A stretch of DNA of 24,000 nt from positions 6,916-30,915 of the forward strand of contig NZ_JAKLWS010000042.1 of NCBI RefSeq assembly GCF_022012475.1. Direction: 5' to 3'. Numbering within the stretch: position 1 is the first letter of the stretch; each line of letters begins with the position of its first letter. Both the position numbers and the translations under genes were made by a program. Source of the DNA: Rhodohalobacter sulfatireducens. Its GTDB lineage: Bacteria > Bacteroidota > Rhodothermia > Balneolales > Balneolaceae. Of this stretch, positions 1 through 24,000 are shown piece after piece. The notes below the pieces were generated by a model. The model had not been told where the DNA came from. It saw nothing but the letters and a program-made list of their open reading frames with translations, and ran no database searches.

Positions 1-940
1 AACCATAGGCTTCCGATACAAATGAGTAGATTCCAGCAATCTCAGCAGACGGTTCATATATCTGCCTGGTACTGTTTTGGCTTATGGGCAAGAAGGCTTG
101 AGAGGCGTTAGCAGTCATTCCCGCAATCATGAAATTTGCAATCTCCTCTGAACTCGCGAAAAGTCCGCCCGATCCTTTTTCGGAATACAGGTACACCGGT
201 ACGGGATCTCCATTCAGGTCATACCCCAGGGGTACCGGGGGATCGAACGACTCACTCCAGTTGTAGCTCGCGCGGTTCATCTCTATAGGTTCTAAAATTT
301 CGCTTTTCATATATTCCGCAAAATCTCGCCTTGTAATCTCTTCGATCAGAAGCTCAACCAGATGATATCCAACATTGGAGTAAAAGAAACCAGAACCGGG
401 TTCCTGTATCAGTATAGCATTGCTTGATAAACTCTCTCTGAGCGTTGGTTTCTCCTCATCCGGGGAAAACTCAACTCCAATGGGACCTAAAGGCAGGCCG
501 GCTTGATGGCTGAGCAGCAGCCTCAATGTAATTTTTGATTCATCAAAGGGTGACTCCGGGAAACTCCAGCTTTTCAAGTAACGATACACAGGTTCATCCA
601 GGCCAATTCTTCCCTCCTCCACTAACTTCATGGCTCCCCATGCGGTCACAGATTTTGAGATCGATTCCACGCGGCAGACCGTATCGGTGGTTATTCTACG
701 CCCGGTTGTAAGATCCGCATAACCGTAGGCTTCTCCCCACACGCGTTCTCCACCCTGAACGAGAACGACAGATACGCCGGGAATATCATATCGTTTCATT
801 AAACCGGGAATTCGTTCATCCAGGTAGGATGAGAACTGATCCAAAGAAGAGTTTCGAACCGGTTTCTCGGAATTGCAGGCAGTAATAATGAAGAGTACCC
901 ATATCAACCCGATACATTGAATCTTTTTAAAATCACTCAT
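1..940 (-). CDS. Serine hydrolase (beta-lactamase/PBP-like family), N-terminal part; ORF runs off the left window edge
   Basis: Absent from the supplied ORF track because there is no stop in the window. My translation of the minus strand from ATG (938-940) gives MSDFKKIQCIGLIWVLFIITACNSEKP..., a lipoprotein-like signal. It continues with 'DTVCRVESISKSVTAWG', the SxxK active-site motif. The same frame stays open to base 2 ('GGLFASSEEIANFMIAGMTAN...'). Confidence 0.75.
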   Translation of the reverse strand, partial: MSDFKKIQCIGLIWVLFIITACNSEKPVRNSSLDQFSSYLDERIPGLMKRYDIPGVSVVLVQGGERVWGEAYGYADLTTGRRITTDTVCRVESISKSVTAWGAMKLVEEGRIGLDEPVYRYLKSWSFPESPFDESKITLRLLLSHQAGLPLGPIGVEFSPDEEKPTLRESLSSNAILIQEPGSGFFYSNVGYHLVELLIEEITRRDFAEYMKSEILEPIEMNRASYNWSESFDPPVPLGYDLNGDPVPVYLYSEKGSGGLFASSEEIANFMIAGMTANASQAFLPISQNSTRQIYEPSAEIAGIYSFVSEAYG

Positions 941-998
941 TGAAAAATGTAAGAATACCAATCTGTACATAAACTATTCCCTCCCTTTCTATTACAGT

Positions 999-2105
999 TT
1001 AGAAAGCCTCACCAAATTGGATATAGAATCCGCTTGAATTCCTCCCGATCCCGTAATCTATGCGAATATTGGTGGGGTTCTTTTTATTCAGGTTGAACCG
1101 CAGCCCTGCTCCCAAACTCCATTTTGTTTTTTCAAACGTTATATCCTCAAAACGGTCCCACACCTCACCGCTGCCAGCAAACATCGTGAAGCCAAAACGC
1201 CCGATTAGATGCTTTCGCCACTCCGCCTGTACCTGGACGGAGTTCTGATCCCGGTAACGCCCGTTGTAGTAACCGCGATTGACCTGACCTCCTCCAACAG
1301 TCGACATATCGAAAAAAGAAGGATCCCCCGACGTAAACCTGAACAGCCCTTGCAACGCCAGTATTGAGTTTTCATCGCCGCCCAGGTCGATATACTTTCG
1401 CGTATCGAGTAGCCATAAATTGTAGGGATCTGTACTGCCTAACCAACCGGGATGCATCAAAAAAGAGAACTCAACCAGGTGATTTCGAGTCGGTGTGATA
1501 TTACTGTTTCTTCTATCGGATCGGGCCATCAAACCGACTCCAACTTTCTCACTGCCATCAGCACCCGGGATTTCTGGAGTAGGAATAATTTCTCCCTGAC
1601 TATCTTTAAATGAAATATTGTACCGCTTACTCCATTCTACGTACGGCCCCAAAAAAATGGACGGGCGTACCTGGTGCAATACTGTCTGTTCAATATTGAA
1701 CTCCGTGTATAGCATCTCCACCTCCTGGTTATTTCGTGTAAGCGGACCGATTCCCCAGTAGCTGTCCGGTATATAATTGCCACCATATGTTCCAAAAGCG
1801 ATCCACTCTTCATTCGGAAATATCAGATCGGCAAGAAGGCCAACAAGAACCTGGTTTTTAGTGGTGTAAATCCCGGAAAAAAGGACACTTGAAGTACGTG
1901 TTTCCGCTCCGGATCGGCCGATTTTAAACTGCGGCATTACCACGCCGCCAAACATAAATCCCGTTTCCGGGGTAGATCCTAGCGCCGGCAAAAAAAGCAC
2001 CTGGGTTTGGTTGTCAATTTCAGTTGAATCAGCAGTCTGTGCATGAGCCGGAATTGTGATTACCCAGAATACTAGCATGATTCCAGCTGTAATTTTGTAC
2101 AGCAT
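999..2105 (-). CDS. Outer-membrane beta-barrel protein (Omp85/surface-antigen-like C-terminal region)
   Basis: 368-aa ORF with a signal peptide (…ITIPAHA/Q). The sequence is rich in Gly and aromatic residues in a beta-strand-like pattern. The C-terminus '...IRIDYGIGRNSSGFYIQFGEAF' ends in Phe, as in OM beta-barrels. Family assignment is from memory only. Confidence 0.55.
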   Translation of the reverse strand: MLYKITAGIMLVFWVITIPAHAQTADSTEIDNQTQVLFLPALGSTPETGFMFGGVVMPQFKIGRSGAETRTSSVLFSGIYTTKNQVLVGLLADLIFPNEEWIAFGTYGGNYIPDSYWGIGPLTRNNQEVEMLYTEFNIEQTVLHQVRPSIFLGPYVEWSKRYNISFKDSQGEIIPTPEIPGADGSEKVGVGLMARSDRRNSNITPTRNHLVEFSFLMHPGWLGSTDPYNLWLLDTRKYIDLGGDENSILALQGLFRFTSGDPSFFDMSTVGGGQVNRGYYNGRYRDQNSVQVQAEWRKHLIGRFGFTMFAGSGEVWDRFEDITFEKTKWSLGAGLRFNLNKKNPTNIRIDYGIGRNSSGFYIQFGEAF

Positions 2106-2300
2106 CTCCCTCTCCTGATATCCAAATTCGAAATATTTACATCAGTGTATTGAACTATTTAAGATAGAAATGTAACGACTCAAGAATAGCTTTTGAATAG
2201 GGAAAAACCCGATTTTTTGGTTCTATTGGCTTTAAAATCGGTAATTCTAAACAATTAAAAACTCTAAGAGGGCTTTGAAATACTGGGGGTATTTCGACTT

Positions 2301-2380
2301 CCCCGAGGGTTTGGGGCAGGCTGAGATCGCAGGGATACGCAGAGGACTTTAAAACTCCGCGTCTCCCAGCGCACCCTGCG
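2301..2380 (-). repeat. REP-like long-hairpin element, family B (inverted orientation, partly rearranged)
   Basis: The reverse complement of 2301-2345 is cctctgcgtatccctgcgatctcagcctgccccaaaccctcgggg. This nearly matches 20818-20860 (cctctgcgttccactgcgatcccagcctgtcccgaaccgtcgggg). It lies immediately 3' of the DUF1456 gene stop. Confidence 0.6.
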
Positions 2381-2381
2381 G

Positions 2382-2849
2382 TTAACCTTCTCTTTCTCGT
2401 TCGGCTAATCCCTTAAGAAAGTATCGCAGAACCTGGTCACCTGCCTCCATGTAGTTGGAATGGTTTTCCTTCTGGAAAAGGGCATTCACCTCAGATTTTG
2501 AAATATCAAACCCGGTTGAGCTCAGAATATTCAGGATATCATCGTCCCGCAGTTTAAAAGCCACCCGTAGTTTTTTCATCACCATATTGTTGGTGATTGG
2601 GGTTCGGATGGGACGAGGCGGGTGTTTATCGCTCTTACCTCGTTTATAGTAGATCAGTCCATCCAGGAGATAAGCCGTAAGTTCATGGGTTGTATCCACT
2701 TTCCGGTCTTCCGGGATGGTATCGTCAAAGATGTATTCGATCTCTTTTCGTTTGGGTTTATAGTTGGTGAGTTTCAGGATGTTGGCAATCTCACCCTCGC
2801 CTACGTCTAAAATATATCGGATACTTTGAATAATATCGTCGTTTCTCAT
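2382..2849 (-). CDS. DUF1456 family protein (YehS-like)
   Basis: 155-aa ORF with two tandem repeats of the YehS-type motif ('DIIQSIRYILDV...', 'NMVMKKLRVAFKLRDDDILNIL'). The C-terminal 'GDQVLRYFLKGLAER' resembles E. coli YehS as I recall it. Confidence 0.7.
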   Translation of the reverse strand: MRNDDIIQSIRYILDVGEGEIANILKLTNYKPKRKEIEYIFDDTIPEDRKVDTTHELTAYLLDGLIYYKRGKSDKHPPRPIRTPITNNMVMKKLRVAFKLRDDDILNILSSTGFDISKSEVNALFQKENHSNYMEAGDQVLRYFLKGLAEREREG

Positions 2850-2940
2850 GAAGAGATATTAAGCTATTGAATTTGCTGATTTTTGTTGAGATGAAAGGTA
2901 CGGATATGGCTTTAGAATGTGGAATGATGAATTGACAAAA

Positions 2941-2968
2941 CCACAAACCACAAACCACAAACCACAAA
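2941..2968. repeat. Heptanucleotide microsatellite (CCACAAA)x4
   Basis: Direct reading gives ccacaaa ccacaaa ccacaaa ccacaaa. It sits in the intergenic region 92-119 nt upstream of the DUF1456 start on the minus strand, where it reads (TTTGTGG)x4. Confidence 0.9.
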
Positions 2969-3003
2969 CGTTATCAATTTTCAATCAACAGCCAAATCTT
3001 AAC

Positions 3004-3720
3004 CTATTCACTCAAAGCCGTAATCGGCGTCAGCTCTACCTTTCGAAATTCTACTTCGGCTCCTTCGGCCTGGAGGGCGATCTGTCCGCTTTCTGCGGTG
3101 GAGTTGTACCCAAAATTCACCATATCGCCATTTACCCACACTTTCAGTGAATCCCCAAGCGTTTCAATGGTCATCTGGTTCCACTCTCCAAGTGGATTTT
3201 CCGATCCATCCGTCAGATTCAGAATGCGCCGGTTTTCACCTTCGCGAATACCCCACTCCTCTTCCGGTCCGCGACGCTCCACCATGTCCGGCACAGTGAT
3301 ATCCTCCACAATCACCCAGAAATCGCCGGCATTTTCATGCATCATCTGCACTTCAATCGACTGCGGGAACATCTCGTACAATGCCCTTGGGGTAGATGCA
3401 TGAACCAATACACCGCAATTGCCCGGTTCTCCGGGGAATCGATACTCCACTTCCAGCCGGTAATCCGAATACTCCTCGTCCGTAATCAGGTGACCGCGCG
3501 GGTCTCCAAGTGAGACAAGCATTCCATCACGAACAATAAATGCTGTTGAGGTATCTGGATTTTCATCCATTGCAGGAATATCTACATGCCAACCGGTCAG
3601 ATCTTCGCCATTAAACAGCGAGATCGTTTCCGATTCGGTGGTTTCGCTTTCGGATTGAGATTCTGACTGGCAGGCAAGCAACGATATAAACAGGAGTGGG
3701 AGAATGAGTTGAATTTTCAT
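3004..3720 (-). CDS. DUF1080 / 3-keto-disaccharide hydrolase-domain lipoprotein
   Basis: 238-aa ORF with a lipobox (LLFISLLAC/Q). 'LFNGEDLTGWHV', 'GNCGVLVH' and the C-terminal 'IALQAEGAEVEFRKVELTPI' are typical of the DUF1080 concanavalin-like domain. Confidence 0.7.
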   Translation of the reverse strand: MKIQLILPLLFISLLACQSESQSESETTESETISLFNGEDLTGWHVDIPAMDENPDTSTAFIVRDGMLVSLGDPRGHLITDEEYSDYRLEVEYRFPGEPGNCGVLVHASTPRALYEMFPQSIEVQMMHENAGDFWVIVEDITVPDMVERRGPEEEWGIREGENRRILNLTDGSENPLGEWNQMTIETLGDSLKVWVNGDMVNFGYNSTAESGQIALQAEGAEVEFRKVELTPITALSE

Positions 3721-3830
3721 AGCGATTTGTGATTTATTCTAAAGAACTGTTTAACAACAAGATAGAATTTTCCCGCTGAAGAATGAATAGAAAAATAATG
3801 AAGAGAGGTTAAAAGTTGTTGCTTTGTCAG

Positions 3831-3915
3831 ATAGGCTTTCCTTTTAAGCAACTCCTATTAATGTAACCAGGTTACCCCCTCTTTACCAAATCGTTTTTAT
3901 GATGTGTGTGTAATG
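3831..3915. repeat. Dispersed ~85-bp intergenic repeat, copy 1 (partner at 8460-8545)
   Basis: The core ttaagcaactcct(a/t)ttaatgta(a/g)ccaggtt(a/t)(c/t)cccctc(t/a)ttaccaaatcgtttttatgat is shared by both copies, in the same orientation, with only a few substitutions. Confidence 0.8.
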
Positions 3916-4155
3916 ATGGGTAATAATATGTAAACATAAAGTAATAATAGTCCAATGTTTTTTTCAACGTATGAATTGTTCATTTTTAATATGCGGTATT
4001 CGATTTCTGATCTATCTTTTCTTCGCATCAGTCGGTCGCCGATGTGATCTCCAATCGCAGATCATCTTTTCAAAATAATACTCATCCAGTGACCCTTTCC
4101 CGGGTTCCCTGAATTTCCTTATTATAGTTTGAAATGATAACCCGATCCACATCTC

Positions 4156-5319
4156 ATGAATGAACGATACAAACTTATCCTGTTTTTTCTTCTGTTCTTT
4201 CTAATTCCACAGACCCACCTTATCGCACAAAACCTCTACTACCCGGCGGCCGGAGCCGAGTGGGAGGAGCGCTCACCGGAAGAACTCGGTTTTGATGAGG
4301 CTTCTCTCCAGCAGGCGGTGGATTTTGCCCTCGAAAACGAAAACAGTGTAGAGCGAGATTTGCGGATCGCCATTCTGAAAGGATTCAGCCATGAACCATA
4401 TCACGAGCTTTTGGGGCCTGTTCGTGAACGCGGCGGACCAGCCGGAATCATCATTAAAGACGGCTACATTGCCACAAGCTGGGGCGATATCGATCGAGTG
4501 GATATGACCTTCAGCGTCACCAAAAGCTATCTCTCCACCGTAGCGGGACTGGCTTGGGACCGCAATTTGATACGCTCGGTTGACCATAAAATGACAGGCT
4601 ATGTTTGGGACCGAACCTTCGACGGCGAACACAACTCCAAAATCACCTGGGAGCACCTTCTCAACCAGTCATCTGACTGGCGCGGCTCCCTGTTTGGCCT
4701 GGAGGACTGGGGCGACCGCCCCCCGCAAGATGGAGATATCGATGATTGGCGATACCGCGAGCTTCATGAACCCGGCACTCATTTTAAATACAACGACGTA
4801 CGCGTGAACCTGCTCGCCTACTCCCTTCTGCATGTATGGCGTGAACCGCTGCCTGTAATCTTGCGTGAGAACATTATGGATCCCATCGGCGCATCCAGAA
4901 CGTGGAGATGGTTCGGATATGATCAATCCTGGACAGAAATCGACGGGCGAAAGATCCAGAGTGTAAGCGGTGGCGGGCATAACGGCGGCGGCATGTTTAT
5001 CAATACGTTGGACCAGGCGCGGTTCGGGCTGCTCTTTGCCCGGCGCGGTGTGTGGAACGGGAACAAGCTTATCTCCGGCGACTGGATGGACCTGGCTAAA
5101 ATCCCTTCCGATGCCAATCCGAATTACGGCTACATGTGGTGGCTGGTGGATAATGATTCCGGCTGGCCAGGCACGCCCGATCACCTCTACTACGCCGCAG
5201 GATTTGGAGGCAACTATATTGTTGTGGATGAGGAAAACGACCTCGTGATCGTCACACGCTGGCTCGACAGTTCTATGCTGGGCGAGTTTGTTGGAAAAGT
5301 ATATAATGCGCTGGATTGA
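4156..5319 (+). CDS. Serine hydrolase (beta-lactamase family), secreted
   Basis: 387-aa ORF with an N-terminal signal peptide and the 'MTFSVTKSYLSTVAG' SxxK motif. Uniformly high G+C explains the many spurious antisense ORFs in the track. Confidence 0.75.
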   Translation: MNERYKLILFFLLFFLIPQTHLIAQNLYYPAAGAEWEERSPEELGFDEASLQQAVDFALENENSVERDLRIAILKGFSHEPYHELLGPVRERGGPAGIIIKDGYIATSWGDIDRVDMTFSVTKSYLSTVAGLAWDRNLIRSVDHKMTGYVWDRTFDGEHNSKITWEHLLNQSSDWRGSLFGLEDWGDRPPQDGDIDDWRYRELHEPGTHFKYNDVRVNLLAYSLLHVWREPLPVILRENIMDPIGASRTWRWFGYDQSWTEIDGRKIQSVSGGGHNGGGMFINTLDQARFGLLFARRGVWNGNKLISGDWMDLAKIPSDANPNYGYMWWLVDNDSGWPGTPDHLYYAAGFGGNYIVVDEENDLVIVTRWLDSSMLGEFVGKVYNALD

Positions 5320-5546
5320 GATTCTATTGCCTGTGGCATCGGATGAGTGATCGAGCTATCTATTTCAAGCTATTGCACTCATTCGATGACTGGAATGGAT
5401 GAATGTAGTAGGTTCAACGTATCTGGTGATGAAGAATTAAATATTTCTAAGGATGGCGTATTCCTACTTTTTTTGTGTTGCAATAAGAATGGCACCATCT
5501 TCTATAGCATCTCAATATTTCATGAAGATCTGTGCAAGTAATGTGA

Positions 5547-5690
5547 GCCGATCTTTTCCTGGAAGATTTTCAAGTCGTTGATTCCTGCATGAGCCCGATT
5601 CTCTTTCCAAACCATGGCCACATGAAAGAGGATGATCTCGACGCATTCAGTGATGAACTTCCCGAATGGGTACGAAAAGTGAGGCTGTGA
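5547..5690 (+). pseudogene. 3' fragment of a paralog of the 10860-11177 gene
   Basis: The frame reads ...LEDFQVVDSCMSPILFPNHGHMKEDDLDAFSDELPEWVRKVRL*, versus ...RILLMLRHGLMKEEDLDGFSEELREWVRKVRQ* in the intact gene. There is an in-frame TGA at 5544-5546 and no upstream start. The same downstream sequence (aaagaatcgagggtattgtgaaga...) follows both. Confidence 0.6.
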
Positions 5691-6070
5691 AAAGAATCGA
5701 GGGTATTGTGAAGACTTGCGATATGCAATCTCTGACCGGATGAAACTTCGTATCAGTCTGGAGCCGGACAGGTATCTGAGATCGGATATATGTCCGACCA
5801 TTGTCGTGATCTATAATTTTATCCCCCAAGTCTTATTGGTCCTTGACGTATCTTTTGCAATGGATAACGAAGGATCGTTCATATCATATTTGTACTGAAG
5901 GCTTTTACCTTCGTTCGATTATAATAACTACCCTGAAACGGTTTAAATTTACGGTCTGTCTTTTTTTTAATAATTCTATTCAGCGTTTTAAAGATATAGA
6001 GAATGAGTGGTCCCAGGGAGAACGCCCTAATGATGACATGACGTTTATGGTCTTTAAAAAAATTATGGAT

Positions 6071-6909
6071 CGTGCCTATGGCACTCTCACCGTTTAGCTT
6101 TCTCTATCCCCGGAATAAATTCCGGGGTTATAAGATCCGCATCCGCAGGGCGGATTTGGAGATCTTGCTTGATTACTTAATACAAAATGAATCAGCGTAA
6201 GTTACTTGCATTCTTTTCACACTCTTTCCTTTGTACGAATTTTTTAAAATCCCACAAACCTGTTGTGTACCTCAAACAGCGTAGCTGCGCCCAATCCAGT
6301 ATCCCAGGGATTCATCCCTGGGGTAATTAGCGAACACGAACAAGTGAGTGCCGTCAGGCACGTTCCATATCCCTGAGGCTGTGGTGAATTGCTCTTGATT
6401 GTACCATGCAAGATTGACACTCAACTTTACTGATCGTACCTACGGCACTCTTTCCAGATTGACTCACTCGATCCCCGGAATGAATTCAGGGGTCATAATA
6501 TCATAATCCGCTCCGCGGATTTGTTGATGCTGCTCGATTATTTGAGTTTAAATTGAATCAACGTTATTTACTTGCAAGCTTTTCACACTCTTTGCTTTGT
6601 ACGAATTTTTCAAAATCCGCAAACCTGTTGTGTACCTCAAGCAGCGTAGCTGCGCCCAATCCTGTAACCCAGGGATTCATCCCTGGGGTAGTTAGCGAAC
6701 CTAAACAAGTAAGTGCCGTCAGGCACGTTCCATACCCCTGAGGCTGTGGTGACTTGCTCTTGATCGTACGAAGAAAGATTGACACCACTTTTACTATACG
6801 TACCTACGGCACTCTTTCCAGATTGACTCCCTCGATCCCCGGAATGAATTCCGGGGTTCCAATATCATCATCCGCTTCGCGGATTGGAAAGAATGAGACT
6901 TCAATCCTC
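6071..6909 (+). repeat. Composite multi-hairpin tandem repeat, left array (2 full units of 364 bp plus a 110-bp partial unit)
   Basis: Units start at 6071, 6435 and 6799, each with cgt(a/g)cctacggcactc. Each unit carries GC-rich hairpins. In unit 2 these are ccccggaatgaattcagggg (6474-6493), atccgctccgcggat (6507-6521), gcagcGTAgctgc (6641-6653), cccagggattcatccctgggg (6668-6687) and gtgccgtcaggcac (6713-6726). Confidence 0.85.
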
Positions 6910-7104
6910 AAAAATAAATAGCCAAGAGGTATAGCGTTTTTCTCTTTGTTAACGAAGGGTTTATCATTCCGGTTCGTTAAACCTTAATAGATTAGTGACG
7001 TGGGTATGATCTATGGTTTGGCTTCAGATTTTTTCGAAAAAACTGTAAGGAATTCCACTTTCCAAGTTCATACAAGAAGAGAATAATAATTAAAATCCAA
7101 TATT

Positions 7105-7566
7105 TTGGGTAACACATATTATCAGATGTATGTACAAACTGTTTTCCCAGTCAAATACAGAAAAGCGATGATCAACGACCTATGGAGACCGGGACTCCAG
7201 GGTGTTATCGGAAAAATAATCAATGATACCGAGTGCAAAACAATCATCATAAATGGTGTTGAAGATCATATTCACTGTCTATTTAGCCTAAAGCCTTCAC
7301 TTTCTCTTTCTGAGGTTATGAAAGAAGTCAAAGCCAAATCTTCAAAGTGGATCAATGAGAGTGGTTTTATTGAACACCGGTTTGAGTGGCAGCCGGGTTA
7401 CGGTGCGTTTTCATACAGCCAATCTCAATTGGGTTCTGTACATCGGTATATAAAGAATCAACAGGAGCATCATCAACAGATGAGCTTCAAGCAGGAGTAC
7501 ATCAAATTGCTTGATAAATTTCAGGTTGAGTATGATGAACGGTTTCTTTTTGATGAGTTGATATAA
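7105..7566 (+). CDS. IS200/IS605-type Y1 HUH transposase-like protein, REP-associated tyrosine transposase (RAYT)-like
   Basis: 153-aa ORF with a TTG start; an alternative ATG lies at 7126. It has the HUH motif 'EDHIHCLF' and the catalytic-Tyr motif 'VHRYIKNQQEHH'. The N-terminus 'NTYYQMYVQTVFPVKYRK' fits the family pattern. It is flanked on both sides by hairpin repeats. Confidence 0.8.
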   Translation: MGNTYYQMYVQTVFPVKYRKAMINDLWRPGLQGVIGKIINDTECKTIIINGVEDHIHCLFSLKPSLSLSEVMKEVKAKSSKWINESGFIEHRFEWQPGYGAFSYSQSQLGSVHRYIKNQQEHHQQMSFKQEYIKLLDKFQVEYDERFLFDELI

Positions 7567-7598
7567 GGACATAGTTGTCAGTCCCACTCTAAATGGAT

Positions 7599-8205
7599 CG
7601 TACCTACGGCACTCATTCCAAGATGAGAACCTCAATCCCCGGAATGAATTCCGGGGTTACAATATCATCATCCGCTCCGCGGATTGGAAAGAATGACACA
7701 TCAACTCTACTTATATCCGTGAATTGAAAGTTGTACCTCAAGCAGCGTAGCTGCGCCCAATACTGTAACCCAGGGATTCATCCCTGGGGTAGTTAGCGAA
7801 CCTGAACAATTGAGTGCCGTCAGGCACGGCCCATATCCCTGCGGCTGTGGTGACTTGCTCTTGATCGTACCATGTAAGATTGACACCACTTTTACTGAAC
7901 GTACCTACGGCACTCTTTCAAAGATAAGGTCCTCGATCCCCGGAATGAATTCCGGGGTTACAATATCATCATCCGCAGGGCGGATTTGGAGATCCTGCTT
8001 GATTACTTATTACAAATTGAAACAACGTTATTTACTTGCAAGCTTTTCACACTCTTTGCTTTGCACGAATTTTTTAAAATCCCGCAAACCTGATGTGTAC
8101 CTCAAGCAGCGTAGCTGCGCCCAATCCTGTAACCCAGGGATTCATCCCTGGGGTAGTTAGCGAACCTGAACAAGTGAGTGCCGTCAGGCACGTTCCATAC
8201 CCCTA
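7599..8205 (+). repeat. Composite multi-hairpin tandem repeat, right array (2 units; the first is shortened, the last is 3'-truncated)
   Basis: Units start at 7599 and 7900, in the same orientation and with the same hairpin set as the left array. Homology fades around 8205-8230. Confidence 0.85.
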
Positions 8206-8459
8206 AGACTTCGGCGGCTTGTGAAGATCGCCTTTTTTGTATTACGTGTTATACATGTACACATATCCGTTCACAATTTGAGCGATGACCGGTTCAACTT
8301 CGCATCAGTCAGCAGCCGGACAGGTATCTGAGATCGTTTAAAAGTATCCCTTTGGAGCAGATCTTCAATTTTATACCCATACCAGGAAATCCTGCAGCAA
8401 TAGACTTTTCCCACAAAAAAATGATGAAAACCGGGAGGTAGATGGGTTCAAAGAGTCAC

Positions 8460-8545
8460 TTAGGCGAGCTTTTGTTTTAAGCAACTCCTTTTAATGTAGC
8501 CAGGTTTTCCCCTCATTACCAAATCGTTTTTATGATATATGAGTA
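8460..8545. repeat. Dispersed ~85-bp intergenic repeat, copy 2
   Basis: See 3831-3915. The sequence is ttaggcgagcttttgttttaagcaactccttttaatgtagccaggttttcccctcattaccaaatcgtttttatgat. Confidence 0.8.
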
Positions 8546-8863
8546 ATATTAGATAATAGTTATCAATAGCATACTAAACATGACTGATAGTAGATCAACT
8601 ATAGTTTCATTTAACTCGATCTCTTCAAAAACTATGGGAATCATGTACGTTTATTTATGAATATCGTTCTTTGAATCGAGTTCAATGCCCTCTAATTTCA
8701 CAACCGGGACCGTTACGTATCTTGAACTTATCATGAATCATTATTGATATGTATTGGATCTCGGCGATATGATCAATGATTCGATCACATATCTGACCTT
8801 CTACATAGGTGTAAATATCAGATAAACACTCTTTTAACCAGGAAGACCTCTTGTAAACAAGAC

Positions 8864-9193
8864 TTATTCTCCATTAAACTTCTCGGCTCGAATAACCTCG
8901 ACATCTTCCAGGTAAACGATTCCTGAATACTTGTTAAAACACTCTTCAACAATCTTACTCCCTATCTCCTCTGCAATTGATTTATTTTTGACGATCACCT
9001 CGATTCGCACTGTCGAAAAGTCATCCACCACCGATGCCCTCTCTGACGTATAATGCTGGTGATGAGCTCCTTTACCCCCCGCAGGAACCACCGTATATCC
9101 ACGGGCACCACTTGATTCAATAATATCAAGGATTTTCGGCGTCAGAATTTTTTCAGCGATAATCACAGCTTTTTTTGCTTTGTGAAATGTCAT
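8864..9193 (-). CDS. sbtB: PII-like signalling protein SbtB
   Basis: 'KAVIIAEKILTPKILDIIESSGARGYTVVPAGGKG...IEVIVKNKSIAEEIGSKIVEECFNKYSGIVYLEDVEV' closely parallels cyanobacterial SbtB as I recall it. I prefer the ATG at 9191-9193, which is preceded by GGAGGA, over the track's upstream start at 9256, which would overlap sbtA. It lies directly downstream of sbtA. Confidence 0.75.
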   Translation of the reverse strand: MTFHKAKKAVIIAEKILTPKILDIIESSGARGYTVVPAGGKGAHHQHYTSERASVVDDFSTVRIEVIVKNKSIAEEIGSKIVEECFNKYSGIVYLEDVEVIRAEKFNGE

Positions 9194-9236
9194 GTTTATG
9201 TCCTCCGGGTAAGTTGGTTTGATAAAGAGATCGGAT

Positions 9237-10238
9237 TTAAAATACAATTTGTGCAAGTGCTATAAAGAGCGGAATTCCCACGGCGATAGCAATCGGTGTT
9301 CCCACACTGGTGGAAGCGCCAATGTAGGCCGATGGATTCGCAGAGGGAATGCCGGCCCGCAGTGTAGGCGGTCCCGAGATGTCGGAGTTGGACGATGCGA
9401 TTACAGCCAGAATCACCACGCCTCCCGCACTGAATCCAACCAGAAGGTGGGCGATGTATCCCAAGCCAAATGCGATGAGCCCATGCATTAAAGGAGCCAG
9501 GGCGGCATAGACGGCATACCAGTGAGCAACACTTCGCAGCTCCTTGATCCGGTCATATGCCTCCATTCCCATAATCAGCATAAGGATTGAAAGAAAGCCC
9601 CGGAATAACGGATCGTAAAAGGAGTGCAGCACAGAGTCTGAATTGGTCAGAAGTCCGAGGGCTAATCCGAGCAACAATGCGGACAAGGCAGATCCTCTCA
9701 AACTCTCCTTGATGATATTCCACACATTGACGTCGGTATCCTCCCCTTTTTCCTGCTTTTTCAGGTGAATGTTCGCCACCACAATGGCAAGTATCAGGGC
9801 CGGGATATCCATAAAGGGGTACAGAGCCGGTGCCCATGCTTCAAAGGGGATAGATTCCTCTTCAAGCACCACAATGGCAACAGCCAGCGTTGATGCACTT
9901 ACTGCCCCAAAGAGTCCGGCCGTTGCAATTCCGTCCTCTTTGTCAACCCCGGGCAGGATTGAAAAAACAGTGATACCGATCCTTACAGTCAGCAAACCGA
10001 TTAAGATCGACAGGAAGGCCGGAAGTGCCATTTCCAGCAGGTTTGCTTCCCGGATCTCGATGCCGCCCTCCAGCCCTATCTTCATGAGCAACATAAAGAC
10101 GATAAACTGATAGATGGCATTGGGTATTTTTAGCTTACTTCCAAGTGCAGCGACCAGCATCCCGCCAATCAGGAACCCCAGTGTGGGTGATTGAAATTGT
10201 ACCAGGAATCGAATAAAAAAATCCGCAATAAAGTCCAT
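9237..10238 (-). CDS. sbtA: Sodium-dependent bicarbonate transporter family permease SbtA
   Basis: 333-aa polytopic membrane protein. 'QSPTLGFLIGGM', 'GLFGAVSASTLA', 'YPFMDIPALILAIVVANI', 'FYDPLFRGFLSILMLIMGMEA' and 'SDISGPPTLRAGIPSANPSAYIGASTSVGTPIAI' are near-identical to conserved blocks of Synechocystis SbtA as I recall it. Confidence 0.85.
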   Translation of the reverse strand: MDFIADFFIRFLVQFQSPTLGFLIGGMLVAALGSKLKIPNAIYQFIVFMLLMKIGLEGGIEIREANLLEMALPAFLSILIGLLTVRIGITVFSILPGVDKEDGIATAGLFGAVSASTLAVAIVVLEEESIPFEAWAPALYPFMDIPALILAIVVANIHLKKQEKGEDTDVNVWNIIKESLRGSALSALLLGLALGLLTNSDSVLHSFYDPLFRGFLSILMLIMGMEAYDRIKELRSVAHWYAVYAALAPLMHGLIAFGLGYIAHLLVGFSAGGVVILAVIASSNSDISGPPTLRAGIPSANPSAYIGASTSVGTPIAIAVGIPLFIALAQIVF

Positions 10239-10859
10239 TTAAATGATCTGCGAGTTTTAAAGTTTCGTGGCATCGTACTGTCTATGATATCATCACAAAA
10301 ACCACGTTTTTTAATGCGGGCATAAACTAACATCTAAGATGTATAAATAAACTTTAATTATTTTTATATAGACCATAAACAATACTATATACTTTGGGTT
10401 AGGTCTGATATGGAACATCTCTATATGCAAAGGCCGATTCCGTAAACCGTGCGAGTATTGTCTTTTATTTAATCCCCTGATTCAAACTGTTTCGATACGT
10501 GATGTGTGAAGTGCGAGTTTTATTGAAGTCATTGGTTGAGTGACTCAAGCACTGACTATGTTTAGTGCAAAATCAGTTATCATATTCCATTTGTGCTTTT
10601 TTGATATGCGATTGTAGATATGCAATCTCTGATCTATTTTATCCTCCACAGCAGTTCTCAATTCATAACCCTGCATGCCAATAAACGGCAACAAAAACAG
10701 CAAAGCGCAAATTATTTTTTCTGTTTTCGTGCTTTCGTGGCCTGTTTCATCAGGCCAGATCCTATTGCATAATTCACATCAATTTTGTTAAAAACTATTG
10801 GCATGCATAGATTTCTTGCATCAAAAAAGAAATAGATCTGTCAATCTAAACTCTCCGTA

Positions 10860-11177
10860 ATGAAACCAACCAAACGGGACTGGAAAATCTTTCGTGATAT
10901 GCTGCCGGAACTGCGAGAACGTTATCTCGCCGAACGCAACCAAACATTTATCACTCTTTTGAAAAGCGATGAACGAACACCAACGGAGCAGTTCTGGGAT
11001 ACGCTGGAGGCCATGAAGAAAGAAGCAAAAATACTGCAAGACTGCCTGAATGGATACACAAAATCCAACATGGATATGCGAATCCTGCTGATGCTCCGCC
11101 ACGGCCTCATGAAAGAGGAGGATCTGGATGGGTTTAGTGAAGAGCTGCGGGAATGGGTACGAAAAGTAAGACAGTAA
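10860..11177 (+). CDS. Hypothetical protein (helical; has a decayed paralog at 5547-5690)
   Basis: 105-aa ORF with an ATG start. I recognise no family. A paralogous fragment elsewhere in the window supports it being a real gene family. Confidence 0.5.
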   Translation: MKPTKRDWKIFRDMLPELRERYLAERNQTFITLLKSDERTPTEQFWDTLEAMKKEAKILQDCLNGYTKSNMDMRILLMLRHGLMKEEDLDGFSEELREWVRKVRQ

Positions 11178-11282
11178 AAAGAATCGAGGGTATTGTGAAG
11201 ATATGCAATATGCGATCTCTGATCTTTTTTACTTCACACTCACCGGGAGATTAAGGAATACCAATAACCGTATTCAAATTTT

Positions 11283-11309
11283 ATTAAAAAGACAGCCAAT
11301 ATTCGGCTG
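11283..11309 (-). terminator. Putative intrinsic terminator after the last gene of the island's minus-strand block
   Basis: The minus strand reads cagccgaatattggctg (5-bp GC stem, 11293-11309) followed by tcttttt. It lies about 40 nt downstream of the stop at 11348. Confidence 0.45.
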
Positions 11310-11347
11310 CCTACTAATTTAATAATCACTTTAAAATTTCAGATCTA

Positions 11348-11800
11348 TCAGTTCTCCTGATAGATCTTAAGCAACTCTTTGCGTTTATAAAGCCGTTCAC
11401 CAATGTGAACTTTTGAACTCCCAAATGTTGCAGAAGCTTGTGCAATAAGTTTTTTCTCGTTTTCTGAGAGATTATTTTCCAGACGAACTGAACCTGCAGA
11501 TCCCTGATCTTTATACATAAGCAAAAGAACCTGTCGAACTTCATTTATGAAATTAAAGGCCCGGCAGTGCAAGAAAATATTGAGGACCAGGTCCGGTTCT
11601 GGAGAATCGCTGATTCGCTTTGGAAATGTGGCCAAAATGGTGACCTGTCCGTTTTTAACCTCTGCCACTTCAGCCCAAATCCCTTTAAACATGGCAATCC
11701 ATTTAATACCTGCCTGGGTAAAGGAATGATTAAGTTCTTTTAGCTCTTCGGCATTGAGCGTTATGTTGTATTTGCTTTTTTGATCGTTATTTGATTGCAT
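11348..11800 (-). CDS. Hypothetical protein (island-borne, unassigned)
   Basis: The ORF track gives 11348-11992 from a TTG. I prefer the first ATG (11798-11800; MQSNNDQKSKYNITL...), which gives 150 aa. I recognise no motif. Its AT-rich composition matches the island. Confidence 0.45.
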   Translation of the reverse strand: MQSNNDQKSKYNITLNAEELKELNHSFTQAGIKWIAMFKGIWAEVAEVKNGQVTILATFPKRISDSPEPDLVLNIFLHCRAFNFINEVRQVLLLMYKDQGSAGSVRLENNLSENEKKLIAQASATFGSSKVHIGERLYKRKELLKIYQEN

Positions 11801-12175
11801 AAGATGTAACGTTTTATGAAGATTTTGGTTCGTTACATCAAGACAGATAAGATGGGACTCGTATAATTGGATATCGAATCTAACTATCCCACATCGCTGA
11901 AACCACCGTGCCCGAGAAGGCCGGTTGGTAATTCGGCGGTAGACGAATTTCTTGACTTTTTTTGAAGATAAATATTGGTCAGAAATTCTCAACTTGTTTT
12001 AAAGGCTGTATTTTCGACCCTGCCACACTCAATTAGTGTGATTAGGTAATCAATTAATTGGATATGAAGATAACTGGAACTGATAAGTTGCTTCACTAAT
12101 GACTAAAAGCTTTTAAATTGAAAACTGACAGGAAAGAAAATAAATGTGACTAATGATTTATTAGGTACAACGTAT

Positions 12176-13021
12176 TCAAAAGTTCGGAAATCTATTATTT
12201 TTAATCTTCTTCTTTAATTCTTCAATTGTGTAAGGAGGTTTTTTTTTGTGGAGCATTGCATGACAGTTGGGACAAACAGGTACAAGATCTTTTTTGGGAT
12301 CTACGAAATATGTACCATCTATTTCTGACAAGGGTATTTTGTGATGCACATGAATGAAACCTTCTCCTATTTTGCCATAGATTTCTCCAAAATTCAAGGA
12401 ACATACCTTGCAGGTTGTACCATAAAGTTCAATGCATGCTGCTCGATTAATATTGCTCCGTTCATATCTTGTATTTGTAACTATATATGCCTCTCCTTCC
12501 TCCTCTACTGAATATCTATTTTCATTATCAATGGGCTCAAGAGGTAATAAAGAAATGCATAGACCAAAAAAAGAAATAACCCAAGGAAATACTTTTTCAA
12601 AGTCTTGATCAATTTCCTCTCCAAAAATAATCTGCCCCTTTCGCATTGAGATATCAATACTATTCCAGTTTATAGGCCATTGACTCGGCTCATTTGGTTT
12701 ATAAGATTGTTTATTTATTTGAAGATTTAAATCAGCTCCTTTCTCCAACAAGGATTCAGCGAAAACTTTGAAAGCAGCGCGCTGATTCTGATTAGAAGCC
12801 TCCATGGCGTTTACCAAATCTCTCGCAAAACTGCCCGGAACAAACTTGATTTCAACACTCCTCCACTTTAATTTTGTGAGGATTTTGAAACCAACCGTTC
12901 TTGCAAGATCTGATGGCCTAACAGTAATCGTTCTGTTGCCATGAAAACTTTCTATATTAACTGAAACATCAATACCGAATCGTTCTCTAAGTATTGATGA
13001 AGCATTATTTTCAGTAAGCAT
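12176..13021 (-). CDS. HNH endonuclease with an unassigned ~190-aa N-terminal domain
   Basis: The C-terminus is 'CKVCSLNFGEIYGKIGEGFIHVHHKIPLSEIDGTYFVDPKKDLVPVCPNCHAMLH' (CxxC...HH...CxxCH, a McrA-type zinc HNH). Its ATG (13019-13021) lies 1 nt after the upstream gene's TAG (13023-13025). Confidence 0.85.
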   Translation of the reverse strand: MLTENNASSILRERFGIDVSVNIESFHGNRTITVRPSDLARTVGFKILTKLKWRSVEIKFVPGSFARDLVNAMEASNQNQRAAFKVFAESLLEKGADLNLQINKQSYKPNEPSQWPINWNSIDISMRKGQIIFGEEIDQDFEKVFPWVISFFGLCISLLPLEPIDNENRYSVEEEGEAYIVTNTRYERSNINRAACIELYGTTCKVCSLNFGEIYGKIGEGFIHVHHKIPLSEIDGTYFVDPKKDLVPVCPNCHAMLHKKKPPYTIEELKKKIKNNRFPNF

Positions 13022-13022
13022 C

Positions 13023-14621
13023 CTATTCTTCTTCTAAAACTGGTTCAGGCAGATCTTCAACAAGTTTTCGCAGAATTCTTGAAACCTCGAATCTTAAATC
13101 CTGCATATGGTTTTTGGTTGTTTCACTCATTGTACGAAGCTCAGCTTCGATTAAAGACCAGAGCAAGGAATCCATACCCTGTATCAAGACTCCTGATGAA
13201 AGGTTAGGCACATAAACCTTACTGTAATAAGGATGGCCTGTATTAATTAAGACAGCTCGATTTCCATCTACAAGGGCCGGCTTCCAAAGCAAGCCATCAA
13301 CAATGCTTTCGACTGGCTTGACAAATACTTGGCCCGGCTTAACCGATGACTCTATATCCAATTTAATACTCACTTTGCCAGATTTATTGGTAACCTCTAC
13401 ATCATTCTGTTCCTCATCAACAACATCAATTTCAGCTCCTTTCAGATCCTTTTCCTTGCCTGAAATATTCCTGTTTGACTCATCATGAGCATCTTCCGAT
13501 TCTTCTTGGACTTTTTTCTTCTTGCCGGTCCTATATCTGTCATTAGCAGCAGTTCTAGGTGCAGGAAGAAATCTTTCGTGTACGAACTTGTAAAGTTCTT
13601 CATTTAGAATTATTTGAGATTTTTTTATATCAACCTGAAATGCCTCATCCAATTCATGATTAAATGAGAACTCAATTCTAAGAAGAGAGTAGTGAGGTTC
13701 CTTAGTGTACATTCCCAGCCAATCTGCAGGATGTATCAATCTGTTTTCTCTGTAAATGTAAATGCCTTGATTATCATTATTTATCTTGGCGCTCTCAGCA
13801 GCTTCCTCAGTACTGAAATTTTCATTGCGTGGTAGTACGAATGCCCGAATCTGAAACTCAGTTTCTGTTCCATCCCCAACCTCTACTTTGATACTCTCAT
13901 CAGCCACCATTTCAGTTTGTGGTTCTGATTCAAAAAATGGATTCCAAGGATCTATAGGTTTACCATTTAGATTCATCTCTATATTCCTTGCACGATCATC
14001 TTCAGGATCTAGAAATCGTTGATAAATCATTCCAGCATGTTCACGAAAACTCTTTACTCGTTTGTCCAAAGCTCTTTGCTCATATTTCCCCCCCGGAGTC
14101 GCATATTCTTTCAACAGTCTGTCAATAGTACCCCATATTACAAGAGTGCCTGATGAATTCTCAGCAGTTTTCTCAAGGTACTTTTTTTCAAAATTAGTTG
14201 GGCTCTCCAATAACAGCTCCCACTCAGCAACTTTCACCACGTGGTCAAGATCCCATGTAGCTTTTAGTGGTTCAACATCTGCGGAATGTCTAGTAATAAC
14301 AGATAATCTCCTGCAATAGGCAGTTGATGCAGTTTTTAGCCCGAGGCCAAATTTCCCCAATCTCTTGGGGTTGTTATCACCTTTGGAGCCATATGTCATA
14401 CCATCTTTCAAAGTTGTTTTATCCATTCCACAACCATTATCTGCCACCATGATTAATTTATCCCCGTCTCCGTCCATCTTGATGTAAATATCAATCTTGG
14501 TCGCATTTGCATCTACTGAGTTATCTACAATATCTGCCAATGCTGTATTGAAATCATAGCCCGTATCTCTTAATCCCTCCATTAATTTACTTGGATTGGG
14601 AGGTAAATTTACTTTATCCAT
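13023..14621 (-). CDS. MORC-like GHKL ATPase (HATPase_c_3-type)
   Basis: The Bergerat-fold motifs are present: 'ALADIVDNSVDANA' (N box), 'VADNGCGMD' (G1) and 'GKFGLGLKTAS' (G2). The MORC-type 'GIYIYRENRLIHPADW' lies downstream. The C-terminal half is long and charged. Confidence 0.8.
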   Translation of the reverse strand: MDKVNLPPNPSKLMEGLRDTGYDFNTALADIVDNSVDANATKIDIYIKMDGDGDKLIMVADNGCGMDKTTLKDGMTYGSKGDNNPKRLGKFGLGLKTASTAYCRRLSVITRHSADVEPLKATWDLDHVVKVAEWELLLESPTNFEKKYLEKTAENSSGTLVIWGTIDRLLKEYATPGGKYEQRALDKRVKSFREHAGMIYQRFLDPEDDRARNIEMNLNGKPIDPWNPFFESEPQTEMVADESIKVEVGDGTETEFQIRAFVLPRNENFSTEEAAESAKINNDNQGIYIYRENRLIHPADWLGMYTKEPHYSLLRIEFSFNHELDEAFQVDIKKSQIILNEELYKFVHERFLPAPRTAANDRYRTGKKKKVQEESEDAHDESNRNISGKEKDLKGAEIDVVDEEQNDVEVTNKSGKVSIKLDIESSVKPGQVFVKPVESIVDGLLWKPALVDGNRAVLINTGHPYYSKVYVPNLSSGVLIQGMDSLLWSLIEAELRTMSETTKNHMQDLRFEVSRILRKLVEDLPEPVLEEE

Positions 14622-14640
14622 AAGTCATCAGATTTTAGAA

Positions 14641-15066
14641 TTAAATATTAATTACTTTCCAGGAACTACCGAGCTTTAATTTTCCATTTTTGTCTGTTGA
14701 TATTTTATTCTGTTTCTCTAACTCGATTGAATAGATAGCATTATCATCTCGTTTCAATATTAGTTCATCACCTGCCTTTAGGCTGTGTTTTCTCATAAAT
14801 TTGGTCATTCCAGTTAATCGATACTCATTTCTGGTACCACCAAAAAATATATTGTTATAGTAAATATAATTGAATGTCCATTTTTCATTCATTGGATCTG
14901 CAAATTTGATTGAATGACGTGGATTCTTGGTTTCTTTGGTTAAAGAAGGAAAGAAGCTCAATATCTCCTGCTGCTTTGGTACATGAATACCTGCTTGATG
15001 AGCACCAGTTTCACCGGTATCATTTTTTGTCAATTCTTTACTTATAGATTTTGTTCTTTTTATCAT
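14641..15066 (-). CDS. Stand-alone EcoRII-N-terminal-like (B3-like pseudobarrel) DNA-binding domain protein
   Basis: The 141-aa protein aligns with the N-terminus of the EcoRII-like enzyme in this window. Compare 'LTKNDTGETGAHQAGIHVPK..FFPSL....KNP...IYYNNIFFGGTRNEYRLT' with 'LSGNDTLANGSHQAGPYVPK..VFPSL....KNP...IWYNNKFHGGTRNEARLT'. Confidence 0.8.
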   Translation of the reverse strand: MIKRTKSISKELTKNDTGETGAHQAGIHVPKQQEILSFFPSLTKETKNPRHSIKFADPMNEKWTFNYIYYNNIFFGGTRNEYRLTGMTKFMRKHSLKAGDELILKRDDNAIYSIELEKQNKISTDKNGKLKLGSSWKVINI

Positions 15067-15081
15067 AGTTATACGAATTTC

Positions 15082-17037
15082 TTAATTACTTAGAATTGGT
15101 GATTTTTTCAAAGATTTTCTAATATCTGCCAGATCCTCATCCTCGCCTTCAGTTCCAATTATGGCCTCTTCTGATAGCTCTCTTTTTCTTGACAATCTTT
15201 CATTAATCACTTCTTCAACTGTATTGGGATGATAGAGCCTGTGTACAGTAACGGGTCTTCTTTGTCCCAACCTGTGAACTCTGGCTGTGGCTTGATCTTC
15301 AACAGCTGGATTCCATTCAAGATTGTAATGAATGACATGATTTGCACTTGTAATATTTAAGCCAGTACCAGCAGCTTTGGGATTCAATACCAACAAAGAA
15401 GCACCCTCTCTTTCACTAAAAGCATCAACAATTTTCTGCCTTTCTTTAACAGGAATCCGCCCATCAATTTGATAACTTTTCATACCAAAATACCGAGACA
15501 GATAATCCGAAATAATATCAGACATGTTAAGGTATGAAGTAAACACCACACACTTTTCTTCATTGGACTTGATTTCGTCCATTAATTCCATAAGGCGTAA
15601 GAATTTAGTACTAGTAAAGGCAGGGTCACCATCAATGCTCTCATCAAGTAATTTGGGATGGGCACAAAATTGCCTGAGTTTGACTATTGATACCAAACTC
15701 GCATTGGCCTCATATTTCCTTTCAATCTCCAGCCTAATTTCTTCATATTTCCGACTTGCTTCATCAGAAAGGGGTATTGGTTGAGGAATAATAATTTTTT
15801 CAGGCAAATTGTTGGCTACTTCAGGTATGGTTCTTCTTAGGATAAAAGGAGAAACTATCTGTTCAACTCTTTTTGCATCCTCAATCGAATCTTGATAATT
15901 AGTCTCAAAATATTCTCTATCCCCAAGAAATCCTTTATTGCAAAAATCCATTATTGACCATAGATCAGTCAATGAATTTTCTACAGGTGTACCAGTAACT
16001 GCTATGTATACATCACTATCCAGTTTTTTTAAAATATTAGCTCTTTGGGTCTCTGGATTTTTTATTGCCTGGGCTTCATCTATGACAAAAAAGGACCAGT
16101 TTATCATGTTCAACATCGAATAATCTCTAACAGCAGTATCATAAGAGCTTATGACGATATCATACTCTTTGATGTATGAAGGAAATCCAGTGCGATCTGA
16201 TCCTATGTGGATTAAGATCTTTAGATCAGGAGCAAATTTTTTAATCTCTCTTCGCCAGTTCTCCAACAATGTTGCTGGAGCTATAACCAATGTTGGTGAA
16301 GGCATTTCCCTGTTGTTCAATAGAACTAATGCAATAATTTGAATAGTCTTTCCCAGTCCCATTTCATCTGCTAAAATACAACCCAGACGCTCTTGTGCTA
16401 TCATATTCAGCCAAAAAACACCAGTACGCTGGTAATCATAAAGTGTAGCCTCGAATCCGTTCTCGTCAAGTTTGGCTTGAACATCTAAATTCTGATCGAT
16501 TAAATCTTCTTTATCGAGAATTGCATCTTCAGATGTGATCTCTACGTATTCGGGTGCCCCCTTGGCTATCTCTATACATTTTGACAGGTTTATTGGCCCT
16601 GAAGATTCAAGCTCAAAGTCCTCAAATAGGGAATGGATTTGATCCATTTCAGACTTGAGTATTGGGTACCACTGAGAATCCAGGATAAGCTGATCTGAAT
16701 CGGGGAGTTTTTTTAGGTCTACTCTTATGTTTTCACCAACCGCTTTTAGTAATAAATGTGGTTTGACTTTCTTTGTCTCAGGAATTAAAAGCTTAACTTC
16801 AATAGAAAGGGGAAAACGGTGAAATTTTAGGTTTTTGAGTTCAATAGATGGTTTATTTCTTATGTTGGTCCCATGAATCTCCTTTTTATCTTTGTACTCA
16901 ACCTTTACTATATCTGATGAATTTATTTTAATTAATTGTCCTGAGTCAACAAATACAACCTCCCCATTTTTAATTTGCCACTGATTGGTATTTGACACTT
17001 CAGTTCTATTCCGAGCATCTTGGTTAAGAGATTTCAT
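15082..17037 (-). CDS. SNF2-family (SF2) helicase/translocase with an unassigned ~190-aa N-terminal region
   Basis: It has 'LYDYQRTGVFWL', 'LADEMGLGKT' (motif I), 'FVIDEAQAIKN' (motif II) and 'VTGTPVEN'. The C-terminal lobe has 'LLVLNPKAAGTGLNITSANHVIHYNLEWNPAVEDQATARVHRLGQ'. Confidence 0.9.
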   Translation of the reverse strand: MKSLNQDARNRTEVSNTNQWQIKNGEVVFVDSGQLIKINSSDIVKVEYKDKKEIHGTNIRNKPSIELKNLKFHRFPLSIEVKLLIPETKKVKPHLLLKAVGENIRVDLKKLPDSDQLILDSQWYPILKSEMDQIHSLFEDFELESSGPINLSKCIEIAKGAPEYVEITSEDAILDKEDLIDQNLDVQAKLDENGFEATLYDYQRTGVFWLNMIAQERLGCILADEMGLGKTIQIIALVLLNNREMPSPTLVIAPATLLENWRREIKKFAPDLKILIHIGSDRTGFPSYIKEYDIVISSYDTAVRDYSMLNMINWSFFVIDEAQAIKNPETQRANILKKLDSDVYIAVTGTPVENSLTDLWSIMDFCNKGFLGDREYFETNYQDSIEDAKRVEQIVSPFILRRTIPEVANNLPEKIIIPQPIPLSDEASRKYEEIRLEIERKYEANASLVSIVKLRQFCAHPKLLDESIDGDPAFTSTKFLRLMELMDEIKSNEEKCVVFTSYLNMSDIISDYLSRYFGMKSYQIDGRIPVKERQKIVDAFSEREGASLLVLNPKAAGTGLNITSANHVIHYNLEWNPAVEDQATARVHRLGQRRPVTVHRLYHPNTVEEVINERLSRKRELSEEAIIGTEGEDEDLADIRKSLKKSPILSN

Positions 17038-17263
17038 GATTTGTACTATCTCAAGTAGAATTAATTGCAGGCATACCTATAAAAACCTATTTAAAGATTT
17101 TTTGCAAAACATCTGCATTAATTTGACTATAAGAAAATTATATACTTGGTTTTTTCCCGCATCATTACTGTAAAATTTCGTTACTTAAAAAGACAGATAT
17201 GCATTATTTTTAAAGAAAATAAAAAGTATTTCAGGTCTTTTATAGTTTTTTTAAAAACTCTTC

Positions 17264-17293
17264 TTTGATATGTAAGAATTATGTTTATATTTG
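17264..17293 (+). promoter_or_regulatory. Putative Bacteroidota-type promoter (TTTG -33 / TAnnTTTG -7) for the HTH-dcm gene
   Basis: TTTG at 17264-17267 and TATATTTG at 17286-17293 are separated by 18 nt. The motif lies 29 nt upstream of the ATG at 17323. It is relevant only if the host uses the Bacteroidota sigma-A consensus. Confidence 0.35.
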
Positions 17294-17322
17294 GGACAAA
17301 ATGTCAAAAAAAGTCCCAGATC

Positions 17323-18606
17323 ATGGAAAAATTTAATACTCTCAGAGAAAAAGCAGGATTATCAATCGAAGAAGTTGCAGAGCTTACTAACTATAGTAAA
17401 AGACATGTATACAGATGGGAGAATGGAAAAATTAAACCCAAGAAGCCAATCCTAGATGAATTATCTCGAATAGCTGAGAATGGTATTTCTTTTAAAGCCA
17501 ATGGCAAAACAGAATTTACTTTCATTGATTTATTTGCAGGAATTGGAGGAATGAGGAAAGGTTTTGAAAGTGTTGGTGGAAAATGTGTGTTTACAAGTGA
17601 GTGGAATAAATATGCCCGGCAAACCTATGCTGCTAATTTTGAAATGGACCATGATATTGCAGGGGACATAACAAAAATATCAGAGAAAGATATACCTGAA
17701 CACGATGTTTTGCTTGCTGGATTTCCTTGTCAACCTTTCTCTATTGCAGGCGTTTCAAAGAAAAACTCCCTTGGAAATCCACATGGTTTTGAAGACAAGA
17801 CGCAAGGTACTTTATTTTTTGATATTGCAAGAATTCTCAAGCATCATAAACCGTCTGCCATTTTATTGGAGAATGTTAAAAATCTTGTAAGTCATGACAA
17901 GGGGAAAACTTTTCAGGTGATTAAAGACACACTTCAAGAACTGGATTATTTCTTTGATACCCGAATAATTGATGCAAAATCTTTTCTTCCACAACATAGA
18001 GAAAGAATTTTTATTGCTGGATTCAGAACTGATTTAGGATTTGATTTTTCAGAATTAGATATACCTGATGTGAATTCCGGTCCTAAACTTAAATCAATTT
18101 TACATCCCCAAGATGGAAGCGAAGAGGAAGAATTACCTTTTACAATTGGTGAAAAAGCCAAAGTTAATCCTAAATACACTTTAAGTGACAAACTCTGGAA
18201 TTACCTCCAAGATTATGCTGAAAAGCACAGAAAAAAGGGAAATGGTTTTGGTTTTGGATTGGTAGGTCCCGAAGATACTACCAGAACCTTGTCTGCTAGA
18301 TACTATAAAGACGGATCCGAAATTTTGCTTAAACAAGAAGGAAAAAACCCTCGAAGATTAACACCTCGTGAATGTTCTCGATTGATGGGATTTGATAGAA
18401 CCGGAGAAAATGGATTTGAAATACCTGTTTCAGATACCCAAGCTTATAAACAATTTGGTAATGCAGTGGCCGTACCTGTTGTGGAAGAGATTGCCAAATT
18501 TATAAAGCCTTTTATTCTGGAAGAGAAGAAACAGAAAGGGCAATTATTTATGTTTTCAGGAACCACTGATGATGGCAAGAATGAATATTTATCTAAAAGT
18601 GGTTAA
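17323..18606 (+). CDS. dcm: DNA (cytosine-5) methyltransferase, Dcm/M.EcoRII-like, with an N-terminal XRE-type HTH domain
   Basis: The HTH is 'LREKAGLSIEEVAELTNYSKRHVYRWENGK'. The m5C motifs are 'FIDLFAGIGGMRKGF' (I), 'LLAGFPCQPFS' (IV), 'LLENVKNL' (VI), 'RRLTPRECSRLMGF' and 'QFGNAVAVPV' (X). The track start at 17281 adds 14 unlikely residues, so I prefer the ATG at 17323 (MEKFNTL...). Confidence 0.9.
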   Translation: MEKFNTLREKAGLSIEEVAELTNYSKRHVYRWENGKIKPKKPILDELSRIAENGISFKANGKTEFTFIDLFAGIGGMRKGFESVGGKCVFTSEWNKYARQTYAANFEMDHDIAGDITKISEKDIPEHDVLLAGFPCQPFSIAGVSKKNSLGNPHGFEDKTQGTLFFDIARILKHHKPSAILLENVKNLVSHDKGKTFQVIKDTLQELDYFFDTRIIDAKSFLPQHRERIFIAGFRTDLGFDFSELDIPDVNSGPKLKSILHPQDGSEEEELPFTIGEKAKVNPKYTLSDKLWNYLQDYAEKHRKKGNGFGFGLVGPEDTTRTLSARYYKDGSEILLKQEGKNPRRLTPRECSRLMGFDRTGENGFEIPVSDTQAYKQFGNAVAVPVVEEIAKFIKPFILEEKKQKGQLFMFSGTTDDGKNEYLSKSG

Positions 18607-18691
18607 TGGAATTATTATTTAAATGATGACTTCTAAATACAATAATAAAGTAGTCTATGAAAAAGAAACTGCATAACAATGAGAAAATTCA

Positions 18692-19918
18692 ATGAAGCCT
18701 AAATTAATTAGTTGGATTGATGATGTTAAAACTCCGGGGTACATATGCTACATAAAGCGACTTTCAGGAAATGATACACTCGCAAATGGTTCTCATCAAG
18801 CAGGTCCATATGTACCTAAAAAAGTACTACTAGGCGTATTTCCATCTCTTAAAAATAAAAATGAGAAAAATCCAGATATATGGTTCGATTTATTCATTGA
18901 TTCCCATAATGACCAAAATGAAGTACGGGCAATTTGGTACAACAATAAATTTCATGGAGGGACAAGGAATGAAGCTCGTTTGACTAATTTCGGAGGTTCT
19001 AATTCTGCTTTACTTGATCCTGATAACACAGGAGCTCTTGTTGTTTTTGCCTTTTTATTGGACAATAAATGTCAAACTGAAGTTTGCAGAGTTTGGATTT
19101 GCAGTGATGAGTTAGAAGAGCGAATAGTTGAAGATTGGGTTGGACCAATTGATCCGGGGCAATGGCAAATATGGTATGATGAAGAATTTGATTGTGCAAA
19201 AACTCTGGTGACTGATTATGAGAAAGACCTTACAAAAAAATCTTGTTGGCTAGATAAGGATGAAATTCCAAAAGGATGGCTGGAAAATTATCCCAGTGGT
19301 TTGGAGATAATAAAAAAGACCGTTGAACTAAGGCCCAGTTACAAGCTACTTCCCGATGAAAGGATAATTAAAAGACGGGAATGTGAATTTGAAGTCTTTA
19401 AGAGCTTGGAAGAAGCTGTAGAATTTCCAAGAATAAAAAAAGGGTTTAAAAATATAGATGAATTTTTGTCAAGAGCACAGAGTATTCTTCAACGCAGAAA
19501 ATCACGTTCTGGATATTCACTGGAATTACATACAAAAGAAATCTTTTTGGAAGAAAATTTAAAAGAGAGTGTACATTTTTCACATCAACCAGAATCAGAA
19601 AAAGGGAAAAAGCCAGACTTTCTTTTTCCGTCTGAAGAAGCTTATAAAAATTCAGGTTTTCCGACTTCTAATCTTAAAATGCTTGCAGTAAAAACTACAT
19701 GTAAAGATAGATGGCGTCAGATTCTTAATGAGGCAGAAAGAATTGAAAAAAAGCATTTGTTAACTATCCAAGAAGGTGTTTCAGAGAACCAATTTAATGA
19801 AATGAAAAAATCTAGTGTTCAGTTAGTAGTACCTGAACCTCTCTTCAAAAAATATCCTGAAAAAATTAGACCACAGCTTCAAACACTTGAGAGTTTTATT
19901 AAAGAGGTTAAAACTTGA
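18692..19918 (+). CDS. EcoRII-family type IIE restriction endonuclease (expected CCWGG specificity)
   Basis: The 408-aa protein is collinear with R.EcoRII as I recall it. The N-terminal effector domain has 'YIKRLSGNDT..GSHQAG' and 'DPDNTGALVVFAF'. The catalytic domain has 'KKPDFLFPS' and 'LKMLAVKTTCKDRWRQILNEA', followed by 'LLTIQEGVS'. Confidence 0.9.
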   Translation: MKPKLISWIDDVKTPGYICYIKRLSGNDTLANGSHQAGPYVPKKVLLGVFPSLKNKNEKNPDIWFDLFIDSHNDQNEVRAIWYNNKFHGGTRNEARLTNFGGSNSALLDPDNTGALVVFAFLLDNKCQTEVCRVWICSDELEERIVEDWVGPIDPGQWQIWYDEEFDCAKTLVTDYEKDLTKKSCWLDKDEIPKGWLENYPSGLEIIKKTVELRPSYKLLPDERIIKRRECEFEVFKSLEEAVEFPRIKKGFKNIDEFLSRAQSILQRRKSRSGYSLELHTKEIFLEENLKESVHFSHQPESEKGKKPDFLFPSEEAYKNSGFPTSNLKMLAVKTTCKDRWRQILNEAERIEKKHLLTIQEGVSENQFNEMKKSSVQLVVPEPLFKKYPEKIRPQLQTLESFIKEVKT

Positions 19919-19921
19919 TTA

Positions 19922-20347
19922 TTATTTTAAATTATTTTGAAGGTTATTGGCTAATCCAGCTAATGTTTTGGTCTTTTTATCCGGTTTCATCTCACACTCC
20001 CAAACAACAATAACATTCCATCCCAAATCTTCCAATTCCTGAATATGCTTTTCATCACGTTCCTTATTTCCGTAAAGCTTCTCTTTCCACCATTCTGTTC
20101 GGGTTTGAGGAATTTTAAAATATTTGCAATCCTCATGCGCATGCCAAAAACACCCATGTACAAAAATGACTGTATTGTATTTAGGCATGACCAGATCCGG
20201 CTTTCCCGGTAAGTCTTTTCTGTGAAGACCGTATCGAAAGCCATTGGTGTGCAGAAATTTCCGGACAATCATTTCAGGCTTGGTATCCTTGCCTGAAATC
20301 TTGCTCATGTTATAACTGCGGGTTTCCGGCTCGTGTACGTCTGCCAT
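19922..20347 (-). CDS. vsr: Very-short-patch repair endonuclease
   Basis: 'MADVHEPETRSYNMSKI...', 'LPGKPDLVMPKYNTVIFVHGCFWHAHEDC', 'TRTEWWKEKLYGNKERD' and 'GWNVIVVWECE' closely follow E. coli Vsr. It converges on the EcoRII-like gene with a 3-nt gap. Confidence 0.9.
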   Translation of the reverse strand: MADVHEPETRSYNMSKISGKDTKPEMIVRKFLHTNGFRYGLHRKDLPGKPDLVMPKYNTVIFVHGCFWHAHEDCKYFKIPQTRTEWWKEKLYGNKERDEKHIQELEDLGWNVIVVWECEMKPDKKTKTLAGLANNLQNNLK

Positions 20348-20351
20348 CTCA

Positions 20352-20633
20352 TTAAGATTCTATGTTTTTCAATTCAATAAACTCACCTATAAAATTACCA
20401 ATCTCTTCGTATTCCTCATCAAACTTCAGAACGATTTGCCTCGTTACCAGATCCACCCATTCTTTAATTTCTGATCTGTTATCAAATTCCTTTAAAAAGA
20501 TTAGCATTGGGTTCTCAACAGTAAAATCATCATTAAAAAACAAACAAATATCTGTCTTAAAAGAATCTCTGTAGTTATCCTCCGCCTGATAAAGATAGGT
20601 TTTGAGTGTTCTTATCTTGTCTTTGTAATTCAT
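20352..20633 (-). CDS. Hypothetical small acidic protein, upstream of and apparently co-transcribed with vsr
   Basis: The track ORF (to 20681) starts at a TTG. I prefer the ATG at 20631-20633 (MNYKDKIRTLK..., 93 aa). Its stop is 4 nt before the vsr start. I recognise no family. Confidence 0.45.
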   Translation of the reverse strand: MNYKDKIRTLKTYLYQAEDNYRDSFKTDICLFFNDDFTVENPMLIFLKEFDNRSEIKEWVDLVTRQIVLKFDEEYEEIGNFIGEFIELKNIES

Positions 20634-20817
20634 GATAAAAAAGCCAGTTTCACAGTCCGTATGTCCTGAATATAGCAGCAAAAAATCAGAAACAAAGGCA
20701 CTTATCTCAATATCTCCTAGCTGAAGATATATCCGAACGCAGAGATGTTAAAGCGTAGATGATAGATTCATTTGACTGCATGCATTTAATATCGAATCGC
20801 GCCTGATGAATATCAAC

Positions 20818-20903
20818 CTCTGCGTTCCACTGCGATCCCAGCCTGTCCCGAACCGTCGGGGCGGTTTTAGAAACTTAACCGTCGAGTGCACAAAGCGGCA
20901 CTG
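20818..20903 (+). repeat. REP-like long-hairpin element, family B (right arm degenerate)
   Basis: The sequence is cctctgcgttccactgcgatcccagcctgtcccgaaccgtcggggcggttttagaaacttaaccgtc.... The left arm matches the copies at 22327, 22828, 23101 and (inverted) 2301. Confidence 0.7.
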
Positions 20904-20982
20904 TTAGTTCTGCAGAAATCTGCGAAACCCGACGAAATTTCAATTAAATTGCCGGAAACCAGGAATTCATCTATTTCATACA

Positions 20983-22194
20983 ATGAAAAAATTACATTTC
21001 CATTCCGTATTCACCGGGTTCGCAGGTTTGATCCTTGCAATGAGCGTATTCGCCTGCACGGCTACAGAATCAAACAACAGTGAAAAGTCCGAAGATGATG
21101 AATATACCGTAGCTGCATACATCTGGCCGTCCACCCACCACGATGCCCGTTTTGGCGACATGTTATGGCCTGAGGGTAACGGGGAGTGGGAGGTCATAAA
21201 AAAAGGAGATCCCCGGTTCGACGGCCATTACCAGCCTAAAGTTCCCTTATGGGGTTACGAACACGATGATGACCCGGAGGTGATGGAGAAGTGGATTGAG
21301 GCCGCCACAGACCACGGAGTGAATGTGTTTATTTTTGACTGGTACTGGTTTGATGAGGGGCCGTTCCTGGAAAGCTCCCTGAACAATGGATTCCTGAAAG
21401 CCGAAAACAGGAATAAAATGCAGTTTTACCTGATGTGGGCCAACCACGATGTACGCAGGAACTACTGGAACGTACACAAATTCAGGGATGACACATCTGT
21501 AATGTGGGAAGGCGCCGTGGACATGGAAAATTTCAAAATCATCGTGGAGAGAGTCATAAACAGGTACTTCAGTCAGCCCAACTACTACAAGATTGACGGC
21601 CGGCCGGTCTATTCAGTCTTTAGCATCTACAACTTGGTAGAAAGTTTTGGCAGCGTTGAGGAAACACGAGCTGCTCTTGACTATTTCAGAGAAGAAACTA
21701 TAAAAGCAGGCTTTCCCGGTTTGCATCTTCAGCTCATCGCCCTCGGTGATCCCGGCGGGGAGATTGTTCAGCAGATTGAGGCCCTGGGAGTGAATAGCAT
21801 CACCAAATACAACTGGGGCGGTCCGCATCCCGAGGATTACATTCAGTGGGGCACCGAATCGAAGGAGCGCAGAAAACAGTGGGATGAAGCGCTCTCCATC
21901 CCCTACTTCCCTAATGCCTCAATCGGTTGGGATGATACACCCCGCTTCCCTGAAAAAGGAAAGGAGGATGTGGTGCACTACAACAACTCGCCCGAAAGTT
22001 TTGCCGCTTTCCTGTACAAAGCCAAAGAGTATAGTGATGCACACCCGGAGCAGCCAAAGCTGATCACTGTTTTTTCCTGGAATGAATGGGTTGAAGGAGG
22101 TTACCTGCTGCCCGACATGAAATATGGATTCGGCTATCTGGAAGCTGTGAAACGGGTGTTCAAGGAGGATTACAATCCCTATTCTGAACAATGA
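20983..22194 (+). CDS. Glycoside hydrolase family 99-like / WbsX-like domain lipoprotein
   Basis: It has a lipobox (AMSVFAC/T). 'PRFDGHYQPKVPLWGYEHDDDPEVMEKWIEAATDHGVNVFIFDWYWF' fits the conserved N-terminal block of GH99-like (WbsX) proteins as I recall it. Confidence 0.6.
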   Translation: MKKLHFHSVFTGFAGLILAMSVFACTATESNNSEKSEDDEYTVAAYIWPSTHHDARFGDMLWPEGNGEWEVIKKGDPRFDGHYQPKVPLWGYEHDDDPEVMEKWIEAATDHGVNVFIFDWYWFDEGPFLESSLNNGFLKAENRNKMQFYLMWANHDVRRNYWNVHKFRDDTSVMWEGAVDMENFKIIVERVINRYFSQPNYYKIDGRPVYSVFSIYNLVESFGSVEETRAALDYFREETIKAGFPGLHLQLIALGDPGGEIVQQIEALGVNSITKYNWGGPHPEDYIQWGTESKERRKQWDEALSIPYFPNASIGWDDTPRFPEKGKEDVVHYNNSPESFAAFLYKAKEYSDAHPEQPKLITVFSWNEWVEGGYLLPDMKYGFGYLEAVKRVFKEDYNPYSEQ

Positions 22195-22326
22195 TTCGAC
22201 CGAAACCGATGGTCGTGATATTAAATCTGGATTGGCGACTACGGTGCACTGCATCGTATAAATTTGAACTCCTTTTTGTGGATCATATAACAGACACCAG
22301 GGCAGGAAAATAAAACCTCCGAGCTC

Positions 22327-22405
22327 CTCAGCGATCCCTGCCTGTCCCGAACCGTCGGGGCGATTTAAACTATAGAAACCGCGGAGGGCGCAGGGTGACG
22401 CTGAG
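22327..22405 (+). repeat. REP-like long-hairpin element, family B
   Basis: The sequence is ctcagcgatccctgcctgtcccgaaccgtcggggcg...aaccgcggagggcgcagggtgacgctgag. The outer arms ctcagcg/cgctgag and the inner arms ccctgc/gcaggg are complementary. Confidence 0.8.
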
Positions 22406-22482
22406 TGAGTCTCTAACCAATGATTATTGTAAGTATTTGGCTGTTTCTGGTTCATACAGTAAAGAACCCAAATGTATGAGCT

Positions 22483-22815
22483 ATGAATTCACCGAAAAAA
22501 CAAGCAAATGACGGTGCCCTCGATATTCTGCAACATCTTGATGGCGATCTTGAAAAGAAACGTCCGGTCACATTTTGGTTCTACTCCGATTTTGAATCGA
22601 ACCTGTACAAGACTGCCCATAGACTACAGGAAGATGGTTATGTGATTATACATTGTGATCAATCAGACATTTCGAACAATTGGCTGCTCATTGCTGAAAA
22701 AGAGATCTCTCCAAGCCCTGAAAATCTTGAAACTCTCTTTTATCATTTCGAAGATTTGGCTAAAGAAATGGGCGTATTTTTTGATGGATGGGAAACCAGA
22801 ATTGAAATGAGTTGA
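22483..22815 (+). CDS. RraB-like (regulator of RNase E activity B family) domain protein
   Basis: 110 aa. 'RPVTFWFYSDFESNLYKTAHRLQEDGYVI', 'WLLIAEKE' and the C-terminal 'LAKEMGVFFDGWETRI' fit the RraB-domain pattern. The assignment is from memory. Confidence 0.5.
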   Translation: MNSPKKQANDGALDILQHLDGDLEKKRPVTFWFYSDFESNLYKTAHRLQEDGYVIIHCDQSDISNNWLLIAEKEISPSPENLETLFYHFEDLAKEMGVFFDGWETRIEMS

Positions 22816-22827
22816 ACAAAAAATAAT

Positions 22828-22916
22828 CTCAGCGTTCCTCAGCGATCCCTGCCTGTCCCGAACCGTAGGGGCGGTTATAATTAAAGAAACCGCCGAGGAC
22901 GCAGGGTAACGCTGAG
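22828..22916 (+). repeat. REP-like long-hairpin element, family B (most complete copy)
   Basis: The sequence is ctcagcgttcctcagcgatccctgcctgtcccgaaccgtaggggcggttataattaaagaaaccgccgaggacgcagggtaacgctgag. Three nested complementary arm pairs are visible: ctcagcg/cgctgag, ccctgc/gcaggg and ggcggtt/aaccgcc. It starts 13 nt after the stop of the gene ending at 22815. Confidence 0.85.
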
Positions 22917-22992
22917 TAGGATTTGAGTGTATTCCACGTTCAAAACCTTAATAGGATGAGGCTTTCAATGCAGGTAAACCGTCACATCACCG

Positions 22993-23091
22993 CCTGATAC
23001 CATCGAAGCCGTTTTTTATCACTTTAAAGATCTGGCTCAACAGATAATGGTATTCTTTTAGGATTGGGAAACGAGAATCGAAATGGTGTGA
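22993..23091 (+). pseudogene. Decayed 3' fragment of an RraB-like paralog
   Basis: It reads PDTIEAVFYHFKDLAQQIMVFF*DWETRIEMV*, versus PENLETLFYHFEDLAKEMGVFFDGWETRIEMS* in the intact copy. It has an in-frame TAG, and no upstream homology is present. Confidence 0.7.
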
Positions 23092-23100
23092 GCTAATAAT

Positions 23101-23174
23101 CCCCGCGTTCCACTGCGATTCCCTGCCTGTCCCGAACCGTCGCGGCAGGCCGAGGGCGTGGAGTGACGCAGGGG
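23101..23174 (+). repeat. REP-like long-hairpin element, family B (loop-deleted copy)
   Basis: The sequence is ccccgcgttccactgcgattccctgcctgtcccgaaccgtcgcggcaggccgagggcgtggagtgacgcagggg. It lies between the RraB-like fragment and the 3' end of the toxin gene. Confidence 0.7.
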
Positions 23175-23190
23175 AAAATACCCACGGCTT

Positions 23191-23481
23191 CTACGTTCGG
23201 GATTTCCAGTACCCCGTGCTTCGCCTTAAGTCCATAACAGCAAATATGGTAATATGTTTTTTTGCTACTGAATAGATAATTCCAAATGGAAAGCGAGACA
23301 CTAAGAACCTTCTTTCATAGTTCGTGATTTTAGTTCCCGAAGAAGGTTGCTGTTCAATAACATCCAGAACTTTTTCAACTTCATTAATAAAATCATCCCC
23401 AAGACCAACAACTTGATCCTCGTAATATTCAGCTGCTTTAAAAAATTCTTTTCTGGATTCTGAATGAAATTTAATAGTCAC
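23191..23481 (-). CDS. Type II toxin, RelE/ParE family
   Basis: 96 aa. 'IKFHSESRKEFFKAAEYYE', 'FPFGIIYSVAKKHITIFAVMDLRRSTGYW' fits the ParE/RelE pattern. It starts 2 nt after the upstream antitoxin's stop. Confidence 0.75.
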   Translation of the reverse strand: MTIKFHSESRKEFFKAAEYYEDQVVGLGDDFINEVEKVLDVIEQQPSSGTKITNYERRFLVSRFPFGIIYSVAKKHITIFAVMDLRRSTGYWKSRT

Positions 23482-23483
23482 TA

Positions 23484-23711
23484 TTAAAGACGTTTTCTTG
23501 CTTCACTCAAAACATCCGAAGCAGAATGAAGAGAAGCCTCACCTGATTTAAGGGATTCTTTCCTTTTTTGGACTTCATCAATCCATGCCTGTTCAATTTC
23601 CGGATCAATTTTACCATGAATGCTTTGCAATAATTTATCAGCCAGACGTGCTTTCTCTTTTTTACTGAGATTCAGGGCTGAACTTTCAATCTCTTTTAAA
23701 TCGGTAATCAT
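23484..23711 (-). CDS. Type II antitoxin ('addiction module component', Unstab_antitox-like)
   Basis: 75 aa. 'LSKKEKARLADKLLQSI...DPEIEQAWIDEVQKRKESLKSGEA' is the typical pattern for this antitoxin family. It sits upstream of and is tightly coupled to the toxin gene. Confidence 0.7.
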   Translation of the reverse strand: MITDLKEIESSALNLSKKEKARLADKLLQSIHGKIDPEIEQAWIDEVQKRKESLKSGEASLHSASDVLSEARKRL

Positions 23712-23775
23712 ATGAAAAATGTTTGGTTTAACTGAATGTAATTATTAACGATGAAAACCGGAAGAAATTAGATAA

Positions 23776-24000
23776 TTGAAGTCGAACCTCTACAAGACAG
23801 CTGATAAACTACAGGAAGATGGGTATGAGATTGTACATTGTGATCAATCAGACATTTCGAATAATTGGCTGCTCATTGCTGATAAAGAGATCTCTCCAAG
23901 CCCTGAAAATCTTGAAACTCTTTTTTATCATTTCGAAGATTTGGCTAAACAAATGGGGGTATTTTTTGATGGATGGGAAACCAGAATTGAGATGAGTTGA
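23776..24000 (+). pseudogene. RraB-like paralog lacking the 5' ~36 codons (possibly truncated by the adjacent TA cassette)
   Basis: It is nearly identical at nucleotide level to 22594-22815 (by eye, only scattered substitutions). Homology starts abruptly at about 23779. The only available start is a TTG, and the conserved 'RPVTFWFYSDF' strand is missing. The stop TGA lies at 23998-24000. Confidence 0.5.

Follow-up and report, generated by a model that had tools for sequence, protein, structure and literature searches.

A candidate ATP-dependent restriction arm of a Dcm/CCWGG restriction-modification system, built from MORC, SNF2 and HNH proteins, in Rhodohalobacter sulfatireducens

Gene content of the locus

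In the window, a 24,000-nucleotide stretch from R. sulfatireducens (contig NZ_JAKLWS010000042.1, positions 6,916 to 30,915), a low-GC island houses the cassette, whose genes and neighbors are as follows.

12176 to 13021, minus strand: HNH nuclease, 281 aa (Pfam HNH, 7.4e-06)
13023 to 14621, minus strand: MORC-type GHKL ATPase, 532 aa (Pfam HATPase_c_3, 2.9e-28)
14641 to 15066, minus strand: stand-alone EcoRII-N/B3 subunit, 141 aa (Pfam EcoRII-N, 3.7e-17; B3, 5e-07)
15082 to 17037, minus strand: SNF2-family dsDNA translocase, 651 aa (Pfam SNF2-rel_dom, 1.5e-62; Helicase_C, 2.7e-21)
17038 to 17322, no strand: divergent intergenic control region between the SNF2 and Dcm operons (inverted repeat and conservation)
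17323 to 18606, plus strand: HTH-fused C5 cytosine methyltransferase, Dcm-type (Pfam DNA_methylase, 3.5e-88; HTH_3, 1.2e-09)
18692 to 19918, plus strand: complete EcoRII-type Type IIE restriction endonuclease (Pfam EcoRII-N, 2e-53; EcoRII-C, 1e-62)
19922 to 20347, minus strand: Vsr very-short-patch repair endonuclease (Pfam Vsr, 1.4e-32; TIGR00632, 146.6 bits, above cut-off)

An ORF check reproduced exactly the coordinates, strand and lengths that an earlier note on this DNA had given for the four co-directional minus-strand genes, which lie 15, 19 and 1 nt apart. Pfam upheld each of its domain calls for the four proteins, and every SNF2, GHKL and HNH motif that it quoted was found in the translations. 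Its remark that no methyltransferase lies inside the operon is literally true of the window but misleading: only 285 nt separate it from the start of the HTH-Dcm gene on the opposite strand, and Dcm is a near-obligate neighbor elsewhere.

The window Dcm shares 51% identity with Escherichia coli Dcm, target-recognition region included. Its ORF opens at 17281, and conservation in the alignment favors the ATG at 17323 as the start. The host flanks contain 43 CCWGG sites and therefore need protection; HTH-Dcm is the predicted CCWGG-protecting methylase of the MORC module and of EcoRII alike. Just 5′ of its start codon, at about 17292-17319, lies a conserved element, GGGACAAAATGTCAAAAAAAGTCCCAGA, which is also kept upstream of the HTH-Dcm genes of two related loci (L095 and L001), and the control region holds the inverted repeat I7 (17289-17297/17313-17321). 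We regard the element as a candidate operator, probably bound by the Dcm HTH within the shared divergent promoter region; such control would time methylase relative to nuclease expression upon entry into a new host.

Predicted properties of the four proteins

Among solved structures, 3HQF and 1NA6, both of the EcoRII N-domain, come closest to the 141-aa B3 protein. The sequence read by EcoRII-N is CCWGG. Its base contacts are all kept in the B3 subunit (7/7), as N15, H23, Q24, Y70, R79, E81 and R83, and each is kept in 119-120 of 120 B3-family homologues; the family comprises about 1,900 homologues, the best 120 of which are all 137-155 aa long. Binding by EcoRII-N is lost with 5mC on either strand (PMC2770665). 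Because the base contacts are fully conserved, the B3 subunit is a predicted reader of CCWGG that would bind only the unmethylated site. The recognition regions of Dcm are 53-66% identical to those of E. coli Dcm at loci with B3, compared with 33-44% at loci without it, where another conserved upstream gene takes the place of B3. The N-domain of EcoRII does not target the enzyme but acts as an autoinhibitory effector sensor; a stand-alone B3 protein could accordingly regulate instead of recruiting.

The SNF2 protein carries Walker A (GLGKT, 227-231), motif II (DEAQ, 320-323) and motif VI (QATARVHRLGQ, 582-592); its N-terminal ~190 aa are variable and carry no annotation. The Sulfolobus Rad54-like translocase 1Z63 is its closest solved structure (E 4e-85), and the ZorD and DpdE models match it in the helicase part only.

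The GHKL protein consists of a GHKL domain, an S5 domain and a poorly modeled C-terminal region (about 375-532), with motifs DNSVDA at 33-38, DNGCGMD at 61-67, GLGLKTAS at 92-99 and YRENRLI at 290-296. That it is MORC-type, as previously proposed, is borne out by the MORC S5 signature GhXhhpXXRhl, which reads GIYIYRENRLI at 286-296, and by its best Foldseek matches, MORC2, MORC3, SMCHD1 and MORC4 (E about 1e-13), with MutL and Hsp90 ranking below. Within the signature, G286, Y288 and Y290-L295 are invariant in 31 homologues and I296 is kept in at least 90%; the ATP-binding motifs are likewise invariant among homologues. The general-base position is an invariant Asp30, whereas MutL and MORC2 have Glu, and the protein may therefore turn over ATP slowly or use its ATPase as a mere switch.

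At its N-terminus, the HNH protein (AF2 model, pLDDT 86.6) has a system-specific alpha/beta domain (1-160), joined by a disordered linker (163-187) to a zinc-HNH module (188-278) with motifs CKVC at 204-207, HVHH at 224-227 and CPNCH at 250-254. Across 30 homologues, its catalytic and zinc residues (C204, C207, H226, H227, C250, N252, C253, H254 and H258) do not vary. Compared with solved structures, the N-domain gave no significant match and resembled no solved 5mC reader. It is seen almost solely in proteins of the ~280-aa architecture, and loci that match the HNH module alone have no partner gene; our guess is that it serves as a MORC-docking adaptor. Judged by the invariant HNH residues, the invariant GHKL ATP motifs and signature and the presence of the SNF2 motifs, all three enzymes look active.

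Linkage of the module to Dcm, Vsr and EcoRII

We compared 44 related loci from bacteria, one archaeon, plasmids, an ICE and viral contigs. The core, SNF2 gene included, is intact and syntenic in all 44, so the four genes are the genuine conserved module that the earlier note had supposed. In a one-genome-per-species collection, SNF2, GHKL and HNH keep a constant order on one strand at 25 of 27 full-length-HNH loci; of the exceptions, L018 is located at the edge of its contig, and L009 shows no partner genes despite 8 kb of sequence upstream. The core is also present in 5/5 inspected full-length GHKL-anchored plasmid matches and in 7/7 close viral-contig matches. This grouping is far beyond chance.

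A Dcm-type methylase adjoins the core in 42 of the 44 loci. The linkage spans many phyla and takes upstream, downstream, divergent and convergent forms, often as one operon with gaps of 2-72 nt; one of the two exceptions is a contig edge, and L006 has the core with no Dcm within 10 kb. The layout seen most frequently is a ~6.6-kb operon, Dcm-SNF2-B3-MORC-HNH-Vsr, which is a single operon in L002, L084-L089, L096, L098, L099 and L102; in those loci, a similarity search found no nuclease beyond HNH and Vsr. The system boundary drawn earlier, four genes with dcm as an optional extra, must accordingly be moved: Dcm, and usually Vsr too, belong to the unit, and in many genomes they form one operon. 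Methylase association is also found in the Mza anti-phage system.

We consider it probable (roughly 0.65) that the module restricts DNA in an ATP-dependent manner, as one arm of a Dcm/CCWGG restriction-modification system belonging to the prokaryotic MORC/SWI2-SNF2/HNH class. As part of the same reading, the working unit would be Dcm, SNF2, B3, MORC and HNH (plus Vsr), to which the window adds a complete EcoRII gene sharing the methylase. Counting against it are the two different ATPases in one module, its apparent redundancy where EcoRII is also present and the Dcm-less locus L006.

That locus, together with the divergent orientation of the four genes from dcm in the window, would also suit a self-contained defense system that is merely an island neighbor of Dcm, EcoRII and Vsr and is triggered by a non-Dcm signal (e.g. 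phage proteins or DNA ends) or, as Type IV, by modified DNA. ZorD and DpdE, which the SNF2 protein resembles, come from methylase-independent systems, and JGI labels HNH homologues "McrA". This label, however, stems from the generic HNH module only, and the N-domain is unlike solved 5mC readers. Next to Dcm, a Type IV enzyme targeting methylated CCWGG would kill its own host, the reader residues correspond to those of a domain whose binding 5mC prevents, and adjacency to Dcm that persists across many phyla and rearrangements is not expected from island co-location. We find such independence improbable.

Vsr, which repairs T:G mismatches arising from 5-methylcytosine deamination, is present at 37 of the 44 loci. 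The close linkage of the core to both Dcm and Vsr, and the kinship of the GHKL protein with MutL, could point to a machine dedicated to the Dcm mark, for repair or epigenome maintenance, in which MORC, motor and nuclease aid Vsr at CCWGG T:G mismatches. In E. coli, MutL stimulates Vsr and loads UvrD, a parallel noted by Iyer et al. (PMC2292703), and B3 would target exactly the Dcm/Vsr sequence context. By homology, though, B3 should reject methylated and hemimethylated sites, and because Vsr already nicks, there would be no need for another nuclease whose catalytic residues are invariant. Vsr is missing at seven loci, compared with only two for Dcm (one at a contig edge). The cassette is carried by conjugative plasmids, a Legionella ICE, viral contigs and stand-alone ~7-kb contigs, besides the low-GC island, and this patchy, mobile spread is typical of selfish restriction-modification and defense systems, not of housekeeping repair, which makes a repair role unlikely.

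EcoRII, found at 10 of the 44 loci (the window among them), is an optional second restriction enzyme that has its methylase in common with the MORC module. The copy in the window possesses both the N effector domain and the C catalytic domain. It requires two or more sites and shares the reader domain; given its adjacency in the window and nine other loci, the module might be an EcoRII accessory, B3 and the two ATPases joining distant CCWGG sites or clearing bound proteins for cutting. We think this very unlikely, because 34 of the 44 loci carry the core but no EcoRII, so the module works in its absence, and because it owns a conserved nuclease.

Proposed mechanism and relation to known systems

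For the preferred restriction reading, we infer biochemical steps, subunit contacts and regulation from the observed gene content, synteny, motif integrity, folds and conservation of reader residues, with the subunit pairings drawn from gene order alone. SNF2 and B3 remain adjacent when gene order is permuted, which suggests that they pair; MORC and HNH likewise stay together, here with a 1-nt gap, which suggests the same of them. The B3 subunit would bind CCWGG sites solely when the inner cytosine is unmethylated and would recruit or activate the SNF2 motor, which would then translocate on dsDNA. Upon ATP binding, the MORC GHKL ATPase would dimerize into a MutL-like clamp or matchmaker and license HNH, docked via its private N-terminal domain, to nick or cut the invading DNA. 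HTH-Dcm methylation would shield host DNA, and Vsr would mend T:G mismatches left by deamination. The division of labor put forward earlier (sequence reader, motor, clamp and nuclease) seems reasonable.

The earlier note had called the system undescribed, above all for its separate B3/EcoRII-N adaptor. The operon type is, however, found in Iyer, Abhiman and Aravind 2008 (Biol Direct 3:8, PMC2292703). The MORC operons in that paper combine a SWI2/SNF2 helicase with a nuclease of the HNH or EcoRII-like kind and a VP1/RAV (B3) protein that stands alone, and they frequently adjoin cytosine methylases and Vsr; comparative genomics led its authors to predict that they form a restriction-modification system. 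Their type 2 (SWI2/SNF2 class) has the same gene set, GhXhhpXXRhl signature and proposed role as our module; the paper, a purely computational one, offers neither a specificity nor a mechanism. The claim that no named system covers the cassette did stand: no PADLOC or NCBIfam system model claims it, and the literature searched held no experimental study of any module member.

The closest characterized analogue, which the earlier note left unconsidered, is CglI/NgoAVII (Zaremba 2014, Tamulaitiene 2014, Toliusis 2017 and 2018; PMC4267653, PMC4267654, PMC5737866, PMC5861437). It has in common with the module a C5 cytosine methylase base, DNA recognition by a B3-like pseudobarrel domain and cleavage that requires NTP hydrolysis by a separate SF2 helicase-like dsDNA-translocating motor. 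EcoRII with Dcm and Vsr offers the same methylase type and Vsr partner, and its N-terminal effector domain is a close homologue of the B3 subunit; it differs in its PD-(D/E)XK cutting domain, ATP-free action and autoinhibitory N-domain, whereas the module has separate motor, clamp and HNH subunits. MutL with MutH, or with Vsr and UvrD, also pairs an ATP-dimerizing GHKL ATPase that activates a latent nuclease with a helicase and a guiding methylation mark, but every partner is from another family, and MutL is universal and housekeeping whereas the module is mobile and patchy.

Over its N-terminal ~330 aa, the GHKL protein resembles the MzaB GHKL ATPase of Mza (PADLOC PDLC02204, NCBIfam NF041932; 163 and 197 bits), but 197 compares with an NCBIfam cut-off of 850, and no other scanned window protein matches Mza models. 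The SNF2 motor domain is similar to those of ZorD (Zorya type I; 474 bits over the helicase part), DpdE (Dpd) and DrmD (DISARM), with NCBIfam scores far under the cut-offs (ZorD, 260 versus 1500); the module has no ZorA/B/C, Dpd modification genes, DrmA/B/C match or ZorD Mrr-like nuclease part.

Beyond the MORC operons already described (PMC2292703), our analysis adds the six-gene canonical order, the predicted reading of CCWGG, the grouping of genes into two paired sub-modules, the N-domain private to HNH and a variant in which another gene replaces B3.

Gene layout and control region of the cassette

The cassette comprises four genes on the minus strand, and genes for an HTH-fused C5 cytosine methyltransferase (Dcm), EcoRII, and Vsr lie next to it.

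Features of the cassette and its neighbors, with Pfam assignments
15082-17037, minus strand: SNF2, 651 aa (SNF2-rel_dom, 1.5e-62, plus Helicase_C)
14641-15066, minus strand: stand-alone EcoRII-N/B3 protein (B3), 141 aa (EcoRII-N, 3.7e-17)
13023-14621, minus strand: GHKL ATPase, 532 aa (HATPase_c_3, 2.9e-28)
12176-13021, minus strand: HNH protein, 281 aa (HNH, 7.4e-06)
17281-18606 (ORF; true start likely 17323), divergent from SNF2: HTH-fused Dcm (Pfam)
18692-19918: EcoRII, complete, with N and C domains (Pfam)
19922-20347: Vsr (Pfam)

Gaps of 15, 19, and 1 nt separate the four minus-strand genes. The window is from Rhodohalobacter sulfatireducens; NCBI entries of this species match its B3 and GHKL proteins at 100% identity. 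An earlier note had read these ORFs from sequence alone; its coordinates, strand, and gaps proved exact, Pfam backs every domain call, and all the motifs it quoted were found, each at a defined position. Its remark that the operon contains no methyltransferase is literally true but misleading, as Dcm lies just beyond SNF2 in divergent orientation.

The cassette, Dcm, EcoRII, and Vsr occupy a low-GC island (∼10.3-20.9 kb; GC content 0.32-0.39 versus 0.44-0.51 in the flanks), bordered by genes of housekeeping types as judged by a Pfam scan. No tRNA gene was found in the window, and a search for flanking direct repeats that could serve as island attachment sites gave nothing convincing. At the left edge of the island, a 24-nt direct repeat (92% identical; 10618-10641 and 11208-11231) lies on either side of an uncharacterized 105-aa ORF (10860-11177). 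A second repeat, with a period of ∼365 nt, forms 2.2 tandem copies at 6102-6885 and further copies at 7599-8221; it is interrupted by an IS200-like Y1 transposase gene (around 7105-7566), carries two CCWGG sites 13 nt apart in each unit, and matches no Rfam family.

Immediately upstream of the Dcm start codon, in the promoter region common with the SNF2 operon, lies the conserved element GGGACAAAATGTCAAAAAAAGTCCCAGA (17289-17321). This element is palindromic, with GACA-N3-TGTC nested in GGGAC...GTCCC, and is kept upstream of Dcm in L095, the closest relative of the window locus, and partly in the more distant locus L001. The presence of such a palindrome upstream of an HTH-fused Dcm likely moves the Dcm start from 17281 to 17323. 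The element is a plausible candidate for an autoregulatory operator bound by the HTH domain of Dcm itself. A sigma-70 promoter scan was uninformative (29 sites versus 34 expected by chance); promoters of the Balneolales host may differ.

At the other end of the cassette, a SAM-I/IV riboswitch aptamer (RF01725; 47.5 bits versus a gathering score of 41.1) is located on the minus strand at 11853-11963, 212 nt beyond the HNH stop codon. A 150-aa ORF (11348-11800, minus strand) begins at ATG 11800, ∼50 nt past the aptamer, and has no match in Pfam, NCBIfam, PADLOC, PHROGs, or the PDB. Together, the aptamer and this ATG indicate that what looks like a 214-aa ORF at 11348-11992 consists of a riboswitch followed by a shorter gene. 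It is intriguing to find a SAM sensor next to a methylase system that consumes SAM. The riboswitch and its downstream gene were considered as parts of the cassette, but they are missing from L095 and probably do not belong to it.

Linkage of the cassette to Dcm across genomes

We interpret the locus in its entirety as a restriction-modification system of Dcm/CCWGG type and put the probability of this reading at roughly two in three. The comparison on which the reading draws used an alignment of 30 HNH homologs to fetch loci from a one-genome-per-species collection, each locus being scored with seven window proteins. Where HNH was matched over its full length, SNF2, GHKL, and HNH were co-directional and in conserved order in 25 of 27 loci, so that the neighborhood analysis proposed in the earlier note bears out co-occurrence of the core. 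The two exceptions are L018, which lies at a contig edge, and L009, where 8 kb of sequence lies upstream yet none of the partner genes is found. In a further 54 loci (L027-L081), the match was confined to the C-terminal HNH module, and the partner genes are all missing. With GHKL as the anchor, the cassette was present in 5/5 inspected plasmid matches covering GHKL at full length and in 7/7 viral-contig matches at at least 47% identity. It also occurs on several metagenomic contigs of ∼7 kb and on an integrative conjugative element (ICE) of Legionella pneumophila. Homologs of GHKL and HNH number in the thousands, in bacteria, at least one archaeon, plasmids, an ICE, and phage-like contigs.

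Among the 44 related loci that carry the core, SNF2 and HNH are each present in 44, Dcm in 42, Vsr in 37, B3 in 34, and EcoRII in 10; the SNF2 gene adjoins the MORC gene in 44/44. Dcm is missing from two loci, one of which is truncated by a contig edge. Dcm may be placed upstream, downstream, divergent, or convergent, and its adjacency to the core is kept in Bacteroidota, Pseudomonadota, Thermodesulfobacteriota, Actinomycetota, Bacillota, Fibrobacterota, and a Methanomassiliicoccales archaeon. An adjacency that outlasts rearrangement across phyla argues for a functional link between Dcm and the core. It is unlikely that the cassette is an independent or Type IV defense system, given its near-obligate linkage to Dcm and the expectation that 5mC should block the B3 reader. 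The idea that it serves as a helper of EcoRII is less probable still, being contradicted by the 34 loci without EcoRII. We read EcoRII as a conventional enzyme added in the R. sulfatireducens genome, using the same methylase as the cassette.

The commonest form of the locus is one tightly packed operon, Dcm-SNF2-B3-MORC-HNH-Vsr, of ∼6.6 kb; in L084, for example, genes lie 2-14 nt apart, with HNH and Vsr overlapping. Similarity searches, together with Pfam calls for L084-L089, found no nuclease besides HNH and Vsr in these six-gene operons, which leaves the four-gene module as the sole candidate restriction partner of Dcm there. Linkage to Vsr would also be consistent with a cassette that aids repair of the Dcm mark, but this proposal fits poorly with the mobility of the cassette and with its own conserved nuclease, and we consider it improbable. 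All three alternatives are less well supported than the restriction-modification reading.

A permuted clade on proteobacterial plasmids has the order Dcm-Vsr-MORC-HNH-SNF2-B3. MORC and HNH are still adjacent there, as are SNF2 and B3. That these adjacencies persist despite the permuted order suggests a clamp-nuclease pair (MORC and HNH) and a motor-reader pair (SNF2 and B3).

Cassette-bearing metagenomic contigs are often ∼6.5-7.6 kb long (L084-L088 and many others), the size of Dcm-SNF2-B3-MORC-HNH-Vsr alone, which suggests that assemblies break at the cassette borders, as expected for a strain-variable mobile island. Some cassettes carry further, defense-like genes: an Mrr-type nuclease between Dcm and Vsr (L010:11963-12826), an 861-aa AAA_13/ABC-type ATPase after Vsr (L002:11325-13910), and, in the Legionella ICE, a 1323-aa DUF8371 protein after Vsr (L089:12873-16844).

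Predicted specificity and mechanism

In the co-crystal of EcoRII-N, seven base-specific contacts to CCTGG are made by N28, H36, Q37, Y85, R94, E96, and R98, and binding is abolished by C5-methylation of the inner cytosine of either strand (PMC2770665). The window B3 protein keeps all seven contacts (N15, H23, Q24, Y70, R79, E81, and R83), which are conserved in 119-120 of 120 members of the stand-alone B3 family and are present in the neighboring EcoRII too. The window Dcm shares 51% identity with the CCWGG-specific Dcm of E. coli, a similarity that takes in the variable target-recognition region. The host flanks (1-10299 and 20901-24000) contain 43 CCWGG sites versus 22 ± 4 expected, an excess partly due to the ∼365-nt repeats, and sites in such number imply that protection is needed. 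The island (10300-20900) is mildly depleted, with 5 sites observed versus 11 ± 3.5 expected.

Reader and methylase appear, from their sequences, to change specificity together. In B3-bearing cassettes, the Dcm recognition regions are 53-66% identical to that of E. coli Dcm; in the ten B3-less cassettes, termed variant B (L010-L013, L015, L016, L019, L021, L024, and L025), they are only 33-44% identical. A conserved unannotated gene of 265-379 aa lies directly upstream of SNF2 in 10/10 variant-B loci (e.g., L012:5584-6429). Its product carries the motifs FVWQD, PNQWFVIASYA, and LWRFxxDYxWWxGQKTIDRxDF, and has no match in solved structures (PDB), Pfam, or PHROGs. A hidden B3 domain was rejected at a profile-profile probability of 0.3%; the protein is unrelated to B3. 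As a candidate for an alternative reader subunit, it goes together with the more divergent Dcm recognition region. A joint change of this kind would be expected of a restriction enzyme that is matched to its methylase and owes its specificity to the small subunit.

The GHKL subunit retains all four nucleotide-binding motifs of its superfamily, with N34, D61xG63xG65, G89-G94, and T159 invariant in 31 homologs. The MORC family is defined by the S5-domain motif GhXhhpXXRhl (Iyer, Abhiman and Aravind 2008, PMC2292703). Residues 286-296 of the window protein (GIYIYRENRLI) fit this motif; G286, Y288, and Y290-L295 are invariant and I296 is at least 90% conserved among the 31 homologs. A sequence search favored MORC2 (E 1e-07) over MutL (3e-05). 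In comparisons with a structure model that is confident for residues 1-370, MORC2, MORC3, SMCHD1, and MORC4 ranked above MutL and Hsp90, with E-values that lie close together (1e-13 for the MORCs versus 1e-11 for MutL and Hsp90). Motif, sequence search, and fold ranking thus agree that the label "MORC-type" was correct. Four residues ahead of the conserved Asn, at the position of the general base, the family has an invariant Asp (D30) where MutL (E29) and MORC2 have Glu; this substitution may make ATP turnover by the MORC subunit slow or switch-like.

The nearest solved relative of SNF2 is a Sulfolobus Rad54-like dsDNA translocase. In HNH, residues H226, H227, N252, H254, and H258 and the zinc cysteines C204, C207, C250, and C253 are invariant among 30 homologs. 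The N-terminal domain (residues 1-160) is confidently modeled (pLDDT 86.6), has no match among solved structures, and, among 1.84 billion representatives searched, is nearly confined to ∼280-aa proteins of the same layout. The 54 module-only loci without partner genes mark this domain as the system-specific part of the protein, and we regard it as a putative private docking domain. In the genomes of L027-L081, which lack the partner genes, the zinc-HNH module (∼175-275; 50-63% identical) is fused to other, unrelated N-termini. The nuclease module thus appears to be common to different systems.

We read the restriction enzyme of the proposed Dcm/CCWGG system as a putative four-subunit, ATP-dependent complex. 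Support for restriction of unmethylated DNA by the nuclease and protection by the methylase is indirect, coming from the linkage to Dcm and the conserved reader residues. B3 would sense the site, SNF2 would then translocate, MORC would clamp the DNA and license cleavage, and HNH would cut. This order of events draws on the domain identities, the conservation of gene pairs, the MutL paradigm, and the precedent of CglI/NgoAVII, and each single step is held with less confidence than the restriction-modification reading as a whole.

Relation to described systems and significance

The VP1/RAV domain is a B3 domain. Prokaryotic MORC operons with a helicase of the SWI2/SNF2 family were predicted in 2008, including a separate VP1/RAV DNA-binding protein (Iyer, Abhiman and Aravind 2008, PMC2292703). 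The window contains the HNH, B3, and EcoRII components of the SWI2/SNF2-type MORC restriction-modification operon as defined by Iyer et al. 2008, and the associated cytosine methylase and Vsr are present as well (Dcm, 17323-18606; Vsr, 19922-20347). The cassette therefore cannot be called undescribed, as the earlier note had proposed, having been predicted in silico in 2008, and the separate B3/EcoRII-N adaptor, offered there as a novelty, already falls within the published prediction (PMC2292703). It belongs to a kind known solely from prediction.

Among systems with characterized members, the cassette resembles CglI/NgoAVII in having a C5-methylase, a B3-like reader, and an SF2 motor. In CglI/NgoAVII, however, the R subunit joins a PLD nuclease and a B3-like domain in one chain, whereas the window B3 protein is 141 aa long with no other domain, and its nuclease is a separate HNH protein. 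Similarity to Mza is limited to the N-terminal half of MzaB (197 bits for the window GHKL protein against an NCBIfam cut-off of 850), and a PADLOC scan of eight window proteins found no match to MzaA, MzaC, MzaD, or MzaE. For Zorya, only the helicase part of ZorD was matched (PADLOC profile positions 313-889 of 908; NCBIfam score 260 versus 1500), and ZorA, ZorB, ZorC, and ZorE had no match among the eight proteins in PADLOC or NCBIfam. The partial similarity to DrmD and DrmMII of DISARM runs through generic SNF2 and C5-methylase domains (NCBIfam DrmD, 120 versus 950); DrmA, DrmB (DUF1998), and DrmC (PLD) gave no match in the PADLOC scan. Likeness of the window SNF2 to DpdE is confined to the helicase core (PADLOC and NCBIfam), and the composition of MANTIS (Gao_RL) is unrelated. 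Zorya, DISARM, Mza, and MANTIS/Gao_RL were thus rejected as the identity of the cassette for want of their hallmark genes, and for DISARM and Zorya these scans uphold the exclusion made from sequence alone.

No system-level name was returned by PADLOC v2.0, NCBIfam, or PHROGs, which gave partial domain matches to ZorD, DpdE, DrmD, and MzaB only; the PADLOC comparison suggested earlier therefore yields similarity at the level of domains, and no named system model claims the cassette. PGAP gives its genes generic product names in the plasmid loci inspected. Full-text literature searches turned up no experiments on the cassette or on classical bacterial MORC systems of any kind. Among related GHKL proteins, the closest with experimental work is VcSduA, a paraMORC3-Shedu fusion of different architecture; the other papers found on bacterial MORC systems are computational. 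Defense-system catalogs appear to label just the Dcm, EcoRII, and Vsr genes here, a gap that a characterized cassette would fill.

Compact (∼6.6 kb) and widespread, the cassette is a good experimental target, with a concrete and checkable predicted specificity, unmethylated CCWGG. In E. coli, the usual K-12 strains are dcm+, whereas B strains are dcm-, so that host protection and substrate methylation can be switched by choice of strain, which makes experiments unusually easy. Cooperation of a GHKL clamp, an SNF2 motor, a free-standing reader, and HNH, if shown, would constitute a new mechanistic type of ATP-dependent restriction.

Prokaryotic MORC ATPases were proposed in 2008 as ancestors of the eukaryotic MORC chromatin silencers. 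More speculatively, and with considerable doubt on our part, the cassette could be the prototype of restriction enzymes that form a new mechanistic class, in which a detachable reader of sequence and methylation (B3) would steer two distinct ATP-driven machines, the SNF2 translocase and the MORC clamp, onto unmethylated DNA, and MORC would topologically trap or compact the invading DNA and only then license HNH. In eukaryotes, methylation-guided action of MORC proteins on foreign DNA is known from transposon silencing. If the proposal is true, the cassette would be a bacterial, experimentally tractable direct ancestor of that action.

Follow-up and report, generated by a model that had tools for sequence, protein, structure and literature searches.

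The 24,000-nucleotide window (the whole stretch of DNA that was analysed) probably holds a single methylation-licensed defence island that relies on one self mark, with a four-gene SNF2-B3-MORC-HNH module as the native partner of a Dcm-type methyltransferase and an EcoRII endonuclease as an accessory. The methyltransferase very probably protects the host from two cutters at once, EcoRII and a four-protein, motor-driven nuclease. The gene neighbourhood has been known in silico since 2008, when Iyer, Abhiman and Aravind (Biol Direct 3:8) predicted it to be a restriction-modification (R-M) system, and the window adds a member to it. It shares with their operon type 2 (MORC-SWI2/SNF2) the combination of MORC, a SWI2/SNF2 helicase and an HNH or EcoRII-like nuclease, the stand-alone VP1/RAV (B3) protein, the frequent cytosine methylase and Vsr, and the MORC-defining S5 motif. 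Their account, however, is qualitative and purely computational, assigns no CCWGG methyl-sensitive specificity to B3 and does not separate core (Dcm, Vsr) from accessory (EcoRII) genes. Literature searches found no experimental study, biochemical or genetic, of any family member.

All seven genes and their domains were recovered where the initial annotation had placed them, by ORF checking and Pfam searches (Table 1). Its claim that Dcm is the only methyltransferase also holds, no second methyltransferase domain being found by Pfam in the window ORFs of at least 80 aa or in the incomplete ORF at the left edge. The divergent spacer is as AT-rich as described, and the four-gene operon does carry an EcoRII-N-like reader. 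The four genes are tightly packed, with intergenic gaps of 1, 19 and 15 bp, and the GC content of the island is 35.8% compared with 44–45% in the flanks. The Vsr gene is convergent with EcoRII and its product scores 146.6 with TIGR00632 (cut-off 97.85).

Table 1. Features of the island (positions in the window) and the evidence for each.
Feature	Position	Strand	Evidence
HNH nuclease subunit, 281 aa	12176..13021	-	Pfam HNH, residues 204-260, E = 7e-6
Prokaryotic MORC ATPase, GHKL + S5 domains, 532 aa	13023..14621	-	HATPase_c_3, E = 3e-28
Stand-alone B3 / EcoRII-N-like DNA reader, 141 aa	14641..15066	-	Pfam EcoRII-N 4e-17, B3 5e-7
SNF2-family ATPase/translocase, 651 aa	15082..17037	-	SNF2-rel_dom 1.5e-62, Helicase_C 2.7e-21
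Divergent control region, SNF2 operon / HTH-Dcm, 285 bp	17038..17322	.	24.9% GC
Candidate Dcm promoter, Bacteroidota type, TTTG-N18-TATATTTG	17264..17293	+	regex scan
Operator-like palindrome region, predicted Dcm HTH site	17293..17317	.	GGGACAAAATGTC + A7 + GTCCC
HTH-fused C5 cytosine methyltransferase, Dcm type	17323..18606	+	DNA_methylase 3.5e-88, HTH_3 1.2e-9
EcoRII-family Type IIE restriction endonuclease, 408 aa	18692..19918	+	EcoRII-N 2e-53, EcoRII-C 1e-62
Vsr very-short-patch-repair endonuclease, 141 aa	19922..20347	-	Pfam Vsr 1.4e-32

The association of Dcm with the four-gene module was followed in 106 orthologous MORC loci, which come from genomes, viral contigs and metagenomes and span more than 12 phyla. 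A Dcm-type gene lies within 2.5 kb of the core in 74 of these, at a median distance of 78 bp, and the remaining 32 are interrupted by contig ends. Not one locus lacks Dcm when both of its flanks extend for at least 3 kb (74 present, 0 informative absences). The initial annotation had asked whether homologous operons consistently lie beside Dcm-type methyltransferases, and the answer is positive: the linkage is obligate at every SNF2/B3/MORC/HNH locus with enough flank (74/74). Vsr accompanies 62 of the 74 Dcm-bearing loci; EcoRII is present in 20 and missing from 54. The modal layout (n = 16) is a co-directional Dcm-SNF2-B3-MORC-HNH-Vsr cassette, which opens with Dcm, closes with Vsr and has minimal gaps; in the window Dcm instead lies outside the operon and points away from it, and Vsr is inverted. 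Because Dcm is found in 74 loci and EcoRII in only 20, and because of this modal layout, Dcm and Vsr are parts of the MORC system, to which EcoRII is an exchangeable addition. The original picture, in which the operon had no methyltransferase and stood beside a Dcm/EcoRII/Vsr cassette, was the wrong way round, since most relatives carry Dcm and Vsr within the SNF2-B3-MORC-HNH cassette.

Where EcoRII is found its position varies and it derives from different sub-lineages, and it may just settle where a protective methylase already exists. Its co-occurrence is limited to Dcm genes whose target recognition domain (TRD) shares at least 52% identity with the E. coli Dcm TRD; in orthologous loci of the L001 type the TRD identity is just 39–48%. 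HNH follows MORC in the great majority of loci, the exceptions being L169, L172, L015 and L136. In the first two an AAA_5 and RE_LlaJI pair (LlaJI-type, McrBC-like) stands in its place, right after MORC. B3 is missing altogether from some relatives, so it is not the sole possible reader.

The B3 protein of the window matches EcoRII in the PDB (3HQF/1NA6, 9e-8). In EcoRII-N, residues N28, H36, Q37, Y85, R94, E96 and R98 account for all base contacts, and m5C on either strand abolishes binding because it clashes with the water bound by Q37 and with Y85 (PMC2770665). All seven residues are kept in the window B3 and are invariant in 23/23 stand-alone B3 proteins (the window and 22 orthologues). 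Four backbone-contact residues of EcoRII-N (Y41, R81, K92 and R101) and the C-terminal third of the domain are absent. From the conserved contacts B3 is predicted to bind unmethylated CCWGG and to be sensitive to its methylation. The EcoRII protein of the window matches 1NA6 over residues 7–406 (5e-100) and keeps the N-domain contact residues. Read against PMC2770665, its CC:GG triad K328-D329-R330 is identical (KTTCKDRWRQ) and its base-flipping pocket retains R222, E225 and F229, with Y226 replaced by F.

For Dcm, the ATG at 17323 is a better start than the upstream ATG at 17281 because orthologues align from residue 1–5 of that start. The protein scores 325 with TIGR00675 (cut-off 100.65) and falls below the NCBIfam sub-family cut-off of PRK10458 (429 vs 710). 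It is 59–62% identical to E. coli K-12 Dcm in the core and 55–56% in the TRD, and the TRD identity of ~55% predicts CCWGG as its specificity. Shuffling revealed no avoidance of CCWGG in the host-like flanks, where there are 42 sites compared with 18.5 ± 4.4 expected (mononucleotide shuffle); the whole window has 48 compared with 33 ± 5.6 expected (dinucleotide shuffle). This non-avoidance fits with methylation protecting the sites.

The palindrome GGGACAAAATGTC at 17293–17305 is followed by A7 and by GTCCC at 17313–17317, ending 6 bp short of the Dcm ATG. The palindrome is similar to the operator of SsoII/Ecl18kI, AGGACAATTTGTCCT (PMC2760811). Of 20 related HTH-Dcm genes examined, 13 have a (G)GACA-N3-TGTC(C) palindrome ahead of the start, against ~0.03 expected in total, and the element in the window is the predicted target of the N-terminal HTH of Dcm. 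It is overlapped by a sigma-70-like minus-strand promoter (TTGACA-18-CATAAT, 17307..17278, 11/12 matches). A regex scan of the intergenic region gave a single match to TTTG-N18-TATATTTG, which from the Bacteroides consensus is a candidate Dcm promoter. The arrangement is like that of SsoII/Ecl18kI/EcoRII-type methyltransferases, C5 methylases that begin with an HTH and have a similar palindrome right before the M start in a divergent region facing restriction genes. Here, however, the divergent partner is the SNF2 operon, the Type II endonuclease lies downstream of Dcm, and the palindrome, a putative site, is interrupted.

The proteins of the module appear to be intact enzymes. In SNF2 the Walker A motif DEMGLGKT, the DEAQ box and motif VI (QATARVHRLGQ) are readable in the translation. 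Its best PADLOC model is ZorD (2e-142), with DpdE at 4e-99, and it is below the NCBIfam cut-offs for ZorD (260 vs 1500), DpdE (71 vs 500) and DrmD (120 vs 950). An N-terminal domain (~residues 20–190) is kept among orthologues, with W20, P76 and W123 invariant; no sequence relative of this domain was found in the PDB. With the MORC family profile the best PDB match is human MORC2 (1.5e-10), ahead of MutL (6e-7), and orthologues in other phyla are 50–68% identical. The MORC sequence of the window is 100% identical to that of a Rhodohalobacter sulfatireducens (Balneolota) protein. The GHKL motifs are present, with an invariant Asp where the GHKL catalytic Glu is expected. The MORC-defining S5 motif, GhXhhpXXRhl (PMC2292703), is seen in the window as GIYIYRENRLI (residues 286–296), of which G286, Y288, Y290, R291, E292, N293, R294 and L295 are invariant. 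In the HNH subunit an N-domain (~1–160) is joined by a disordered linker to a zinc-finger HNH domain at the C terminus (~190–260), in which C204, C207, C250, C253, H224, H226, H227, N252, H254 and H258 are invariant in 31 homologues. The mean pLDDT of its AlphaFold2 model is 85.5. The N-domain is confidently modelled, and since no PDB fold matches it at E ≤ 1e-3 the model does not point to any known modified-base reader.

The island could instead consist of two independent neighbours, a Dcm/EcoRII/Vsr Type II R-M system and a SNF2/B3/MORC/HNH module that ignores Dcm methylation. The two blocks are divergently transcribed here, Dcm-EcoRII resembles a normal Type II pair, and defence genes need not share a function to cluster in islands. 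We consider this very unlikely given the linkage of Dcm to the MORC core in all informative loci when EcoRII is so often missing, the enclosure of the four genes by Dcm and Vsr in the co-directional modal cassette, and the methyl-sensitive CCWGG contacts kept in B3. It is even harder to believe that the module is a decaying remnant which leaves only Dcm/EcoRII/Vsr active. The divergent Dcm and inverted Vsr are in keeping with such decay, which is seen in relatives (in L007 SNF2 is split and EcoRII is present as fragments; in L149 MORC is split), but in the window none of the four ORFs is truncated, the spacing between them is tight and no conserved motif has been lost.

Two other readings concern what the module does. 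The module might be a methylation-coupled DNA repair or chromosome-structuring machine rather than a restriction enzyme, with a MutL-like MORC either assisting Vsr repair or, as in eukaryotes, compacting or silencing unmethylated DNA. MORC is related to MutL, E. coli MutL stimulates Vsr, and Vsr is co-conserved with the core. The analogy to MutL/Vsr and DNA looping was also stressed by Iyer et al. 2008. Nevertheless, Vsr generally accompanies Dcm-type methylases, so its presence requires no extra role; the catalytic and zinc ligands of HNH are invariant, a LlaJI-type restriction nuclease with AAA_5 replaces HNH in some relatives, and the sporadic spread of the cassette over more than 12 phyla and viral contigs is typical of defence islands. 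We judge this reading unlikely. The initial annotation offered as its alternative that the HNH module is modification-dependent (Type IV-like) and attacks foreign-modified DNA, in line with a match of the PADLOC mREase_IV model to the HNH region only (E = 2.6e-6) and the JGI label of homologues, '5-methylcytosine-specific restriction protein A', which appears to stem from a generic McrA/HNH domain assignment. This we disfavour and hold to be most improbable: an obligately linked methyltransferase and Vsr would be needless for a Type IV enzyme, the N-domain of HNH suggests no known modified-base reader, and the domain to which the operon's only sequence reader is homologous can no longer bind once m5C is present (PMC2770665).

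As a predicted restriction system licensed by Dcm, the island shares parts with several known systems. The 408-aa protein is a full-length homologue of EcoRII (PDB 1NA6, 3HQF, 3HQG) with the recognition residues of both domains, and B3 is homologous to the effector domain of that enzyme, with all base contacts in common. Unlike the effector domain, which relieves allosteric autoinhibition, B3 is free-standing and has no PD-(D/E)XK catalytic domain. Its gene lies between those of the SNF2 and MORC ATPases, and recognition would therefore couple to ATP motors and the HNH nuclease. DISARM class 2 likewise has a SNF2-family helicase (DrmD) and a C5 methylase (DrmMII), whose PADLOC model matches the window Dcm at 1.5e-134. 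DrmMII reportedly methylates CCWGG as a self mark (Ofir et al. 2018). However, the window has no DrmA, DrmB (DUF1998), DrmC or DrmE, DISARM for its part lacks MORC, B3 and HNH, and SNF2 is well below the DrmD cut-off. LlaJI-type and McrBC-like R-M systems follow the same logic of an unmethylated-site reader, an NTPase motor and a separate nuclease. The R1 subunit of LlaJI has a B3-like N-terminal domain, and L169 and L172 carry a LlaJI-type pair in place of HNH; those systems use an AAA+ GTPase and a PD-(D/E)XK nuclease fold, whereas here there are SNF2 and GHKL/MORC motors and an HNH. Type I/III R-M, Zorya (ZorD) and Dpd (DpdE) share SF2 translocase-coupled cleavage of unmodified DNA with protection by a cognate methylase, and the SNF2 core resembles both ZorD and DpdE. 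The window differs in having no HsdS/HsdM or Mod subunit, methylation being left to an independent monomer-type C5 enzyme, and no other Zorya or Dpd genes.

The proposal that one CCWGG m5C mark licenses both nuclease modules is well supported computationally by the 74/74 Dcm linkage and the methyl-sensitive contacts of B3, and the role given to Vsr as repair partner at Dcm sites fits with its frequency in the survey. These parts of the earlier interpretation are supported; its cassette framing needs reversing, and its Type IV alternative is not supported. In the mechanism we propose, the HTH-fused Dcm would methylate the inner cytosine of CCWGG in the host, probably regulating its own expression through the palindrome in the shared divergent region as SsoII/Ecl18kI-type methylases do, and Vsr would repair the T:G mismatches arising from m5C deamination. 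On incoming DNA, B3 would bind unmethylated CCWGG and recruit or activate the SNF2 translocase and the MutL-like, ATP-driven MORC clamp, and the HNH subunit would cut. Reader, translocase, clamp and cutter would together form an ATP-dependent, methylation-sensitive, multi-subunit restriction enzyme, the native partner of the Dcm/Vsr pair. EcoRII would be the accessory second nuclease: it would recognise unmethylated CCWGG as B3 does, and Dcm methylation would block it too. The module and EcoRII may divide the work, and a layered design is plausible, with the translocating enzyme acting on DNA that escapes EcoRII because EcoRII needs several sites.

The ORF map and Pfam scan of the window placed every gene named in the initial annotation where it had been described, and no methyltransferase domain was found by Pfam in the other window ORFs scanned, leaving the HTH-fused Dcm as the sole methyltransferase. 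The minus-strand genes follow one another in the order SNF2, B3, MORC and HNH with gaps of 15, 19 and 1 bp. The AT-rich region that separates them from Dcm is indeed 285 bp long, with a GC content of 24.9%.

Positions in the window of the genes of the four-gene operon and of the Dcm, EcoRII and Vsr genes
Feature	Position	Strand	Basis or remark
SNF2 ATPase	15082-17037	-	ORF map + Pfam
B3 protein, 141 aa, EcoRII-N/B3 domain only	14641-15066	-	ORF map + Pfam
GHKL ATPase (MORC)	13023-14621	-	ORF map + Pfam
HNH protein	12176-13021	-	ORF map + Pfam
HTH-fused C5 methyltransferase (Dcm)	17323-18606	+	ORF map + Pfam
EcoRII homologue, full-length	18692-19918	+	follows Dcm
Vsr	19922-20347	-	convergent with EcoRII

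The island has a GC content of 35.8% against about 45% in its flanks. Megablast against complete E. coli genomes gave no match to it. The window contains no tRNA gene, and a clean direct repeat flanking the island was likewise not found. Two ORFs at its edges, 11348-11992 (minus strand, 214 aa) and 20352-20681 (minus strand, 109 aa, on the same strand as Vsr and 4 bp upstream of it), had no Pfam, PADLOC or NCBIfam match, and none of the related loci has an equivalent of either. Small unannotated ORFs (5520-5801 and 10821-11102) immediately to the left of the low-GC island are bordered by dispersed repeats at 5612-5793, 8296-8345, 10618-10641 and 11099-11231 (124 nt with 83% identity, 50 nt with 86%, and three copies of a 24-nt unit), which may mark an insertion or duplication boundary. 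Further repeat units of ~365 bp, 74-90% identical, occur in 6102-8221, two on either side of an IS200-like Y1 transposase ORF (7105-7566; Pfam Y1_Tnp, 4e-28), and each contains a CCAGG-N8-CCTGG pair. A ParE-family toxin ORF (23191-23481, minus strand; Pfam ParE_toxin, 7e-6) lies near the right end of the window.

Loci carrying MORC relatives (L-numbers below) were retrieved from species-representative genomes, IMG/VR contigs and metagenomes with a MORC alignment, and annotated by searching their six-frame ORFs by phmmer with the window's own proteins. The survey set comprises 106 orthologous loci from more than 12 phyla with MORCs about 50-82% identical, not all of them phylogenetically independent, as several metagenome contigs are near-duplicates. 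The initial annotation had asked whether homologous operons are consistently adjacent to Dcm-type genes, and they are. Dcm is found within 2.5 kb of the core in 74 of the 106 loci, at a median distance of 78 bp; 32 are cut by a contig end and so are uninformative for Dcm, and not one of the 106 has at least 3 kb on both sides but no Dcm. Vsr is present in 62 of the 74 Dcm-bearing loci and EcoRII in 20. The commonest layout is the co-directional Dcm-SNF2-B3-MORC-HNH-Vsr (16 loci), followed by Dcm-Vsr-SNF2-B3-MORC-HNH (9 loci) and Vsr-Dcm-SNF2-B3-MORC-HNH (5 loci). The position of EcoRII varies among loci, and it occurs in at least two sub-lineages. Fodinibius sp. AD559, with a MORC 82% identical to that of the window, has an EcoRII-like gene (40% identity, C-domain only) placed between Vsr and SNF2. 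Thus, from the counts and layouts, Dcm and Vsr form part of the MORC core, and EcoRII is a passenger that recurs but is optional and replaceable. The earlier picture of a Dcm/EcoRII/Vsr cassette beside a methyltransferase-less operon is therefore correct as to adjacency in the window but not as to grouping.

Five complete Dcm-SNF2-B3-MORC-HNH-Vsr cassettes (L083-L087, from IMG/VR) are on contigs classed as viral, which suggests carriage by phages or other mobile elements; the flanks of L086 contain DUF4815, amidoligase/GATase/GGACT genes, an AAA_13 ATPase and SbcCD-like genes. Around the MORC orthologue of L144 (1236-2861, E = 2e-181), HNH, Dcm and Vsr were not detected over 8 kb on the downstream side, nor B3 and SNF2 over 1.2 kb on the upstream side; this MORC may be an orphan or belong to a different context. 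In Bacillales and Paenibacillus genomes (L021-L041), more distant MORCs, 31-36% identical, follow immediately on a large C5 methylase of distant relationship; Vsr is close by in some of them, and SNF2, B3 and HNH are missing. This arrangement extends the link between MORC and cytosine methylase beyond the MORC family of the window.

The Dcm has the motifs of a C5 methyltransferase (PF00145, 3.5e-88; TIGR00675, 325 against a cut-off of 100.65) and shares with E. coli K-12 Dcm 59-62% identity over the catalytic core and 55-56% over the target-recognition region (TRD). It falls below the cut-off of the NCBIfam sub-family PRK10458 (429 against 710) and matches the DISARM DrmMII model at 1.5e-134. 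From the ~55% TRD identity and the CCWGG-type partners EcoRII and B3, its putative specificity would be CCWGG. The EcoRII homologue (Pfam EcoRII-N, 2e-53, and EcoRII-C, 1e-62; PDB 1NA6, 5e-100) retains the triad K328-D329-R330, which reads the CC:GG half-sites, residues R222, E225 and F229, the pocket accepting the flipped central A/T and the contacts of the N-domain. EcoRII is known to need a second, effector site. Vsr is a member of its family (TIGR00632, 146.6 against a cut-off of 97.85; Pfam, 1.4e-32). EcoRII is confined to loci whose Dcm TRD shares 52% identity or more with the E. coli one, and a sub-class of loci has more divergent Dcm TRDs (39-48%). Since the B3-bearing loci span two Dcm TRD classes, covariation of reader type with TRD is only partly informative. 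Depletion of CCWGG within the island is not significant (3 observed, 5.3 ± 2.3 expected). There is no avoidance of the site in the host-like flanks, in keeping with a chromosome guarded by methylation rather than by a scarcity of sites.

The EcoRII-N-like reader reported for the operon is the B3 protein, which aligns with EcoRII-N (PDB 3HQF) at 9e-8. All base-specific contacts of EcoRII-N to CCTGG are made by N28, H36, Q37, Y85, R94, E96 and R98, and m5C on either strand abolishes its binding, either by displacing a water bound to Q37 or by a clash with Y85 (PMC2770665). These seven residues are identical in the window B3 and in 22 of 22 aligned stand-alone orthologues, as are K23, N61, T93 and T100; the only changes are at the backbone contacts Y41, R81, K92 and R101 (EcoRII-N numbering). 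Q37 and Y85 correspond to Q24 and Y70 of the window B3. Recognition of unmethylated CCWGG by B3 is the most economical reading of this conservation. There is also a B3-less variant of the cassette (L145, L160, L161, L163, L165, L168, L169 and L172), in which SNF2 directly abuts MORC and a conserved ~280-aa ORF precedes SNF2 wherever upstream sequence is present. The ORF has no Pfam match, and comparison by hhalign (probability 0.4%) ruled out a divergent B3; it could be an alternative reader. The Dcm TRDs in these loci are 41-47% identical to that of E. coli Dcm.

By its motifs, the GHKL ATPase of the operon is a genuine prokaryotic MORC. It is identical to a Rhodohalobacter sulfatireducens protein (phylum Balneolota). 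The N-box, G1 and G2 motifs (DIVDNSVDA, DNGCGM and GKFGLGLK) are invariant, and the match to Pfam HATPase_c_3 is 3e-28. According to Iyer et al. (2008, PMC2292703), an S5 motif, GhXhhpXXRhl, is common to the MORCs and sets them apart from paraMORCs and MutL. The window protein has GIYIYRENRLI at residues 286-296, which fits this pattern, aligns weakly with GMFIYNCSRLI of MORC2 and has G286, Y288, Y290, R291, E292, N293, R294 and L295 invariant in 19 orthologues. Searching the PDB with the family profile gave human MORC2 as the closest solved relative (1.5e-10), with MutL at 6e-7. Where MORC2 has the catalytic Glu (E35), all 19 aligned orthologues have Asp (D30); the context is DIVDN, compared with ELVDN in MORC2 and ELVEN in MutL.

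In the HNH protein, the zinc and catalytic ligands are invariant. The N-termini of SNF2 (residues 20-190) and HNH (residues 1-160) form two conserved domains. That of HNH, which is confidently modelled, has no significant fold match in the PDB, and thus nothing to suggest a known reader of modified bases. For that of SNF2, a search for homologues of the 216-aa segment alone gave nothing, a profile built from the loci found no PDB relative, and the single-sequence AlphaFold2 model was unusable (pLDDT 30.5). The effector after MORC is not constant: in L169 (6907-10284) an AAA_5 (McrB-like) and RE_LlaJI pair replaces HNH, and the ORFs of L172 (4713-8191) match this pair by size and position only. 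The next gene after MORC in L136 (4010-7009) encodes a TIR-WD40-Roc protein, and L015 (3717-5360) has a large ORF that resembles it in placement only.

The N-terminal HTH of Dcm (HTH_3, 1.2e-9) is matched by an operator-like sequence, GGGACAAAATGTC, at 17293-17305, followed by A7 and GTCCC just upstream of the Dcm ATG. Of 20 related HTH-Dcm genes examined, 13 have the palindrome (G)GACA-N3-TGTC(C) ahead of the start, against a chance expectation of ~0.03. It resembles the SsoII/Ecl18kI operator AGGACAATTTGTCCT. Methylases of that type bind the operator, repressing their own promoter and indirectly switching on the divergent restriction gene (PMC2760811). The window has the same layout of N-terminal HTH, predicted palindromic operator upstream of the methylase gene and divergent intergenic region; the divergent partner is the SNF2 operon. 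On the Dcm side, the palindrome adjoins a candidate Bacteroidota-type promoter, TTTG-N18-TATATTTG (17264-17293); on the side of the operon, it is overlapped by the best sigma-70-like match of the region (11/12; minus strand, 17307..17278). With SsoII-like wiring, Dcm would be tied to the four-gene operon and not to EcoRII. Between palindrome and Dcm start there is a second conserved box, (A/T)NCCCAG, in the window (17313-17319) and in L013, L082, L123, L124, L157 and L175.

The gene neighbourhood of the window could in principle be a Type II system lying by chance beside an unrelated operon. This is contradicted by the 74-to-0 linkage of Dcm with MORC and by the absence of EcoRII from most loci. 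The initial annotation had also considered the HNH module as a Type IV, modification-dependent system directed at a mark other than the host's own. The one point in favour of this is the generic HNH or McrA-style labelling, and the suggestion does not agree with the presence of a cognate Dcm in 74 of 74 informative loci, with the blocking by m5C of EcoRII-N, the homologue of B3, or with an HNH N-domain model in which no fold of a known reader was recognised. A repair or chromatin-like role for MORC is less likely, as it fits less easily with the intact HNH nuclease, with its replacement by the AAA_5 and LlaJI-type pair in L169 (and, by ORF size and position, L172), and with a distribution that is patchy and island-like and extends to viral contigs.

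Operons of MORC with SWI2/SNF2 were described in silico by Iyer et al. (2008, PMC2292703). Often they encode an HNH or EcoRII-like nuclease; a DNA-binding protein of the VP1/RAV type is noted as well, and cytosine methylases and Vsr are frequent companions. All components of their type 2 predicted restriction-modification operon are present in the window and in the orthologous loci. Our literature search for bacterial MORC restriction-modification systems returned this 2008 prediction and no experimental study; only the paraMORC3/Shedu branch has been tested experimentally. The present analysis adds a quantified, obligate Dcm linkage, the division into core and accessory genes, a residue-by-residue prediction that B3 reads unmethylated CCWGG, and the SsoII-like operator. 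PADLOC and NCBIfam gave component-level matches only (ZorD/DpdE-like SNF2, MzaB-like ATPase, DrmMII-like methylase). For DISARM class 2, there were DrmMII-like and weak DrmD-like matches with no DrmA, DrmB (DUF1998), DrmC or DrmE; for Zorya and Dpd, the matches to ZorD (260 against 1500) and DpdE (71 against 500) were low and the partner genes ZorABC or DpdA-K absent. As these matches are below family cut-offs or lack partner genes, the system is not Zorya, Dpd, DISARM or MZA.

The mechanism to which we commit, and which we consider likely, builds on the domain identities, linkage statistics, residue conservation and operator motif observed here; specificity, assembly, cleavage and any division of labour with EcoRII are its predicted parts. 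Dcm would mark CCWGG, and Vsr would mend the resulting deamination damage. Unmethylated CCWGG on incoming DNA would be found by B3, SNF2 would translocate and MORC dimerise or clamp, both using ATP, and HNH would cleave the DNA. EcoRII would independently cut DNA with two or more unmethylated sites. A broader reading, to which we give an even chance, is that Dcm-SNF2-B3-MORC-HNH-Vsr is a distinct, widespread class of ATP-dependent restriction-modification system, in which unmethylated CCWGG read by B3 leads through the MORC clamp and SNF2 translocase to HNH, and a prokaryotic prototype of the eukaryotic chromatin-silencing machinery of unmethylated-state reader, MORC and SNF2. EcoRII would then have been recruited in about a quarter of the islands, including this one, as part of a two-tier barrier.

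If the mechanism holds, a single inexpensive epigenetic mark, m5C at CCWGG, licenses two nucleases that differ in mechanism, as the initial annotation had proposed. EcoRII needs at least two sites and the MORC/SNF2/HNH motor enzyme may not, which would make the island an example of layered immunity. The eukaryotic MORC silencing ATPases presumably descend from bacterial MORCs. Being compact (~7 kb), widespread across phyla and of predictable specificity (CCWGG), the cassette would offer a practical entry point to the action of MORC ATPases on DNA and their cooperation with SNF2.

What the first reader, a model, noticed from the sequence alone, without database searches (positions are those of the whole stretch)
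14641..15066. A free-standing paralog of the EcoRII effector (B3-like) domain is encoded inside the helicase/MORC/HNH operon
The 141-aa protein is essentially just the N-terminal effector-binding domain of the EcoRII-type enzyme encoded 3.6 kb away. Shared blocks are L(T/S)xNDT..G.HQAG..VPK, FPSL, KNP, (Y/W)YNN.F.GGTRNE.RLT.

In EcoRII this domain recognises CCWGG as an allosteric effector and autoinhibits the catalytic domain (established knowledge). A stand-alone copy used as a subunit of a different ATP-dependent machine would be modular re-use of a specificity domain.

Two alternative roles are possible. It could act in trans on the neighbouring EcoRII enzyme or compete for its sites. It could also have diverged to read a modified or different motif.
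Basis: partly seen in the sequence, partly recalled or inferred. Interest (0 to 1): 0.8.

Follow-up and report, generated by a model that had tools for sequence, protein, structure and literature searches.

The report
Free-standing CCWGG-reading B3 protein in restriction operon
The 141-residue protein is a real, strongly conserved stand-alone copy of the DNA-reading domain of the restriction enzyme EcoRII. It most likely tells a helicase/MORC/HNH cutting machine which unmethylated DNA to attack, and this gene arrangement was already described by comparative genomics in 2008, though never tested experimentally.

Summary
**Observation: confirmed.**
- Window 14641-15066 (-) encodes a 141-aa protein.
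- It matches the N-domain of the EcoRII orthologue 3.6 kb away: 50% identity over 78 aa, E 1e-16.
- It matches Pfam EcoRII-N (E 4e-17) and has a B3 pseudobarrel fold.

**Specificity.**
- All seven EcoRII-N residues that contact the CCWGG bases are conserved, and they are nearly invariant across the ~140-aa family.

**Genomic context.**
- In 53 of 53 well-flanked genomic loci from many phyla, the gene sits directly after an SNF2 helicase gene and alongside a MORC-like GHKL ATPase and an HNH nuclease.
- 51 of 53 loci carry a Dcm-type C5 methyltransferase and 48 of 53 carry Vsr.
- Only 32 of 53 carry any EcoRII-C nuclease, so the B3 protein does not depend on EcoRII.
- Natural B3-MORC and B3-HNH fusions exist.

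**Best reading (confidence 0.65).**
- The protein is the specificity subunit of an ATP-dependent, methylation-sensitive restriction complex.
- The cognate methylase would be the adjacent Dcm.

**Novelty.**
- Iyer, Abhiman and Aravind (2008) already described MORC + SWI2/SNF2 + HNH operons with a VP1/RAV (B3) protein, a cytosine methylase and Vsr.
- NCBI already names the protein.
- I found no experimental study.
- This is therefore a new member of a known, predicted kind.

The parts
14641..15066 (-). 141-aa free-standing B3 / EcoRII-N-like DNA-binding protein; predicted reader of unmethylated CCWGG (specificity subunit)
   Evidence: Pfam EcoRII-N E 3.7e-17 and B3 E 5e-7. BLASTP to the neighbouring EcoRII N-domain E 1e-16. 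AF2 model pLDDT 82 with Foldseek hits to B3 and EcoRII-N structures. N15, H23, Q24, Y70, R79, E81, R83 correspond to the EcoRII base contacts N28, H36, Q37, Y85, R94, E96, R98. pN 0.096 against pS 0.72 versus the Fodinibius orthologue.
15082..17037 (-). SNF2-family helicase/translocase (651 aa), first gene of the operon; B3 always follows it
   Evidence: Pfam SNF2-rel_dom E 1.5e-62 and Helicase_C E 2.7e-21. PADLOC ZorD/DpdE-like SNF2 hits. SNF2-to-B3 adjacency in 80/81 loci, in both gene orders.
13023..14621 (-). MORC-like GHKL ATPase (532 aa)
   Evidence: Pfam HATPase_c_3 E 2.9e-28. NCBIfam MzaB 197 bits, far below the 850 cut-off. Best PDB relatives are human MORC2 (E 1e-7), then MutL/PMS2. 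Present in 53/53 well-flanked loci. Fused to B3 in P0268, P0298 and P0266.
12176..13021 (-). HNH nuclease (281 aa) with an uncharacterised N-terminal domain
   Evidence: Pfam HNH E 7e-6. The catalytic H-N-H and CxxC...CxxC residues are invariant in 26 orthologues. AF2 pLDDT 85; the N-domain has only a weak match to YktB/DUF1054. Present in 53/53 loci.
17038..17280 (.). 243-bp A+T-rich intergenic region between the divergent restriction operon and the HTH-methylase gene (presumed shared promoter/control region)
   Evidence: Sequence read. No CCWGG site lies in it. Only weak A/T palindromes were found. A regulatory role is inferred, not shown.
17281..18606 (+). HTH-fused Dcm-type C5 cytosine methyltransferase; predicted cognate (protective) methylase, CCWGG
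   Evidence: Pfam DNA_methylase E 3.5e-88 plus an N-terminal HTH_3. 51% identity to E. coli K-12 Dcm over 385 aa, including the variable region. A Dcm homologue lies within 10 kb in 51/53 loci.
18692..19918 (+). Full-length EcoRII orthologue (N effector + C catalytic domain); a second, independent CCWGG restriction arm sharing the methylase
   Evidence: phmmer to EcoRII 1na6 E 5e-100 over residues 7-406. Pfam EcoRII-N E 2e-53 and EcoRII-C E 1e-62. It is an optional neighbour: any EcoRII-C is present in 32/53 loci.
19922..20347 (-). Vsr very-short-patch repair endonuclease (repairs T:G from 5mC deamination)
   Evidence: Pfam Vsr E 1.4e-32. 47% identity to E. coli Vsr. Present in 48/53 loci.

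Best explanation
The 141-aa protein is a compact B3 (DNA-binding pseudobarrel) protein of the EcoRII-N lineage. It most likely serves as the separate sequence-specificity subunit of a four-protein, ATP-dependent restriction complex made of the SNF2 translocase, the B3 reader, a MORC-like GHKL ATPase and an HNH nuclease.

**Proposed mechanism.**
1. B3 grips the major groove of unmethylated 5'-CCWGG-3' with its N- and C-arms. 5-methylation of the inner cytosine by the adjacent Dcm-type methylase blocks binding, which protects host DNA.
2. B3 is held on the complex. It is translationally coupled to SNF2 and is fused to the N-terminus of the MORC ATPase in some relatives.
3. ATP-driven SNF2 translocation and MORC head dimerisation reel in or clamp DNA.
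4. The HNH nuclease then cuts.
5. Vsr repairs the T:G mismatches that Dcm methylation produces.

**Shown here:** the fold, conservation of the seven base-contact residues, the conserved gene module and its linkage to Dcm/Vsr, the fusions, and purifying selection.

**Inferred:** CCWGG binding and methyl-sensitivity (by analogy with EcoRII-N biochemistry), the physical complex, and the order of events in cleavage.
For: **Fold and family.**
- Pfam EcoRII-N E 3.7e-17 and B3 E 5e-7.
- PDB sequence hits to EcoRII-N and plant B3.
- AF2 model plus Foldseek hits.

**Specificity.**
- In EcoRII-N, the bases of CCTGG are read by N28, H36, Q37, Y85, R94, E96 and R98.
- EcoRII-N binding is abolished by 5mC on the inner C of either strand (Golovenko 2009, PMC2770665).
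- The aligned residues here are N15, H23, Q24, Y70, R79, E81 and R83.
- They are invariant in 29 orthologues and 99-100% conserved in 120 close cluster representatives.
- They are 86-100% conserved in 134 representatives of 50%-identity clusters.

**Cognate methylase.**
- The window methylase is 51% identical to E. coli Dcm and the Vsr is 47% identical to E. coli Vsr.
- The EcoRII next door is a true orthologue.

**Module conservation** in 53 loci with at least 6 kb on both sides:
- SNF2 53, MORC 53, HNH 53, Dcm 51, Vsr 48, EcoRII-C 32.
- Some loci are one co-directional operon, Dcm-SNF2-B3-MORC-HNH-Vsr (L002, L003, L007, L028, L098).
- The six-gene module sits on a 19-kb P. putida plasmid with no EcoRII gene annotated.
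- B3 directly follows SNF2 in 80/81 loci, in both gene orders.

**Physical linkage.**
- B3-GHKL fusions are P0268, P0298 and P0266; B3-HNH fusions are P0258, P0355 and P0334.

**Co-variation.**
- In L100 the B3 C-arm recognition loop is altered. The methylases there are two non-Dcm C5 enzymes, 34-37% identical to the window Dcm.

**Catalytic competence.**
- The HNH motif is invariant across orthologues.
- The SNF2 Walker A and DEAQ motifs and the GHKL N/G boxes are readable in the translations.

**Precedents.**
- B3 domains give specificity to NTP-dependent restriction enzymes in NgoAVII/CglI (PMC4267654).
- LlaJI.R1 is another structural precedent (Foldseek hit 6c5d).
- Iyer et al. 2008 predicted these operons to be R-M systems.
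Against: - No experiment exists on any member: no DNA binding, complex formation, cleavage or phage restriction has been shown.
- I found none in 8 million full texts.
- The methylase's CCWGG specificity is inferred from 51% identity to Dcm, not measured.
- Contact residues were mapped through a sequence alignment, not a structural superposition with DNA.
- Y41 of EcoRII, a phosphate contact, is not conserved (His or Leu here).
- How a monomeric 5-bp reader would license cleavage is unknown.
- The roles of two different ATPases in one complex are unknown.
- The HNH N-domain has no identified function.
- The fusions come from single metagenomic contigs, one of them at low coverage, and some could be assembly artefacts.
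- The co-variation evidence rests on one locus.
- The 81 loci are the closest relatives (37-61% identity) of the query, so the context statistics describe this subfamily only.
Confidence: 0.65

Rival explanations
1. The free B3 protein works on the neighbouring EcoRII-type nuclease. It would act either as a trans effector domain or as a competitor or protector that occupies CCWGG sites and tunes EcoRII cleavage.
For: It reads the same predicted site as EcoRII and lies 3.6 kb from an EcoRII orthologue. An EcoRII-C nuclease is found near the module in 32/53 loci.
Against: 20/53 well-flanked loci have Dcm but no EcoRII-C. The P. putida plasmid module has no EcoRII gene annotated. SNF2, MORC and HNH are present in 53/53 loci. 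B3 is fused to MORC or HNH, and no fusion to a lone EcoRII-C was seen among the ten long representatives scanned. The EcoRII-C enzymes nearby are full-size (~400 aa) with their own N-domain. The type of EcoRII gene differs between close relatives while the four-gene module is kept.
Confidence: 0.05
2. The protein is a small transcription factor (a controller-protein analogue, like plant B3 factors) that regulates the operon or the methylase gene, rather than being a subunit of the enzyme.
For: It is a ~140-aa stand-alone DNA-binding domain. Structurally and by Pfam it is as close to plant B3 transcription-factor domains as to EcoRII-N. R-M systems often carry small regulators.
Against: There is no CCWGG site in the 243-bp divergent promoter region. 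The methylase already carries its own HTH. B3 sits inside the operon, translationally coupled to SNF2. It is fused to the MORC ATPase or the HNH nuclease in relatives. Its base-contact residues match the methylase's predicted target across phyla, which a promoter operator would not require.
Confidence: 0.08
3. The module is not a classical restriction enzyme. One possibility is a Dcm-linked repair or surveillance machine, with the MutL-like MORC working with Vsr at CCWGG sites. Another is a DNA-compacting or silencing system for foreign DNA, with B3 as the recruiter.
For: MORC is a MutL relative. In E. coli, Vsr repair is stimulated by MutL; this is established knowledge that I did not test here. 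Vsr is sometimes the last gene of the same operon (L002, L003, L007, L028, L098). Eukaryotic MORCs compact and silence DNA.
Against: An intact HNH nuclease is invariably present. 5/53 loci lack Vsr. The module travels on plasmids and integrative islands like a defence system. The window island has low G+C and is depleted in CCWGG. Iyer et al. interpret these operons as R-M systems.
Confidence: 0.12
4. The window's B3 protein has diverged from EcoRII-N and reads a different or a modified (for example 5mC-containing) motif.
For: The C-terminal half differs from EcoRII-N; the Pfam match stops at residue 89. Phosphate contact Y41 is replaced. Family members with changed contact residues exist. JGI annotates the HNH partner as 'McrA-like', by HNH similarity only.
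Against: 7 of 7 base-contact residues are retained and nearly invariant. The module is linked to a Dcm-type methylase in 51/53 loci, so reading methylated CCWGG would be suicidal. The HNH protein's N-domain shows no match to known 5mC readers.
Confidence: 0.1

Closest known systems
Prokaryotic MORC + SWI2/SNF2 restriction-modification operons predicted by Iyer, Abhiman & Aravind 2008 (Biol Direct 3:8), their 'second group'
   Same: [quoted passage not shown] The window locus is an instance of this class.
   Different: Nothing structural differs. That paper gives no residue-level specificity prediction, no statistics on the B3 gene's position and no fusions. The class remains experimentally untested.
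EcoRII N-terminal effector domain (Type IIE; PDB 1na6, 3hqf)
   Same: Same fold, same N-arm/C-arm motifs, and all seven CCWGG base-contact residues. The predicted methyl-sensitivity is the same.
   Different: EcoRII-N is covalently fused to the PD-(D/E)XK EcoRII-C domain and acts as an autoinhibitor and allosteric activator. Here the domain is a separate 141-aa protein, shorter (~115-aa barrel plus a conserved tail), partnered with SNF2, MORC and HNH, and independent of EcoRII-C.
NgoAVII / CglI ATP-dependent restriction enzymes (R-protein: PLD nuclease + B3; N-protein: helicase-like ATPase)
   Same: A B3-like domain supplies sequence specificity to a multi-subunit restriction enzyme that needs ATP hydrolysis by a separate SF2-type ATPase.
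   Different: There the B3 is fused to a PLD nuclease, the site is GCCGC, and there is no MORC and no HNH. Here B3 is free, the nuclease is HNH and there are two ATPases.
LlaJI (R1: B3-like N-domain + McrB-type AAA+ GTPase; R2: nuclease)
   Same: A B3-like reader directs an NTP-dependent restriction motor; the structural hit is to 6c5d.
   Different: The B3 is fused to the motor, the motor is a GTPase of the McrB family, and there is no SNF2 or MORC.
Type I R-M systems (HsdS specificity subunit + HsdR SF2 translocase-nuclease)
   Same: The logic is the same: a separate specificity subunit, an SF2 translocase, and a cognate methylation that blocks attack.
   Different: HsdS has a different fold and also directs the methylase. 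Here the methylase is an autonomous Dcm-type enzyme, and the nuclease is a separate HNH protein.
[not shown]
   Same: The GHKL ATPase is the best PADLOC/NCBIfam relative (MzaB, E 3e-58). MZA corresponds to Iyer's 'third group' of MORC operons; that mapping is my own inference, since the paper does not name MZA.
Plant B3 transcription-factor domains (ARF, VAL1, FUS3, RAV1)
   Same: These are the best structural matches (Foldseek E 1e-7, TM ~0.65-0.8 on the B3 core). Pfam B3 sits just under threshold and phmmer to ARF5 gives E 1e-4. The compact size is similar.
   Different: The recognition residues and targets differ. The plant domains sit inside transcription factors, not in restriction operons.

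Membership tests
EcoRII-N / B3 DNA-binding pseudobarrel superfamily | Significant profile match to the family model | tested here: met
   Pfam EcoRII-N 63 bits against a cut-off of 25, E 3.7e-17. Pfam B3 29.9 bits against 30.1.
EcoRII-N / B3 DNA-binding pseudobarrel superfamily | Seven/eight-stranded pseudobarrel fold | tested here: met
   AF2 model pLDDT 82, pTM 0.77. Foldseek prob 1.00 to ARF, VAL1 and FUS3 B3 domains, EcoRII-N 3hqf, UbaLAI-N, BfiI-C and LlaJI.R1-N.
EcoRII-N / B3 DNA-binding pseudobarrel superfamily | N-arm and C-arm carrying the CCWGG base-contact residues (N28, H36, Q37, Y85, R94, E96, R98 of EcoRII) | tested here: met
   N15, H23, Q24, Y70, R79, E81 and R83 align to them. 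They are invariant in A1 and 86-100% conserved in 254 family members.
EcoRII-N / B3 DNA-binding pseudobarrel superfamily | Sequence-specific binding of CCWGG, abolished by C5 methylation | not testable with these tools
   Needs EMSA. This is known for EcoRII-N only (PMC2770665).
Type IIE EcoRII effector domain (allosteric, autoinhibitory) | Covalent fusion to an EcoRII-C PD-(D/E)XK catalytic domain | tested here: not met
   The ORF ends after 141 aa. The 120 closest cluster representatives are 137-155 aa.
Type IIE EcoRII effector domain (allosteric, autoinhibitory) | Obligate co-occurrence with an EcoRII-C nuclease | tested here: not met
   EcoRII-C is present in only 32/53 well-flanked loci. 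20/53 have Dcm and no EcoRII-C. The plasmid NZ_CP043577.1 has none annotated.
MORC + SWI2/SNF2 R-M operons (Iyer et al. 2008, group 2) | MORC-type GHKL ATPase gene next to a SWI2/SNF2 helicase gene | tested here: met
   HATPase_c_3 E 2.9e-28 and SNF2-rel_dom E 1.5e-62 in one operon. Present in 53/53 loci.
MORC + SWI2/SNF2 R-M operons (Iyer et al. 2008, group 2) | HNH or EcoRII-like nuclease, and a VP1/RAV (B3) protein | tested here: met
   An HNH gene with an intact motif and the B3 protein. Both are named in the paper.
MORC + SWI2/SNF2 R-M operons (Iyer et al. 2008, group 2) | Neighbouring cytosine methylase and Vsr | tested here: met
   Dcm and Vsr are in the window. They occur in 51/53 and 48/53 loci respectively.
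MORC + SWI2/SNF2 R-M operons (Iyer et al. 2008, group 2) | Restriction of unmodified DNA | not testable with these tools
   I found no experimental report.
NgoAVII/CglI-type ATP-dependent restriction enzymes | B3 domain fused to a PLD (HKD) nuclease; separate helicase-like N-protein | tested here: not met
   There is no PLD domain in the operon, B3 is free, and the nuclease is HNH. The resemblance is functional only.
[not shown]
   [not shown]

The most novel reading that the evidence does not exclude
The Dcm/Vsr-linked SNF2-B3-MORC-HNH module is a distinct, widespread and still uncharacterised class of ATP-dependent restriction enzyme. In it, a free ~140-aa B3 protein would be an exchangeable specificity subunit. 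It would read unmethylated CCWGG here and other motifs in variants such as L100. A MORC ATPase would clamp or loop the DNA that an SNF2 motor reels in. That would make it a bacterial working model for sequence-directed recruitment of MORC and SNF2 ATPases. It would also contain the closest bacterial relative of the plant B3 domain.
Probability: 0.5. Interest if true: 0.65.

Novelty: new member of a known kind. Interest (0 to 1): 0.42.

Why it matters
If the model is right, this would be a restriction enzyme built from three parts that eukaryotes later used for chromatin control: a B3 DNA reader, a MORC ATPase and an SNF2 remodeller. Its specificity would be supplied by a tiny separate protein.

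- **Tractable system.** It offers a simple bacterial setting to ask how MORC ATPases are brought to DNA and what they do next to an SNF2 motor.
- **Clean genetic test.** E. coli Dcm should protect against it.
- **Defence annotation gap.** The module escapes current defence-system catalogues; PADLOC and NCBIfam gave no system-level match.
- **How common it is.** The module is on plasmids and islands in many phyla, with at least 185 loci found in 185,579 species-representative genomes.
- **Limit on novelty.** The arrangement itself has been in the literature since 2008.

Tried and rejected
**Searches and tests that led nowhere.**
- PADLOC and NCBIfam gave no defence-system assignment. The only relevant hits were generic SNF2 (ZorD/DpdE-like) and a sub-threshold MzaB.
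- Sigma-70 promoter and terminator scan of the island was not above shuffled expectation. The organism is in the Bacteroidota-related group, so the consensus probably does not apply.
- No convincing operator palindrome was found in the 243-bp divergent region.
- The module was not found in 5,426 complete E. coli genomes using a Citrobacter-MAG copy as a megablast query.
- Three of the five context look-ups for B3 variants with altered contact residues (L102-L104) returned contigs too short to show the methylase. L101 was also too short. Co-variation therefore rests on L100 alone.
- Literature searches for experimental work found nothing. One badly chosen query was swamped by 'stand-alone' clinical papers.

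**Ideas considered and rejected.**
- Pseudogene remnant of a truncated EcoRII: rejected, because there are about 1,900 homologues of the same length, a conserved C-terminal tail and dN much lower than dS.
- Recent local duplication of the neighbour's N-domain: rejected, because the stand-alone proteins form a separate clade.

Full report
**1. What is in the window**

NCBI lists the identical protein (P0001, 100% identity) from Rhodohalobacter sulfatireducens and names it 'EcoRII N-terminal effector-binding domain-containing protein'.

A tightly packed operon lies on the minus strand:

| Gene | Coordinates | Size | Main Pfam evidence |
|---|---|---|---|
| SNF2 helicase | 15082-17037 | 651 aa | SNF2-rel_dom E 1.5e-62 |
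| Protein in question | 14641-15066 | 141 aa | EcoRII-N E 3.7e-17 |
| MORC-like GHKL ATPase | 13023-14621 | 532 aa | HATPase_c_3 E 2.9e-28 |
| HNH nuclease | 12176-13021 | 281 aa | HNH E 7e-6 |

The other genes of the island are these:
- **Methylase:** an HTH-fused C5 methylase (17281-18606) lies divergently across a 243-bp gap.
- **EcoRII:** a full-length EcoRII orthologue (18692-19918) follows it. It matches 1na6 at E 5e-100 over residues 7-406.
- **Vsr:** a Vsr gene lies at 19922-20347 on the minus strand.
- **Dcm and Vsr identity:** the methylase is 51% identical to E. coli K-12 Dcm over 385 aa, and the Vsr is 47% identical to E. coli Vsr.
- **Composition:** the block 12.0-20.7 kb has 32-39% G+C against 44-50% in the flanks.
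- **CCWGG sites:** the block holds 3 CCWGG sites against 12 expected from a Markov model. The flanks are not depleted, at 45 against 40.

This is the signature of an acquired island.

**2.

- Pfam EcoRII-N is well above threshold. Pfam B3 is 0.2 bits under its threshold.
- PDB sequence search finds EcoRII-N (3hqf, 1na6; E ~1e-7) and plant ARF5 B3 (E 1e-4).
- An AlphaFold2 model built on 29 orthologues (pLDDT 82) is a B3 pseudobarrel.
- Its Foldseek hits at probability 1.00 are ARF, VAL1, FUS3, TEM1 and NGA1 B3 domains, EcoRII-N, UbaLAI-N, BfiI-C and LlaJI.R1-N.

Two refinements apply:
- Sequence similarity to EcoRII-N is confined to residues 8-89, the two DNA-gripping arms. The rest is a shortened, plant-B3-like barrel plus a family-specific tail (G.LKLG..WKV.I, residues ~128-141), which is modelled with low confidence.
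- The protein is not a recent copy of its neighbour. In a neighbour-joining tree the stand-alone proteins of 13 loci form one clade, separate from the EcoRII N-domains of the same loci.

**3. It is a real gene of a large family**

- 1,928 clusters (at 90% identity) match at E <= 1e-3.
- The best 120 are all 137-155 aa.
- 452 representatives of 50%-identity clusters match.
- Against the Fodinibius orthologue, pN = 0.096 and pS = 0.72. Synonymous sites are saturated, so dN/dS is about 0.04 or less. This is the same regime as the MORC and SNF2 genes.

**4. Predicted specificity**

The crystal structure of EcoRII-N with DNA shows that the bases of CCTGG are read by N28, H36, Q37, Y85, R94, E96 and R98. 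C5 methylation of the inner cytosine on either strand abolishes binding (Golovenko et al. 2009, PMC2770665; summarised also in PMC5766183).

- In the HMMER alignment to 1na6 these residues correspond to N15, H23, Q24, Y70, R79, E81 and R83.
- All seven are invariant in 29 orthologues.
- They are 99-100% conserved in 120 close cluster representatives and 86-100% conserved in 134 distant ones.
- Several phosphate contacts (K23, T93, T100) are also kept. Y41 is not.

I therefore predict binding to unmethylated CCWGG. This is an inference from homology, not a measurement.

**5. Context across genomes**

A scan of 185,579 species-representative genomes found 185 loci encoding relatives, and I examined the best 80 plus one more. 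I located homologues of each window protein in them by tblastn.

Counts in the 53 loci with at least 6 kb on both sides:

| Neighbour | Loci with it (of 53) |
|---|---|
| SNF2 | 53 |
| MORC | 53 |
| HNH | 53 |
| Dcm-type methylase | 51 |
| Vsr | 48 |
| Any EcoRII-C nuclease | 32 |
| EcoRII with a recognisable EcoRII-N | 8 |
| Dcm but no EcoRII-C | 20 |

- **Phyla:** the hosts span Bacteroidota, Pseudomonadota, Bacillota, Verrucomicrobiota, Planctomycetota, Acidobacteriota and others.
- **Gene orders:** two orders occur, SNF2-B3-MORC-HNH (73 loci) and MORC-HNH-SNF2-B3 (8 loci).
- **Sub-modules:** B3 follows SNF2 in 80/81 loci (median gap 27 nt) and HNH follows MORC, so the sub-modules are [SNF2-B3] and [MORC-HNH].
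- **Translational coupling:** in several genomes the SNF2 stop overlaps the B3 start.
- **Single operons:** in L002, L003, L007, L028 and L098 everything is one co-directional operon, Dcm-SNF2-B3-MORC-HNH-Vsr.
- **Plasmids:** the module is on plasmids of Rhizobium, Agrobacterium, Marinobacter, Sphingomonas, Burkholderia and Pseudomonas.
- **P. putida plasmid:** a 19-kb P. putida plasmid carries dcm, vsr, MORC, HNH, SNF2 and B3 beside an integrase, with no EcoRII gene annotated.
- **Fodinibius:** in this close relative the module sits in an integrase-bearing island. Its gene arrangement and EcoRII type differ from the window, while the four genes are conserved.
- **Viral contigs:** ten IMG/VR contigs also carry it.

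**6. Fusions**

Among 50%-identity cluster representatives, the B3 module is found in several fused forms:
- It is fused to the N-terminus of the GHKL ATPase in P0268 (683 aa), P0298 and P0266.
- It is fused to the HNH protein in P0258, P0355 and P0334.
- It is fused to a GmrSD_N domain in P0312.

P0268 sits exactly where B3 and MORC would be, after an SNF2 gene (L083), and is an end-to-end fusion that keeps the B3 tail. These are single metagenomic contigs. The recurrence in three clusters argues for real fusions, but individual cases (for example the 3x-coverage contig L084) may be artefacts.

**7. Co-variation hint**

- In L100 the B3 C-arm loop reads YYNDKYFGKPANKCHDEFRLT instead of YYNN.FFGGTRNEYRLT.
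- In that locus the operon is preceded by two C5 methylases only 34-37% identical to the window Dcm, with unrelated variable regions.
- L098 has milder changes (N->T, R->K) and keeps a Dcm-like methylase, 47% identical.
- This fits B3 being matched to the methylase, but the sample is tiny. L101 was too short to show a methylase, and the other look-ups also gave contigs too short.

**8. Most likely mechanism**

B3 is the specificity subunit of an ATP-dependent restriction complex. It recognises unmethylated CCWGG, and Dcm methylation protects the host. B3 is tethered to SNF2 and/or MORC. SNF2 translocation and MORC ATP-driven dimerisation bring DNA to the HNH nuclease, and Vsr limits the mutagenic cost of 5mC.

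The enzymes look catalytically competent:
- The HNH and zinc ligands are invariant.
- The SNF2 Walker A (GLGKT) and DEAQ motifs are present in the translations.
- The GHKL N-box (DNSVDA), DNGCGM and GKFGLGLK motifs are also present.

In this window one methylase would serve two independent CCWGG restriction arms: classical EcoRII and the four-protein machine. Only the architecture and residue conservation are shown. Binding, complex formation and cleavage are inferred.

**9. Rivals**

- **Trans action on EcoRII** is disfavoured by the 20/53 loci and the plasmid that lack any EcoRII-C. It is also disfavoured because the neighbouring EcoRII-C enzymes are full-size, with their own N-domain. That N-domain has no Pfam hit but aligns weakly to B3 (hhalign E 5.7e-4, probability 29%).
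- **A regulator role** is disfavoured by the lack of CCWGG in the promoter region, the operon position and the fusions.
- **A repair or silencing role with Vsr and the MutL-like MORC** cannot be excluded, but the invariant HNH nuclease and the mobile-island lifestyle argue for restriction.
- **A changed or methyl-directed specificity** is disfavoured by the 7/7 conserved contacts and the obligatory Dcm partner. The HNH N-domain shows no similarity to 5mC readers.

**10. Comparison with what is known**

Iyer, Abhiman and Aravind (2008) described MORC operons whose SFII helicase is SWI2/SNF2. [quoted passage not shown] They also noted cytosine methylases and Vsr nearby (PMC2292703; restated in PMC3417536). 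The window is a member of that predicted class.

- Functionally it works most like NgoAVII/CglI, where a B3 specifies the site for an ATP-dependent multi-subunit enzyme (PMC4267654), and like LlaJI. It fails their defining architectures: there is no PLD fusion and no McrB-type GTPase.
- I found no experimental work on the module in the searchable literature.

**11. Verdict**

The arrangement is already known as a computational prediction, and the protein is already named in RefSeq.

What this analysis adds:
- a residue-level CCWGG prediction;
- quantified linkage to Dcm/Vsr and independence from EcoRII;
- the SNF2-B3 adjacency rule;
- natural fusions;
- a concrete genetic test in dcm+ versus dcm- E. 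coli.

Interest is moderate. The system is uncharacterised and attractive experimentally, but it would not surprise a specialist.

Noticed in passing
window 6102-6885 and 7593-8221, flanking ORF 7105-7566 (+): An IS200-like Y1 transposase (Pfam Y1_Tnp E 4e-28) is flanked on both sides by ~365-nt repeats. The repeats carry strong hairpin palindromes (CCCAGGGATTCATCCCTGGG and CCCCGGAATGAATTCCGGGG). This is a REP-associated-transposase (RAYT/REPtron)-like arrangement. The hairpin stems contain paired CCWGG sites 13 bp apart.
   Followed up: partly
window 11853-11963 (-): A SAM-I/IV riboswitch (Rfam RF01725, 47.5 bits against gathering 41.1) lies just downstream of the HNH gene. It overlaps the 5' part of the mechanical ORF 11348-11992, so that ORF's start is probably wrong. 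The ~150-aa ORF it would control has no Pfam hit.
   Followed up: partly
window 12000-20700: The whole R-M island has 32-39% G+C against 44-50% in the flanks. It contains 3 CCWGG sites against 12 expected (Markov) or 5.6 (mononucleotide). The flanks are not depleted, at 45 against 40. One of the three sites (14659) lies in the 3' end of the B3 gene.
   Followed up: partly
L001, L011, L023, L025, L039, L049, L060, L063, L076, L087 (EcoRII-C genes next to the module): Most EcoRII-C nucleases beside the module are ~400 aa. Their N-terminal ~200 aa has no Pfam hit. It carries motifs (K.LS.VEA...S.QHE, TWYDAR...R.EhRLY, GD.L) that align weakly to the B3 family (hhalign E 5.7e-4, probability 29%). 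This may be an undescribed variant effector domain.
   Followed up: partly
P0268/L083, P0298, P0266, P0258/L084, P0355, P0334, P0312, P0353, P0377: The same B3 subfamily occurs fused to a GHKL/MORC ATPase, to the HNH protein, to a GmrSD_N domain, to a long protein with a sigma-70 region-4 match, and at the C-terminus of an unannotated 540-aa region.
   Followed up: partly
L099/L100 (protein P0342): A variant module has an altered B3 C-arm loop, two non-Dcm C5 methylases (34-37% identical to the window Dcm), a longer HNH protein plus an extra HNH_2 protein, and no Vsr in view. It probably has a different, possibly asymmetric, target.
   Followed up: partly
window 12176-13021 (-), residues 1-165 of the HNH protein: A conserved N-terminal alpha/beta domain is confidently modelled (pLDDT 85). 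It has invariant Trp residues (W53, W115, W119) and only a weak structural match to YktB/DUF1054 (2a8e, E 0.02). Its function is unknown.
   Followed up: partly
L001 2630-3802 and L005: In two loci an AAA_16/NACHT-like ATPase gene and a 93-aa ORF sit between Vsr and a short (358-aa) EcoRII-C protein.
   Followed up: no
window 8864-10238 (-): An SbtA-like Na+-dependent bicarbonate transporter (Pfam Sbt_1 E 1.6e-88) is followed, with overlap, by a P-II-like protein (E 4e-16). This is an SbtA/SbtB-type pair outside the island.
   Followed up: no
window 17281-17330: The mechanical start of the methylase ORF (ATG 17281, MFIFGTKCQKKSQI...) is probably too far upstream. A second ATG at about 17324 (MEKFNTLREK...) immediately precedes the HTH domain.
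   Followed up: no
L088-L097 (IMG/VR contigs): Ten contigs of the viral collection encode the B3 protein. One of them is the Jannaschia seosinensis contig also seen as L015. I did not check whether these are prophages or mis-called host islands.
   Followed up: no
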